From the NCBI GenBank assembly GCA_963665235.2, contig CAXXLX010000001.1, forward strand, positions 2,240,001 through 2,304,000: 64,000 nucleotides of DNA. The letters run 5' to 3'. Source of the DNA: Candidatus Poribacteria bacterium (GTDB lineage Bacteria; Poribacteria; WGA-4E; WGA-3G). Made by a program: the position numbers and the translations under genes. A model generated the notes under the pieces. It did not search any database and was not told the origin of the DNA. It saw only the letters and a list, made by a program, of their open reading frames with translations. Position 1 is the stretch's first letter. Each line of letters begins with the position of its first letter. Below are positions 1 to 64,000 of this stretch, piece by piece.

Positions 1-1677
1 CGCCTCTGGAATATTGCCTCTGGCACCCCCTTGCAGACGCTTTCCGGCCATACAGATGTTGTCTTGAGTGTTGCGTTTAGTTTAGATGGTCGGACGCTTG
101 CCAGTGGAAGTGGTGACGGCACTGTCCGCCTCTGGGATGTTACCTCTGGCACCTCTCTACAGACGCTCACAGAACACACGGATGCCGTTTTTAGCGTTGC
201 GTTCAGTCCGGACGGTCGGACGCTTGCCAGTGGAAGTGGTGACGGCACTATCCGCCTCTATGATGCAACCACAGGACAGTCTCAGCGGACACTCATAGGA
301 CATACAGATTATGTTAGGAGCATTGCGTTTAGTCCAGATAGCGGCACGCTTGCCAGTGGAAGTGACGATGGTACTGTCCGTTTGTGGGATACCGCCTTCG
401 GTCTGAACAAGCAGACGTTCGTAGGGCATACAGATTATATTTTTAGTATCGCTTTCAGTCCGAATGGTAATACCGTAGCGAGTGGGAGTTTGGATGGTAC
501 AGTCCGCCTCTGGGATACTGTCTCCGGTCAAGCGTTGCAAACGCTCGATGGACATACAAGCGGTGTGCTAAGCGTTGCGTTCAGTTCGGATGGCACGCTT
601 GCTAGTGGAAGTTCGGATGGCACAGTGCTGTTGTGGGACCCCTCACTTGCAATGACCAGCTATGCAACTGTTGGGTTTTCGCCATCGCCAGTAGAATCAC
701 CTGCTATTGGTAAAAGGTTAACCTTTTCACTTAACATTGCGGACGGGGTGGCCGTGTCAGGCTATCAGGCGAATGTGCTATTTGATACTTCTGCCCTCCG
801 CTATGTTGAAAGTGCTAATTCGGATTATTTATCCGGAGACGCTTTCACAGTGGGAGCAGTCGTTTCGGAAGGCAGTGTGACGCTTGCGGCAACGTCTCTC
901 ACTGGCGAAAGCAGCGGGGCAGGCACGCTTGCAACCATCACTTTTGAGGTTGTCGACCCCAAGGCATCTATGTTAACGTTATCTGATGTGCTCCTCACTA
1001 ACAGGGCGGGCACCGTTTCTTACGCCAAAGTTGAAATTGGGCATATAACGGCACCTATGCTCAAGACAGGAGATGTCAATGGTGACGGTGTAGTGAATAT
1101 CCAAGATTTAACACTAGTTGCCTCAAACTTCACGCGGACCGGGGAAAATGTAGCGGACATTAACGAGGATGGTATCGTCAATATCGTAGATTTGGCTTTG
1201 GTTGCATCAGGACTGGAAAATACCGCGAGTGCACCCGGAATATGGACGAGCAACGCGGCGGCACTGCCAACAAGAACGGATGTACAAGAGTGGCTACGTG
1301 AAGCGCAACAAATCGCATTGCCTGATAGGGATTTTCAACACGGTATCCTTGTGCTGCAGCAGCTTCTTGAAACGTTGTCCCCGAAAGAGACAGCACTTCT
1401 TCCGAACTATCCAAACCCGTTCAATCCAGAGACGTGGATACCGTATCAACTGTCCAAAGCCGCGGATGTCACGATTAGCATCTATGCGTCAGATGGGAAC
1501 GTTATTCGGACGTTAGCGTTAGGGCATCGGGATGCGGGGATGTGTCACAACCGCAGCCAAGCCGCGTATTGGGATGGCAAAAACGAGTTAGGCGAGTCCG
1601 TAGCGAGCGGTGTGTATTTCTACACGCTTACCGCTGGTAAATTCTCCGCCACGCGCAAAATGCTCATCCTGAAATAG
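1..1677 (+). CDS. WD40-repeat protein with cohesin-like, dockerin and FlgD-Ig C-terminal domains (5'-partial)
   Basis: Frame is open from base 1 (RLWNIASGTPLQ). GHTD..SVAFSPDG.TLASGS.DGTVRLWD repeats, dockerin DVNGDGVVNIQDL/DINEDGIVNIVDL, and an NYPNPFNPETWIPY...AAYWDG...RKMLILK tail. Confidence 0.9.
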   Translation, partial: RLWNIASGTPLQTLSGHTDVVLSVAFSLDGRTLASGSGDGTVRLWDVTSGTSLQTLTEHTDAVFSVAFSPDGRTLASGSGDGTIRLYDATTGQSQRTLIGHTDYVRSIAFSPDSGTLASGSDDGTVRLWDTAFGLNKQTFVGHTDYIFSIAFSPNGNTVASGSLDGTVRLWDTVSGQALQTLDGHTSGVLSVAFSSDGTLASGSSDGTVLLWDPSLAMTSYATVGFSPSPVESPAIGKRLTFSLNIADGVAVSGYQANVLFDTSALRYVESANSDYLSGDAFTVGAVVSEGSVTLAATSLTGESSGAGTLATITFEVVDPKASMLTLSDVLLTNRAGTVSYAKVEIGHITAPMLKTGDVNGDGVVNIQDLTLVASNFTRTGENVADINEDGIVNIVDLALVASGLENTASAPGIWTSNAAALPTRTDVQEWLREAQQIALPDRDFQHGILVLQQLLETLSPKETALLPNYPNPFNPETWIPYQLSKAADVTISIYASDGNVIRTLALGHRDAGMCHNRSQAAYWDGKNELGESVASGVYFYTLTAGKFSATRKMLILK

Positions 1678-1751
1678 TATCATAGGACCTTATGATAGCT
1701 GGAGTGCTGTTGGCTTCGCTAGAAACTGTTGGAAACCGTTGGCCTGTTGGT

Positions 1752-1846
1752 TAATGGAAACCAGAAGTCTCTGACGCGTGTCAAAAACCTGCTTAGAATC
1801 ATAACCTCTTGCTAATTGCTAATTGCCAATTGCTAATCGCTAATTT
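1752..1846. repeat. Dispersed intergenic element (copy A) with GCTAATT/GCCAATT heptamer tail
   Basis: The core GGAAACCAGA..TGACGCGTGTCAAAAACCTG.TTAGAATCA.AAC..CTTGCTAATTGC recurs inverted at ~20705-20806 and ~38400-38510. Confidence 0.75.
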
Positions 1847-1851
1847 ATACA

Positions 1852-2991
1852 ATGTTTCAGAATATATCTGAAATTCTTACATTAAGTGCTTCTGCCGCTG
1901 TGCAGTGGCTCTTTTATCGGAAACGTTTACCGAAGGATTTCACGCCTGAACGGATTCTCGTCGTCAAACTTGACCATCTTGGCGATGTGCTGTTGGCAAC
2001 ACCGGTGTGCTCCAATTTACGTCAAACATATCCGAATGCAGAACTGCACGCGCTGGCTGGCGGGTGGAGCCGTGTTGTTTTAGAGCATCACCCGGATGTG
2101 GATAAGGTGCTTGAATACAATTCACCCTTTTTTTGTCGTTCGGGAAAACCGACGCGCTTCCGGGAAGCGGTGCAGCTCTACCGAGAATTACGGCATCAAA
2201 AATACGATTTGTTGATAGAGCTCCGGGGCGATTGGCGGACTGCGGGGTTTTCGCTCCTGCGGGTTACACCGAAACGACTTGCACGGGCAACGTTACAGGT
2301 TGCCAATAGGGTAGGTTTCAGAAAGTTCAGTGGAATACACGAAACAACCCGAAATCTGGATGTGTTGAGGCAGGCAGGCATCGCAACCCCGATGCAAACG
2401 CCTACCTTCAAGGTGCCAGAAGCGGCTGAAAAGTGGGCCTCTGATTTCCTGGCGGTCCATCGGATTAACCGAGCATATCCGCTGATTGTTGTCCATCCGG
2501 GGTCGCCGGTTGCGCTCAAAAGGTGGCTGCCCGAACGTTATGCGGAAGTGGCAGATTGGTTAATTGCCCGAAAACGTGCACAAATTGTATTTGTTGGGGT
2601 ACAAGATGAAATTCCGATAGTTAATGCCATTCAAGCGCGTATGCAGGGGGAATCCATTAATATTGCTGGCGAAACGTCTGTGATAGAATTGGCATCAATC
2701 TTGCAACTAGCTACAGTGTTTATCGGTAATGATAGCGGTCCGATGCACCTCGCTGCAGCAGTCGGGACCTGGACAATCGGACTGTATGGTCCAAGCGAGT
2801 CGGCTCGCTTTGGTCCGGTGGGGGCTTGGTGTGAAACGGTTCGTGGAACTACACCGTGTCCACCGTGTTCAGGTGAATTGTGCCGATTCGGGACAGCCGA
2901 ATGCATGCAGCAGATTCAGGTATCCGATGTGCTTCAGCGGCTCACGGAGATGGATTGCCTTGATAATTCGCCGCATTCAAGTTTAATTTGA
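1852..2991 (+). CDS. Glycosyltransferase family 9 (heptosyltransferase-like)
   Basis: ILVVKLDHLGDVLL, HPG...KRW and FIGNDSGPMHLAAAVG..TIGLYGPS motifs. Confidence 0.9.
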   Translation: MFQNISEILTLSASAAVQWLFYRKRLPKDFTPERILVVKLDHLGDVLLATPVCSNLRQTYPNAELHALAGGWSRVVLEHHPDVDKVLEYNSPFFCRSGKPTRFREAVQLYRELRHQKYDLLIELRGDWRTAGFSLLRVTPKRLARATLQVANRVGFRKFSGIHETTRNLDVLRQAGIATPMQTPTFKVPEAAEKWASDFLAVHRINRAYPLIVVHPGSPVALKRWLPERYAEVADWLIARKRAQIVFVGVQDEIPIVNAIQARMQGESINIAGETSVIELASILQLATVFIGNDSGPMHLAAAVGTWTIGLYGPSESARFGPVGAWCETVRGTTPCPPCSGELCRFGTAECMQQIQVSDVLQRLTEMDCLDNSPHSSLI

Positions 2992-3016
2992 CATATTTTT
3001 GGATATAGTCTATAAT
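2988..3016 (+). promoter_or_regulatory. Consensus sigma70 promoter
   Basis: TTGACA (2988-2993), 17-bp spacer, TATAAT (3011-3016). Confidence 0.7.
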
Positions 3017-3071
3017 GTTTTCGTAGAATTCTTCATTATTTAAGCAGCGATTCAAAATGCTGTACATAAAC

Positions 3072-3118
3072 TGCACCGTTACGTGCAGTTTTTAAGGTGA
3101 GCTGCACGAAACGGTGCA
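3072..3118. promoter_or_regulatory. Tandem palindromic TGCAC-N6-GTGCA sites, putative enhancer-binding-protein UAS
   Basis: TGCACcgttacGTGCA at 3072-3087 and TGCACgaaacgGTGCA at 3103-3118. They are 31 bp apart and lie upstream of a sigma54 motif. Confidence 0.65.
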
Positions 3119-3170
3119 GTTTTTCGATACGGATGTCGGGATTATGGGCAAATAACCTAACTTTTACTAT

Positions 3171-3186
3171 TGGCACGAAACTTGCA
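3171..3186 (+). promoter_or_regulatory. sigma54 (-24/-12) promoter
   Basis: TGGCACGAAACTTGCA matches TGGCAC-N5-TTGC. Confidence 0.8.
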
Positions 3187-3235
3187 TATAGTTCCACATA
3201 ACATCAAAACTTAATTTTTTTGTGAGGTAAAACGA

Positions 3236-4717
3236 ATGAGTGCAAAAAGAATGTCCGGAGCCTTAATGACTTCTATTATGCTTCACGTAGCGATAGCGTT
3301 GGTGGCAGGTTTTTACCTGGTCACTAAAACGCAAAAATTCAAGGACCTCGTTGGTGCTGAAGTGCTACAGACGAAAGAAGCCCCGAAGCCTAAGGTTCGG
3401 AAACCTATAATCAAACCTGTTATTAAACCTACACTTCCTACGCAAAATACCGTTGTGGTTGAACAAGTTCAGGTGCAACCGCGTGTAACGACCGCACTTG
3501 CCGCGAAACCAACGGATTTCCAACCGCAGACGGTGCTGGAATTTTCAAATCAACCTGTTAAGGTAAATGCACCGATTAATCCGAATGTGCCGAAGGTTGT
3601 GACCCCGAACACGCCTGTTCCGGAGGTAGTTACACATACCGATTTGCCTGTATCCGACGCGCCTTCAGCTTTGGCGTTTGCTGGTCCGGCTGCGAATCCA
3701 CCTTCAGCGGGTCCCGCTCACATTGCGCGGGGTGTTGCTGGAAGTCCTGTTCAGGTGAAAGTCACCTTTGAACGTCCGCCCGGTCTTGCGATGGTTGCCA
3801 ACGTAGGTGCTGAGGGCGACGCGCTCGGTAATGTCATAGAGAATATTACGCTCGGAAACGTTGAAGTGCCACCTCTGCCCAGAGGCGAACCCGGTGGTCG
3901 TGTTATCGGCAAGGGCCGTGATATTCGCGGTGTTTTCCGTTTCACACGTATTCGCCACACGCTCTCTGACTGGTGGGCAGACGCTTCCTCCCTGAACGCG
4001 CTTGCCAAATGGCTCAACGAGAAAACCAAAATCAAAACGGACATGAACGTTGAAGGTGGCGCGCTGAAACTGACAGATGCGAACCTACTAAAGACCCCGT
4101 TAGTCTTCCTGACAGGTCACGACCCATCTCTTGTGAAGGAGAAAGGGTTGCTCGGTAGTCAGCATGGTGGCGGTAAAATGGATAACCGTTTCACCGAAAC
4201 CGAAGCCGCTGGACTGCGTAAATACCTCGTTGAAAAAGGTGGATTTCTCATCTTTGACGATTGTGGTGTAAATGCACCTGCACAGGCAATGGTTCGTCTG
4301 TTCCTACAGCAGATGCGGTATGTGATGCCTGAGCATCAAATCGAACGTATCTCCAACGACCATGAGATTTATGACAACTTCTACGAAATGGGCGGTCCCC
4401 CTGTCGGTTACGATATTTTCTGGTGGGGTACTAAACCGAAGAAGCGTAACTTCCTTGAAGGCGTTTCGGTTGGTGATAAGTTGTCCGTTATCGTTGTTCG
4501 CCGAGATTACATGTGTGCGATGGAGGCAGTAAGTCTTCCGACGCGTGCGGTTCATTATTCACCCGGTGTGTATCGTTTCATGACAAACGTAGTTGTGTAT
4601 GCGTTGACACACGGTAACATCGCTGATTACTCCGGCTATGTGCCTGAAGACACCTTAGCGAAACGTGAGCTTCCGACACGTGCACCCGAAGCTGCGAAAA
4701 TCGGTGCCGTTGAATAA
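3236..4717 (+). CDS. Membrane-anchored Pro-rich linker + DUF4159-like domain protein (copy 1)
   Basis: N-terminal TM helix (SIMLHVAIALVAG), TonB-like P/K/V-rich linker, and C-terminal PLVFLTGH..LRKYLVEKGGFLIFDDC..HEIY..FMTNVVVYALTH typical of DUF4159. Confidence 0.75.
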   Translation: MSAKRMSGALMTSIMLHVAIALVAGFYLVTKTQKFKDLVGAEVLQTKEAPKPKVRKPIIKPVIKPTLPTQNTVVVEQVQVQPRVTTALAAKPTDFQPQTVLEFSNQPVKVNAPINPNVPKVVTPNTPVPEVVTHTDLPVSDAPSALAFAGPAANPPSAGPAHIARGVAGSPVQVKVTFERPPGLAMVANVGAEGDALGNVIENITLGNVEVPPLPRGEPGGRVIGKGRDIRGVFRFTRIRHTLSDWWADASSLNALAKWLNEKTKIKTDMNVEGGALKLTDANLLKTPLVFLTGHDPSLVKEKGLLGSQHGGGKMDNRFTETEAAGLRKYLVEKGGFLIFDDCGVNAPAQAMVRLFLQQMRYVMPEHQIERISNDHEIYDNFYEMGGPPVGYDIFWWGTKPKKRNFLEGVSVGDKLSVIVVRRDYMCAMEAVSLPTRAVHYSPGVYRFMTNVVVYALTHGNIADYSGYVPEDTLAKRELPTRAPEAAKIGAVE

Positions 4718-4727
4718 AAGTAGTGTT

Positions 4728-4782
4728 TTGGCTCATGTTAGAGGCTTGCGCGCTTTTTACATGAGCCAACCCCTCTTTCTTT
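4728..4782 (+). terminator. Hairpin / intrinsic terminator after DUF4159 copy 1
   Basis: TTGGCTCATGT ... ACATGAGCCAA stem followed by a pyrimidine/U-rich run. Confidence 0.55.
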
Positions 4783-5012
4783 GACACAAAGGCATCTCTA
4801 TCTTACAATGAAAATAGTGTGATAAAACATCAATCGGAACTGGAAAGTCAACTCAAACATGTGAACGCAGAAATAGAGAAAATCAAAATAGTTTTGAAAA
4901 CGCAATTCAACCTGCACATCTAACTATTTGATAAAATGTCAAAAAAAATGTTGCGCAGAAAATGTAGCTCCGTTTATAATACTTGAACAGGTGAGAAATC
5001 ACTTCAGAGTGA

Positions 5013-5041
5013 TTGACATATTTTGTGTTGTTCTGTAAAAT
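5013..5041 (+). promoter_or_regulatory. sigma70-like promoter of the cassette
   Basis: TTGACA-17-TAAAAT. A second one, TTGACA-17-TACAAT, lies at 4781-4809. Confidence 0.55.
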
Positions 5042-5170
5042 GACAACAAGGTGTTCTCAATGCACGGCAAAGGTGCGTTACACCGGGGCACGTTTCCCCC
5101 CTTGGGAGGAGCGCTGACAGTGCTAACAGCTTTAAAAGCACCATCCGCGCGTAGCCCATATCATAGTATA

Positions 5171-6099
5171 ACCCAAGTTGCTAGTAATAAATCCCTTTGA
5201 TATCCATGGGATTTGCTGTATAATGTCTTTGTGACAATAAAACAAAAGGAGAAACCCCATGGATTTAACCATTGTAGCAGTTTACACAATTTGTGACGAC
5301 CTTTTAATCTCAATAGGACATAAAACCCATCCCAAGGCACAAATGACAGATGCTGAAGTGATGACAACTGCGATTATCGCAGCACGGTATTTTGGAGGCA
5401 ATCATCAAAGAGCCTGTAGTGTTCTGAAAACCTTCGGATACATTCCGAATATGTTAGGGTATTCCCGATACAATCGGAGGCTTCATAAGATACCGCATTT
5501 ATTTCAAACACTTTTTGGATATATGTCGGAGGTATCTAAAGCCACTAACCCGAATGGTATTTATTCGATTGACACCTATCCGGTATCCGTATGTGACAAC
5601 ATCCGGCGGATTAGCCGCTGCCGTCTCTATCAAGGCGAACAATGGCGTGGCACCATCCATAGTAAACACCGCCACTTTTATGGTCTCAAAGTGCATCTGA
5701 TGGTGACCGAAGCGGGACACATCGTTGAGGTTTTCTTCACCCCCGGCAAGTGGAACGATGTCCGGGGGATGCGATACTTCCCATTTGATGTGCCTGATGG
5801 TTCGGTGATATATGCCGATAAGGCATATTGCAACTATGCGATTGAAGACGCACTCCAGGATGTAGGGATTACTTTCAAACCGCTTCGGAAGAAGAATCTC
5901 AAGCGTCAGTTTCCGCCTTGGGAGGTCTCCTTACAACATTATTACAGAAAACGGGTTGAAGTGACAAATAGTCTGATTACACAACTCTTACCCAAGTCAA
6001 TACATGCAGTGACACCGACAGGTTTTGAGTTGAAAGTGTTTTTATTTATCATCGCAACAAATGGACAACAACTTTATGGCGATAACTAGCAACTTAGGT
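5171..6099 (+). mobile_element. IS982-family insertion sequence
   Basis: Terminal inverted repeats ACCCAAGTTGCTAGTAAT / ATAACTAGCAACTTAGGT. 7-bp target duplication TAGTATA at 5164-5170 and 6100-6106. Confidence 0.9.
5259..6089 (+). CDS. IS982-family DDE transposase
   Basis: MTDAEV, SIDTYPV..C, FYGLKVHL, YADKAY and RKRVE motifs. Confidence 0.9.
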   Translation: MDLTIVAVYTICDDLLISIGHKTHPKAQMTDAEVMTTAIIAARYFGGNHQRACSVLKTFGYIPNMLGYSRYNRRLHKIPHLFQTLFGYMSEVSKATNPNGIYSIDTYPVSVCDNIRRISRCRLYQGEQWRGTIHSKHRHFYGLKVHLMVTEAGHIVEVFFTPGKWNDVRGMRYFPFDVPDGSVIYADKAYCNYAIEDALQDVGITFKPLRKKNLKRQFPPWEVSLQHYYRKRVEVTNSLITQLLPKSIHAVTPTGFELKVFLFIIATNGQQLYGDN

Positions 6100-6458
6100 T
6101 AGTATAGTATGATAGGGCTGGTTTTCATGGTATCACAAGCTTGTGATAATTGAAATATGAAAGCCAGCGTTGCCCGAAGGTTAGAGTCGGTAGCGACTGT
6201 TTCGTTTCACTTTTTCCTGCCCCCCCCTCTCACCTTTAGGGACTGTCAAAATCAAAACAGACCGGTGAAAGTTAGATACATTTACTTTCACACATCAAAC
6301 TGATAAAGGAGACTTTCAAGTGTTATTTTTAAGGAATATGATGGACAATCACAAGATATTAACTGCAATCCTTGTGATTTACTTCTGTTTATTTTTGGGA
6401 GTATATCAGGCCGTTGCTATATTTTGGAAAATCATTGGTGTTATAGTAGATTTTAGAA

Positions 6459-6998
6459 TTACGTATACATATTGATAATCTCGGTGAGTGACTTATCTGC
6501 GTTATATTTCCGGAGCCGCTTAATGTTGGCGAAGTCCTGTTCAATCGGATTGTAGTCCGGAGAATACGGGGGCAAAAACAAAAGGGTCGCCCCTGTTGCT
6601 TCTATCAGTTCTCTACTTCGCGCCGTTTTGTGAAAAGTCGCATTGTCCATTATCACTGTGTGCGATGCTGTGAGATGCGGGCATAAGTCTTTTGATAACC
6701 AAGTGTTGAAACGCTCGGCATTGCAGCTGCCTTTGAATAAGGTGTGTGCCGCAAACTTCCCCTCTATTCGTGCAGCTATCATATTCGTTTTGGGATGTTT
6801 TTGACCGGTAACTAATGCACGAACAGGGACACCTATAGGGGCATACCCATAAGGTCTAAAAGTCTCTGGCATAAAACTGCATTCGTCCACAAAAACTAAG
6901 GACTTCCCGTTCTGTTGTTCTATTTGCAACTGTTTTTGATAGGTTTGACGCTTTTGAGGGCAGCGCTCCTTATACCCTATTGTCGCCCGAAGCGGCAA
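6459..6998 (-). CDS. IS630 transposase orfB (DDE), fused to orfA by programmed frameshift
   Basis: VFVDE, VIMDNATFH and FLPPYSPDYNPIE motifs. An A9G run at ~7009-7018 on the minus strand sits in the overlap region. Confidence 0.9.
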   Translation of the reverse strand: MPLRATIGYKERCPQKRQTYQKQLQIEQQNGKSLVFVDECSFMPETFRPYGYAPIGVPVRALVTGQKHPKTNMIAARIEGKFAAHTLFKGSCNAERFNTWLSKDLCPHLTASHTVIMDNATFHKTARSRELIEATGATLLFLPPYSPDYNPIEQDFANIKRLRKYNADKSLTEIINMYT

Positions 6999-7317
6999 CA
7001 GCGGAAGACTTTTTTTTTCGCGTAAAACCCATTTTTTTCAATGTATACCAAATACAGAAGGTGGATACCTCGAAGTGATTTGCCCGCTCTGCGAGTGTTT
7101 GATCTGGAAAATCGGTAGCGTGTTTTCGGAGTGCCTCAACAGAGAGTGCCCGGGGGCCTCGGGGGCCCGGTTTTTCATAAGTGAAAGGGTCTTCGGCAGA
7201 GAGCCACCGGTAAATGATAGTGCGGGAAACAGAAAAGCGTTTCGATGCTTCTGTTTTACTGCCACCTGCTTCAATAAAATCTAAGACGCGTTTACGTAAA
7301 TCCTTGGAATATCTCAT
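6970..7317 (-). CDS. IS630 transposase orfA (HTH)
   Basis: MRYSKDLRKRVL...ASKRFSVSRTIIYRW. Ends at TRKKK over an A-run slippery site. Confidence 0.9.
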   Translation of the reverse strand: MRYSKDLRKRVLDFIEAGGSKTEASKRFSVSRTIIYRWLSAEDPFTYEKPGPRGPRALSVEALRKHATDFPDQTLAERANHFEVSTFCIWYTLKKMGFTRKKKSSAVAASGDNRV

Positions 7318-8259
7318 AATATATGAAGTATACCAAATGCAGAAAAAAATGTCAACGTATTTCCATAATCTACTATATCTTAGGCATTATAACTGTCATA
7401 CAACTTATTCAGGAGGCGATAAAGTCTTTGGAAGAAAAGATTGCAGCAAAGGAGGCTGAAATTACGAGGTTAGATAAGCTCGCGGACTGGTGGTTTGATG
7501 AGTATAAAAGAAGGCGTGCTGTAATGAAGCAACGGGAACGGGAAGTTAATTCGGCACGGAGAGCTTACAATGCAGCCGTAACTGCTTATAATTCTGCGGT
7601 GACGGCAGAAAAGGCTGCTGGACGTTCTTATAGGACTGCCGCTCATTATGCTCAAATGGCACAAAGAGATTATATGAATCATGTTCAGTGGTGTTCTACG
7701 TGTCGGGGCTCCATGTTATGTCCGATTGGACAGAATCTACATGCGGCTTGGCAATCGTGGGAAAAAGCGAAAAAAGATGCGAAGGTGGCTTGGGATAACG
7801 CAAAGGCTCAGGTCAAGTCTGCAAGAAGTGCGAAAAAAGCTGCGAAGGAAACATTAGACATAGCCCTGTTCAATTTAGGTTCTGCAAGGATGCTGGCTAA
7901 TGCAGCATTAGCTCAGGCGCGTGCTCTTAACAAAGCAGTTGACAAATTACGTGCCGAACTTAAACCTCTGATGGTAAAAAAAGCAATAAAAGATGCTGAG
8001 CTTGCAAAGGCTATGGGTGACTTAGCGGAAGCGAAACGAAAGCTTGACGAGGCGGAACGGGATTATCCTGACCAGTGGCGCGAATCTATGAAAGATCCTA
8101 ATTTTAGGCAGGATGTTGATAGGATTAGAAATTTTTAGATTCATTAACGGTGAACCTTGAAAGGTCACATTTTCTGTCCGAGCGATCTCCGCATTGTGAC
8201 GCACCTCACAGAGCGTCGGGACTCGGAGTTCTCTCGGACACGAGAAAGGAGTATAAAAA

Positions 8260-9645
8260 GTGAAACTTGTTGTTTTTACGGGGATTGGGATTATAATATT
8301 GGCAATCTTCTGTGTGATTCTATTTACACGTCTTGAAAGAGATTCTGAAGTTCCGGTAGATATTTCTACAAAAAATGCGGAGACCGAAGTTACTGATGTC
8401 AATTCGCTTATCAATTCGCTTCCGAAACCTAAAATTCCTGTGGGGTGGTCAGAAGACTTTTGGGTAAAAGAGTTTGATGAGGAACTGGCAAAAGAGGCCG
8501 CACTTGAGGCAGCACAGTGGAAAAAGGAGTTTTATGAACACACAGAGAGCATGTTCGCGAAGAAGCGTTCAGCTCTTTCGGATGCGGATTTGGCGGAAAT
8601 AGACTCCATGTTATCCAAATTTGAATCTTTAGAGAACATGTCTGAATCGGCTATTATTGACACGCTTTTGAGTTTTTATCCTGATAGCAGGCTCCTTGAT
8701 GAGGAGCTGCGTCAGCGTTCGCATGAGGGGCGTCGTCAGGGTTTGATTGAATATTATAGAGGTTTAGATGGACTTTCTGAACCGGATGCCCCCGAATTAA
8801 CCAAAGATCAAAAGTTGCAATTTATGGTGTATCTTGTTCAGGATGATATATCTACTGAAAGGAAAATAAAGAGAGAAGTTGCGGAAGAGGCGCGGCGCGA
8901 TCAAGCGTTAAAAGAATCTGACCCCGATCTCTATTTTGATAAGGAGGAGGTAGAGCTTGCTGATACCATACGTGAAGTAGAAGAGTCCCTTAGGGAAGCG
9001 GAGGAATCTGGCGACACGGAAATGGCTGAGACATGGCGTAATCATTTATCAATATTGCATGAGATGGAGGAAGGTCAAGATGATCGTAGAGAATTAATCA
9101 CGAGTATTATTAAGGGAACGTCGGAAGAGTATTTCTTAAAGGATCATCCCATATTTAAGGATCTTCCTCAATTGGATGACAATCTCGTGGAACGGGCGCA
9201 GGAGTTGATAGATGAGGTCTTGGATCAGTTGGAACGGGGCATGTCAGATGACGTGCCGTCAGATGTTTTTTCTGATGATTCGGAGAGTGCCCCCCCGTCA
9301 TCCGTCCCCGCAAAGGGTTCTGTTTCGGCACCGTCTGGCTCGGATTTTGAACCGTTGCTGAAGAATATAGGCGAGAAGTATTTTGATGTTGTTCTGTCCC
9401 GGCATCTCTCTGAAAAAGAGTTTGAGAAGTATTTTCCATCCTCTCAATATGATCGGGAGATGTTGAAGTCTCGGACGAGAGAAATGCAGAAAACGCTTGT
9501 CTCCGAAATCCGTAAAGTGATGCGGAATATGAACGATGTCTCGGAGGCAACGAAACGGCAACGGGTCAAAGATTTTGTCATGAAAAATTACGACAAAGAC
9601 TTCGCCGAGGCGGTGCTGCGTCAGTTGAACGCTGACGACAAATAG
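8260..9645 (+). CDS. Hypothetical N-terminally membrane-anchored acidic helical protein
   Basis: GAAAGGAG RBS and GTG start. Single N-terminal TM helix, then an E/D-rich helical body. Confidence 0.75.
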   Translation: MKLVVFTGIGIIILAIFCVILFTRLERDSEVPVDISTKNAETEVTDVNSLINSLPKPKIPVGWSEDFWVKEFDEELAKEAALEAAQWKKEFYEHTESMFAKKRSALSDADLAEIDSMLSKFESLENMSESAIIDTLLSFYPDSRLLDEELRQRSHEGRRQGLIEYYRGLDGLSEPDAPELTKDQKLQFMVYLVQDDISTERKIKREVAEEARRDQALKESDPDLYFDKEEVELADTIREVEESLREAEESGDTEMAETWRNHLSILHEMEEGQDDRRELITSIIKGTSEEYFLKDHPIFKDLPQLDDNLVERAQELIDEVLDQLERGMSDDVPSDVFSDDSESAPPSSVPAKGSVSAPSGSDFEPLLKNIGEKYFDVVLSRHLSEKEFEKYFPSSQYDREMLKSRTREMQKTLVSEIRKVMRNMNDVSEATKRQRVKDFVMKNYDKDFAEAVLRQLNADDK

Positions 9646-9727
9646 CGGTGCGTCTCGGACAAACCCCTAATTTTATAGGCAGGTAGCTGTTGCGTTACCT
9701 GCCCAACTCTATAGGAGAAATTTGGTT

Positions 9728-10501
9728 ATGAAACGTTGTAAATTTTGGATGTCCCTCTTTTTACTGGGACTGCTTTTTGGCGTTGGTGCTGCCGATGCGA
9801 ACCCTGTCGTCAATGTTGACCCCGAAGTAGAGATGTTGCGGTGGCAGATTGGAGTGCTTGAAACATGACGTGATAGTAAAGTCGCACAAAAAAATTTACT
9901 GGTGCTGAAGCGAGATGCGGCAAAATCGGTGCTTCAATCTCTTTCGGCCTTGCTCTCTAAGGTGAACAAGTCCATCGCAAGCGCCAAAGCTGCGTTGCTG
10001 CGGGCACAGAACGATGCCGAGCGTGCGGACTGGGCATCCGTGATTGCGAAGTTAGAGAAATCGCGTCTAAAGTTGAGGTCTCAATACCACACGGTCGCAC
10101 ATAAGCTATACGATTATGAGGATAGGATCGCCTCATGTGACCGCACGATTGCCTACATTGAATCACTCATTCAGGAACTCAATGCCCTCTTAGTGACACC
10201 GGATAGGCCTGCGAGTTTCAGTGTGTCGAACGGTGTTGCGCGCGGGAGCGTTGAGTTGTCGTGGACAGCGGCTCCCGTGCCGAATGGCGGGTTGACAATC
10301 CTCGACTACGAATACCAATATCAGCGGCAGCTCAGTAGCCGCCGGTGGGGCCCTTGGTCTTCGTGGTCTTCAGCGGGAACAGACATGTTCGAGTTGATAG
10401 GCGGGTTGCACAGTCGGGGCCGGTATGCTTTTCGGATGCGTGCCGTGAATGGCTTAGGCCCGGGCACGACGACCGGTCAAATAATCATACGTACTCGATA
10501 G
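9728..10501 (+). pseudogene. Secreted coiled-coil + fibronectin type III protein with an in-frame TGA at 9866-9868
   Basis: AGGAG RBS, signal peptide MKRCKFWMSLFLLGLLFGVGAADA. The frame continues through one TGA into ORF 9902-10501, which carries Fn3 motifs VELSWTA..NGG..I..YEYQY and YAFRMRAVN..G.G. Confidence 0.8.
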
Positions 10502-10663
10502 TCGCAAACTTCTAAACATTTTACAGGCAGGTCTCCGTTTTGGGTATCTGTCTTTTTTCTTTTACAGTAGCATTTGCACCGGTGCATCCTTTCGAATTAT
10601 AATTTGTTAAGTGTGTCCAATTGTGTTATACTGCTTACAAAACTTTTCTAAAAGGGATACCCC

Positions 10664-10912
10664 ATGACAGAAGGCAACCGTGCATTATTAATCGAGGGAC
10701 TCAAATCAATGTTAACCGCAGTTTACACCCTCGACGAAGATGACGACTCGCGAGACGCATTAGAAGGTGTTACATCAGAAATCGTAAATATCTACAATAA
10801 GGCGTGTATCTTCAATCAAGAAGATAGAGTCGAACTCTTAGAACATGTTATGAAGTATGATCCGCCATTAACCGATGAAGCAGAGATACTGAAAAGGCTA
10901 AAAGGGAGATAA
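10664..10912 (+). CDS. Small hypothetical protein
   Basis: 82-aa helical ORF with an AAAGGG RBS-like sequence. Confidence 0.55.
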   Translation: MTEGNRALLIEGLKSMLTAVYTLDEDDDSRDALEGVTSEIVNIYNKACIFNQEDRVELLEHVMKYDPPLTDEAEILKRLKGR

Positions 10913-11030
10913 AGAATGTAAAAATCTGCGTCCGCCCCGCACCAGACAAGAGACGCGGTTTCCGAACCTCGCCAGCGGGTGTCTCCGAATATGACTCTCA
11001 GATCGGCAGACGTGCCCACACGGAACACAC

Positions 11031-11471
11031 ATGGAAAAGAGAGAGAAACTCCAATACTGGTCTTGGGAAGAATTTGGAACAGGCACGGGCTCCGTTTATC
11101 TTTATTATTTTCAAGACGAAAAGAACGAACAGAAATATCAGGGAAAATCCGTTTGGGCTTGCAAAGTCGGATATGCCGAGGGGGATGCCCACAAGAGAGT
11201 CGCGCAGCAATTAAAGAAAATAGACCCCGACTACGCTTTTGAAAAAAAGGAACGACCGATCCTCCCGATTCTTTTTAAATCCGATACGCCGAGAAGACTG
11301 GAAACACAAATTCACAAAATTCTTCAGGCTTTGGGCAGAAAAATAGATACAGAGAAAAGGCACGAATGGTACATCACGGGGCATGAGTGGTATCTCACCA
11401 ATCCAAACGAGGTGCTGCAAATTTACTTTTTTATTGTAGATTTTCAAAATTACGCATGGCACGACAGATAA
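11031..11471 (+). CDS. GIY-YIG superfamily (T5orf172/MUG113-like) protein
   Basis: GSVYLY, CKVGY..G.A.KRV..Q, LETQIH..L and EWY.TN motifs. Confidence 0.7.
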   Translation: MEKREKLQYWSWEEFGTGTGSVYLYYFQDEKNEQKYQGKSVWACKVGYAEGDAHKRVAQQLKKIDPDYAFEKKERPILPILFKSDTPRRLETQIHKILQALGRKIDTEKRHEWYITGHEWYLTNPNEVLQIYFFIVDFQNYAWHDR

Positions 11472-11693
11472 AAGTTGTTCAGATGGACGCACACCGCACT
11501 TTTACAGCGGCACCTGTGGTTTGACTCACAGAAAGAACCGTGTGAAAGGGTTACCCGTCAAAATCTGCTATTCCTGATACAGATGACAGAAGCCCCTGAT
11601 ACAAAAGATCAGATACCGGACGGTGTCGCGTCGCGATAGCCGTTCAATTATACGGATGTCGGGATTATGGGCAAATAACCTAACTTTTACTAT

Positions 11694-11709
11694 TGGCACG
11701 AAACTTGCA
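11694..11709 (+). promoter_or_regulatory. sigma54 promoter (copy 2, lacking the upstream UAS)
   Basis: TGGCACGAAACTTGCA. Confidence 0.75.
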
Positions 11710-11758
11710 TATAGTTCCACATAACATCAAAACTTAATTTTTTTGTGAGGTAAAACGA

Positions 11759-13240
11759 ATGAGTGCAAAAAGAATGTCCGGAGCCTTAATGACTTCTATT
11801 ATGCTTCACGTAGCGATAGCGTTGGTGGCAGGTTTTTACCTGGTCACTAAAACGCAAAAATTCAAGGACCTCGTTGGTGCTGAAGTGCTACAGACGAAAG
11901 AAGCCCCGAAGCCTAAGGTTCGGAAACCTATAATCAAACCTGTTATTAAACCTACACTTCCTACGCAAAATACCGTTGTGGTTGAACAAGTTCAGGTGCA
12001 ACCGCGTGTAACGACCGCACTTGCCGCGAAACCAACGGATTTCCAACCGCAGACGGTGCTGGAATTTTCAAATCAACCTGTTAAGGTAAATGCACCGATT
12101 AATCCGAATGTGCCGAAGGTTGTGACCCCGAACACGCCTGTTCCGGAGGTAGTTACACATACCGATTTGCCTGTATCCGACGCGCCGTTAGCTTTGGCGT
12201 TTGCCGGTCCGGCTGCGAATCCACCTTCAGCGGGGCCCGCTCACATTGCGCGGGGTGTTGCTGGAAGTCCTGTTCAGGTGAAAGTCACCTTTGAACGTCC
12301 GCCCGGTCTTGCGATGGTTGCCAACGTAGGTGCTGAGGGCGACGCGCTCGGCAATGTCATAGAGAATATTACGCTCGGAAACGTTGAAGTGCCCCCGCTG
12401 CCCAGAGGCGAACCCGGTGGTCGTGTTATCGGCAAGGGCCGTGATATTCGCGGTGTTTTCCGTTTCACACGTATTCGCCATACGCTTTCTGACTGGTGGG
12501 CAGACGCTTCCTCATTGAACGCGCTTGCCAAGTGGCTCAACGAGAAAACCAAAATCAAAACGGACATGAACGTTGAAGGTGGCGCGCTGAAACTGACAGA
12601 TGCGAACCTACTAAAGACCCCGTTAGTCTTCCTGACAGGTCATGACCCAGCTCTTGTGAAGGAGAAAGGGTTGCTCGGGAGTCAGCATGGTGGCGGTAAA
12701 ATGGATAACCGTTTCACCGAAACCGAAGCCGCTGGACTGCGTAAATACCTCGTTGAAAAAGGTGGATTTCTCATTTTTGACGATTGTGGTGTAAATGCAC
12801 CTGCACAGGCAATGGTTCGTCTGTTCCTACAGCAGATGCGGTATGTGATGCCTGAACATCAAATCGAACGTATCTCCAACGACCATGAGATTTATGACAA
12901 CTTCTACGAAATGGGCGGTCCCCCTGTCGGTTACGATATTTTCTGGTGGGGTACTAAACCGAAGAAGCGTAACTTCCTTGAAGGCGTTTCGGTTGGTGAT
13001 AAGTTGTCCGTTATCGTTGTTCGCCGGGATTACATGTGTGCGATGGAGGCAGTAAGCCTTCCCACGCGTGCGGTTCATTATTCACCGGGTGTGTATCGTT
13101 TCATGACAAACGTGGTTGTGTATGCGTTGACACACGGCAACATCGCTGATTACTCCGGCTATGTGCCTGAAGACACCTTAGCGAAACGTGAACTTCCGAC
13201 ACGCGCACCCGAAGCTGCGAAAATCGGAGCCGTCGAATAA
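11759..13240 (+). CDS. DUF4159-like domain protein (copy 2)
   Basis: 493 aa. Differs from copy 1 at two residues (DAPS>DAPL and HDPS>HDPA). Confidence 0.75.
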   Translation: MSAKRMSGALMTSIMLHVAIALVAGFYLVTKTQKFKDLVGAEVLQTKEAPKPKVRKPIIKPVIKPTLPTQNTVVVEQVQVQPRVTTALAAKPTDFQPQTVLEFSNQPVKVNAPINPNVPKVVTPNTPVPEVVTHTDLPVSDAPLALAFAGPAANPPSAGPAHIARGVAGSPVQVKVTFERPPGLAMVANVGAEGDALGNVIENITLGNVEVPPLPRGEPGGRVIGKGRDIRGVFRFTRIRHTLSDWWADASSLNALAKWLNEKTKIKTDMNVEGGALKLTDANLLKTPLVFLTGHDPALVKEKGLLGSQHGGGKMDNRFTETEAAGLRKYLVEKGGFLIFDDCGVNAPAQAMVRLFLQQMRYVMPEHQIERISNDHEIYDNFYEMGGPPVGYDIFWWGTKPKKRNFLEGVSVGDKLSVIVVRRDYMCAMEAVSLPTRAVHYSPGVYRFMTNVVVYALTHGNIADYSGYVPEDTLAKRELPTRAPEAAKIGAVE

Positions 13241-13387
13241 AAATAGTGTTTTGGCTCATATTAGAGACTGTGTGCGATTTTTTTGTAAAGACTCCGGCCA
13301 GAAAGATAGCGTCTTCATAAAAAAATCGCACACGCTTGTAGCAGAACCGAATGATAAATCTTATCTTGTCTACAGGAGGATAGATTT

Positions 13388-14083
13388 ATGACACACAAAG
13401 TTTATGTAGGAATTGGGCTCCTGATGATCCTGATTATCGGTATTGTCATCTTCCTACTGAATCACAATGTAGACACCGAACCTGAAGTTATCTACAGCGG
13501 GAAGGTTGTAGACTCTAAGGGGAAGGAACTACCCCCCGCGAAACCGGGGTTTGAATGGGTTCAGCATGAGGACCACTTTCACGAAGTGCGTGTCTCTGAA
13601 CAGAACGTGCCAACGGACACCGTGTCCGATAAGACACCGCTGTCATCAGAACCTGTAGGGGATGAGGAACCCATGCCCTCTGTTGTTCCCCCGAATTATC
13701 CGAACCCTGATAACCCCGTTGCGGCATTGCGCGAATACCTATCAAAACGTGGCCATTGGAGTGCTGAGTGGATTCCCGATTTTCCGGTAGAGGATACAGA
13801 AGCCGCTAAATTAGCACACAATGTCCTAATCATGCTAGTGCGCGAACATACAGAGGATAAAACATTGGATGCTGCTTGGAGCATCGCTGCGGAGGAAACC
13901 CGCCAAATGCAAGCGGATTATGGAAAAGAAATTATAGAAATTGTAAAGAGCCAACGGATGCTACAATATCCTCCCGCCGGCGATGATATCCGTAAACGCT
14001 TTCAACGCCTTTTGGATCTATCTAAATTCAATTGGGTATTCTTAGACGCGTCGGATGTTAACCCTGAAGAGCGGAATTGGTAA
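13388..14083 (+). CDS. Hypothetical membrane-anchored protein with HEDHFH motif
   Basis: AGGAGG RBS, N-terminal TM helix, PPAKPGFEWVQHEDHFHEV. Confidence 0.75.
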   Translation: MTHKVYVGIGLLMILIIGIVIFLLNHNVDTEPEVIYSGKVVDSKGKELPPAKPGFEWVQHEDHFHEVRVSEQNVPTDTVSDKTPLSSEPVGDEEPMPSVVPPNYPNPDNPVAALREYLSKRGHWSAEWIPDFPVEDTEAAKLAHNVLIMLVREHTEDKTLDAAWSIAAEETRQMQADYGKEIIEIVKSQRMLQYPPAGDDIRKRFQRLLDLSKFNWVFLDASDVNPEERNW

Positions 14084-14095
14084 GGAGGTAGAGAT

Positions 14096-14842
14096 ATGTT
14101 TTGTGCTTATTTTACAAACCGATGGATGATAGGTGGTTTTTGTTTCCTGATTGTTTTCGGTATTGCTTGCTACTTCTGGGACCAGCACGAGCTGGCTCCC
14201 TATAAACAACAAGCTGTAGAAAACGCAGAAATGTTACGCCAATCGGAACGCGCCCAAAAATCTGACACGGCGCGTGAGGCGGAACAGGCGGTATTCGACG
14301 CACCTGCGGAACGCGCAACGTCTACCGATAAGGGCGGCGACCATTGGCACAAGGAGTCACGCCCAGAGGCTCCAATGGCACAAGTCCCCTCAGAATTACC
14401 AGCGACTGATGGCACACACACCCTAGAGGTGCCTGTCTCACCGTTCGGACTTGGCCCCTATCCTGAAGTGCCATTAGATTATCCAAGTGATGTCCTATGG
14501 AATGCGCCGGAAGTTCCAGCACACTTTTCTAACAAAACAGTGAAAAGTATTGAACTCATAGACCGTGTCCTTGTGAAGTTATGGACAGAAGGAAACAAAG
14601 ACTTCCGTGGGGGAAGCACCTATAACGGCAAAGTCTATCCGCACTACCATAACACCGTCTATGTTCGTTTTGGTGAATATAAATTGCCTGATGGGACAAC
14701 GAAGCGATACCCAGTGCGTATAAAATCAGGACCTCAGGTTGTCTACAGCCGGGAAGATCTTTTAAACCCGCCGCCTCACCTTCGCGTTCTAGATTTAGAT
14801 TCGTCTGGTATTGCTCCGTATCAATTCCTTGACCTCCCTTAA
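14096..14842 (+). CDS. Hypothetical membrane-anchored protein with GGDHWH motif
   Basis: AAGGAGG RBS, N-terminal TM helix, GGDHWH and VSPFGLGPYPEVPLDYP motifs. Confidence 0.75.
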   Translation: MFCAYFTNRWMIGGFCFLIVFGIACYFWDQHELAPYKQQAVENAEMLRQSERAQKSDTAREAEQAVFDAPAERATSTDKGGDHWHKESRPEAPMAQVPSELPATDGTHTLEVPVSPFGLGPYPEVPLDYPSDVLWNAPEVPAHFSNKTVKSIELIDRVLVKLWTEGNKDFRGGSTYNGKVYPHYHNTVYVRFGEYKLPDGTTKRYPVRIKSGPQVVYSREDLLNPPPHLRVLDLDSSGIAPYQFLDLP

Positions 14843-15006
14843 ATCTTAATGGGTGACAGCTATCATTTCAAACAGGCCTTGTGCTGTGTAGGTAAAGAGG
14901 GTTTTATGTGGCGAGCATAGCGGCATCTGCGGTATGGTCAAGGTATTCATAAGGTTCATGATTTTTTCAGTTAACGTTAACCTCAATGTCCGTGAAGTTT
15001 TTCAAC

Positions 15007-15279
15007 TCACAGTTTGTCACTCTTTGCTGTATTACAAGGTTTACAACGTAAGGTGAGGTTTTCCCATACCGTTAATCCGCCTTGTGAATACGGTTTTATA
15101 TGGTCGGCATCAAGTTGGCGGAAACCTGCCGGTCCAGAAAAAACCTGCTTGCAGTCTGGACACACATATCCGTCGCGGGTATCGTCATAGTTAATAAGGA
15201 AATATGCCTGTTTCCACATTTTTGGAAAATGACGAGCCCGTGGATCACATGAAGGGAGGAGAGACAGAATGTTGCTCAA
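15007..15279 (-). CDS. Small HNH endonuclease
   Basis: CPDC...DHIKPYSQGG.T..ENL.L.C..CN..K. Overlaps the stop of the upstream gene (ATGA coupling). Confidence 0.85.
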   Translation of the reverse strand: MSNILSLLPSCDPRARHFPKMWKQAYFLINYDDTRDGYVCPDCKQVFSGPAGFRQLDADHIKPYSQGGLTVWENLTLRCKPCNTAKSDKL

Positions 15280-16517
15280 CAGTATTCTTCCACAATTCGG
15301 GACAAAAGGAGTTTTGTCATATCACATTGAGCTTTCTGTCCGCGTTCCCCTTTCCAACGTCCTCTTGATTCTGGGTACCCGCCCTCTTTTTCCAACCATT
15401 TTTCACCTACCTGGCGAGGTGTTTCAATAAACCCTGCAATCGCAATCCATGCATTAGGACTGAGTTGAGACGGTTCAATTTCCAATTCGACAGCTGCCCC
15501 AATCAGGAGTGCCATCTGTTTGTATTTGTCAACACTAACCCCGGGCATACCGCGTCGGAGGATAGCATGGAGCCACCTAACGAAGTTGTCGAACTCATCT
15601 TCTAGTCCATTTCTATATGTAGGAAACACAGGCGTTCCGCCTTGTATATCCGTGAATTGCAGTTGGGCACAATAGATATCTAGTGCCTCTTCTGTCGAGC
15701 CGTGAAATATCAAGGGGAGATGCTTCATTGAAGTGGGTGAACAGATAAGTTGATTCAATTTCTCTCTGTGCAAAAACGTGAGGTACCACAAGACCATTGC
15801 GGAGGGGGTCTGTCCTTTTGCTCGGTCTTTTCCGTCCCACCAATCTTTCCAGAGTTCCCATGCGTCAGGATATTTTTCCCACGGATTCGCTACCCCTTTT
15901 TCAGACGCAGCTTGTATCATTCGTTTTGCAGCGGGGGTGTCTGCATAAATTCCAGCGAGGCGGATGAAGTATACACACTTGGATTCGCTGTAATAGGAGA
16001 GCCGAATATCTTGCGCGGTCAAAGGCGTGCCGCCTTCGTTGATGCGCCGAAATATCTCAAGTTTGGTTGAAAGTTGAAGGCTCGGCGGAAGGTAAATAAT
16101 TGTCAGGGGATAATCGTTAAAAACATTCTGAAGCGTTTTGGGTATCTCCGAAAACCTTTTTCCGCTGTAGTGCACACTTTCTGGTGAGAAATAGTTAATA
16201 GCTCCACTTGCTACCAGGCAAAATTCGTCCTGTGCATATTTCAGGATTGTACTCAACCGTTGTTGTCCATCGACAACTTCGATTGTGCCTGTCTCATGAT
16301 TCTCCGAGAAAAAGAGAGACGGTGTCGTCAGATTATTCAGCAATGACTCGATGAAAAGTGATTCTTTCCGGTCATCCCATTGTTCTGCATCGCGTTGGTA
16401 ATCCGGAATGACTATCCGACCGTTGTTCAAGCGGAGAATGATAGACTCTACAGTTTCACTCTGTGCTCGCGTTGCTTCCCTGACGATTGGGCCGATTTCC
16501 AAATTGTTTACAGCCAT
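15276..16517 (-). CDS. DUF262 (GmrSD/ParB-Srx-like) domain protein
   Basis: IPDYQR, FIESLL, VVDGQQRL and IFRRINEGG motifs. Confidence 0.85.
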   Translation of the reverse strand: MAVNNLEIGPIVREATRAQSETVESIILRLNNGRIVIPDYQRDAEQWDDRKESLFIESLLNNLTTPSLFFSENHETGTIEVVDGQQRLSTILKYAQDEFCLVASGAINYFSPESVHYSGKRFSEIPKTLQNVFNDYPLTIIYLPPSLQLSTKLEIFRRINEGGTPLTAQDIRLSYYSESKCVYFIRLAGIYADTPAAKRMIQAASEKGVANPWEKYPDAWELWKDWWDGKDRAKGQTPSAMVLWYLTFLHREKLNQLICSPTSMKHLPLIFHGSTEEALDIYCAQLQFTDIQGGTPVFPTYRNGLEDEFDNFVRWLHAILRRGMPGVSVDKYKQMALLIGAAVELEIEPSQLSPNAWIAIAGFIETPRQVGEKWLEKEGGYPESRGRWKGERGQKAQCDMTKLLLSRIVEEYC

Positions 16518-16618
16518 GTGATTCTCCTGACAAAGGACGTATTCAACGTGAGTTTGAAAAGAGTTTCACCCACAGCGTTCCCTATTACTTTTAGCAAAAG
16601 ACCGCACAAAGTAGTAGT

Positions 16619-17077
16619 TTATGCTGCAATTATACCGCTTAGCAATAACACAGTGAAAAAAACAAAGAAGATAATTGGCACAAAAGTTTCTACAACGGTG
16701 AGCCGCCACCGCCAATAGGTTTTTCGCTCTGTTCCTTTCTCTAGCAAATCCCATTCACGTTTGAAAAAGGGGTAAGCGAGTTTTTCTTCCAATTCATGCA
16801 ACGCTTTAAATTTACCGGAATTCAATTGGCGGAAAGAACGGATGATGGTATACCATGCTAATGATAGAAGCATGCCAAGTATCCCAAAACCTATCATTAA
16901 CAAGTCGAGCGGAACACCGTTTTTGCTCTGTCCGAAAGCAGAAACAAGCACGGCTAAACCCGACAAAACCAGCATATAGAAACGGTTTGCGGTGCCCCGT
17001 TGCCTGCTGACACTGTCAGCAAGTTCCGCGTGAAGTTTGTAGATTTCTAGTAGTTCCTGTTTTTCGTCCATGTTCAT
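16619..17077 (-). CDS. Small multi-TM membrane effector-like protein (RipA/SLATT-like)
   Basis: LLEIYKLHAELADSVSRQR..ANRFY, three hydrophobic helices, W...IRSFRQLNSGKF..L..LE. Confidence 0.65.
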   Translation of the reverse strand: MNMDEKQELLEIYKLHAELADSVSRQRGTANRFYMLVLSGLAVLVSAFGQSKNGVPLDLLMIGFGILGMLLSLAWYTIIRSFRQLNSGKFKALHELEEKLAYPFFKREWDLLEKGTERKTYWRWRLTVVETFVPIIFFVFFTVLLLSGIIAA

Positions 17078-17220
17078 GCTAACTCCCGAATAGCTGCAAC
17101 GATGCTTTCAGTATTCCAACCTACGATCTTATCCGCTGCATTCTTTACTGTTGTAGATGTTCTTTGACTTCCCCAAGCTTTAATAGCAACAATCGGTTTG
17201 GCACTCAAAAATTCAGTCTG
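17074..17220 (-). pseudogene. C-terminal remnant of a ThsB/DUF1863-like TIR protein
   Basis: Hand translation gives LSAKPIVAIKAWGSQRTSTTVKNAADKIVGWNTESIVAAIRELA*. Its stop overlaps the ATG of the membrane gene, and an in-frame stop lies just upstream. Confidence 0.7.
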
Positions 17221-17474
17221 TTAAAAACTTCCGTATCACAAATCCAAATACCTAATGGCATTATATAAAATTAAATTAAAAATGTCAAATTAAATTTTTC
17301 AGTTTTAAAAAGGAAACTTCCGGACTGCGATATTTTCGCTTTCTTGTTCCATCACGGTGACATAGGATTCCCTTGGCTAATGAAAAATTTAACCCGCGTG
17401 GCCATTACGTTCATTAAAACAATTGCACACACCTTTTGCATGAACCACTATTGTTCCATAAGTTATTTCTGACC

Positions 17475-19708
17475 TCATAATTTCCTCCACTGCAACCGCA
17501 AACTGTTCAGCACAACCGACACACTACTAAACGCCATCGCAAACGCCGCAAGCATCGGATGCAGCTTTTGCAACATCGATGGCAAAAACGAAAGCGGAAA
17601 CAACACCCCCGCAGCAACAGGTATCAATAGCACATTATAGAAAAATGCCCAAAATAGATTCTGTTTAATTGTCCGGAGTGTAGCACGACTTAACCGAAGG
17701 GCATCAGGAATAGCGCGAAGGTCACCGTGCATCAACGTCAAATCGGCAGTTTCCATAGCGATATCCGTGCCAGTGCCGAGTGCCATCCCGACATCCGCTT
17801 GAGCCAACGCAGGTGCATCGTTGATACCATCCCCCACCATAGCGACAAATCCATCTGTCTCTGTCTGTGCCTTTTTGACAGCAGCCGCTTTATCTTCAGG
17901 CAGAAGTTCCGCCCTGACATCGGTAATTCCGACAGTTTTTGCGATAGCCTCTGCTGTGCTGCGATTGTCCCCTGTCATCATTGACACTTCGCATCCGAGG
18001 TGCCGGAGTTCAGCGACAGCAGCTTTCGCCTCCGATTTCACCGTATCTGCAACAGCGAGAAGTCCGCTAACGTGCAAATCAATTGCAACCCATAACACCG
18101 TTTTCGCTTCACCTTGCAGCCTTTCAGCGTCAGTTTCCAACGCCTCGGTTAAAATTTGATGCTGTTTTATCAAGGATAGGTTGCCGATGATTACGTTGTG
18201 CTCACCGAGTTTGGCGGTGATACCGTTGCCAGCAACGGCAGTAAATTCCGTAGGCGTAGCGGTCTCAATGCCACGTTCAGAAGCTGCGAGAACGATTGCT
18301 TTTCCGATAGGGTGTTCACTGCCACGTTCCGCAGAAGCAGCAAGTTGAAGTAATCGATTTTCATCGCTATCCTTTACAATAATATCTGTGAGGGTCAGCT
18401 GCCCCTGTGTTAAAGTGCCAGTTTTATCCAGAACAATTTGAGAGACCTGACCGACATGTTCTAACGTTTCACTATTCCGAAAAAGGATGCCGCGATGTGC
18501 CCCAATACCTGTGCTGACCATAATTGCAGTCGGGGTGGCTAGCCCTAACGCACACGGACACGCAATAACTAAAACTGCTACCAAGCGGAGCATAGCGTCT
18601 GTGAACCCTTGTTCGGGAAGAAACCACCACACTATGAACGTCATAGCAGCAATACACAAGACGACAGGCACAAACACACTTGCAACCTTGTCGGCGGTGC
18701 GTTGAATGGGTGCCTTACTCTGCTGTGTCGCTTGGACTAACTGAATAAGCCGAGCGAGAGCAGTCTCTGAACCGACACCTGTCGCCTCAATTGTAAGCAT
18801 TCCGCTTTGGTTAATTGTTGCGCTCACAACGGTGTCGCCTCCTGTTTTGTCGACGGGCATACTTTCGCCAGTAAAGAGGCTTTCATCAACGGCACTTGTG
18901 CCTTCGCGCACGATACCATCCACCGGCATACTTTCACCCGGGCGGACGATGAGCATATCTCCAACGTTTACCTGTTCAATTGGGATATGCTGTTCTTCAC
19001 CTGCCTTGAGGAGACACGCTGTTTTGGGAGAGAGTTGCATCAGTTTTTTGAGAGCAGCACTTGTCTGTCCCTTTGCACGCGCCTCCAGAAGTTTACCAAG
19101 TTTAATCAGTGTGATGATAACAGCGGCTGTCTCAAAATAGACGTGGTTTCCAAGCCCCTGGTAATTTAGCAATAGGGCAACCATCACGACTACGCTATAG
19201 AGAAACGCGACAGATGACCCCATTGCAATCAGCACATCCATATTGGCAGAGCGATTCCGCAACGCCTTGGTGCTGCCGACGTAGTAATCCCACCCGACGT
19301 AAAACTGCACCGGCAGTGCCAAACATAGCATTAATCCATTGACCCAAGGAGCATGTGCCCACTCGCCTATTAGCTTCATGTCTCTGCCCATACTGAGCAG
19401 AAATAGCGGGAGTGTAAAAAGCAGCCCGACGCTGAATTGCAACCGCTGTCTTCGGAGTTCTTCGGCGCGGGCAGCGGCTTCCATATCCGCGTCGACAACG
19501 TCAAAGCGATGTGTACGAGGTATCGGATTCTGTCAACGATAACGGTTTCGCTGAGCATATCGGGATTGAAGGTAATTGCCGCCTGCTCGGTTGCGATGCT
19601 GACATCTGCTGTGAGAATGCCTTCCATCTCATTCAAATCGCGGGTGATAGTGGCAGCGCAGCCTTCGCAGTGCATCCCGGTGATGGGAAGAGTAATTTGA
19701 TGTTGCAT
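17475..19708 (-). CDS. copA: Copper-translocating P1B-type ATPase (frameshift near 19510)
   Basis: HMA GMHCEGC in ORF 19376-19708. [24 protein letters not shown] and MAFSS in ORF 17475-19484. An apparent 8-nt extra segment at ~19508-19515 splits the gene. Confidence 0.85.
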
Positions 19709-19722
19709 TTTTTCATCCGACT

Positions 19723-20712
19723 TTACGCCAAGTGGACAGGTTCGCCAGTTTCCAGAGATTGATTCGCTGCGATGGACAATATAGCGGTCTTTGCGGCATC
19801 AGGATACGGAGAACGGATTGCACTGCCATCTCCCGTGCGGACAGCCTCAACAAAGGTCCGATCCATGTCTATGGTGCATCTATTTTCGGGGTTCCACGTG
19901 GTTGTCCCTTCGGCTGTTGAAAGCACAAGGGCACGACGCAGATGGTATTCCAGCGAACCGTCTGCACAGAAGATGTCTAACCCCGAACGGCGAAGCCCTT
20001 TCGTCGTGAAACACGCCGAGAACATGATGCCGAATACACCGCTTTCAAATTGTAAAGACACAGCGGAGGCTTCCTCAATATCGTAATCGGTGTCCGGAAT
20101 GAGGTCGTAACGGGCGACAGCATAGACGGTTTTGACTTCACCGAAGAGATAGCGTGCCATGTCAAACTCGTGTGTGGTTTGTTCCATGAGTTGCCCGCCA
20201 GATTTCGCTTTCTCACGCCACCAACCGCCGGGCATGCCCCCCATCCAGTAGCCCATGAAGAATCCGACACGCCGGGACGCAAGAAGCTCCTGCGCCTTGT
20301 CAATAATATCGAGATAACGTTCCTGATACCCTGCGGCGGTGATGATACCTTTATCCTCAATTTCTGCAGCGATTTCTTTCGCTTCGTCAGCGTCCATGTG
20401 GACAGGTTTTTCGACGAACATCGGCAGCCCAGCGGCGACAACAGCCTTCTCCGGCGCACCGTGTGCAAAGGGCGGAATTGAGATATAAACGGCATCCAAT
20501 TCCTCTTTTGCAAGCATCTGGTTATAGTCCGCATAAGCCTTGCCGCCGTATTGCTCGACAGCACGTTCCGCTTTTTCTACTACAATATCACAAAAGGCGA
20601 TGAATTGATTACCGCCAATTTCGGTTAATTCACGTAGGTGGCGGTTCATATTGCCCCCTGTCCCAATAAAACCTAATCGTACGTTTGACATAATTTCTCC
20701 TATTGTTGGCAA
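19723..20712 (-). CDS. Gfo/Idh/MocA oxidoreductase
   Basis: GFIGTGG, FVEKP and GGQLMEQTTHEFD motifs. Confidence 0.9.
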   Translation of the reverse strand: MPTIGEIMSNVRLGFIGTGGNMNRHLRELTEIGGNQFIAFCDIVVEKAERAVEQYGGKAYADYNQMLAKEELDAVYISIPPFAHGAPEKAVVAAGLPMFVEKPVHMDADEAKEIAAEIEDKGIITAAGYQERYLDIIDKAQELLASRRVGFFMGYWMGGMPGGWWREKAKSGGQLMEQTTHEFDMARYLFGEVKTVYAVARYDLIPDTDYDIEEASAVSLQFESGVFGIMFSACFTTKGLRRSGLDIFCADGSLEYHLRRALVLSTAEGTTTWNPENRCTIDMDRTFVEAVRTGDGSAIRSPYPDAAKTAILSIAANQSLETGEPVHLA

Positions 20713-20806
20713 TTAGCGATTAGCAATTAGCAAGATGTTGTGATTCTAATCAGGTTTTTGACACGCGTCAGCGACCTGTTGCCATTAGCCAATAGCCATT
20801 AGCCAA
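20705..20806. repeat. Dispersed intergenic element (copy B, inverted)
   Basis: AATTAGCGATTAGCAATTAGCAAG..GTTGTGATTCTAA.CAGGTTTTTGACACGCGTCAG is the reverse complement of copy A. Confidence 0.75.
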
Positions 20807-20807
20807 A

Positions 20808-21849
20808 TTACCATTCAAATACGGTGCCGAGCAGCCGCATCGGTTCATCGCGGAGCCACCGGTAAATCTGCGGTGCGTCTGCAACGTTCACCCGGTGTCG
20901 GATAAGCGGTGCAATTTTTATGGAACCTTGGCGTAGCAAACGGCAGAGATTCTCCAAATCATCCCGTGTAAAATGGCTGCAATGCAAAATGCTAATCTCC
21001 TTGAATTGCCCGACGTTAAAGGTATAGTTAACATCAAATCGTCCGGCGACTAAGAGCAAGCGTCCCCGAGTTTTGCATGCTTGTATCATCGGTGTGACCA
21101 TATCTGCGGCACCTGCGAAATCCATGACGACATCATAGGCTCCGTCAGCAATTTGTGCTTTCCATCCATCGCCGCTCGTATTGTAAACGTTTTCGGCTAC
21201 GTTAAGTTGACGCGCCTGTTCCAATCGGGATTCTTCAATATCACACACCGTGACGCGCGCGCCCATCGCGTAGGCAATCTGCGCGGCAAACATGCCGATA
21301 CATCCTTGACCGACAATAAGCACTTTTTCGCCTATACGGGGCTCAACCCGTCGGCAACAATGCATTGCTACGCCTGATATACCGAAAAGTGCAGCATCTG
21401 CTGGCGCGACATCCGGTGGCAATTTCAGAAGCAACCCGTTCTCCTGAATCGTGAACCGTTCCACATGGTCTACGCTGGCGTAGATAAGGTCGCCGACCTG
21501 AAGTTGGGTTACATCAGGTCCGGTTTCAATGACTCGGCCGACGTTTTGATATCCCCCGCCACGTTTCGTTGCTCTTTCCAATCGGTGACGACCGTTTTTT
21601 CGCGCCGTTTATCGGGCAATAGTGTAGTGACAATTGCTCTCACTTGAAACTCCTTGCAGAGAGGTTTTCATCAGCGGGTGCGTAATTTCCGCCGATAAGC
21701 TGGTTGCGTTCCGTGCCGTTAGTCAGTCCCGTGAAGACAGCTTCGCACATCACCTCGTTTCGTACGGGGGCGGCTGGCTCTTTCCAATCGGTGACGACCG
21801 TTTTTTCGCGCCGTTTATCGGGCAATAGTGTAGTGACAATTGCTCTCAC
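20808..21849 (-). CDS. Zinc-binding alcohol dehydrogenase-like (MDR) protein, disrupted by an internal ~90-bp duplication
   Basis: N-part VRAIVTT..TGLTNGTERNQL; C-part GYQNVGRVIETG, VLIVGQGCIG. 21572-21661 repeats 21779-21870. Confidence 0.7.
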
Positions 21850-22067
21850 AATTTTGAAACTCCTTGCAGAGATTTTGTGTATTAATTTACCGCAAACCGG
21901 TGGATTTGTCAAGTGAATTGAAAATACCTTATTGAAAAAAAGATTGACTTTTAGCTGAAAATGTGATAGACTTAAAGAATCCTATGTCAAGCAGGCTCGG
22001 CGTATTCTGTCGGTCCTTTTTTCTGTTTTTTGAAAGGATAATTCTGAAGTTGCCCAAACTTTTATCA

Positions 22068-25000
22068 ATGGAGAAAAAATTGAAATTTCAGCAAAATATA
22101 ATAAAAATCGGTTGCCTATTGATGTTTATTTTAGTCGGTAGTGTCAATGCGCAACAGAATCTGGCACAAGAGGCATACACGGTCTTTGAACAATCCTGCC
22201 TAATATGCCACGGCGAAAACGGTTCCTATAGAGAATCACTCATTATTGAACACACAGCACTTATTGATGACGCAAAAGTCATTCCCGGCAACCCCGACGG
22301 TTCCGTCCTATATCAACGACTCATTGAAACGGATGTTGCTAAACGGATGCCGCTTGCACAGCCTCCGCTTGCCCCTGAAACAATTGAAACGATTCGGCAA
22401 TGGATTGCAGCAGGCGCACCCGATTGGAGTGCCATTCCGACACCAAAACCCGGCTTCATTACAAACGGGACGATATTTGAGACGATTGAGAACCACGTCA
22501 ATTCTCTTTCATCGCGTGACAAATCGTTTGCACGCTATTTTACGATAACACATCTCTATAACGCAGGTGAAACAACGGAGGCACTCAACGCCTATCGGCG
22601 CGCCCTCTCAAAACTGATCAATAGCCTTTCATGGGGACGCGAAGTTGTCAATCCAAAGCCTATTGATGTGGAACGAACGATTTTCTATATTGATCTTCGA
22701 GATTATGAATGGGATGTGAGGAGCGATGCATGGACACAGATTGAACAGGCATATCCCTACAAAATAGCGTTTGATGCACCAACACAAACAGACCTCCTTG
22801 AAAAACTGACAACTTTACAGCAAGAGATGAGCTGTGAGGTGCCGTTTGTCCATGTAGATTGGTTTCTTGCGACCGCATCATTGCCCCCGCTTTACCACGA
22901 CATTCTCGCGCTACCCAAAACAGACCGTGAATTAGAGACAGAACTTAAGGTGTAGTGTCGCTGAAAACCTCCTAAATGCGCCAGGAAGACGCGTCTGGCG
23001 TGCGGGATTTAACGATTCCGTGTTTCAAGACACAATCGCGTTGTTGAACGTCACACCTCCAGTTATGGTGCATATTGGAAAAGTTATGACTTTGCAGGAA
23101 GCGCAGAGTCACAGAATATCTTTACACATCCGCTTGATTTCTCACACGACGGCGGCGAGATTATATTCAACCTACCGAACGGGTTGCAGGCATATTATCT
23201 TGTAGATGAAAATGGCAACCGCCTTGATGCAGCGCCGATAGGTATTGTTCGGAACCCCGCAGCAAGTGATCCGACCGTCCGTAATGGGTTATCCTGTATC
23301 GGCTGCCACACGGAAGGGATGAAGACGTTTGAAGACGAAGTACGTGCTGTTGTTGAACAAGCAGATAACCCGCCTTATGACAAAGTGAAGGCGTTAGAAC
23401 TCTATGTGCAAAAAACGGTGATGGACGCGCTTGTTGCAGAGGATACAGAACGTTTTCGGGTGGCATTGGAAAAAACAGGCGGGGTGTTTGGGGGTATTGA
23501 GCCGGTCCAACGATTCCATGAGACGTTTCAAGGGACTCTTAGTGCAGCGCACGCTGCAGCTGCTGTCGGCTTAGAAACTGGTGTATTCCTCCAAAAAATT
23601 AGTCAAAATGTGAGTCTACAAAACTTAGGGCTGCAAGTGCTAACGAGTGAAGGTGGAAACGTGAAACGGGATGCGTGGACATCTAACTTTGACGATATGA
23701 TTTCCGCGCTGAATTCTCCTGATAGTGTGATACCGCCAGTTGACCAGCGTCCGGAAGTTATCCCTGGTGCTTCTGTTCATTCCCGATGTAAACCTCCGAC
23801 GCCGCAATTGCGGACGCACTCGGTAAAGCTGCTGGTGATTGTTTACGGTTGAGGAGATGCCAACGTTGCCCCTAAGAGCAAGCAATAGGGACATTAAGGA
23901 TTTTAATGGATTGAGGCCGCTATAAATTGGAAGAGTTGCCATTTCAAAAAATCCGGTATCTGACATTTCGCCACTTTCAAAATTGACAAACCTTGTCGGG
24001 TTAGGTGCTTGGGAAACACCTATATCCGATCTCATCTCCGCTCTCAGGATTGAAAAAGCTGAGATGGTCAAGACTTTGGTCTCACCCTCAACAGATGGAA
24101 ATAAAAATTAATTGGAAACTTGGATTTGTCACCACTGGCAGGCATACGAAGCCTGGAAAAACTGAAATTTTACAAATGCGGTATAAAAGACATATCTGCA
24201 CTGGCGGGGTTAACAGAGTTAACAGACCTGCATATCCCTAACAATAAACTATCGGGGCACATCACCTCTTGCACCTCTTGCAGGGCTAACTCAACTTGGA
24301 ACATCTCGTAGCTGACCACGTTGAGTTCTCCGACTTATCTCCACTGGCAGAGTTAACTAAGTTGAAACACCTAAACCTTGGGAACAATTTCTTAATATCT
24401 GATTTGTCACCACTATCAGGTTTAACAAGCTTGACAAAACTTCATCTTGAGCACAATATGATCTCAGATGTATTGCCTTTAGCAGGGCTAATCAGCTTAG
24501 AAAAACTAATTTTACACAAAAATTTAATAACTAACATTTCCGATTTAGCAGGATTATCTGCATTCCCTCATTATATAAACTGGGTTAATAACCCGGGTGC
24601 ACCTATCGCGGGCCCAAAAATTGTAGGACCTTGGTTATGGATGCTAATCCCAGGAGAACGTCTTAACAGTAGCACAGATTTGTTGGCATCAACGAGTAGC
24701 GGCTCTGTCACAGATACTTCAGATCGCGATTTGCAACGAAGGACAAGCAGTTAATTCAAGTGGACGGGTTACAGAAGGCAATACGGTCGTTTTGCCAGAA
24801 ACAATATGAGAGAAATGTTACATGCTTTTGTTTGTCCGAAGAGACGGAAAGACAAAATAATGTTGTTTACGGTTCCGTAATTTTATACTCACCACGGGAA
24901 CAAGAAACAAGAATTCTTGTGGGAAGTGAAGGGCATCGCAAGATTTGGTTAAATGGAACATTGATACACGAGCTTTTAGGTGAACCTGCATGGGATTATG

Positions 25001-28000
25001 ACAGTAGTTACGATCAGTTTCTCCCTGTTACCCTGAAACAGGGAGCAAATGTTTTGTTAGTAGCAGTTGATAATGGATATTATATGACAGGACACTTCGC
25101 TTTTGAAGAAGGCACAGAATATACAGTGCTAAATGCTTCGGATATTACTATTCCGGACCCAAACCTCCGCGCCGCAATTGCAGAGACACTTGACAAAGAG
25201 GATGCTAACGCTCCGATTACGCTTCAAGAAATGGCAACTTTAACAATCTTAAGAGCAAGCAATAGAGACATTAAGGATTTAACAGGCATAGAGTTCGCTA
25301 TAAATCTGGAAGAGTTGTGGATTTCAAAAAATCCGGTGTCTGACATTTCGCCACTTTCAAAATTGACAAATCTTGTTGGGTTAGGTGCTTGGGAAACACC
25401 TATATCCGATCTCTCCCCACTTTCAGGATTGAAAAATCTGAGATGGTTAGATTTTGTGATCACCGAGATATCTGACTTAACCCCCTTGGCAGGTCTAACA
25501 AGTCTGAGAAAACTGACTTGTTATAATTCCGGAGACCTAGCAGACATATCACCGCTTGCAGGCTTAACGGGATTAACATTTCTATCAATCGGTGGGAACA
25601 GAGCAATATCGGATGCATCACCTATTGCGGGTTTAATAAATTTGGAACATCTGGACCTTCACAGCGATTCGATATCCGATTTATCACCGCTTGCAGGCTT
25701 AATCGAATTAAAACATCTAAACTTATTCAATAATAGATTGATATCCGATTTATCGCCACTGTCGGAATTAAAAGGTTTGACATATCTTGAACTTGACAGG
25801 AACAATATATCAGACGTATCTCCGTTGTCGGAATTAAAAGGTTTGACATATCTTGAACTTGACAGAAACAATATATCAGACGTATCTCCGTTGACAGGAC
25901 TAATCAATTTAGAATGGTTAAGTCTTCGCGAAAATTTAATATCGGATATTTCCATTTTGGAGGGATTATCTGTATTCCCTGATATTCTTTGGGTTGAAAA
26001 CCCTGGTTCCGCGACAGGTGGGCCGATAATAGAAGGTCCATGGTTGTGGTTAAAATTACCCGCAGAACATCTTAATAAGGATTGGTTGGCGGCAGCGAGC
26101 GATAGTGCTGTGACAGAAGAACAGATTGCTACATACGGTACAGCAGACGGGAAATCCGTTGGGAACAGCGTGTGGAAGTCTGCCAAAATTGACAGCGATT
26201 ACAATAACATCAATAGAATGCTGGACTCCCTTGGAGAGGATGAGAATCGAACCTACCATGTGATTTACGGTTCTATCGTCTTAGATTCACCACAAGAACA
26301 GAAAACAATGATGTTACAGGGAAATTTTCAGTTTTCAAAAATATGGCTCAACGGCGAGTTAGTTTATAAAGATCGATCAACAAAAAACGCCCGTGGACCC
26401 CGTAACCACGATTACGGAATATTTTTCCCTGTTACCTTGAAACAAGGTATAAACGTCTTATTAGTTGCAGTTCAACATAACCGTGAGTATTACCATGAGT
26501 GGAACGGCTTTTTCGGGTTTGAAGAAGGCACAGAGTATACAGTGCTAAATGCTTCCGATATTGTTATTCCGGATCCAAACCTCCGCGCCACAATTGCAGA
26601 AGCACTTGACAAAGAGGATGCTAACGCTCCGATTACGCTTCAAGACATGGCAACATTAACAATCCTAAGAGCAAGCAATAGGGACATTAAGGATTTAACA
26701 GGTATCGAGTTCGCTGTAAATCTGGAGGAGTTGTGGATTTCGGAGAATCCTATATCCGATCTCGCGCCACTTACGGGCTTGAAAAACCTTATCGGTTTAG
26801 GCGCATGGGATAATCCTAATATATCTGATTTATCGCCACTTGTCAAACTCCCCAAACTGAGATGGTTAGACTTTGGGCTCACACCGGTATCTGACCTATC
26901 TCCTTTGGCGGACATAAAAAGTCTGAGAAAATTGACATTTCAGAATGGGGGCATAAAAGACATTTCACAGTTGGCAGGGTTAACACAGTTGACTTTTCTT
27001 GACATTGCCTATAATTGGACGATACCAGATTTATCCCCTATTACAAAGTTAACAAACTTGGAGATATTTGTGGCGAATAGCAATGATATATCAGATATAA
27101 CGCCTCTGGCAGCATTGACAGATTTCCGACTTATAAAATTCACCGCTATCAGATTTGAAACATGTAGATCTTCACAATAACGCCATATCGGACGTATCTC
27201 CACTGGCAGAATTGGTAAATCTGGAAATAGTTAAACTTTATGGCAACTTAATATTAGATATTTCTCCGTTGGAAAGTTCCCCTATATTCCCTTATGTTTT
27301 TTGGCTTGAAAACCCAGGTTCTGCTAGGAGCGGACTGCAAATAGAGGGACCTTGGACGTGGCTAACGTTACCCGTTGAACATTTTGACGCAGATTGGTTA
27401 GCTGAAGCGAGTGGCGGCGCCGTGACAGAGCAGCAAGTCGCTAAATACGGTGCAAAAGATGGACAACACGTCGGAGCTAACGTGTGGAAATCTGCCAAAA
27501 TTGGCCGAAAGGCGTATGAATGTCCTTGAAATGCTCTCTCTTGTTGGAGATGAACACACAAGTAGATACCCCGGAAAACACCCCTTAATTTACAGTACTA
27601 TCGCCTTGAATTCACCCCGTGAACAGAAAACAAAAATACTTGAAGGGAGTGCAGGCAAGTCTGTAAAAATCTGGCTCAATGGGGACCTGGTACATAAAGC
27701 TGTTAGAACAACTAGTGGTGCACGGCTTTATGATCGATTTTCCCCTGTTACACTCAAAGAAGGCGTAAATGTCTTGTTAGTTGCAACTCTAAACTTGCCT
27801 GAAGAGCGTTATGGGTTAAGTTCTGTCGGGTTTGATGAAGGCGCAGAGTATACGTTAATTCCTCCCGGTGTCGGCTTCACATTTTCTGCAACGAAAACAA
27901 CAAACCTTCTTGCTGGCGATACATTCACCCTTAACCTCAACGCAGAAAACATAACCGATTTATCGGGTTGGCAAGCGAACGTTGCCTTTGACCCGAATAT

Positions 28001-28913
28001 GCTTGAAGCCGTTGAAGTTTCCGAAGGCGATTTTCTGAAGTCAGAAGGTGGGGACACCTTCTTCCAAGGTGGCACTATTAATAACACAGCAGGGAAAATT
28101 ACGAGGTTGTTCTCTGCGCGAATATCTGAAACTGGTATGAGCGGCACAGGTATACTGCTATCGGTAACATTCAAGGCAAAAGCAGGTGGTAAAACACAAG
28201 TGACACTGGAAAACTTTGAGTTTATCTCAATCGCCGATGAGGTTATTCCTACTGTTCCACCTAATATTACCATCACTTTGGGAGAATATCCGGCATGGGA
28301 TGTGAATCAGGATGGACGTGTGAGTATTCGGGACATTGTTCTTGTAGCGAAGGACTTGGGTTCAGGCACGCCAGCAAACTTACGTACAGATGTCAATCGG
28401 GATGGCGTTATCAATGTCCAAGACCTTATTCTTGTGGCACACCACATGGGTAATTCAGCCAATTCCGCTGCGTCTCCTTTACTTGCAATAGACAATAAGG
28501 AACTCATGCCAGCAATGGTCCAGGCATGGATAGAGCAGGCACAGGCTGAAAACGATGGTTCACTTGCATTTCAACAAGGGATAGAGAATCTCAAACGGTT
28601 ATTAGCATCGCTGCTTCCAGAAAAAACAGCACTGCTTGCAAACTATCCGAACCCGTTCAATCCTGAGACATGGCTCCCGTATCAGTTGTCTAAACCCGCG
28701 GATGTTACTTTGACAATTTGGACTGCAAATGGTGCAGTCGTCCGGAGGTTAGCATTAGGGCAGCAGGCAGCAGGGATATATCAAAGTCGGAGCCGTGCAG
28801 CATATTGGGATGGGAGAAATAGCGTAGGTGAATCGGTAGCGAGTGGAATCTATTTCTATACACTAATCGCAGGCGATTTCACAGGTACGCGTAGGATGCT
28901 CATCCTGAAATAG
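22068..28913 (+). CDS. Giant secreted multidomain protein: cytochrome c domains, internalin-like LRRs, repeated beta-sandwich modules, cohesin, dockerin, FlgD-Ig (many frameshifts)
   Basis: Signal peptide ...VNA|QQ, CLICH and CIGCH heme motifs, ISDLSPL LRRs, IEGPWLW/KIWLNG/VTLKQG.NVLLVAV modules, DVNQDGRVSIRD, NYPNPFNPETW tail. Split over consecutive ORFs. Confidence 0.7.
25762..25893 (+). repeat. Near-exact 66-bp tandem duplication of one LRR
   Basis: SELKGLTYLELDRNNISDVSPL occurs twice with near-identical DNA. Confidence 0.85.
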
Positions 28914-28950
28914 GAAATAGTCGTTTTATACCAATTTAAGGAGTACCACA

Positions 28951-29829
28951 ATGCCCAAACGCGTTAATAAAGCAATTGAATTGTTAGCAGCCGACCAGCC
29001 GGTCTTCTATACAGGCAGCCATACAGGTGCAGACTTGAACTACGATGCCGGTCGCGCCATGGCAAAAACATGGGCGGATTATATCAACGTCGGGATGGAA
29101 CACGGTTGTTTCGATCTGGCGGGATTAGATAATTTCATGCGGGGCCTTGCCGATGGCGGCCCTACCAACAGCGGACACAAAACCCCTGCCGTGATTGTTG
29201 AGCTGCCGGTAGATGGAGTCAGTGCAGAAGTGATTCGCGCCAACGGCTGGCAGATGCGGCAACTTTTGGCACGCGGGGTGCATGGACTTCTGCTTTGCCA
29301 TGCCGAATCACCGATGGCTGTCAAGGCGTTTGTAGAGGCATGCCGATACCCGTTCCAGACAATCGGTGTCGGAACGCAATTGGAGGTCGGCAGACGCGGC
29401 TCCGCAGGACAGGGGACCGCAGCCCCTATCTGGGGGATTTCTGTCGATAAATATCTGGATGTCGCCGACCCGTGGCCGTTGAATCCGGATGGCGAATTGC
29501 TCCTTGGACTGAAGATTGAAAACAGACGTGCCTTAGCGAACGTTGAAGTCACAGCTCGGGTGCCCGGTATCGCTTTTGCAGAATGGGGCCCGGGAGATAT
29601 GAGTATGTCGTTCGGTTACAAACACCCGCCAAACCCTCGTCCGCAGGAGCTACAGGATGCAAGGGACCGGGTGTTCGCAGCATGTAAATCGGCAGGACTT
29701 ATCTTTTTAGAGAGCGCATCCCCGGACACAATTGAGGCGAGCATTGATGCAGGCGTACGAATCTGTGGGTCAGGCGAAGCATGCGCGCGTATCGGACGGG
29801 CTTACGCAGGCAGAACGATGCCTGTTTAG
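28951..29829 (+). CDS. HpcH/HpaI aldolase/citrate lyase family protein
   Basis: MEHG, LLARGVHGLLLCH, KIE and EWGPGDMSMS motifs. Confidence 0.85.
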   Translation: MPKRVNKAIELLAADQPVFYTGSHTGADLNYDAGRAMAKTWADYINVGMEHGCFDLAGLDNFMRGLADGGPTNSGHKTPAVIVELPVDGVSAEVIRANGWQMRQLLARGVHGLLLCHAESPMAVKAFVEACRYPFQTIGVGTQLEVGRRGSAGQGTAAPIWGISVDKYLDVADPWPLNPDGELLLGLKIENRRALANVEVTARVPGIAFAEWGPGDMSMSFGYKHPPNPRPQELQDARDRVFAACKSAGLIFLESASPDTIEASIDAGVRICGSGEACARIGRAYAGRTMPV

Positions 29830-29860
29830 GCGATAATATATATATACTGTGAGGTGAACT

Positions 29861-30595
29861 ATGGCACTAACAGAACAGGAAATGTTAGCAGAATTACGGC
29901 AATTTGACACACCCTCCATAACAAATGTGGTGGCCACGTATCCAGGCAATCCACTTTGCCTTGGACTTTACAACCCGTGGACAGAAAATTGGTACACAGA
30001 TACAACTATCCGGTGTATGTATCCGGCGTTAGGCGCGGTTGCAGGATACGCGGTGACCTGTGTTTACGGTTTACCCGATCCGAATTATTCGGAGCTCTCC
30101 TTCATGGACGTGATTGATGCGTTAGATGCCGCTAAAAAACCGACTATTTTGGCATTTCAGCAGAAATTCCCGCCCGAATTAGCGGACAAGGTCGGATTAG
30201 CAGGCGGTAACATGACAGCGGCGATGAAATCGGTCGGATGTTTAGGCGCGATTTCTAACGGCCCCTCGCGAGACATTGATGAAATTCGTCCGATGGAATT
30301 TCAGTACTTGTTGAGCGGAATCACCCCAGGACACGGAGCAATGGCGGTTCATGCAGTCAATGTTCCCGTTTCAATAGCAGGCATGGATGTCGCACCCGGT
30401 GAGATTATCCACATGGACGAAAATGGGGCGTGCAAGTTCCCAGGGGATAAACTACACGCGGTGTTGACGAACGTCAAAACGTTGCTATCGGAAGAAGGGG
30501 ACCGGATTGGGCAGCTGTTATCAGGACCGAAAACAGCGAAACAGGTTCGCGCTATTTTCGGTGGGCACGCTTACGCTGAAGATGAAGAAAAATAG
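29861..30595 (+). CDS. RraA/HMG-aldolase family protein
   Basis: DTPSITN, AGYAVT, GAISNGPSRDIDE and VAPGEIIHMDENG motifs. Confidence 0.85.
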   Translation: MALTEQEMLAELRQFDTPSITNVVATYPGNPLCLGLYNPWTENWYTDTTIRCMYPALGAVAGYAVTCVYGLPDPNYSELSFMDVIDALDAAKKPTILAFQQKFPPELADKVGLAGGNMTAAMKSVGCLGAISNGPSRDIDEIRPMEFQYLLSGITPGHGAMAVHAVNVPVSIAGMDVAPGEIIHMDENGACKFPGDKLHAVLTNVKTLLSEEGDRIGQLLSGPKTAKQVRAIFGGHAYAEDEEK

Positions 30596-30605
30596 GCACG
30601 TACCG

Positions 30606-32225
30606 ATGAAAAAAATGAGACGTTTTGGAACCCGAGGTAGGGTATCTCCTGACAAACACTATGTTGTTCCGCGCACCGAAGAGATTGCGGACTATATTGA
30701 CCTTATTAGAGAGGGTCGGTATATCGTTCTCTTCGCGCCACGCCAAACCGGGAAAACCACTTTTTTCCGAATGGCACTTGAGACACTTGCCGCTGAAGAG
30801 GATGCCTACTTTCCGATTCAACTCACTTTTGAGGAGTATGAAGGCTACCCCGTTTTCGATTTTTATGCCTCCTTCCATGTGGAAATGCACGAACAAATTG
30901 AGAGAGTTTTTCAGAGGCGTGGGGAGATTCCTGCTGAGGGTTTAGTACAATTCTTAAAGGACACGAAAATCACCGACCATATTTCAATGCGTAAGTTTTT
31001 TGGAAATCTTACCGGTTTTCTGGACCGGCAATTCGGAACGAGACAGAAAGTTGTTCTTATTATTGACGAGTTTGATGGTATCCCCCAAGCTGCAGTGAGT
31101 GGGTTTTTGCATTCACTCCGCCGTGTTTACCAAGACGATGAAACACAATGTCCTCACAGTGTGAGCATCGTCGGGGTTAAGAGTATTGCACAACTCAGCT
31201 ACAATCGTTCTATCTCTCCCTTCAATATCCAAGATGATTTCAGCTTGCCCAACTTCACCTTGGAGCAGGTGAAAGAGCTACTTTCACAATATACAGATGA
31301 AGTGGGGCAGGACTTCACCGAAGAAGTAATTGAAACGCTGCACAAACAGACCGCCGGGCAACCCTTCCTCGTCAACAGATTCGCACAGATTCTCACCGAA
31401 GAATTGGACGTGCCAAAAACCGAACCGATTCGGATAGCACAGTTCCTAACGGCGCATGAACAGATGCTTGAAGAACAGAATACGAACATTCAGCATCTTC
31501 TAACAAATATTCGTAGAGACCGCCGCTTTGAACGCTTGCTTATGCGGATTACCTCTTATGAGAAAGGGGTGCCGTTCAGTCTTGATGATGAAATCATAAA
31601 TGAACTCGTCATATATGGGGTTATCAAGAGGGGGAATGACAGAATGTGTCAAATTGCTAATCCTATTTATCAACGCCGTATCATGCAAGCCTTCAAACCT
31701 GCGGTAAACGGGTTGGAAACGGTCTATTTTCCTGAAGATGCCGACACAGACTTTATCGATTATCTCACGCCCTCCGGTGAACTTGCCTTAGAAGCCCTAC
31801 TTGACAACTTCAAGGATTTCATTGCGCGGGCAGGATTTCGGATATTGCAGGTGCCGGAAACTCCGCAAGAATACGTTGGACAAAACCTACTCTACGCCTA
31901 TCTCGATCATTTCGTCCGGGTAGTTGGCGCGAATATGTTCCTTGAGGTGCAAACAGGTCGTGGACGTATAGACCTTCTCATCATCCATGAGGCACAAAAA
32001 TATATCGTTGAAACGAAGCTATGGGAAGGAAATAGGTATTATCAGGCGGGCAAAAAGCAGCTTGCCGCGTATCTCAAATCGGAGCGGGTGTCGAAAGGAT
32101 ACTATGTTGTGTTTGACCATCGTGTGAAACCTGAAGCGCGCGTTGAAACGGAGACACTATCCGGTGTGACAATTCGGAGCTATGTCATTCCTGTGATGCA
32201 AGAAAACCCTTCAACCTTAAGATAG
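30606..32225 (+). CDS. AAA-like ATPase with C-terminal PD-(D/E)XK-type domain
   Basis: APRQTGKTT Walker A, LIIDEFD Walker B, SPFNI, T.GQPFLV, GRIDLLI..YIVETKLW. Likely start is ATG 30606. Confidence 0.85.
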   Translation: MKKMRRFGTRGRVSPDKHYVVPRTEEIADYIDLIREGRYIVLFAPRQTGKTTFFRMALETLAAEEDAYFPIQLTFEEYEGYPVFDFYASFHVEMHEQIERVFQRRGEIPAEGLVQFLKDTKITDHISMRKFFGNLTGFLDRQFGTRQKVVLIIDEFDGIPQAAVSGFLHSLRRVYQDDETQCPHSVSIVGVKSIAQLSYNRSISPFNIQDDFSLPNFTLEQVKELLSQYTDEVGQDFTEEVIETLHKQTAGQPFLVNRFAQILTEELDVPKTEPIRIAQFLTAHEQMLEEQNTNIQHLLTNIRRDRRFERLLMRITSYEKGVPFSLDDEIINELVIYGVIKRGNDRMCQIANPIYQRRIMQAFKPAVNGLETVYFPEDADTDFIDYLTPSGELALEALLDNFKDFIARAGFRILQVPETPQEYVGQNLLYAYLDHFVRVVGANMFLEVQTGRGRIDLLIIHEAQKYIVETKLWEGNRYYQAGKKQLAAYLKSERVSKGYYVVFDHRVKPEARVETETLSGVTIRSYVIPVMQENPSTLR

Positions 32226-32229
32226 AGCA

Positions 32230-33618
32230 TCATTTTTGACTTTGTCGTCTGTGCCAAATTCTCCAGAGCAAGGCGGGAATAAGCGGAAGCGCAGCCATGC
32301 CCCATAGCACATCACGGACACCAAAAACGTCGAGTGCTGCCCCGACAACTGCGGTAGCAATAGCTCCCATTAGTGTGAAGAGGGCAAACTCAGTACCGAA
32401 GATTCTGCCACGTATCTCGTTGGGGGCATATTGGAGGAGCAGCTGTGTTGAAAATACCCAAGCAATTCCGCCGCCAATACTGCGAATGAACCCACCTATA
32501 AGCACGTGGGGTAAACTCAAAAGGGGTGCGGCGATAGCGAGTCCAACCGTGCCGATTATATAGCCGAGGCTGATACTCCACCTAAGCGGTGCATCCCGGT
32601 CTCCGGTCCAATGCCTTGTGACAATAGGACCTATACCGCTCCCGATACCGGCCATACAGTACATCAGTCCTAAACTGATTGCGCCATCAATGCCGATAAC
32701 GAAGTGGGATTTCGCAATTTCGACTTGGGCGATCTGAAAACCGGAATATAGGAATAGCATGATAGCGGCTTTATGAAGGGATATAAATAAAATATCGGGA
32801 TGCCGGAGCATGTAGCGCAGCGTCGTAAACTTTACCCCCTCACGAACCACTTTTTTAGCGGTGGCCCGGTGTGGCAGTTTAATCTTTAGCAGAAATCCAG
32901 CTGAAATGAGAAAGGTTAATCCGTCGATTATAAACGCGGTGTGAACGCCAAAGAGCCCTGTTGCTAAACCCCCAATAGCAGCACCAAAGGCACACATGAC
33001 GGACCAGGTTGTCGAGCTCAAGGCATTCGCGGTACCGAGTTCGCGTTGTACGGTAATATCCGGGAGGATAGCACTTTTGGTGGGAGTGAAAAAACCGCTT
33101 ACCCCAGAAAGCAGCATCGCGAGGAGATAGAGCAGCCAGATATCGTTTGCGTCTTTGACAGAGAGAAACCCGAGAACAATTACGCCTCTCACAATGTCGG
33201 TGATGATTAGAAGATGCTTCCTATTGTAGCGGTCGGCACATATCCCCGCGAGGGGGGCGACAAAAAAGGGGGCGAGCATTCGTATTGTAAACAGCAACCC
33301 TAATGCAAGTCCCGATTCCGTCAACTTCCTAATCAGGAGCGCAGCCGCAATCACGTTAAACCAATCCCCTAAGAGACTGACAACCTGTCCTGCCCAGAGC
33401 CAGCGGAAGTTTGGATTCGTTCGGATAAGTTCAAGGTAACCGACTAGTTTTTCTCTTTTTGCTGATTCGTCTTTGGGCACAACGGTTTTATCAGGCACAA
33501 CGGTTTTATCAGGTGTTACAGCAGATTGTTCTTTATTAATTGAAAATAAGCGCATGAGATTACGATACCACAGTTTCGGTTTTTTGGCAAATTTGGATAA
33601 TCTTCCACTTGACTGCAA
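32230..33618 (-). CDS. MFS transporter (DHA3-like)
   Basis: NFRWLWAGQVVSLLGDW, AGICADRYNRK, about 12 TM helices. Confidence 0.9.
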   Translation of the reverse strand: MQSSGRLSKFAKKPKLWYRNLMRLFSINKEQSAVTPDKTVVPDKTVVPKDESAKREKLVGYLELIRTNPNFRWLWAGQVVSLLGDWFNVIAAALLIRKLTESGLALGLLFTIRMLAPFFVAPLAGICADRYNRKHLLIITDIVRGVIVLGFLSVKDANDIWLLYLLAMLLSGVSGFFTPTKSAILPDITVQRELGTANALSSTTWSVMCAFGAAIGGLATGLFGVHTAFIIDGLTFLISAGFLLKIKLPHRATAKKVVREGVKFTTLRYMLRHPDILFISLHKAAIMLFLYSGFQIAQVEIAKSHFVIGIDGAISLGLMYCMAGIGSGIGPIVTRHWTGDRDAPLRWSISLGYIIGTVGLAIAAPLLSLPHVLIGGFIRSIGGGIAWVFSTQLLLQYAPNEIRGRIFGTEFALFTLMGAIATAVVGAALDVFGVRDVLWGMAALPLIPALLWRIWHRRQSQK

Positions 33619-33668
33619 ATCTATAGAAAATGTATAATTGCGTTGGATATTAACCTTCCTCCAATTGC

Positions 33669-36047
33669 TTGAGGAATCTTTTTGTGCGGATTAAAATGCT
33701 ACACGCCTTCTTAACTGCCACCCTGATAACCTTCGCCTCTATTATGCCCGGGGCAGCAGCGGAAATCGCCGATAACAGGGCAGATACGTCTCCGATAACA
33801 GATTATTTCGATTACATTACGGTCTTTTCTGATGGGAGGATTACGCGCTTTACGCACATGCCGATTCAGGTGTACATTTCGTCTATGCTGAAGGATGAAC
33901 CGTACTTGGCAGCGATCCGCTACGCGATGCGCGAGTGGGAGACAGTCAGCGCAGGGAAAATTCGCTTCGAAGAGATAGATGTACCGAAGCATGCAGATAT
34001 CCGTGTCACCTGGGGTTACAGTGATCACATGGCATTTCAGGATACTCGGCTCGGCAGTGCGGAGCTAACGCGCTTACGCGATACCGCCGAAGAGGCTCCC
34101 GAGCCAAACGGCAATAATTTTAGGGTGACGGTTATCCTGATGCTGGCGGACGATGAAAACATCGGTAAACTTTCAGACGCAGAGATGCGGACAGTATGTC
34201 TGCATGAGTTCGGACATGCGATTGGATTGTGGGGGCATAGTCCGCATCCGAACGATGTCAGCTACCCCACGGCAACAGCGCAGCATCCCACATTGCGCGA
34301 TATAAACACGTTGCGTAAACTCTATAGTACGCCCTTCAATACACCACAGCACGACACAGCTATTGACATACTCAAAACCGAAATTGCGCGGGAACCGAGG
34401 AGATATTCTCTCCACTATCGACTCGGAACCGTCTACTTCGATAAAGGCGATACGGAATCCGCAATCGCTAGTTTCAAGGCGTGCCTTCGTCTGAATGAAA
34501 ATTTTCAGCCTGCTACTGAGAAACTCCTATCGGTTTACGAAGAGACAGGCCAGTTGTTCACAGCGGTAAATCTCCTTAAACAACAGCTTGAAAGGCAGCC
34601 TTCCGCTTCGAACTATAACACGCTCGGCATTCACTACTACCGCCAAGGGGCGGTGGATAAGGCGATAGCTGCGTTTGAGAACGCCGTTAGTATTGAACCG
34701 TATCACAAAGCTGCTCGACATAACCTGCATCAACTTTTCCTAGAAAAAGCACGTCACGCTTTGAATGCCAGAGACTTCACAACCGCAGAGAACACTTTTA
34801 AGAGGGCCGTTCAACTCAAACCGCTAGATTTGATGATGTACCGGTCTATGGGAGATAGGTATGCACGTGCAGGACTTTATCCAGCAGCTATTCAGCATTA
34901 TCGGGCGGCACTACAATTAAATCCTGCCAATAAATTAACACAGCGGCATCTCGCGCAATGCTATAATAACTATGGAGTCACGCTCAGAAACAGCGGGCAT
35001 TGGGATGAAGCGATTGCTGCCTATCGCAACGCTTTGGAAGTACAGCCGACACTCCATATAGCTCAAACAAATCTGAGCGATGTGTTTTGGCAGCGTGCGA
35101 GGACATATTACAAATCGGGACAGGTGGACAAAGCGATTGCCGCCTATCTTGAATTGCAGGAGCTTCATCCGAAGGATACGGAAATTTTCAGCATGCTTGG
35201 GGACCTATATCTCAAAAAGGGGAATTATCCAGCAGCGGTTTCAGCCTTTCAGAAGGTTCGCGCGGCGAAACCGCATCTCCATAGTGCGCGGCATAACCTC
35301 GTCGTTGCCTATCATCATACTGCACAGGATTTGATGCGGCAGAAAAATTATCGAGCCGCTATTGACCCGCTTCAAAAAGCACTCGCTCTCTCCCCGACCA
35401 CGCCCGGGCTCCGTGTGAGCTTGGCGCGGGCATATCAAAATATCGGTGATTATAGACGGGCCCAAGCCGAATTGGCCTACGTTTTAGCACTAGCACCGGA
35501 GAATCAACAGGCAACAACGGAACAGATAAACCTTCACATTTCGCGCGGAAACGTTTTGATGCAGCAGAAAAACTATGCCGCTGCCCTTGCACAATTTACG
35601 TCAATCCCCGAAACGGAAAGGGATGTTAATATTTGGAACATAATCGGTTACCTCTATCTCATGCAAGATAGACCGTCGGAGGCGTTGGTGGTTTTTGAAA
35701 GGGTGCTCGCGCTTGAACCGCTTAACATCTCAGCGTACCAAAATCTGCTTTCGCTTGAATCACGGTTGAACAACCGGCGCGATACAACAAAGATGGGTGC
35801 GCTGATTCGCACACGGTGTCTACTTGCTATCTCTTTGATGAACCGAAAACAACCTGATGCTGCACTTGTGAAGTACAAACAAGCAAAAGATAACACATCG
35901 GCAGGGCAATACTACCCTATTCTGTTTAACACAGGGGGGCAATTGGCACACGGTTTTGATGCACAAAACGATACGGAACGCAGTGCGAAAATTCGGCGAT
36001 GGCTTGAAGAACTAACTCACAAATTCGGCGGTGTGATTGACCGGTAG
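33669..36047 (+). CDS. Matrixin-like zinc metalloprotease fused to a long TPR array
   Basis: Signal peptide, ADIRVTW, HEFGHAIGLWGHS, then more than 10 TPRs. Confidence 0.85.
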   Translation: MRNLFVRIKMLHAFLTATLITFASIMPGAAAEIADNRADTSPITDYFDYITVFSDGRITRFTHMPIQVYISSMLKDEPYLAAIRYAMREWETVSAGKIRFEEIDVPKHADIRVTWGYSDHMAFQDTRLGSAELTRLRDTAEEAPEPNGNNFRVTVILMLADDENIGKLSDAEMRTVCLHEFGHAIGLWGHSPHPNDVSYPTATAQHPTLRDINTLRKLYSTPFNTPQHDTAIDILKTEIAREPRRYSLHYRLGTVYFDKGDTESAIASFKACLRLNENFQPATEKLLSVYEETGQLFTAVNLLKQQLERQPSASNYNTLGIHYYRQGAVDKAIAAFENAVSIEPYHKAARHNLHQLFLEKARHALNARDFTTAENTFKRAVQLKPLDLMMYRSMGDRYARAGLYPAAIQHYRAALQLNPANKLTQRHLAQCYNNYGVTLRNSGHWDEAIAAYRNALEVQPTLHIAQTNLSDVFWQRARTYYKSGQVDKAIAAYLELQELHPKDTEIFSMLGDLYLKKGNYPAAVSAFQKVRAAKPHLHSARHNLVVAYHHTAQDLMRQKNYRAAIDPLQKALALSPTTPGLRVSLARAYQNIGDYRRAQAELAYVLALAPENQQATTEQINLHISRGNVLMQQKNYAAALAQFTSIPETERDVNIWNIIGYLYLMQDRPSEALVVFERVLALEPLNISAYQNLLSLESRLNNRRDTTKMGALIRTRCLLAISLMNRKQPDAALVKYKQAKDNTSAGQYYPILFNTGGQLAHGFDAQNDTERSAKIRRWLEELTHKFGGVIDR

Positions 36048-36060
36048 GTTGTAAGGCAGC

Positions 36061-36090
36061 AAAAAAGGTCGGGCGAACCCGCCCGACCTA
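36061..36090. terminator. Intrinsic terminator between convergent genes
   Basis: AAAAAA-GGTCGGGCG-AACC-CGCCCGACC, with the U-tract on the minus strand. Confidence 0.75.
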
Positions 36091-36119
36091 GACCTGGTAA
36101 ATTCACAGCAAACGTAACC

Positions 36120-36692
36120 TTAACGCTGGCCGCCTTGACCGCCGCGCTGGCCGCCTTGACCGCCACGGAATCTATTCCTGCGTTCCTGTTCGGCGATGAG
36201 CCGTTCTTTCGTCAATTCGTTGAGTTTCGTCAATTCCTCTTCAGACAAAACCTCTTTGAGGCTTGTTTGGAACTCTTTTCCGACGCTTGCAACGATTGTC
36301 TGTCTTTCTTGGTACATCTCCTGCATAACTGTTCTGATATCCCCCCTATTGGGGTCGTCGCGGAATTTTTGCATCTTCTCGCCGAGTGCTTTCATCTTCG
36401 TCGTAAGCGTTTCTCGAGCTGCCTGATGGATAGGACGGGCCTGCACTAACGTTTCGTCGTCCACCTGTACTCTGAACGTTAAGTCCAGCCAAGAGTTATC
36501 GATAAGGGACGTAGCGTCCATGTTCATCATACCCCGGGGGGAGCGTTCACCACGTTCGCCGCGTTCACTACGTTCACCGCGTTCACCGCGTTCACCACGC
36601 TCTGGCCGCTGTGCCGTTGCATGCTCAAAAACAAACACACCAATTACTGCGATTGCTACAATTGCGCTGAGGACAAACCATTTCTGCTTCAT
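36120..36692 (-). CDS. Secreted helical protein with (ERG)n and GGQ repeats (Spy/CpxP-like architecture)
   Basis: Signal peptide ..ATA|Q, ERGERGERG, LKEVLSEEE, GGQGGQR tail. Confidence 0.7.
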   Translation of the reverse strand: MKQKWFVLSAIVAIAVIGVFVFEHATAQRPERGERGERGERSERGERGERSPRGMMNMDATSLIDNSWLDLTFRVQVDDETLVQARPIHQAARETLTTKMKALGEKMQKFRDDPNRGDIRTVMQEMYQERQTIVASVGKEFQTSLKEVLSEEELTKLNELTKERLIAEQERRNRFRGGQGGQRGGQGGQR

Positions 36693-36865
36693 TTCACTTC
36701 TCCTATTTTCAAATTGTAAGTGGTTTTCGGCTATCGGTTTTCAGCAAAGAAGGGTTAGGTGATTCTAAAGGGTTATTGTAATTATCAGTCCCTTTTGCTA
36801 ATTGCCGATGGCTATTTAGTTTCACTTCTTTAGTCAAATTTGTTCAGAAAAGGTTCGTTTTTTTA

Positions 36866-36894
36866 TTGACACCTCTCGCTAAGAGCGGTATAAT
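36866..36894 (+). promoter_or_regulatory. Consensus sigma70 promoter for fumC
   Basis: TTGACA-17-TATAAT. Confidence 0.7.
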
Positions 36895-36949
36895 ATGACT
36901 TGCAAGAATTGCCAATTACCGATTACCAATACAAAATCAGGAGGACTAT

Positions 36950-38341
36950 GTGAAAACACGGATTGAAAAAGATAGCTTAGGCAACGTAGAAGTTCCAGAA
37001 ACTGCATATTGGGGGGCGCAGACACAGCGTGCCCGTATCAACTTCAACATCGGGACTGAACACTTTCCGCCCACCTTCATTCGCGCCCTTGTAATTATCA
37101 AGGCGGAAGCGGCTTCAGTCAATGCGGAACTCGGCTTAATCCCAGGTGACGTGGCGGAGGTCATTATACGTGCTGCGGATGAGATTGCTGCTGGTGAACT
37201 TGCTGACCAATTCCCACTCCGAATCTGGCAGACCGGCAGCGGGACGCAAACACACATGAACGTCAACGAGGTTATTGCTAACCGGGCGAGTGAACTTTTA
37301 GGCGGAAAGCGTGGTGAAAAATTTCCTGTTCATCCGAATGACCATGTGAATCGCTCACAATCCACGAACGACGTTTTTCCGAGTGCAATTCATATTGCAG
37401 TCGTCACAGAAATTACCGAACGGTTGCTGCCAGCTGCTCAAGCATTGCAAACTGCTTTTGAAACCAAAGCAGCTGAATTTTCAGAGATAGTCAAAACAGG
37501 TCGGACGCATTTGATGGATGCAACCCCCTTGACATTAGGACAGGTTTTCAGCGGGTATGCACAACAGACCGCGCATGCACAGACAGCAATTCGGCAGGTG
37601 TTGCCGTTTCTGTACGAGCTCCCGATTGGCGGCACCGCTGTCGGCACAGGGTTAAATGCACATCCTCGGTATGCGGATGCTGTCACGGCAGGAATTGCGG
37701 AGCGAACGGGGCAGCCCTATATCAGTGCCCCTAATAAGTTTGAAGCGTTAGGCGGTCGAGACGCGCTCGTTTCAGCGAGTGGGGCTTTCAAACGACTTGC
37801 CTGCGCGCTCTATAAAATCGCTAACGACATCCGATGGTTAGGCAGTGGACCGCGATGCGGTATCGGTGAATTGGTTTTACCCGAAAACGAGCCAGGTAGC
37901 TCTATAATGCCGGGCAAGGTCAATCCGACGCAGTGTGAAGCGATGACAATGGTGTGTGCCCAGGTTATCGGCAACGATACGACGATAGCACTTGCTGGCA
38001 GCGCAGGCAACTTTGAGCTTAACGTCTTTATGCCTGTCATAGCGTTCAATAGTTTACAATCCATTCAGTTGCTTGCCGATGCTTGTGATGCTTTCCGGGA
38101 GCATTGCGTTGTCGGGATAGAAGCGAACCTCCCTGTCATTGAAGGGTATCTCCAATCGTCTCTGATGCTGGTCACCGCTCTCACCCCGCGCATCGGTTAC
38201 GATGCTGCTGCGCGGCTTGCCCAGCGAGCTCATCGCGAAGGATTGACCCTCCGCGATGTCGCTGTTCTTGAAGGCGAATTAACCCCCGAAGAATTCGATG
38301 CCATAGTTGTACCAAGTCAATTAGTTGCTCCGAACCTATAG
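36950..38341 (+). CDS. fumC: Class II fumarate hydratase
   Basis: [27 protein letters not shown] and [11 protein letters not shown] motifs. Confidence 0.97.
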
Positions 38342-38399
38342 CTATGTGCTAGCTGATGGCTAGGGAGTAGGCATTGTCTGAATGCCATGTTGGCTATTG

Positions 38400-38510
38400 G
38401 AAACCTATGGCTATTGGCAATTAGCAAGAAGGTTGTGATGCTGAGCATATTTCTGCTGTGCGTCAACCCCTCTTCCTCTGGTTTCCAATTGCCAATCGCT
38501 AATCGCCCTT
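38400..38510. repeat. Dispersed intergenic element (copy C, inverted)
   Basis: TTGGCAATTAGCAAGAAGGTTGTGATGCTGAGCA...TGCGTCA...TCTGGTTTCCAATTGCCAATCGCTAATCG. Confidence 0.7.
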
Positions 38511-38561
38511 AATGCTAGTAACAACCCCGCCTGCAACAACGGCAGCAGGCGAGCGGCGGCT

Positions 38562-41500
38562 CTATGATTCAAGCTCTTCAACAGGCTCAGCCAGCTCTTC
38601 AACAGGCTCAGCGAGCTCTTCCGGGGGCGTTTCTGTTTGCGACAGCGAGGTATGATTCACCTCGATATGTTGCCATTCTGAAAAGCCAGTGCCAGCCGGA
38701 ATAAGCCGTCCGAGGATAACATTCTCTTTCAACCCTGTCAAGTAGTCCACTTGTCCTTCAACTGCTGCATCCGTGAGGACTTTTGTTGTCTGCTGGAAGC
38801 TGGCAGCGGAGATGAAGCTGTCCGTACTCAGAGAGGCTTTGCCGATGCTTTGGAGCACGGGTTCACCAGTTGCGGGGGTGCCGTTCTCTTCTTGGACGCG
38901 CCTATTTTCTGTGTGGAAGAGCGTTCGGCTGACCTCATCGTTTGCGTAGAATCCGGTGTCGCCGACATCAATGATTCGTATCTTAGTCAGCATCTGTCGG
39001 ACGATGACTTCGATGTGTTTGTCATTTATCGCGCCACTCGGGTAAACGGTTTGGACTTCGTCAACGAGGTATGTCCAGACAGCTTCTTCGCCTTCAAGCG
39101 AATGCCCGTTGATAGTTGTTCTCCCGATAGCGAGGATATCGTGTGGGTTGAGGTATCCATCGGTGAGCCGTTGTCCCGCTTCGACCCAGTCGCCTTCGTC
39201 GACGCGTCGTTTTTCGTCCGGAATTTGGTATAGACGACTTTTCGTTTCGCCATCGACGATTCGGTATTGTGGAATACCCGATTTTTGTCCTTCAAGCTGG
39301 ACGTACCCTTCGATTTCTGCGATTTCGGCTGCATCTTCGCGCTTCGGACGCCGCGCCTCAAAGAGGTCGGTGACGCGCGGGATACCCCGAACGATGTCGA
39401 GGTTTGTCGTTTTCTCGTGCAATTCCGCGAGGGGTTGTTGGGCTTTCACCTTTTCCTCGGCTTCAACAGACACAGAGTATCCGGGCGAAATCAGATGCTC
39501 TTGAGGTTCAGATTTTCCACCATCGACCTCAAGCACAATCCGAAGTGTTGGAATCAAGCCATCTACCTCAACGCCCGGGTACCGCTTCATAGCGGCATCG
39601 TACTCCGCCTGTGAGAGCGTATGTCCGACCTTAAAGGGACAGCGCGGATGTGTGACTGTGTTTACCTTATAGGTAGTTTGTGCTGACGCTTTAACCACTT
39701 TCTTATAATCAGCATCGCTCAACACCTCATCCACCGTAAGGTCTATTTCGGGGTCACTCACCTTTGTCACTTTATAGACGCGTTCTGTCTCGAACCCTTT
39801 GTATTGGCGTTGTGCCCGTTTATAGTCCTCCTCGTCAATTTGTTCATCGGCAGTGAGCGGGCAGTCAGCATGATGAACAGCGAGTATGTGGTACGCTAGT
39901 CGGATATCCGGTAAGGGTGTCTCGGTGTCTCGGTGGTGTTTGACAAGTGCCTTGTAGTCTGTATCTGTCAACACCTTTTCCGCCGGGGCATCATCTACTG
40001 CGTCACTGTTTTCCTGCGTTAGGAAATAAAGTTTTTCCGCGTCAAACCCCTTAAAGTTTCGACGGAACCGGTTCGATTCAGACGATGTAATGAGGTCCCC
40101 CACCTTTGCGGGGAATTCTTCGCTGTGATGAATTGCCGTGATGCGATAGAGCCGTTCGACCTCGAACGCACTTGGGCCTTTCGTCGAAGTCACCTCAAAG
40201 CCGGGGTATTTCTTGAGCGTTTCCTTGTATTCCTTCTCTGTGAGGTACGTCCACTTTGTGGCTGTCTCGGTCTCCTCTATCGCCGGTTCCATCGGACATT
40301 CCGGGTGATGCACCGAGATTAGGCGGTGCTTGAGCCGTTCTACCGTCACTCCTTCGAATTTATCTTTGAGCTTCGATAAATTTTCCGGGGGGATGTGTTC
40401 GCCCGGTTTTAGCGGACATTCCGGGTGATGCACTTCGGTGACACAATAAGGTGGGTTTGTTCGTCGTTTGACTTCAAACGCCTTATACTGCTGCCGTGCT
40501 TCGTCATACGCGGCTTTGGACAACTCCTGCTCGACTGTCAGTTCAACCCCTTCGCTCACCTCTGTAACCCGGTAGACCGGCTCATCAAGTTCTAAGTGGT
40601 ATTGCCGTTCCTGTTCTGGGGTGAGGAGGTCACCTACCTTAAAGGGGCAGCTGGGATGCATTATAGTTTGGATTCTATACATCTGCGGCAGCTCTGGGTT
40701 GCTTTTCCCTTTTCCTTGTATGCGGAGGTATTCCGGATATTCGTCTTCAGTCAGGATATCGCCAGTTTTGGTTTGACGGACCCATTCGCCATCAAAGGGT
40801 CGGATTTGGTCGCGCCATTCTTCTACCTCATTCTCTGATAGGAGCTGCCCCGGTTTGAGGGGGTTGTCTGGATGTGTGACCTGCTTGATAGGGTAGTGGG
40901 CTGCATCGCAACGGAACCGTGAAAAACGTCGGGAACATTCCACATATCCACGGTCTGTGAGCAGTGTTCCGATTTGTAGCTCGGGGGCTGTCGAAACGAT
41001 ATCCGGATTCACAGCCGTCACCTCGTGCGCGGCTAGTTCCGCTTTAAACCCTGGAAAATCTTCCAATGCCTTTTGGTACTGTTTCTCTGTCAGCAGTTCG
41101 CCCGGTTCTAACCGACAGTCAGGATGTTGAACCGTTCTGATTTTGTACCTTGGCTGGTCGGAGTCTTCCTCGTACTGTTTGGCAATCCAGAGGTCGCCCT
41201 CTTTTCGGACAGTTCTGTCGGGGATAAAGTCTCGGAATCGGACGGTACCTGCAGCTTTTGCGAGTGTTTTTCGGGCAAGCCGTTCGCTCACATCTTCAAC
41301 GACCCCGCCTGTATGGAATGTGCGCATCGTTAGCTGTGTGCCAGGTTCACCAATGGATTGGGCTGCGATAATACCAATCGCTTCGCCGACGTTCACTAGG
41401 CGTCCTGAGCTTAAGTCAGTTCCATAGCAGGTCGCGCATGCACCTTTTTCGGTTTCACATGTCAGGACAGAGCGGACACGGACGCTTGGCACTTCCGCCT

Positions 41501-44255
41501 CTTCAAGCGATTTCGACATTGCTGCATTCAACAGGGTACCACTAGCAACCAAGGTTTCCTCTGTTTCTGGATGGTGGACAGCCTCAACGGTTACCCGGCC
41601 CTCAATTTTGAAAGCGAGCCCGCCAGCATCTGTAGCGAATTTGAGAATACCGTGCGTTGTCCCACAGTCCTCCTGCGTAATCATGACATCTTGTGCAACA
41701 TCCACTAGTTTGCGCGTTAAATATCCGGAGGCCGCGGTTTTCATTGCGGTATCGACCAACCCTTTCCGTGAGCCGTAGGTTGATGTGAAGTAGTCGAGCA
41801 CATCAAGTCCTTCACGGTAGGAGGACTGAATAGGCGTTGAGAGGATTTCGCCGCTCTGCTTGGATTTCAATCCGACAATTGCACTGATTTGTACGAACGG
41901 ATTTTTACGCGCTCGCGCACCACTCTCTGCCATGAGATGAACGGGACTAAACCCTTCTACCGCCTTGTCTTGCTCGACGAGGTGTGTTTCCGTAGCGGGT
42001 AGCAGCGAGAACAATCGTTCCTCAATTTGTTCAATTGCGGAGAACCATAACCGAATTTTTTCGTTTTCCAGCTCCTCCATCTCGAGGTCACCTTGTTCCA
42101 TCAGGCTTTCGATTTGCGCGTTTGCGTTCGCCAGAATTTCGGTTTTGTCCGGGGGTATCAGATAATCTCGGATACCCGGTGAGATACCGCTCAACGTTGC
42201 GTATTCAAAGCTCAGTGTTTGCAACCTATCTAAGAGTGCGACTGTCTCTGCTGTGCCGAGTTCATTAAAGCAGCGGTTCACAAGTGCGGACAACCGTTTG
42301 CCGCGTGCTTCATTGTTAAAGAAAGGCAGTGCCATCCCAGTTGTCTCATCAGTCCATAGGAGCGGTGTCCCGGCACCGCTGTCTTGCGGCAGTACTTCGT
42401 TGAAAATTACCCTGCCAACGGTGGTGAGAATCGGTTCTCTGTGTCCTTCAAAGAACAGTTGAATTGAGTCGTGGAGTTTCAATGCGCCGCAGCCGTGTGC
42501 GTGCGTCACTTCATCCATAGAAAAATAGCGGCGGCTCGCCCAGGATTCCGCTTTCAATCCTGTAAGTGCTTTCTCCTGAGCGCGTCCTTTTTTCGTGTAT
42601 GCCTCATGTAGCTGCACTGCGGCATCTTCATGCTCTGGCAGTGCCCTTGTGAGAAAACTGGCGCCCAGTATCATATCCAATTCTGGTACCGTGATGGGGC
42701 CACCGTGTGAGGGTTTGAGGATATTGCCGCTGCTGAGCAGTAACATTTTCGCTTCTGCGCGGGCTTCAACTGTCAACGGTACATGTACAGCCATTTGGTC
42801 ACCATCGAAATCGGCATTGAAGGCTTTGCAGACGAGCGGTGGAATTCGGATGGATTTCCCTTCAACGAGAACAGGCATAAAGGCTTGTATGCCGAGCCTA
42901 TGGAGCGTCGGGGGACGATTCAGCAGGACAGGGTGGTCAGCGATGACGGTCTCTAATGCCTCCCAAACGGGGGAATCGGGTGCGACGTGGTCAGTCATAT
43001 ATTGTCCCTGCTTAATCGTTTCTGCCTTTCCGCTGAGCATGAGTTTCTCAATAATAAACGGTTTGAAGAGTTGAACCGCCATCCATTTGGGCAGTCCGCA
43101 CTGATGCAGTTCCAATTCTGGACCGACGACAATAACGCTTCTGCCGGAGTAGTCGACCCGTTTTCCGAGTAGATTTTGCCGGAAGCGTCCCACTTTTCCC
43201 TTCAAGATAGCGGAGAGGGATTTGAGTTCACGGTTTCCTGGGCCTGTTACGCGGCGTCCGTGTCTGCCGTTATCTAGGAAAGCGTCGACAGATTCTTGTA
43301 GCATCCGTTTCTCATTTCGGAGGATTACCTCTGGGGACCGAATGTCTATGAGTTTCTGCAACCGGTTATTACGATTGATGACGCGTCGGTATAGGTCATT
43401 CAGGTCGCTAGTTGCGAATCTACCGCCTTCTAGAGAGACGAGGGGCCGGAGGTTAGGACTGATTACGGGGAGGACTTCGAGTATCATCCATTCTGGACGC
43501 ATGTCGGCTTTTTCGAAGCCGGCGACCATCTTCAGCTTTTTTGAGAGTTTGAGCCGTTTCTGGTGGCTGGACGTAGCTTCAAGTTCCTCTGTCAGTTTTT
43601 CGACCTCTGTGGGCAGGTCGATTTGGCGCAAGAGTTCCTGTATTGCTTCCGCGCCGAGGCCGGCACTGAAGTGTTTCGGAAAATCGCGCTGCTTTGCTAA
43701 CAACTCCGGTTCTGTCAGGATTTCACCTATCTTTAGCTCACAGGCATCATCATGTACCGCTGTTACAATAAATGCTTCAAAGTAGAGTACACGTTCGATT
43801 TGCCGGGAACCGAGTTCTAGGAAAGCCCCGAGTCGTGACGGGATTCCTTTGAAAAACCAGATATGGGAGACAGGCGCGGCGAGTTTGATGTACCCGAGGC
43901 GCTCACGTCTCACCTCCGATTTGGTGATTTCAACGCCACATTGGTCACAAATCACCCCTTTATGCTTAATGCGCTTGTATTTACCACAATTGCATTCAAA
44001 ATCCTTCTGCGGTCCGAAGGTGGCTTCACAAAAGAGGCCTTGGTGTTCAGGTCGAAAACTGCGGTAATTGATAGTTTCCGCTTTTTTGATTTCTCCGCAG
44101 TCACAGGTCCCCATTTCGGGGCAGCCGCCTGCTGGGAAACCTGTCAGATTCCGCCGTTTACAAGACGTGCGTTTCGCCCATTCCTTTATCTGTGCAGGTG
44201 AGGCGATGCGGATGGAGATACGGTTAAACGGCTCTTTCGGATTGGGACGTGCCAT
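38562..44255 (-). CDS. rpoC: RNA polymerase beta' subunit with a very large trigger-loop insertion
   Basis: CNCGKY..CDQC zinc site, NADFDGDQMAVH, bridge helix, IGEPGTQLTMRTFHTGG, GLKENVILGRLIPAGTG. 1897 aa. Confidence 0.98.
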   Translation of the reverse strand: MARPNPKEPFNRISIRIASPAQIKEWAKRTSCKRRNLTGFPAGGCPEMGTCDCGEIKKAETINYRSFRPEHQGLFCEATFGPQKDFECNCGKYKRIKHKGVICDQCGVEITKSEVRRERLGYIKLAAPVSHIWFFKGIPSRLGAFLELGSRQIERVLYFEAFIVTAVHDDACELKIGEILTEPELLAKQRDFPKHFSAGLGAEAIQELLRQIDLPTEVEKLTEELEATSSHQKRLKLSKKLKMVAGFEKADMRPEWMILEVLPVISPNLRPLVSLEGGRFATSDLNDLYRRVINRNNRLQKLIDIRSPEVILRNEKRMLQESVDAFLDNGRHGRRVTGPGNRELKSLSAILKGKVGRFRQNLLGKRVDYSGRSVIVVGPELELHQCGLPKWMAVQLFKPFIIEKLMLSGKAETIKQGQYMTDHVAPDSPVWEALETVIADHPVLLNRPPTLHRLGIQAFMPVLVEGKSIRIPPLVCKAFNADFDGDQMAVHVPLTVEARAEAKMLLLSSGNILKPSHGGPITVPELDMILGASFLTRALPEHEDAAVQLHEAYTKKGRAQEKALTGLKAESWASRRYFSMDEVTHAHGCGALKLHDSIQLFFEGHREPILTTVGRVIFNEVLPQDSGAGTPLLWTDETTGMALPFFNNEARGKRLSALVNRCFNELGTAETVALLDRLQTLSFEYATLSGISPGIRDYLIPPDKTEILANANAQIESLMEQGDLEMEELENEKIRLWFSAIEQIEERLFSLLPATETHLVEQDKAVEGFSPVHLMAESGARARKNPFVQISAIVGLKSKQSGEILSTPIQSSYREGLDVLDYFTSTYGSRKGLVDTAMKTAASGYLTRKLVDVAQDVMITQEDCGTTHGILKFATDAGGLAFKIEGRVTVEAVHHPETEETLVASGTLLNAAMSKSLEEAEVPSVRVRSVLTCETEKGACATCYGTDLSSGRLVNVGEAIGIIAAQSIGEPGTQLTMRTFHTGGVVEDVSERLARKTLAKAAGTVRFRDFIPDRTVRKEGDLWIAKQYEEDSDQPRYKIRTVQHPDCRLEPGELLTEKQYQKALEDFPGFKAELAAHEVTAVNPDIVSTAPELQIGTLLTDRGYVECSRRFSRFRCDAAHYPIKQVTHPDNPLKPGQLLSENEVEEWRDQIRPFDGEWVRQTKTGDILTEDEYPEYLRIQGKGKSNPELPQMYRIQTIMHPSCPFKVGDLLTPEQERQYHLELDEPVYRVTEVSEGVELTVEQELSKAAYDEARQQYKAFEVKRRTNPPYCVTEVHHPECPLKPGEHIPPENLSKLKDKFEGVTVERLKHRLISVHHPECPMEPAIEETETATKWTYLTEKEYKETLKKYPGFEVTSTKGPSAFEVERLYRITAIHHSEEFPAKVGDLITSSESNRFRRNFKGFDAEKLYFLTQENSDAVDDAPAEKVLTDTDYKALVKHHRDTETPLPDIRLAYHILAVHHADCPLTADEQIDEEDYKRAQRQYKGFETERVYKVTKVSDPEIDLTVDEVLSDADYKKVVKASAQTTYKVNTVTHPRCPFKVGHTLSQAEYDAAMKRYPGVEVDGLIPTLRIVLEVDGGKSEPQEHLISPGYSVSVEAEEKVKAQQPLAELHEKTTNLDIVRGIPRVTDLFEARRPKREDAAEIAEIEGYVQLEGQKSGIPQYRIVDGETKSRLYQIPDEKRRVDEGDWVEAGQRLTDGYLNPHDILAIGRTTINGHSLEGEEAVWTYLVDEVQTVYPSGAINDKHIEVIVRQMLTKIRIIDVGDTGFYANDEVSRTLFHTENRRVQEENGTPATGEPVLQSIGKASLSTDSFISAASFQQTTKVLTDAAVEGQVDYLTGLKENVILGRLIPAGTGFSEWQHIEVNHTSLSQTETPPEELAEPVEELAEPVEELES

Positions 44256-44304
44256 GCGTTTTCGCTCCTTTGGTAAATGGTAAATTTGTTAATAGTAAAA
44301 GCTA

Positions 44305-47300
44305 CTACTCTTTTGTCTGCCAGGGTAATTTCATTGACAGTTCAGATTCTAAAGATTCGGTTGTATCCGCCTCCGTGTCTGTCTCGATTGTTTGTTGGAG
44401 AAAACGGAGTGCTTCGCGAATATCTGCTTTCGGTTCCGGTACCTCATCTGTCTCGTCATCTTCTGTGAATTTGACGTTGAGCCCGAGGCTTTGAAGTTCC
44501 CTGACTAAAACGTTGAAGGACTCCGGTGTCCCAGGGGGTATCGGGTTATTGCCTCTGACAATGGATTCATAGATTTTGCTTCTGCCCTTTACATCGTCCG
44601 ATTTGACAGTGAGCATCTCCTGCAAGGTGTGTGCAGCCCCATAAGCCTCCAATGCCCAGACCTCCATTTCGCCGAGGCGTTGGCCTCCGTGTTGTGCTTT
44701 ACCGCCCAGCGGTTGCTGTGTCACTAGCGAGTAAGGTCCAGTTGAACGTGCGTGCATTTTATCAGCGACGAGGTGATTGAGTTTCAGGAAGTAGACATAG
44801 CCTACGGTCACTTCTTGCCCGAACGGTTCGCCGGTGCGGCCATCGTAGAGGATGCTCTTTCCGGACTCTTTCACGCGTTTCGGTAGGTCGGTTTGTGCCA
44901 ACATGTCGAAAACCTCCTCCTCCGTCGCGCCATCAAAGACAGGAGAGGCGACGTAACACCCGAGTTCATGACAGGCTAAACCGAGGTGTATCTCTAGGAT
45001 TTGTCCGACGTTCATTCGGGAGGGAACACCTAACGGGTTCAAAACGATGTCTATAGGCGTGCCATCGGCGAGGTATGGCATATCCTCTTCGGGCAGTATT
45101 TTTGCAACGACCCCTTTATTTCCGTACCGGCCTGCCATTTTATCACCGACAGAAATGGGCCGACGGCTAGCAATGTAAACCTTTACTAATTTGAGTACCC
45201 CGGGTTTCAGCTCTTCACCTGCTTCTAATTTTTGCAGGGCGACCTCTTTTTCCTGGGTATACGCATCAATCCGTCCGCGTGCGATTTGCTGTAAACTTTG
45301 GAGGTATTCCATCGCTTCTTTGTCAGTGATTTGGAGTGCTGCCAATTCGGTATCATCCAACATATTGAGATACGCCTCTGTGAGGGTATCACCTGCTTGC
45401 ATCGCGCCATTTTCGGGGGTAGCTTCAGGAGCAGGGGCGGGAGCGGCGAGCTTCTTCCTGATTAATGTTTCGCGAAGTTCTACCGTTAATCGTTCTTTAA
45501 TCTGTTCCCGTTGTGCCTGCCAGGCCTGCTCAATCTGCTTGCGTTGTGCTTCTTGGCGCCAAGCCGTTCGTTCGCTATTGGGGGTCGCTTGCCGTGCGAA
45601 GACCTTAACGTCGATGACCACGCCTTCAACCCCAGGGCGTGTATACGTGGAGGCATCCTTGACCTCTTTCGCTTTTTCACCGAAAATTGCGTTCAGAAGT
45701 TTCTCTTCAGGCCCGTATTCGCTTTCACCTTTTGGTGAGATTTTACCGACGAGGAGGCTGCCTGTGCCAACGACACTGCCTACGCGAATGATACCTTCAT
45801 CGTCTAATTGTGCCAAACGGGTGCTAGACATATTCGGGATGTCGCGAGTAATTTCTTCATCACCCATTTTGGTTTGCCGCGCCGTTACCTCAAATTCCTC
45901 TATATGGATAGAGGTAAACGTATCGTTTTTGATAAGGGATTCGCTGATGAGTATTGAATCTTCATAGTTATGCCCGCCCCAGGGCATGTAAGCACAGAGA
46001 ATATTCCGGCCGAGGGCGAGTTCCCCCCCTTCAGTTGACGTTCCATCTGCAATGACATCCCCAACTTCAATAACATCGCCAATATTAACGCGGGGCAACT
46101 GATGAATGCAGGTTCCGCTATTACTGCGCCTGAAGTTTTTCAGATGGTAGACATCGTATCCCATTTCACTGAAAGCATGCTCACCCGATTCAACATGAAG
46201 TGCCTCTCCTGTACGAATCAAAATCTCTTCTGCGTCAACACTAGAGACAACGCCACCTCGACGGGCAATAACCATTGCGTTGGCATCCCGCGCAGCGCGA
46301 TGTTCTACGCCAGTCCCCACCCAAGGGGCTTCTGGAGAAATAAGGGGCACTGCTTGCCGTTGGTGGTTCGCACCCATCAAGGCACGGTTCGCATCTTCGT
46401 GCTCTAAAAACGGAACGAGTGCAGCGGAGACACCTACAATCTGCTGTGGAGCAATTCCGACGTAATCCACATCCGACAAATTGTGAAGCGTCACATCCTC
46501 GCCCTTGCGTGTACGGAGCATGCCGCTCTTGTTGCGAGGCGAAATCGCATCTGCGGGAGCAATATTGTACCGGTCTTCAGCATCCGCTGTGAGATAATGT
46601 ATCTCTGAACTGATTTCACCATCTGCTACTGGCCGGTAGGGTGTCTCTAAAAAGCCATACGGGTTGATTCGGGCAAAAGTCGCAAGCGACACAATAAGAC
46701 CGATTGAGGGCCCCTCAGGTGTTTCTAAAGGGCAGACACGTCCGTAATGCGTTCTATGAACGTCCCGGACTGCGGCAGTCGCACGGTCACGGCGAACGCC
46801 CCCAGGACCGATTGCCGAAATTCGACGTTTATGCGTTAATTCGTCTAACGGGTTTATTTGCTGCATGAACTGTGAAAGTTGGTTTGACCCGAAAAACTCC
46901 CGTAACCCGACCATCAAAGGTTTCGGATTAATCAGGTTTTTCGGATTTTTCAAAGATGCCTCTGTCGTTGTGCTCAGCTTTTCACGAGCGGAACGACGAA
47001 TCTGCAAGAGCGCGATGCGGAACTGATTTTCCAAGAGCTCCCCTATCACACGAACCCGACGATTTCCTAAATGGTCTAAGTCGTCAACAAGTCTGTCACC
47101 GTTCCGGACCAGCATGAGATGATAGAGCGTCGCTGCGATATCTTCCGGTCTCAAAATGTGCAGTTCTTCAGGCGGCAGCTCCCCTGTTTCCTCTTGATAT
47201 ATGGCGTGGTCCCCAAGTTGTCTATTTAACTTGTATCGCCCGACTTTCCCTAAATCGTAACGGGCTTTGTCAAAGAAAAGACGCTTGAGGCACTGTGATG

Positions 47301-48330
47301 CAGCGTCAGGTGTCGGAGTATCCCCTGGACGGAGAGCCCGAAATATTTCAATCAACGCGCCTTCTTGCAAGGTAGTACCTGCATAGTCTTTGACGGTATC
47401 GCGCGACAATGTATTCCGCAAAAATCGCAGCATGTGTGCATCGGTTTCAGCCAAAAGCGTCACGTGTGTCACGCCTGTATCCGTGAGGCGATTAAACTCC
47501 GCTTCTGAAAGCCGCGTGTTTGATTCAAGTAAGACCTCGCCTGATTCAGTATCAACTACGGGGTCAGCGATGACGCGGCCGACAATGTTCTGGGTTATCG
47601 GAACAACCTCGGTCTCGCCAAAAAGTTTTAAAATGTCGGCATCGGTTTCCCAGCCGAGGGCGCGTAAAAGGATAGTTGCTGGCAGTTTCCGGCGCCGGTC
47701 TATCCGGACATGGAGGCAGTCCTTCGAATCGAATTCAAACTCAATCCAGGCCCCCCGATAGGGGATAATTTGCCCTGTGGGGAGTTTCTGAACACTAGAT
47801 GGATGCGATTTGTCAAGAAAAATAACACCGGGCGACCGCTGCAACTGATTGACAATAACCCGCTCCGAACCATTGACGATGAACGTCCCGTTTTCTGTCA
47901 TCAGCGGAATATCGCCGAGGTAAACGTCCGCTTGGGTAATGTCAACGACGCGCGTCTGCCCCGTATCGCTATCTTTTTCACGCTCAACGCACATAAGACG
48001 CGCTTGTAAACGGACCTGATAATTAAGCCCGCGTGCCTGGCAATCGACAAGGTCATGCGTCGGTGTACCGAGGGCATAACTCACGAATTCAAGACTTGCA
48101 GTCTCTTTAAAGTCGTAAATCGGAAAAATTTCTTCAAACAGTGCCTGAAGTCCTATTGATTCCCGTTTATCTTCCGGTACAGAACGCTGCATGAACGCGT
48201 CGTAGGACAGCTTTTGAGTCTCAATTAAGTCAGGCAATTCAAGGATAGAAGGGGTCTTGGCAAAGGAGATACGTTCCCGTAAGGCTGCTGGACTTCCATT
48301 TGTTTTTTTATTCGCTGGCATAATTTTCAC
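44305..48330 (-). CDS. rpoB: RNA polymerase beta subunit
   Basis: [38 protein letters not shown] and [17 protein letters not shown] motifs. Confidence 0.98.
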   Translation of the reverse strand: [1341 protein letters not shown]

Positions 48331-48429
48331 CTACTATCGGGCGCAGATGGGGTAATCAACGCTTTTGAATTAGGGTTCCTGCTCGCCTGCCGCCGTTGCT
48401 GGCAGACAGCTAGCTTTCTTCTTAGGTTT

Positions 48430-48459
48430 GTAGGTCAGGTTGAACGAAGAAAACCCGAC
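48430..48459 (+). repeat. GTAG-type REP-like palindrome in the rpoB leader
   Basis: GTAG-GTCAGGTT-GAACGAAGAA-AACCCGAC. Confidence 0.5.
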
Positions 48460-48673
48460 AAGTGGATTTCGGCATTCAGAGACATTTTTGTTAGATGCTA
48501 ATTGCCGAAGCAACCGTTTCTGTGCAAAAACAGTTGCATATTTTTTGAAAAAGTTGTATACTCCGGGCAGAAATAAATTCGCTACTCTATAGGGAAACGT
48601 CCCTATGTTAAAGTTATGCTATATATCAAAATTCAAAAAAAGAGATAACAACATTTCAATAGCGTAACACAAT

Positions 48674-48702
48674 ATTATACACCAATATGTACGAAATGTC
48701 AA
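48674..48702 (-). promoter_or_regulatory. Consensus sigma70 promoter of rpoBC
   Basis: Minus strand TTGACA-17-TATAAT, about 340 nt upstream of rpoB. Confidence 0.75.
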
Positions 48703-48803
48703 GAAAAAATGCAGAAAATTATCAAAAAACTTTATTTTTTAGCTAAATTTTCGCCTGTGAACACGGAAATCCGTTATAGTAACAGTACAGGGATGTAAGA
48801 ATT

Positions 48804-49334
48804 ATGGGAACACTCGGAGCACAATTGCCGGTCAAAGCTATCATCGGCGTACTGACAGCAGAACCACTTTTACTGCCAACCGTTTATCAGGAATTAACAC
48901 AGCACCTCGGTCCCATTGACTTTAGGAGCCAACTTCTTCCGTTCACGAGTACCACCTATTATGAGGCAGAAATGGGACGAGGACTTCAGCGGCAGTTCAT
49001 TAGTTTTGAACGACTTATTCATGCTGAAACGTTGGCAGCTATGAAATTGTTTACAAATCAGGTGGAGCAAACGTTCCTTCGTACAGGGACCTCACAGCGA
49101 CGGGTCAATTTAGATGCGGGGTACGTCTGTATGGCAAAATTAGTCCTCGCCTCTACGAAAGACCACGCCCACCGTATCTATCTGCGGGACGGCATTTACG
49201 CGGAAATCACCCTCCGCTTCTATCGCAAAACGTTCCAACCCTTGGAATGGACCTATCCGGACTACCGGTCCGCCGACTATATCGCTATTTTTAATCAGAT
49301 TCGCACAATTTATAGGGAGGAATGCAACACATGA
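48804..49334 (+). CDS. DUF4416 family protein
   Basis: F..T.YY..EMG, RRVNLDAGY, LASTK.H.HRIYL..GIYAE and WTYPDY motifs. Confidence 0.85.
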   Translation: MGTLGAQLPVKAIIGVLTAEPLLLPTVYQELTQHLGPIDFRSQLLPFTSTTYYEAEMGRGLQRQFISFERLIHAETLAAMKLFTNQVEQTFLRTGTSQRRVNLDAGYVCMAKLVLASTKDHAHRIYLRDGIYAEITLRFYRKTFQPLEWTYPDYRSADYIAIFNQIRTIYREECNT

Positions 49335-50485
49335 AGATATGGACTACTCGAACACCTTTCAGGGGTATGACCGCTTTCATCTTATGCACTTTTTTCACAT
49401 ATTTAGCAGCATTTGCTATCGCTCAACAGCCTGATACACAACGGAAACGTGCCCGCGAACTCGGTATACATATCGGGCGCCTTCCAACCGGTGAATACAA
49501 CGCGATTACAGATGTCACCGGAGTCAAGGTCGGGCATGTTACCCTGAACCGGGGGGACTCTATTCGCACCGGTGTAACGGCTATCCTTCCGAGCGATGAT
49601 ATATGGAAGGTGCGGCTGTTTGGTGCAGCCTATACGATACATGGCAACGGAGAGGCTACCGGCATTGCCCGAATTAATCAAGCCGGATGGATTGAATCGC
49701 CAATTTTGTTGACAAATACGCTCAGCGTCGGTGCCGTCCACGATGGAGTCGTCCGCTATATTGTCAAGCGGTACCCGAACGATAACATTGTGCTTCCGAT
49801 TGTCGCTGAATGCTATGATGGCGGTTTGAATGACATCAGCGGGCTCCACGTAAAACCTGAACATGCAATCGAAGCAATTGAAAAAGCGACATCCGGGCCC
49901 GTAAAAGAGGGAGGTGTCGGCGGCGGCACCGGTATGCGGTCCTACGGTTTCAAAGCTGGCATCGGCACTGCCTCAAGAGTACTCCCACCGGACAGAGGGG
50001 GATGGAAAGTCGGCGTGCTTGTCAACGCTAACGGCGGACGCAGGCATCAGTTACGCATTGACGGTGTACCGGTCGGTAAGGTTATAGAAGCTGAACGGTT
50101 GAAACCGGGTAGAGACGGTTCATTTATTATTGTCATTGCAACCGATGCCCCGCTGACACATCGGCAATTGAAACAGTTGGCAATCCGCGCAACACACGGA
50201 CTCGCTCACACGGGGACACCGAGTACCGACAGCAGCGGTGAATTCGTTATCGCATTTTCAACAGCAAACGTTTTCCCCCGCAGGACCGAAAGCGGCACCT
50301 TTCAGATTCAGATGGTCGTCAACAGCCGCTTAAGTTCACTTTTTGAGGCTGCAATAGAAGCGACAGAGGAGTCCATTATTAACGCAATGACGATGGCAAC
50401 TACAATGACCGGACGAGGTGGCAGGACGATGCACGCTATCCCCCTACAGCGGTTGCAACAGGTCATGAAACAGCATAACCGCTAA
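49322..50485 (+). CDS. DmpA/P1-family (S58) peptidase
   Basis: RARELGI..G.YNAITDV.GV.VGH, RTGVTAI, EGGVGGGTGM, DGSFIIVIATDAP. Confidence 0.9.
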   Translation: MQHMKIWTTRTPFRGMTAFILCTFFTYLAAFAIAQQPDTQRKRARELGIHIGRLPTGEYNAITDVTGVKVGHVTLNRGDSIRTGVTAILPSDDIWKVRLFGAAYTIHGNGEATGIARINQAGWIESPILLTNTLSVGAVHDGVVRYIVKRYPNDNIVLPIVAECYDGGLNDISGLHVKPEHAIEAIEKATSGPVKEGGVGGGTGMRSYGFKAGIGTASRVLPPDRGGWKVGVLVNANGGRRHQLRIDGVPVGKVIEAERLKPGRDGSFIIVIATDAPLTHRQLKQLAIRATHGLAHTGTPSTDSSGEFVIAFSTANVFPRRTESGTFQIQMVVNSRLSSLFEAAIEATEESIINAMTMATTMTGRGGRTMHAIPLQRLQQVMKQHNR

Positions 50486-50600
50486 TTTGAATCATGGGGT
50501 CTCCGCTCGCTTGTGCCTAAGTACACTTGAACTTATACCATTTTTATTAATTATTCTATCATTACCGGTTGTTAGCAATGAAACGGAGAACGGAAGACCC

Positions 50601-50880
50601 AAACTGGAAGTTTATGCTACGATAAAGGGCACAAACTGGAAGTTTATGCTACGATAAAGAGGCACAAACTGGAAGTTTATGCTACGATAAAGAGGCACAA
50701 ACTGGAAGTTTATGCTACGATAAAGAGGCACAAACTGGAAGTTTATGCTACGATAAAGAGGCACAAACTGGAAGTTTATGCTACGATAAAGAGGCACAAA
50801 CTGGAAGTTTATGACGATAAAGAGGCACAAACTGGAAGTTTATGCTAAATAAAGAGGCACAAACTGGAAGTTTATGCTAA
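50601..50880 (-). repeat. Tandem array of ~9 x 33-bp REP-like palindromic units
   Basis: Unit AAACTGGAAGTTTATGCTACGATAAAGAGGCAC. The minus strand reads GTAG-CATAAACT-TCC-AGTTTGTGC. No spacers. Two degenerate copies at ~51117-51180. Confidence 0.9.
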
Positions 50881-51303
50881 CGAGTTGTGCTAAATGACTT
50901 TTTGTACAACATTATTTCACACAAACAGAACGTTTTGTCCGTGCTTCTCATTGGTTTGGACGCTCTTCAGTCCCAGTATTCGGGCAAGCAGCCCGCTCTT
51001 TAAGGACGATATCTTTATAGCTAAGCGTTCCACCTTTCTCTTTAGTCCCATAGGGACGATATGTTTGTATGACAACATCCAATATCTGTGAGAAAAACAA
51101 AAACAACCAGTTAACTGGCACAAGTCATTATGCTACAATAAAGAGGCACAATCTGGAAGATTATGCTACAATAAAGAGACATTTTCAATTAGAAATGGTA
51201 TTAGTTTTTGCGTCATAAGTGTAAGCCCAACCATCGGGCGGGCTGGATATACGTCGGAAAACCCTTTTTGGACAGATAACCCTCAACGAACCGCAAGGAA
51301 ATA

Positions 51304-52677
51304 TCAAAGAGGTTTGCCTATCATCGATTTTGGGATGTCAATACCGAATTCCTTCAGGACTGTCGGAGCGATGTCGTATAAACTTTTTGGCGGGAGATGT
51401 CCGTGTGTGTGTCCGTGTCCTTTTATAATAAAGAGGCCCATCTCCGCATGGTTGCAATCGTCCGGCCCGGTGTCATTTTCGTAGGTATAGATGCTACTGT
51501 ATCCAACACTGCCCACCGAACGCCAAAAGAGATTACCGAAGTAAACAATGAGGTCCGGAGCGATATTTCTGCATTCTCGATAAACTGCTTCAGGTTTAAA
51601 CACACGTGTGCCGATGTTATGTCCCGCTTCATCCGATATTGCTTCAAGCTGCGCCTTCAATTCGTCTCGAACCTTTTCATAGTCCTGCCTATTGACAGTG
51701 CCGTGTGGTTCTCTACCTGCCACATTTATAAAGATTCGTGCGTAATATCCCCCCTCTCCCCACGCTTTTGTCCGATGCCAGTCTACCATATCCGCTGTCC
51801 AGGGGGTAATTGTTTGCGGTTGTGTTTTAAGTGTCAAATAGCCGTGCTTTTGCAGCCACTCGTTGACACAGATACCGCCATCCATCCGTTTTGCACCGTG
51901 GTCAGAGACGACCAGGACGGTAGTATCTTCAGGCACAGCGGCTAACGTTTCGCCGAGTTCTGCATCAAGTGCGCGATAATAGTCTTGCATTGTGTCAGCA
52001 AAAGGTGAATTCGGTTCATGTTTCCGATGCGTTTTATCCCAAAACCGCCAGAACGCGTGATGAAGTCGGTCTGGTCCCATTTCAACCATCGCAAAGAGGT
52101 GCCAATCCTTTGTTTTAAGGAGATGGCGGGCCACTTTGAAACGTGCGGCTGTCATTTTATGGAGTTCTCGTGCCAATTCAGTCCGTCGGTCTGTTCGAAA
52201 ATTCGGAATATCGATTTGGTAGTCGCTTGCGACCTGTTCTATTTCTCGCGCGAGCCGCCGTGGAAATGTCCACTGCACATCGCGACTCGGAGTCAGAAAA
52301 CTGCTTACCATCCATCCAGGAAACGGCTTGGGGGGATAAGTCAAGGGCACCCCCAAAACGACCGATTTTTTGTTTGCGTGGCCTAGAAGTTCCCATAACG
52401 TTGGCACTGACACCGTGTGTGCGTTAGCAATAGTCAATGCATCGTAGGCATAATCCGAGCGGTTCCGGAATCCGTAAATGCCGAGTTCACCTGGGTCCCG
52501 GCTCGTCATCATGCACATCCATGCTGGGACGGTGATAGGCGGAATAGTGCTTTCGAGGAGCCCATAGCTGCCCGCTGCCATCAAACGTTGTGTGTTAGGC
52601 ATATCCGCTTTGAATGCGTCAAACACAAGTTCAGGAGCGGCACAGTCCCACCCAATAATCAAAACTCGTTTCTTCAT
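51304..52677 (-). CDS. Alkaline phosphatase superfamily phosphodiesterase/NPP-type protein
   Basis: IIGWDCA, STIPPITVPAW, DRLHH, VVSDHG and HAEMGLFI motifs. Confidence 0.85.
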   Translation of the reverse strand: MKKRVLIIGWDCAAPELVFDAFKADMPNTQRLMAAGSYGLLESTIPPITVPAWMCMMTSRDPGELGIYGFRNRSDYAYDALTIANAHTVSVPTLWELLGHANKKSVVLGVPLTYPPKPFPGWMVSSFLTPSRDVQWTFPRRLAREIEQVASDYQIDIPNFRTDRRTELARELHKMTAARFKVARHLLKTKDWHLFAMVEMGPDRLHHAFWRFWDKTHRKHEPNSPFADTMQDYYRALDAELGETLAAVPEDTTVLVVSDHGAKRMDGGICVNEWLQKHGYLTLKTQPQTITPWTADMVDWHRTKAWGEGGYYARIFINVAGREPHGTVNRQDYEKVRDELKAQLEAISDEAGHNIGTRVFKPEAVYRECRNIAPDLIVYFGNLFWRSVGSVGYSSIYTYENDTGPDDCNHAEMGLFIIKGHGHTHGHLPPKSLYDIAPTVLKEFGIDIPKSMIGKPL

Positions 52678-52689
52678 TGCTCAAATCCG

Positions 52690-54093
52690 CTATGCCCATC
52701 GTGGGTTTCTGCCGCCGAATCGCTGCTCACTAATGTTCCACAGTTCCGATAAACCGAGTTGCCGAATGTGTTCTAAGCCCGGCAGGAACGGGTCATTTAC
52801 ACGGGTTAACCATCGTTGAAGTTCCGCTTCTAATTCTGTTCTGAGTGCTTGTGAATTTTGAGCATCAATCAGGTTGTTACGCTGATACGGGTCATTTTCA
52901 TTATCGTAAAGGAGCCACCCTGTTTGGTCATAGTGACGTGCGTAGGTATAGCGGTGCGTTCGGATGCCGCGCCATTCGCGAATACCTGCATTGAAACCCT
53001 CGCTCCCGTGGAGTTGTATGCCAAATAGGATTGACTGTGGTTCATCAATCGGTTTTCCGAGCATCGCCTCCGAAAGGTCAATACCTTCTACACCCTCCGG
53101 AATCGGCAAACCGCACAACGCTAGCATGGAGGGCATGAAATCGACGAGGCTTAGCAAGGTGTCACGGGTAACACCTGCTGGAATCTGGCTCGGCCAGCGA
53201 ATGATGAACGGAATGCGACTCGATTCGTCCCAAGGACGTTCTTTTCTGACGTGCCCGTGGCTGCCAAGCATATCCCCATGGTCGGAGGTGTAGACGAGGA
53301 TGGTGTCTTCAGCGATACCGAGTTCGTCAAGAGCGGTCATCAACCGGCCCAGATTTTCATCCAACGCGGTAATATGCGCGTAGTAGCCGGAGAGGTCTCT
53401 CCGTGTGGCTGGCGTATTTGTAGCGTTCGGCCGGAGTTGAATCTCTTCAGGGGGGTACATCGCTTTGTAACGTTCAGGCACGTGCTCGTAAGGGTTATGT
53501 GGGGGCCCCCAGCTCATATAGAGACAGAAGGGTTCATCCGCATGGTCTCGGCAGTATTGAATGGCTTTATCGGTTTGAAAATCCGGTTCGTAGCCCTCAA
53601 TCTGCATCCGATTTCCGGTGCTGTCATGGTAGGGAGCATTGAAATAGTTGTGGTGGCAATTCCAACCGAGCCACTCCTCAAAACCGAACCGCATCTCCGG
53701 GCTAATAAACTTATCTCTCGGCATGCCGCCGAGGTGCCATTTGCCGATATAACCTGTCGCATATCCCGCTGCTCTGAAAACTTCCGCGATACCCGTTTCA
53801 GATAACGGTAACGGCAGGTCATTGGAGACAGCTTTGTGGCTTAAGGGATATTTACCTGTCATAAGGCAACCGCGTGCAGGCACACACAGCGGCACATTGG
53901 TGAAGGTATTCGGGAAGAACATTCCCTCTTGGGCAAGGGTATCCATAGCAGGTGTTTGCACCTGTGGATTCCCCGCACACGCCACATCACATTGGCGATG
54001 TTGGTCGCCAAAAACAAAGATTAAATTCGGTTTACGTTCCATTTTTTTTACCGCCCTTATCAAGGAGGGAATTGCGTAAGTCCTGGCAAACAA
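52690..54093 (-). CDS. Sulfatase (Cys-type, FGly-dependent); likely start ATG 54042
   Basis: KPNLIFVFGDQHR, CVPARGCLMTG, GYIGKWHLG, PPHNPY and YTSDHGDMLG motifs. Confidence 0.92.
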   Translation of the reverse strand: MFARTYAIPSLIRAVKKMERKPNLIFVFGDQHRQCDVACAGNPQVQTPAMDTLAQEGMFFPNTFTNVPLCVPARGCLMTGKYPLSHKAVSNDLPLPLSETGIAEVFRAAGYATGYIGKWHLGGMPRDKFISPEMRFGFEEWLGWNCHHNYFNAPYHDSTGNRMQIEGYEPDFQTDKAIQYCRDHADEPFCLYMSWGPPHNPYEHVPERYKAMYPPEEIQLRPNATNTPATRRDLSGYYAHITALDENLGRLMTALDELGIAEDTILVYTSDHGDMLGSHGHVRKERPWDESSRIPFIIRWPSQIPAGVTRDTLLSLVDFMPSMLALCGLPIPEGVEGIDLSEAMLGKPIDEPQSILFGIQLHGSEGFNAGIREWRGIRTHRYTYARHYDQTGWLLYDNENDPYQRNNLIDAQNSQALRTELEAELQRWLTRVNDPFLPGLEHIRQLGLSELWNISEQRFGGRNPRWA

Positions 54094-54294
54094 TTAATTT
54101 GGGGGTTTGGGTGCTTCTGGTGTAACAACTGGTCTATTGTCAGGCTTAGTCTCTGGTTGAATTGGCTTAGGTTCAACAGGAGTTACAGGCCTAACTTTAG
54201 CCGGTGGTTTAGGACCTGTCCATGGCTTCCAATGTTCAGTCTTTTTCTGCTTAGCAGACCGATTTTGACTATTTTTGCGTGCCATTTTATTCAC
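54094..54294 (-). CDS. Small Lys/Pro-rich hypothetical protein
   Basis: AGGAGG RBS. Coupled between the Uma2 and sulfatase genes. Confidence 0.5.
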   Translation of the reverse strand: MNKMARKNSQNRSAKQKKTEHWKPWTGPKPPAKVRPVTPVEPKPIQPETKPDNRPVVTPEAPKPPN

Positions 54295-54899
54295 CTCCTT
54301 TTACCAGACGCTTCAGGAAATGTGACGCGCCCATATATTTCCTGCAACGGTAATTCGCACTGAAGAGAAGTCAGCGGAAGTTGCTGCTCAAGTCCTTGAA
54401 AGAAAGTGTAACTCCATTCACCACGCTTTCGCAGAAAACGTTCAACGTTCACACTATCTTGTGAAACAAGGATATATTCTTTCAAGGAATCGACTTGTCG
54501 GTAGCGCGAGAACTTTTCACCTCTGTCATAGCCCTCGGTACTCGGAGAGAGGACCTCTACGGTAACAATCGGGTTCAGGAGTGTGTCAAAAACATTGTCT
54601 TCGAAACGCGGTTCATCACAAACGACCCCTACATCAGGGTAAAAGTAGGATTCTGCTGAAGGGATACCGACACGCATTTCATTCGCAAAAACGACACAAC
54701 TGCTTTCTATCAAGCGATTGTGAAGTTGAACGAAGATGTTCCCTTTAATAAGATTATGTGTAAAACTGGCACCGGACATAGCGATAATTTTACCTTGGAT
54801 GTATTCGTTTCTGACTGTGTTCGCGTCAGGTTTTGCTTTACGTTCCGAAGTGATGTATTCTTCTGGGCTAAGGTATGTTTGGGCAGCACTTATCGCCAT
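54291..54899 (-). CDS. Uma2-family endonuclease
   Basis: EY..G.IIAMSG.S..HN, YFYPDV.VVC, VEVLSPSTE.YDRGEKF..Y and LKEYILVSQ motifs. Confidence 0.92.
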   Translation of the reverse strand: MAISAAQTYLSPEEYITSERKAKPDANTVRNEYIQGKIIAMSGASFTHNLIKGNIFVQLHNRLIESSCVVFANEMRVGIPSAESYFYPDVGVVCDEPRFEDNVFDTLLNPIVTVEVLSPSTEGYDRGEKFSRYRQVDSLKEYILVSQDSVNVERFLRKRGEWSYTFFQGLEQQLPLTSLQCELPLQEIYGRVTFPEASGKRR

Positions 54900-54968
54900 G
54901 ATTTCCTCCGCGTTTTAAATTATATCACATGCCAAAAACTTGGTCAAATCAAAATTAACTGAATTCTA

Positions 54969-55041
54969 GTAGGTCATTAAACACATCCACAACACAAGCA
55001 CAAATGACAGAGGCTGAAGTGATGACAACTGCGATTATTGC
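54969..55041 (+). mobile_element. IS982 transposase fragment
   Basis: GCACAAATGACAGAGGCTGAAGTGATGACAACTGCGATTAT is near-identical to 5337-5377. Confidence 0.75.
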
Positions 55042-55052
55042 ATGTCCGGATG

Positions 55053-56081
55053 CTAACGGCTATTCTGCATCCATGTATAGACTTTGCGGAGCATGCTCTC
55101 ACTCTTAGCCCATAAAGCCCTTTTTATAGGCAACACGACCTTTGTATAGCTACAGAAGTCGGTTCGCTCAGCGCGATACTGCTCCTTGTGTGCAATTAAC
55201 CCGCTGCTTTCCGGGGGCGACGCACCAAAATCCACCCATGCATACCCAGCCTGACATGCCCAGGTGATAATATGGTGAAAAATTGCGTTATTGGGGCGAT
55301 ATTGCAAAAACTCAGGCACAGATGCTTCACACCACAGCGTCACAGTCCGATTAAAGTGTAGATACAGCAGCCCAGCGATAATTGTGTCTTGGTATGTAGC
55401 AACGGCAAGCTTAGCGACATTACGTTGCAAAAGAGTATCCATAAGCGTGCGCGGTTTCGGGGTGCCCCCTAACCGCTTTACTGTCGTTAGATACATGTTG
55501 TAAAATGTGGATACTGCTGCGATATCCGTGGTATCCGTGACAACCACACCCGATTTTTCTGCCTTCCGGACTGCCCCTCGCACCCGTTTATTATAGGCGT
55601 GCCAGAGGGACTTGACATCTCCGTGCGTTTCTAGAAGATGCGTAAAATGCGTTGTCTCTTTATAACCCGCTGCTGTGAAAATATTGCCGTACCGCACACT
55701 ATTCTGAGGGGAGAGCGTCCAACGAAGTTCACACCAGCCTTTCTCCGCCGCTTTAGTTTGTAGATACGTTTCAAGGGTAGCCATCAATTCTGCGACATCT
55801 GCCTGCACCGATGCAATAAGGTGCGGCCCCCCGAACAAATTCCACGGCATTGAATGCCACAAGCGGATGCCCGGTATCGGTTGAAACACGAAGGCAGGCA
55901 AACCGCCAATTATCACATCACCCTGTTTAATAAGGAGATACATAGGGTCAAGCTGCCTGAAAGAATTGGCAAGCGCGTCCCGCCAAGCAAGCCCTTGAAA
56001 GGCGACGCTATGCGGGCACTGCTGGATGAGCGCATTCCATCTGTCCTGATTCTGGGGGGTAAGCGGTTCTAGTGTATACAC
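55053..56081 (-). CDS. GNAT/FemAB-like acetyltransferase-domain protein
   Basis: R..VRKAEKSGV, PNNAIFHHII.WAC..GY..VDFG and GLIAHKEQY motifs. Confidence 0.8.
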   Translation of the reverse strand: MYTLEPLTPQNQDRWNALIQQCPHSVAFQGLAWRDALANSFRQLDPMYLLIKQGDVIIGGLPAFVFQPIPGIRLWHSMPWNLFGGPHLIASVQADVAELMATLETYLQTKAAEKGWCELRWTLSPQNSVRYGNIFTAAGYKETTHFTHLLETHGDVKSLWHAYNKRVRGAVRKAEKSGVVVTDTTDIAAVSTFYNMYLTTVKRLGGTPKPRTLMDTLLQRNVAKLAVATYQDTIIAGLLYLHFNRTVTLWCEASVPEFLQYRPNNAIFHHIITWACQAGYAWVDFGASPPESSGLIAHKEQYRAERTDFCSYTKVVLPIKRALWAKSESMLRKVYTWMQNSR

Positions 56082-56091
56082 GGATATTGTT

Positions 56092-56841
56092 TTAAGGAAT
56101 CAGGATACGGCCCCCACTAGCAATTACGGTGGCACCTGTCATATAACTCGATTCTTCGCTTAGGAGGAATGCTATCACGTTCGCCATCTCTTCCGGTTCA
56201 CCGAGCCTGCCAAGTGGGGTTGTCTCTTGCAGCTGTGCCACCATCTCCGGGGAGACCTCACGCAACATATCTGTCGCAATTGCCCCGGGGGCAACCGAAT
56301 TGATGCGAATATTGTGTTGTGCAAGCGGCCCACAGCACGATTTCGTCAGCGAGATAACACCCGCTTTCGCCACCGCATAGGGCAACTGGTTGGGACGGAC
56401 TGCTAATGCAGCAATTGACGAAACATTCACAATACGACCAAACCGCTGCGCTATCATACCCGGCTTCACTGCCCACAGGACATTGAAGGGGCCAGTCAGG
56501 TTAATAGCGATGATTCTGTCCCAATGTTCAGGGGGCAGCACTTCAAACGGCATATCACCGACATCCCCAGCATTGTTCACTAACAATTCAATTGTGCCGA
56601 GTGCTTCTGCTGCCGCTGCGACCATGCTGTTGACCGCCTCTCTGTCGGCTATATCGGCTTGCACAGGTATCGCTTTCTGCCCTAAGGCAGCAATCTCTTC
56701 ACAGACCGCTTCCGCTTTTGCAGCCGAGCGAGAATAGTGTACAGCAACAGTTGCACCTTCACTGGCAAGTTTGAGAGCGGTTGCCTTTCCGATACCGCGG
56801 CTTCCGCCGGTTACCAACGCAACCCTTCCCTGAAATTTCAT
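56092..56841 (-). CDS. SDR oxidoreductase (FabG-like)
   Basis: VTGGSRGIG, LVNNAG, YAVAK and INSVAPG motifs. Confidence 0.92.
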   Translation of the reverse strand: MKFQGRVALVTGGSRGIGKATALKLASEGATVAVHYSRSAAKAEAVCEEIAALGQKAIPVQADIADREAVNSMVAAAAEALGTIELLVNNAGDVGDMPFEVLPPEHWDRIIAINLTGPFNVLWAVKPGMIAQRFGRIVNVSSIAALAVRPNQLPYAVAKAGVISLTKSCCGPLAQHNIRINSVAPGAIATDMLREVSPEMVAQLQETTPLGRLGEPEEMANVIAFLLSEESSYMTGATVIASGGRILIP

Positions 56842-56859
56842 TTTTTCTCCTCAGTGGTT

Positions 56860-57237
56860 TTACGTCGTTGTGAATTCTCGATGCAAATGTCCACTGCGTG
56901 CATCGGCATCACGCACGCTTATCCACTGCACTCCTTTAACAGTAGCATCAGGGATATGTCCATGTTCAACGCCTTTGGGGGTGACAACCAAATCACCTGC
57001 CCCGACGCGATAAGATTCGGAGTGTCCATCAGCTGTTCGGAGTGTCACCGTTGTTGCGCCCTCCGTGAAGTACCAATATTCGTCGTAATCGTGATAGTGA
57101 AGTTCCGTGGGATGTGCTCTGGACACAACAAAAGGGGCGATTGTCGTCATATCCGGCGTATCAAGCACTTTTCCGAGCGTGTCGCCAACGCGTTCTCCCG
57201 CACCGAGTCGAACGATACAAAGATTCGTATCCATCAA
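56860..57237 (-). CDS. Cupin domain protein
   Basis: HYHDYDEYWYFTEG and GDLVVTPKGVEH motifs. Confidence 0.9.
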   Translation of the reverse strand: MMDTNLCIVRLGAGERVGDTLGKVLDTPDMTTIAPFVVSRAHPTELHYHDYDEYWYFTEGATTVTLRTADGHSESYRVGAGDLVVTPKGVEHGHIPDATVKGVQWISVRDADARSGHLHREFTTT

Positions 57238-57995
57238 ATAACTCCGATGTCTTTCAGGTGTTGAAGCGAATCAGCCACGCGCGCCTTAACCCCATCTTCA
57301 TCAAGGTTTTCCCCCTCGATACCCTCCAATTCCATCGTGAAGGGACCGTAAAAACCGGCATCGTTCAATGTTTGAAATACCGCTTTGTAATCAACGACAC
57401 CTTCTCCGAGGGTTGGAAAATGCCACGTCCGATACCCCCCGTTCGTGTCCTTGAGATGAACCGCTCCGACGTACCCAACAATCTTTTGAACTTCCGTGAC
57501 AGCCGTCACGTTATGGTTATAGAAATAGACGTTGCCGGTATCGAAATTGACGCGTATATTTGGATGGTCAACCGCTTTCATCGTCTCAAGAGCAATATCG
57601 CCGTTGTGTACTATATCAGGGTGAGTCTCCAGACACACTTTAATATCGAAGGGGGCAGCGTTCTCCCCAATAGCGCGGAGTCGGTCATATACCACTTTCC
57701 GGTCCGTATCGCCTGCATGAACGCTAACAAAGATAATTTTTACGTCCATCTGATTCGCAATTTCCAACGTTGGTTGGAAGTCCGCCACAACCGTATCTGA
57801 TTGAACATCGCAACTGCCTAATAAACTGGTAGCGGTGAGGCCGTGTGAGTCCAATTCTGAGAGGACCGTCCCAATCGATTCAGCAGCGGGCACCCTGATT
57901 TCCACGTTGGTCAATCCGATTTCTGCTAAGTGCGCGTAAGCACTCCCGCCAAACTGCCGATAACTTCCGAGGTTACATGCAATAATATTTTCCAT
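57234..57995 (-). CDS. Sugar phosphate isomerase/epimerase (xylose isomerase-like TIM barrel)
   Basis: CLETH, NFDTGN, VHLKD, LGEGVVD and TMELE motifs. Confidence 0.9.
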   Translation of the reverse strand: MENIIACNLGSYRQFGGSAYAHLAEIGLTNVEIRVPAAESIGTVLSELDSHGLTATSLLGSCDVQSDTVVADFQPTLEIANQMDVKIIFVSVHAGDTDRKVVYDRLRAIGENAAPFDIKVCLETHPDIVHNGDIALETMKAVDHPNIRVNFDTGNVYFYNHNVTAVTEVQKIVGYVGAVHLKDTNGGYRTWHFPTLGEGVVDYKAVFQTLNDAGFYGPFTMELEGIEGENLDEDGVKARVADSLQHLKDIGVI

Positions 57996-58040
57996 ATTTA
58001 AACTCCTATAAATTGATTGAATATGTTCAGAGGTTCACGT

Positions 58041-59045
58041 CTACGGAATTTTCCGGAGGAACGTGTTGCTCAACAAAATTTCTAGGCCTAACAGAAGTGC
58101 GGCCGGTAAGAGTAAATAGGCTGCTAACTCTTTGTAGTCAACAGCACTGATATTTTTAAATTGTGTTTTCTCAAATTGGTCAATTTCGGTATAGATGCGC
58201 GTCAGCGATTCCGTGTCAGTGGCGCGAAAATAACGCGCGCCTGTGATATTAGCAATCTCCTTGAGCGTGTCTTCGTCAAGATATGTTAAAACCTTACGAT
58301 ACCGTTTACCGAATGTGGTATCTTCATAAGGAATAAGGGCGCCCCCCTCTTTTCCCATACCGATAGTGTAAACCTTTATCCCGAAAGAGTGTGCTATTGT
58401 TGCCGCGGTACTCGGCGCAATTGTCCCGGCGTTGTTTTCGCCATCTGTTAAAAGTATGACGATTTTGGTTTTCGCTTCGGATACACGTAACCGATGAATA
58501 GACGTTGCGATTGCATCACCGATAGCAGTCCCATCTGCCAGCTGCCCATTCATTGAAACGTCCACATCGCGAAGCGACTCACGCAACACAGGGTAGTCTA
58601 GTGTAAGCGGACAGAGCGTGAAACTTTCACCGGAGAAAACAACTAAACCCACCCTGTCGTTTTCTCTATGCATGAGAAAATTGTTGATGACCGATTTAGC
58701 GGTTTGGAACCGGTTGGCATCCTTAAAATCCTCTGCCCGCATACTTTCAGAAATGTCTAGGGCTAACAAAATGTCAATTCCTTCAACAAACCGCTGTTCT
58801 CGACTTTGAGAGAGTTGCGGACGGGCAAGCGTGAAGATGAGAAGACCTATCACAATATATCTCAGGACTTTAAGTAGCGGCAATGCTCTGACAGAAAGTG
58901 TACGCGGAATCTGCCGAATCCCCCGAAGGTCCGAAAACCGAATGATTGGCACAACTGCCCGTTTGCGAAGCCACCAAAAATACCCAATTAACAATGGCAG
59001 AACAATTAACAAACTGAGAAAAATAGGGGATTTTAACGTCATCAT
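58041..59045 (-). CDS. BatA-like VWA domain protein
   Basis: N-terminal TM helices, LARPQ, DISESM MIDAS, GTAIGD, LLTDGENN, YFRATD. Start coupled (TAATG) to the upstream gene. Confidence 0.88.
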   Translation of the reverse strand: MMTLKSPIFLSLLIVLPLLIGYFWWLRKRAVVPIIRFSDLRGIRQIPRTLSVRALPLLKVLRYIVIGLLIFTLARPQLSQSREQRFVEGIDILLALDISESMRAEDFKDANRFQTAKSVINNFLMHRENDRVGLVVFSGESFTLCPLTLDYPVLRESLRDVDVSMNGQLADGTAIGDAIATSIHRLRVSEAKTKIVILLTDGENNAGTIAPSTAATIAHSFGIKVYTIGMGKEGGALIPYEDTTFGKRYRKVLTYLDEDTLKEIANITGARYFRATDTESLTRIYTEIDQFEKTQFKNISAVDYKELAAYLLLPAALLLGLEILLSNTFLRKIP

Positions 59046-60112
59046 TAGAGCCCCCTTTCGGACCGATATACGTTCCTGTCTTTGTCTCGACTCACGCTCA
59101 GTAAACAGAGCCCTATACCGATAACGTGAAAGATAAGAAATGTTATCCAATCGATATACGGGACCTCGGTAGCCATGAAATAGAAAATATAACCGAAAAT
59201 CACGGCAAGCGGTTTCAATCTGCCAGCGAGCAGCGTACTGCCGAGTGTCAGAAAAATTGCAGCTTTTCCAAACAGTGCTAATGGCAACAGCAGACAGAGA
59301 CCCAACAACAGAGACGGAATGCCAACAATGGAAAAGGTTAATCCAACGCAGAGGAGGACTATCGCAACTAATATTAGGATACTAAACAGCACACTGCCAA
59401 TTGGCCTTTGTGTCAACACCGTGCTCATCGCGTTTATCGGTTTAGGAAAAATCACAACTATCAGTAGATAGGTCAACAGAAAAAGCACAAACTTTGCGAT
59501 AGTCAAGCGGACATTGTCCTGTTTGCTGATACCCCAAACGGTGTGTGGAGACATGAGAAGCTTTGCTGCTGCGGGTACCATATCCCACCGCTCACTCAAC
59601 CGAATATCTTTTGTGGCTGCGAGATTCCCAGTTATCTGTCCCCCGATAACTTGGAGCATTCCGTTCACTTGTGCGCCTTGTCCAATTTCAACATCCCCCC
59701 CAATTATTAATACATTCCCAGTGATTTTTCCGTGCAGTGTCGCGTTGCCAGCAATTATGACAAGCATTGTTATGCTCTCATCTGCCTTGAGGTGATAATC
59801 GTTAACAATTTTTAGAATTCGCTGTTTTCCTGTCCATTGTATCTGTGGAGACGCGGGAACGTCGGGTGTGTTTTCGGCTGCCAGTTCCGCCGAAGTGGGG
59901 TCCGAATCCTGTTCGCCCGGGTCTACAACCTCTGCTTGCGTTGATGGCGACGCACCCTCAGTATCCTGTTCATCTCTCTCCATAACCTGTTCATCTTGCG
60001 TGGGTGGCGAAACAGGCTCGGTTTGTTGTTCTTGTTGTGCTAACTGTCCAAATAACGCGGGGGCACCAAATACGAAAATTATTATGAGAAAAATAAGTCC
60101 TATGTGTTTCAT
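59045..60112 (-). CDS. Membrane protein with a bactofilin-like beta-helix segment
   Basis: Signal peptide, acidic linker, IIAGNATLHGKITGNVLIIGGDVEI..AQVNG, C-terminal TM helices. Confidence 0.65.
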   Translation of the reverse strand: MKHIGLIFLIIIFVFGAPALFGQLAQQEQQTEPVSPPTQDEQVMERDEQDTEGASPSTQAEVVDPGEQDSDPTSAELAAENTPDVPASPQIQWTGKQRILKIVNDYHLKADESITMLVIIAGNATLHGKITGNVLIIGGDVEIGQGAQVNGMLQVIGGQITGNLAATKDIRLSERWDMVPAAAKLLMSPHTVWGISKQDNVRLTIAKFVLFLLTYLLIVVIFPKPINAMSTVLTQRPIGSVLFSILILVAIVLLCVGLTFSIVGIPSLLLGLCLLLPLALFGKAAIFLTLGSTLLAGRLKPLAVIFGYIFYFMATEVPYIDWITFLIFHVIGIGLCLLSVSRDKDRNVYRSERGL

Positions 60113-60265
60113 GTTGAATAAATATACAAAAGAAAAGCATCCTCATCGTTTTTAATAGTATAAATGGAAAAACTTTTGATGTCAACTCTTTTTTGATATG
60201 AATTTTTTTTCTTGACATATCCCCTAACATTCTGATATGATATAGATATAGCACATTTTGGAGGT

Positions 60266-60832
60266 GTGATAATGATATTCAACTTTGATAAAACGGACGA
60301 CTTTAATGAGGAAGAACTAGCCCCTTCCCCGAATGAGGCGGAGGAAGACGAATCCTCCGAAGCGGACGCGCCTGTGGATATTCCGCTCGAGCTTGACGAT
60401 AGAGACGACGCGGTGAATGAAAGCGACATCGCTTACGACCCCGAAAACGAACCTCAAGACGAAAACGAGGTGGACGCTGAACCTGAACCGCCACCGCTTA
60501 TTGAGATTGCCCCCTTCAATCCACAGGAGATAAACAACTTCGCTTACACAGAAGCATCCAATGCATTCTATGAAGAGAAAAATTATGAACGGGCAATTGA
60601 GAAATTTGACGAAGCACTCAACAGTGAGCAACAACGCAGAGCCGCCGGCGAACCCAAGGATGCCGACATTATAGCAAAATCGCTGTACTGGAAGGCGGAA
60701 GCTTGTGTCAAAACACAAGACATTCCCAAAGCTCTCGGAATTCTTAAAGACCTTATTGAAACCTGCAAGGGCCATTACCTCACGGTAGCAGCACAACGCC
60801 GGGTAGAACAATTAAAGGCGAAACACTCTTAA
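60266..60832 (+). CDS. Acidic N-terminal + TPR (CpoB/YbgF-like) protein
   Basis: D/E-rich N-terminal half, then AYTEA..FY..NYERAI..F and SLYWKAEA. Confidence 0.7.
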   Translation: MIMIFNFDKTDDFNEEELAPSPNEAEEDESSEADAPVDIPLELDDRDDAVNESDIAYDPENEPQDENEVDAEPEPPPLIEIAPFNPQEINNFAYTEASNAFYEEKNYERAIEKFDEALNSEQQRRAAGEPKDADIIAKSLYWKAEACVKTQDIPKALGILKDLIETCKGHYLTVAAQRRVEQLKAKHS

Positions 60833-60853
60833 GAGAAAGGATAAACGAAATTC

Positions 60854-62695
60854 GTGGAAACTCTAAAGAATCTTCTCACACAGACAGCGACGAACTTACG
60901 TATCCACTCCATCGCCGCGACATCGGCGGCAGGCAACGGGCATCCCACGACGTGCATGTCCGCAGCGGATATTGTCGCAGCACTCTTTTTTCACGCGATG
61001 CGCTACGACCCTACCAACGCACAACACCCGAACAACGATAGGTTCATCTTATCAAAAGGGCACGCCGCACCGCTCCTTTACGCAGCGTACGCTGAAGCCG
61101 GTGTTATCCCTAAAACCGACCTGCTCACATTGCGGCAGATTGATAGCATCCTTGAGGGACACCCCACGCCTCGCTTTGAATGGACAGAGGTCGCCACGGG
61201 CTCGCTCGGGCAAGGTTTATCCCTCGGACTCGGCATGGCACTCAACGGCAAATACTTAGACAAGTCGGATTACCGCGTGTATGTCCTGCTCGGCGACGGT
61301 GAAACGGCTGAAGGTGCGGTTTGGGAAGCAGCTGCCTTAGCATCACATTACAACCTGAATAACCTCATCGGGATTATAGATGTAAACGCCCTTGGGCAGA
61401 GCCAACGGACTATGTACGGGTTCGATATCGATACCTACTGTCAACGTTTTGAGACCTTCGGTTGGCAAGCTATCGGCATCGATGGACACGATTTTGATGA
61501 AATCCTGCCCGCGCTCACACAGGCGAAAGCCTCTACCGATAAACCGACCATGATAGTCGCCAAGACGTTCAAAGGAAAAGGCGTTTCATTCCTCGAAGAC
61601 GCAGACAACTGGCACGGGAAACCTGTACCGCAAGGCGAAGACCTTGACAAGGCGTTAGCCGAACTCGGGCCATTGCAGACAGATATTCCGCTACAAATAG
61701 AGCCCCCCACCCCCATAGACATTCAGATTTCTCCATCTACCGAATCTGAACCGCCAAACTATATGCCCGACGAAGAGGTGGCAACCCGCGGCGGCTATGG
61801 CACCGGGCTTGCAAAACTTGGGACAGCAAACCCCAATGTTGTTGCCCTAGATGGCGACACCAAAAACTCGACGTACGCCGAACAATTCATGGAACTATAC
61901 CCAGCTCGGTATTTTGAGATGTTCATTGCCGAACAGAATTTAGTCGGGGCAGGCATCGGTTTAGCGAAACGCGGTAAAATTCCGTTCGTCTCAACGTTCG
62001 CAGCGTTCCTATCGCGTGCTTATGACCAGATTCGGATGTCCGCGATTTCGCAGGCGAACATTAAATATGCAGGGTCACATTGCGGCGTTTCAATCGGAGA
62101 AGACGGCCCCTCACAAATGGGATTAGAAGATATTGCGATGTTCCGCGCAATTCCCGAAGCAGTCGTGCTGTATCCAAGCGATGCTGTTGCAGCAGAACGG
62201 CTTGTCGCAGAAGCCGCCGCACATGAAGGCATCGTGTACATCCGAACCTCGCGCCCGAAAACCGCAATTCTTTACGAAGCAACAGAAGATTTTCCCATCG
62301 GGGGATGTAAAATCCTCAAGAGAAGTGCTGAAGATAAAGTGACCGTCATCGGGGCAGGTGTGACGCTACACGAAGCCTTAAAGGCACATGACATACTCGC
62401 CGCGGAAGGCATCGCAATCCGAATCATCGACCTGTATTCCATCAAACCGATTGACACGGAAACCCTCCTCGCTGCTGCAGCCGACACGAACAACACCTTA
62501 ATCACTGTTGAGGACCATTATCCTGAAGGCGGTTTAGGCGAGGCAGTTTCAGCAGCTGTTTCTACCGAAGGTGTATCCGTTCACAAACTCGCTGTCACAG
62601 GCATACCGCGCTCTGGCAAACCGGAGGAGTTATTGGAATTTCACGGAATTAGCGCAAACGCCATTGTACAGAAGGTGAAAAGCATCGTCTCCTGA
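60854..62695 (+). CDS. tkt: Transketolase (single-chain, human TKT-like type)
   Basis: GHPTTCMS, DRFILSKGHAAP, LGDGETAEG, IAEQN and SIGEDGPSQM motifs. Confidence 0.92.
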   Translation: METLKNLLTQTATNLRIHSIAATSAAGNGHPTTCMSAADIVAALFFHAMRYDPTNAQHPNNDRFILSKGHAAPLLYAAYAEAGVIPKTDLLTLRQIDSILEGHPTPRFEWTEVATGSLGQGLSLGLGMALNGKYLDKSDYRVYVLLGDGETAEGAVWEAAALASHYNLNNLIGIIDVNALGQSQRTMYGFDIDTYCQRFETFGWQAIGIDGHDFDEILPALTQAKASTDKPTMIVAKTFKGKGVSFLEDADNWHGKPVPQGEDLDKALAELGPLQTDIPLQIEPPTPIDIQISPSTESEPPNYMPDEEVATRGGYGTGLAKLGTANPNVVALDGDTKNSTYAEQFMELYPARYFEMFIAEQNLVGAGIGLAKRGKIPFVSTFAAFLSRAYDQIRMSAISQANIKYAGSHCGVSIGEDGPSQMGLEDIAMFRAIPEAVVLYPSDAVAAERLVAEAAAHEGIVYIRTSRPKTAILYEATEDFPIGGCKILKRSAEDKVTVIGAGVTLHEALKAHDILAAEGIAIRIIDLYSIKPIDTETLLAAAADTNNTLITVEDHYPEGGLGEAVSAAVSTEGVSVHKLAVTGIPRSGKPEELLEFHGISANAIVQKVKSIVS

Positions 62696-62709
62696 CACAT
62701 GCTAGGTCA

Positions 62710-62882
62710 ACGGAAAGTTAGATTTGGAACATAAGTCGGTGGGTACATATCGAAGGCGTAGTGGTGCCGCCTATTGGGATGGTAAGAACGAAGACGGTGA
62801 ACCGGTCGCTACTGGCCTCTATTTCTATCAGTTTGAGGCAGGCAGCATGAGAAGTGTGCGGAAAATGTGGCTATTGAAATAA
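62710..62882 (+). pseudogene. Orphan FlgD-Ig C-terminal domain fragment
   Basis: RKLDLEHKSVGTYRRRSGAAYWDGKNEDGEPVATGLYFYQFEAGSMRSVRKMWLLK* with no start codon. Confidence 0.75.
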
Positions 62883-62949
62883 ACTCAAGTGAATTGGTTT
62901 CTCTGGGTACATATCCAGCGAATCAACTGTCTATAAAGGAGTTAGAACA

Positions 62950-63141
62950 GTGGAACTTCAAGATTTATACGATTTGATGAAGGACAATTTTTCGGATGTA
63001 AAAGAACGTTTTTCGGAGATTATTACGCGGTTGGACGGTATTGACGAACGGCTTCGTAAGGTAGAGACCGACGTTGCCGAACTGCGCGGACGCAAATTGG
63101 GCATAAGCGTTGCGCGGATGGTACGTTGGTTCGCAGGTTAA
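62950..63141 (+). CDS. Small coiled-coil protein
   Basis: AAGGAG RBS, heptads RLDGIDERLRKVETDVAELRG. The 3' end runs into a second FlgD fragment. Confidence 0.55.
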   Translation: MELQDLYDLMKDNFSDVKERFSEIITRLDGIDERLRKVETDVAELRGRKLGISVARMVRWFAG

Positions 63142-63266
63142 ATTTGAGACAGAAGTCCGTGGGTATAGCTCAAAATCGTAGTCGTCGTGCGGCCTATTGG
63201 GATGGCAAAGACGATTTCACCGCAACACGAAAGATGCTCATAAGGAAGTAAAAGGCTCACCAAGAT

Positions 63267-63635
63267 ATGCAACAAGCGATAGTTTGGATTATAGTAATAG
63301 CGGTTATCCTTTTAGCGGCCATCGGCATGATTTTCGCCTTGCGAGCACCGAGCACTGCCCCAAAAACATATCCAGCAGATAAGGGCCCCAACTTTATTGA
63401 TGTCTCCACCTATCCGCAGGAGATGCAAACCCTTTATGAACTGTTTACCCGCAAGTGCAGCCGATGCCATACCGTCGCACGACCGATTAATTCGGTCTTT
63501 GCCCCAGAGGAGTGGCGAAAATATGTCCACAAGATGATGCGAAAGCCGGGCTCCGGACTGAACCCCAAAACAGCTGAACAGATAATCAAATTCTTAACTT
63601 ACGATGCCCGACATCGAGAGAGAAGCACACCGTAA
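63267..63635 (+). CDS. Small membrane-anchored c-type cytochrome
   Basis: N-terminal TM helix, KCSRCHT, W..YV.KM. Confidence 0.8.
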   Translation: MQQAIVWIIVIAVILLAAIGMIFALRAPSTAPKTYPADKGPNFIDVSTYPQEMQTLYELFTRKCSRCHTVARPINSVFAPEEWRKYVHKMMRKPGSGLNPKTAEQIIKFLTYDARHRERSTP

Positions 63636-63639
63636 AAAT

Positions 63640-64000
63640 ATGAAACCTTATGAATACCTTGACCATACAGCAGATGCCGCCATGCGCGTCACAGGCGACA
63701 CCCTTAAAACCCTCTTTACCCATGCTGCGCACGGTCTGTTCGAAATGATAGCCGTCACCGATACAATTGACGAAACAACCACAATTGATATCCAACTCAC
63801 TGCTGAAGCCGTTGATATCCTCTTCGTCGAGTGGTTAGATACGTTAATCTTCAGACACGAAACAGAGGAACTTTTCTTTAAACGGGTCGACATTCAAGCT
63901 ATTTCTCAAACGGAACTCTCTGCGGTAGTATACGGTGAACCCACAAATTTTGACAAACATGTCGTTTATACAGAGATTAAAGCGGTAACCTATCACCAAT
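63640..64000 (+). CDS. Archease (3'-partial)
   Basis: MKPYEYLDHTADAAMRVTG..L..LF..AA.GL ... EIKAVTYHQ. Absent from the ORF track because the window truncates it. Confidence 0.9.
   Translation, partial: MKPYEYLDHTADAAMRVTGDTLKTLFTHAAHGLFEMIAVTDTIDETTTIDIQLTAEAVDILFVEWLDTLIFRHETEELFFKRVDIQAISQTELSAVVYGEPTNFDKHVVYTEIKAVTYHQ

Follow-up and report, generated by a model that had tools for sequence, protein, structure and literature searches.

A direct repeat of a DUF4159 gene and its sigma-54 type promoter in a variable chromosomal region of Candidatus Poribacteria

Features of the locus

The window is the 64-kb stretch of Candidatus Poribacteria DNA that was analysed; its features around the repeat are listed in Table 1. 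Bases 3127–4743 (copy A) recur in direct orientation at 11650–13266 (copy B), an offset of 8523, as the initial annotation had described; 1588 of 1617 positions match. The first 537 bp (3127–3663 in copy A) are identical, close to the approximately 535 bp estimated earlier by eye. All substitutions lie beyond this segment, and they number 29 rather than about 25: 27 in the open reading frame and two past the stop codon. Twenty-five of the 27 are synonymous, and the earlier count of two non-synonymous changes (S144L, S298A) was correct. The 3′ 1080 bases of the copies show a 2.7% divergence. Homology ends 26–29 bp past the stop codon (4715–4717 in copy A), as against the ~25 bp first given, and RNA folding bears out the earlier observation that a different hairpin follows each copy. 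No other such pair of the DUF4159 repeat is found across the 5.3-Mb genome, and the only further repeat family in window positions 1–20000 is a 126-bp tandem array at 1–504.

The uneven scatter of the substitutions is not due to chance, since zero differences in the first 537 bp has P = 8e-6 and an identical run of this length a permutation p = 0.00018. Comparison of the two copies gives dS = 0.105 and dN = 0.0025 (dN/dS about 0.024), values that point to strong purifying selection on both. In what follows, U is the flank before copy A, X the interval between the copies and Y the flank after copy B.

Table 1. Positions of genes and sequence elements in and around the repeat
Feature	Position	Strand	Evidence or remark
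GT9 (heptosyltransferase-family) glycosyltransferase gene; conserved neighbour ahead of the DUF4159 orthologue	1852..2991	+	Pfam PF01075 8.4e-37
Palindrome pair CTGCMC-N6-GTGCAG, putative sigma-54 activator (enhancer) sites	3071-3088, 3102-3119	+	just outside the repeat
Repeat copy A: core sigma-54 promoter 3171-3186, DUF4159 ORF 3236-4717, terminator hairpin left arm	3127..4746	+	
Terminator-like hairpin after copy A	4728..4769	+	RNA fold -26.6 kcal/mol, z = -4.8
IS982-family insertion sequence, transposase 5259-6089	5169..6101	+	NCBIfam NF033520, terminal inverted repeats
IS630-family insertion sequence, ORFs 6970-7317 and 6459-6998	6442..7377	-	Pfam HTH_Tnp_IS630 + DDE_3
Two-gene module: X271 (7323-8138), X461 (8260-9645)	7323..9645	+	N-terminal hydrophobic segment in both
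X199 (weak fn3), X82, T5orf172-domain gene (11031-11471)	9902..11471	+	Pfam fn3 4.4e-4, T5orf172 4.2e-9
Repeat copy B: core sigma-54 promoter 11694-11709, DUF4159 ORF 11759-13240, orphan hairpin left arm; without palindromes	11650..13269	+	
Long hairpin after copy B, unlike that of copy A	13270..13334	+	RNA fold -29.9 kcal/mol, z = -3.6
Y231 and Y248, N-terminally anchored, lineage-expanded families	13388..14842	+	without family match
HNH nuclease 15007-15279 and GmrSD_N/NsnA-like gene 15276-16517	15007..16517	-	Pfam GmrSD_N 9.5e-24; PADLOC NsnA 1.7e-42

The interval contains two insertion sequences, whose DDE transposases (IS982 and IS630 families) the initial annotation had overlooked. The first belongs to the IS982 family on the basis of its transposase, with an NCBIfam NF033520 score of 154.4 bits (cut-off 130), and of 20-nt terminal inverted repeats at 5169–5188 and 6082–6101; genome G119 has the homologous module without this element. 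The second is an IS630-family element by its domains, inverted repeats (32 nt) and TA target duplication. It has two further genomic copies of 97% identity, and in sequencing runs X3 and X6 an empty site with TA..TA ends is present at full depth. Profile scans (Pfam, NCBIfam, PADLOC, PHROGs) of the open reading frames in 3236–16517 confirmed the earlier statement that no integrase is present; with respect to integrases and site-specific recombinases they returned only DDE transposases, HNH and GmrSD_N.

X271, X461, Y231 and Y248 have no family match in Pfam or NCBIfam. Their translations show N-terminal hydrophobic segments, and the earlier description of the flanking proteins as exported or anchored holds for these four, but not for X199, X82 and the T5orf172 protein, whose translations show no such segment. 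The X271–X461 module recurs at five loci in other Poribacteria genomes, two copies with 90–95% mutual identity being found in G119, and no DUF4159 gene lies within about 10 kb in the five fetched loci. Y248 gives 14 further tblastn matches in the genome, eight of them full-length. The HNH gene resembles PtuB (PADLOC), and together with the GmrSD_N/NsnA-like gene it forms a defence-type pair at the border of the region.

The DUF4159 protein and its promoter

The encoded protein is 493 aa long in either copy and scores 100.0 bits (copy A) or 100.7 bits (copy B) against the Pfam family DUF4159 (PF13709), where the cut-off is 25.9. An AF2 model of the C-terminal domain has a pLDDT of 86.1, and comparison with PDB 4I66 (Foldseek E = 8.5e-11, TM 0.78 on target; profile E = 4.6e-36) shows a shared fold. 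4I66 is Hoch_4089 of Haliangium ochraceum, likewise a member of the DUF4159 family, but a stand-alone 209-residue domain, whereas the window protein has in addition an N-terminal anchor, a proline-rich spacer of ~150 residues and a beta-rich segment preceding the domain. By prediction, a single-pass membrane anchor is followed by a proline-rich spacer and a DUF4159 domain whose fold is glutamine-amidotransferase-like. The TonB-like linker proposed initially is matched in the membrane anchor and the proline/lysine-rich spacer, but the TonB C-terminal domain is absent, the Pfam scan of the 493-aa protein finding DUF4159 only. The protein probably acts in the cell envelope, within a sigma-54 regulon. 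A literature search yielded the Pfam database paper but no functional study of DUF4159.

Eighty related loci were fetched for comparison, 44 of which are GT9-linked. A sigma-54 type −24/−12 element, TGGCACGAAACTTGCA, lies 65 bp ahead of the ATG in both copies. Defined as a −24 TGGCAC and a −12 TTGC spaced by 5 bases, the element precedes 46 of 47 GT9-linked gene copies by regular expression and the 47th (L075) by eye. Upstream of copy A are two palindromes with a spacing of 31 bp, which are the only matches to CTGCMC-N6-GTGCAG in the 64-kb window. Forty of the 47 copies have the pair, its sites placed at roughly −98 and −67 relative to the −24 element, and five more have a single site. Copy B is the only one of the 47 lacking any palindrome, and none is found as an activator site within 135 bp upstream of it. 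The motif does no more than resemble the NtrC site. The arrangement is like that of NtrC-type sigma-54 promoters in its −24 GG and −12 GC at the correct spacing and in two dyad sites, putative here, about 70 and 100 bp upstream and about three helical turns apart. As in NtrC-type systems, the genome also encodes RpoN (PF04552 at C1:1876116) and activators, with 11 strong PF00158 (sigma-54 activator) matches.

The 3′ limit of the repeat runs through a hairpin. In copy A the left arm is within the repeat and the right arm beyond it; copy B retains the left arm only. Orthologues in relatives carry a strong hairpin 40–60 nt past the stop codon.

A sigma-54 element accompanied by two such palindromes occurs at four other sites in the genome, three of which precede WD40 and TPR protein genes. 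A fifth site, with one palindrome, lies ahead of a YibE/F membrane protein gene. A literature search for Poribacteria together with sigma-54 gave one paper containing both terms, apparently on a Janthinobacterium sponge pathogen.

Gene neighbourhoods in related genomes

Of the 80 related loci, 44 have GT9 upstream in the same orientation, as do 16 of 17 single-copy loci that were inspected. The DUF4159 protein is among the most conserved of its neighbourhood: it retains 77–84% identity where the adjacent GT9 retains 50–70%. Directly downstream, 20 of the 44 GT9-linked loci have a gene for a xylose-isomerase-like TIM barrel (21 when a locus with a 94-aa ORF overlapping the gene end is counted), and in five more it follows after one or two inserted genes. 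Other loci have PIG-L, GFO/IDH/MocA, ECF sigma, redoxin or ABC-2 genes there; the downstream genes of relatives are usually of ordinary metabolic or housekeeping types. One group of 19 loci (82–84% identity, with a small open reading frame, c5, between GT9 and the gene) displays 14 kinds of first downstream ORF, and the flank upstream of GT9 in the same group is of nine kinds. The initial annotation had looked to hypervariable downstream genes as support for an exchangeable cassette. Such variety is present in this one group, with ordinary types of gene, but the upstream flank varies too and nearly half of the GT9-linked loci share the same direct neighbour.

In the present genome the usual downstream neighbours (xylose-isomerase-like, GFO oxidoreductase) are 2 Mb off, at C1:4306969–4309001; this displacement and the two IS elements in the interval suggest a rearranged region. 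The DUF4159 gene is multi-copy and repeatedly duplicated in Poribacteria: an independent tandem duplication of 2112 bp is found in L130, older tandem pairs in 9 of the 80 loci and a triple in G018. Among 176 Poribacteria genomes searched none is of the same genus, and no metagenome contig closer than 80% was found.

Reality and origin of the repeat

Short-read contigs from runs X3 and X6, two other samples, span the junctions: U to repeat (contig 1890–3156, X6), A to X (4678–5375) and X to B (10813–11679), with no differences in the B-to-Y region. In X3 the unique parts have a depth of 25–29 and the shared 5′ part 51.6; in X6 the shared part has 34.2 versus 14–20 elsewhere. These contigs are not merely the assembly's own reads, because the IS630 copy is missing from them. 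Since the junctions and U, X and Y have single-copy depth and that of the shared part is roughly twofold, a collapse of two strain haplotypes, which the initial annotation had named as a refutation to be checked by coverage, is unlikely. Short-read contigs cannot phase across 537 identical bases, and an 8.5-kb circle of copy A plus X, one per cell beside a U-B-Y chromosome, would give the same junctions and depths.

On balance the repeat is probably a true duplication of a chromosomal segment in a sponge symbiont, produced by ordinary recombination in a transposon-rich, rearranged and variable region. Copy A would be the resident orthologue, having the ancestral position behind GT9, both conserved palindromes, the core promoter for sigma-54 and a terminator hairpin with its two arms. 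Copy B would be a truncated 1.62-kb secondary copy; one of its ends lies just past the second palindrome and the other within the hairpin loop, so that it carries just the core promoter and the open reading frame. Lacking activator sites and half of the terminator, it would thus be secondary rather than an equivalent allele that has a cassette of its own. Outgroup polarisation of the 27 sites (18 favour the A state, nine the B state) does not mark copy B as the decaying one. The likeliest route may have been tandem duplication of an 8.5-kb unit followed by deletion, or a copy-and-insert event. The mosaic of 537 identical and 1080 diverged bases could stem from gene conversion that acted on the two copies afterwards, or from homologous recombination with a diverged allele of a related strain. 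A dS of 0.105 is large for a recent in-genome duplication and calls for an additional recombination step. Because the mosaic fits recombination with a diverged allele, homology within the gene was probably used for recombination. To this extent the earlier suggestion of the gene as a recombination anchor stands, but not as part of a dedicated exchangeable-cassette locus, and no dedicated exchange machinery is present.

Segmental or tandem duplications in bacteria can be reshaped by deletions and kept alike through gene conversion. The locus resembles such duplications in its whole-gene direct repeats, double depth, identical/diverged mosaic and nearby IS elements. It differs in that the copies are 8.5 kb apart around unique DNA, the 3′ divergence is high and a breakpoint splits the core promoter from the putative enhancer sites.

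The generic form of the model in the initial annotation is a Campbell-type addition, in which a circle enters by a single homologous crossover and the insert comes to lie between two direct copies of the homologous segment. Here a circle from a related strain (core promoter, DUF4159 allele, terminator and X) would have integrated by one crossover within the gene, leaving two hybrid copies. A single crossover of an 8.5-kb circle with the resident gene yields exactly the observed structure, a 537-bp identical stretch favours crossover, and a 2.7% 3′ difference that is nearly all synonymous is as expected for alleles of related strains. Strains of this kind occur in run X1, with 6 to 24 differences from the window per 359–386 bp contig (about 2–6%). 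However, X has no replication gene, integrase or other integration machinery to make, maintain or insert a circle; no circle was found, and the donor arrangement was not found in the 176 Poribacteria genomes or in metagenome contigs. The crossover itself does not produce 537 identical bases, and the resident copy would need a truncated terminator beforehand. This origin is considered unlikely.

A broader proposal is that in Poribacteria the highly conserved DUF4159 gene, under sigma-54 control, serves as a homology anchor that needs no recombinase: circles carrying an allele and cargo would integrate within it by single crossover, and new genes would be captured behind it. Were this so, which is improbable, the repeated gene duplications and the diverse downstream neighbours in one genome group would be its footprints, and copy B would be a differently regulated copy, e.g. 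read through from the cargo genes.

It is similarly improbable that the chromosome has a single copy and that the assembler threaded in the second copy and X from another strain or a circular molecule. The sequence is a metagenome assembly of four contigs with 5.65% contamination. C3 and C4 are haplotig-like, duplicating stretches of C1 at about 99% identity, and C1 and C2 overlap at their ends; given this strain-level redundancy, mixed strains are present in the assembly data, and short contigs make phasing through the repeat impossible. Yet the equal depth of U, X and Y, with the shared part double, holds in two samples lacking the IS630 copy, whereas a two-strain mixture with common U and Y would lower the depth of X. 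The junction of X to the promoter is physically present in contig 10813–11679, and an assembly of four contigs would imply long reads, for which a 1.6-kb repeat at 98% identity is no obstacle.

A dedicated locus in which DUF4159 is the constant envelope anchor and the downstream partners are swapped between strains is the least credible reading: recurrent duplication of the gene, the 14 kinds of first ORF in the c5-bearing loci and the four N-terminally anchored flanking proteins are in its favour, but against it stand the housekeeping character and frequent identity of the relatives' downstream genes, the likewise variable flank upstream of GT9, the X271–X461 module occurring elsewhere with no DUF4159 within about 10 kb at five fetched loci, an interval made up of two IS elements, a multi-copy two-gene module and a T5orf172 gene, the absence of a recombinase and, in positions 1–20000, of repeated recombination sites bounding cassettes as in integrons, and a copy B without enhancer sites. 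The initial view of DUF4159 as a constant component with variable partners is accordingly not upheld by the 44 loci, the module or the truncated copy. Polymorphic toxin/rhs loci and integron arrays also have a repeated conserved segment with different genes behind each copy. Here, in contrast, an entire gene is repeated almost unchanged, rather than a conserved 5′ part to which variable 3′ tips are joined, and there are no toxin-immunity pairs, integrase or attC-like sites.

The main result is mostly a correction: the repeat is real, and common processes probably account for it (duplication, insertion of IS elements, and either gene conversion or homologous recombination), not a new cassette system. 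The sigma-54 elements and palindromes found here and elsewhere in the genome may define a putative regulon, open to testing, for the 'eukaryote-like' repeat proteins of sponge symbionts.

The repeat, its promoter and its ends

The direct repeat is 1617 bp long with an offset of 8523 bp between copy A and copy B, and is present in exactly two copies in the genome. Both copies carry an open reading frame of 493 codons that Pfam assigns to DUF4159. The copies do not differ within the first 537 bases; the remainder displays 29 substitutions, 27 within the open reading frame and two past the stop codon, and homology dies out 26–29 bases past the stop. Substitutions in the open reading frame are largely synonymous (25 of the 27); the other two give S144L and S298A. 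The initial annotation described the repeat correctly on all these points (length, offset, identical 5′ part and mostly synonymous rest), but it overlooked two transposases, of the IS982 and IS630 families, at the locus. Its proposed comparison of dN and dS between the copies yields dS = 0.105 and dN = 0.0025 for codons 143–493. Zero differences in the first 537 bp has a probability of 8e-6, and a permutation test of the uneven spread of substitutions gives p = 0.00018. The clustering of differences is not due to chance.

Features of the DUF4159 locus and its surroundings (window positions; X, the DNA between copies A and B; X271, X461, X199 and X82, open reading frames within it; Y231 and Y248, open reading frames after copy B)
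Feature	Position	Strand	Evidence or remarks
Four head-to-tail 126-bp units	1–504		61–80% identity to the first unit
Palindrome pair	3071–3088 and 3102–3119		CTGCMC-N6-GTGCAG
Copy A	3127–4743		sigma-54 promoter and DUF4159 gene
Hairpin	4728–4769		RNA fold; after copy A, ahead of the X elements
IS982-family element	5169–6101		NCBIfam 154 bits vs cut-off 130; inverted repeats
IS630-family element	6442–7377	minus	Pfam domains, inverted repeats; two further copies in the genome
X271 and X461	7323–9645		both with N-terminal hydrophobic segments
X199 (weak fn3), X82, T5orf172-domain gene	last part of X		Pfam
Segment with a second form	10211–10813		X199 end and X82 start
Copy B	11650–13266		sigma-54 promoter and DUF4159 gene
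Y231	after copy B		
Y248	14096–14842		after copy B
HNH nuclease ORF overlapping GmrSD_N ORF	15007–16517	minus	PADLOC NsnA 1.7e-42

Each ATG is preceded, at a distance of 65 bp, by a TGGCAC-N5-TTGCA element. A similar element was found by pattern ahead of 46 of the 47 gene copies linked to a GT9 glycosyltransferase gene, and by eye ahead of the 47th (locus L075). Paired palindromes, approximately 98 and 67 bp upstream of the element, are present in 40 of the 47 copies, with one palindrome in five. The window pair is situated ahead of copy A, the second palindrome ending 8 bases before the repeat, and these are the only matches in the 64 kb. Copy B is the sole GT9-linked copy among the 47 that has no palindrome. 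Sigma-54 promoters require an activator bound at upstream sites, and the genome encodes rpoN together with 11 strong activator genes. Because of this requirement, copy A is probably the regulated gene and copy B would have lost normal control. Copy B might still be transcribed by read-through from the T5orf172 gene, since a scan of 11471–11650 on the gene strand found no terminator-like site.

The hairpin after copy A (−26.6 kcal/mol, z = −4.8) has its left arm within the repeat and its right arm beyond it. Copy B carries the left arm alone, followed by a different hairpin. Orthologues in relatives all display a strong hairpin at the matching position. Palindromes and a full hairpin are thus found at A, with none and half, respectively, at B, so that copy A is complete and copy B is truncated at either end. 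The two cut ends of copy B each adjoin a palindromic structure. These features favour a reading of copy B as secondary, derived from an A-like unit.

Read support and assembly quality

The window is C1:2240001–2304000 of a Candidatus Poribacteria sponge-symbiont genome that consists of 5.3 Mb in four contigs (92.6% complete, 5.65% contamination). Contigs C3 (34 kb) and C4 (17 kb) are approximately 99% identical to parts of C1, and the final ~47 kb of C1 is a reverse-orientation match to the end of C2 (98.5–99.3% identity); the assembly therefore contains strain-level redundancy. An IS-like repeat of ~1.4 kb is found in at least 12 copies. The four-contig assembly presumably rests on reads that span the 1.6-kb repeat.

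Seven public sequencing runs contain all or part of the window, and four were examined as Logan contigs; uncovered parts of the window in runs X1 and X7 were not counted as absence. A contig of run X6 (1890–3156) crosses the junction between the GT9 flank and the repeat with no differences. The junctions of copy A with X (4678–5375) and of X with copy B (10813–11679) are crossed by contigs in runs X3 and X6, also with no differences. Depth in run X3 is 25–29 in unique parts and 51.6 in the shared 5′ part of the repeat; the corresponding values in run X6 are 14–20 and 34.2. Short contigs of this kind fit the assembled tandem layout and fit equally a one-copy chromosome accompanied by an 8.5-kb circle present once per cell. 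If two strains with common outer flanks had been mixed, X would be shallower than the flanks, which is not observed in runs X3 and X6.

The IS630 insertion is polymorphic between samples. An empty-site contig skips 6442–7375, with TA at both ends; its depth is full in runs X3 and X6 and low in run X7. Runs X3 and X6 are thus not simply the assembly's own reads, and the duplication therefore predates the IS630 insertion. Joints from 5100–5155 to 6105–6109 are of low depth with short sides and agree only weakly with the IS982 boundaries. A joint in run X1 from 4768 to 14110 (A-type hairpin to Y248) was set aside as evidence, since its shorter side has only 23 letters and the genome contains repeats of the start of Y248.

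The segment 10211–10813 also displays a second form in runs X3, X6, and X7, in which ~600 bp are skipped or replaced. In runs X3 and X6 this form accounts for roughly 40% of local depth and is therefore a variant within the population.

Gene neighbourhood and origin of the duplication

Each of the 41 genomes searched within the order carries the DUF4159 gene, mostly in multiple copies, with a best orthologue protein identity of 77–84%. No same-genus genome is present among these 41 relatives or among 176 Poribacteria genomes, and scanning metagenome contigs for same-species relatives yielded 15 loci (best identity 80%) with no pre-duplication comparator. The GT9 gene is situated upstream on the same strand in 44 of 80 fetched loci, where its protein identity is only 50–70%. 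A xylose-isomerase-like TIM-barrel gene follows directly downstream in 20 of these 44 loci, behind a 94-aa ORF overlapping the end of the DUF4159 gene in one, and behind one or two inserted genes in five; other genes come first in 17, and in one locus the contig ends before any downstream ORF. The gene types downstream in these loci are ordinary: PIG-L deacetylase, GFO/IDH/MocA oxidoreductase, ECF sigma factor, redoxin, ABC-2 permease, NUDIX, and ribose-5-phosphate isomerase.

A subset of 19 loci, with 82–84% identity, carries a small ORF (c5) between the GT9 and DUF4159 genes. Here the first downstream ORF is of 14 kinds, and the ORF upstream of GT9 also varies (nine kinds). A small conserved block is therefore fluid on both sides. 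In the genome that contains the window, the genes usually found downstream are 2 Mb away (C1:4306969–4309001) and c5 is absent; thus both flanks of the gene are rearranged in this genome.

The DUF4159 gene duplicates often in Poribacteria. Locus L130 (7469–11725), from another Poribacteria genome, displays an independent tandem duplication of the orthologue with a unit of 2112 bp, parts of which are 80–96% identical; the unit spans the GT9 3′ end, palindromes, promoter, and terminator. Nine further loci contain older adjacent gene pairs, one genome (G018) carries a run of three copies, and another (G006) has two copies, 84% identical, in different places.

X461 has matches in 30 of 176 Poribacteria genomes and in four of 31 genera, with up to eight per genome. 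In all five fetched loci X271 and X461 adjoin each other with no DUF4159 gene nearby. In genome G119 this module of roughly 3.3 kb is found twice (90–95% identity) and is unbroken at the DNA level where the window has IS982 and IS630; therefore both window elements were inserted into the module. The proposal that the DUF4159 gene is the recombination anchor of an exchangeable-cassette locus finds little support, as X holds two IS elements and a module that occurs elsewhere, in the five fetched loci, with no DUF4159 nearby. Base composition gives no clear sign of a foreign origin of X, the G+C content of 42–47% being only slightly below the 47.6% of the genome.

The two-gene module is scattered, and multi-copy in some Poribacteria genomes (L144:7721–11026; L145:8237–11200), and conservation is widest in the ~90 C-terminal residues of X461. 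Neither PADLOC nor PHROGs yielded a meaningful match for X271, X461, X82, T5orf172, Y231, or Y248. A tblastn search of this genome with Y248 gives 14 further matches, eight of them full-length; the first ~80 codons of this family and a few upstream bases are conserved at the DNA level (75–85%). The HNH and GmrSD_N/NsnA-like ORFs are a defence-type pair bordering the variable region. At the window edge, the 126-bp units are WD40 repeats of a gene running off the window start.

A real, ordinary duplication followed by later recombination in a fluid, IS-rich region would best explain the locus, a reading we favour with somewhat better than even confidence. Three routes fit: a tandem duplication of the 8.5-kb unit 3127–11649 from which the second X was later deleted, an inserted 1.62-kb copy, or a single crossover with an 8.5-kb circle. 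Whatever the route, either gene conversion or recombination with a diverged allele must be invoked to explain an identical 5′ tract beside a tract with 2.7% divergence. When the 27 variable codons are polarised with outgroups, 18 favour the A state and nine the B state, which is not decisive, and so neither copy resembles a decaying pseudogene. The duplication is a fresh instance of an already known kind of event. Among the papers found on Poribacteria with transposases and duplication, none seems to deal with this locus.

The DUF4159 protein and a candidate regulon

The protein has a predicted N-terminal membrane helix, followed by a proline/lysine/valine-rich spacer of ~150 residues and a folded part. 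Pfam shows no TonB domain. Modelling of the full-length protein with AlphaFold from 45 close orthologues gave a result of too low quality for use (pLDDT 42.1); the C-terminal 309 residues modelled from 75 diverse sequences reach pLDDT 86.1. A close-orthologue profile gave no match in the PDB. The wider profile matches 4I66 (E = 4.6e-36), an uncharacterised DUF4159 protein that the C-terminal model also resembles in fold (E = 8.5e-11). Further matches are weak and consist of glutamine-amidotransferase-like folds, ThuA-like proteins, and the IFT52 N-terminal domain. At E ≤ 0.001, 421 cluster representatives out of 1.84 billion are matched. The membrane anchor, spacer, and GT9 neighbour suggest an envelope role.

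Four other sigma-54-type elements in this genome have a palindrome pair upstream (C1:739032, C1:2382051, C1:1589663, and C1:3322840; loci L164, L165, L168, and L167), and one at C1:3354113 (L166) has a single palindrome. Of the genes behind these five sites, two code for WD40 beta-propeller proteins, one for a TPR protein, one for a 181-aa protein without a family match, and one for a YibE/F membrane protein. Both WD40 proteins have hydrophobic N-termini and one shows a weak Por_Secre_tail match. The WD40 gene at C1:1589663 is apparently orthologous to the gene beside GT9 in many relatives. The palindrome-bearing sigma-54 sites are candidates for a regulon. As by-products of the analysis, the conserved sigma-54 control region and this possible regulon are of more use than the duplication.
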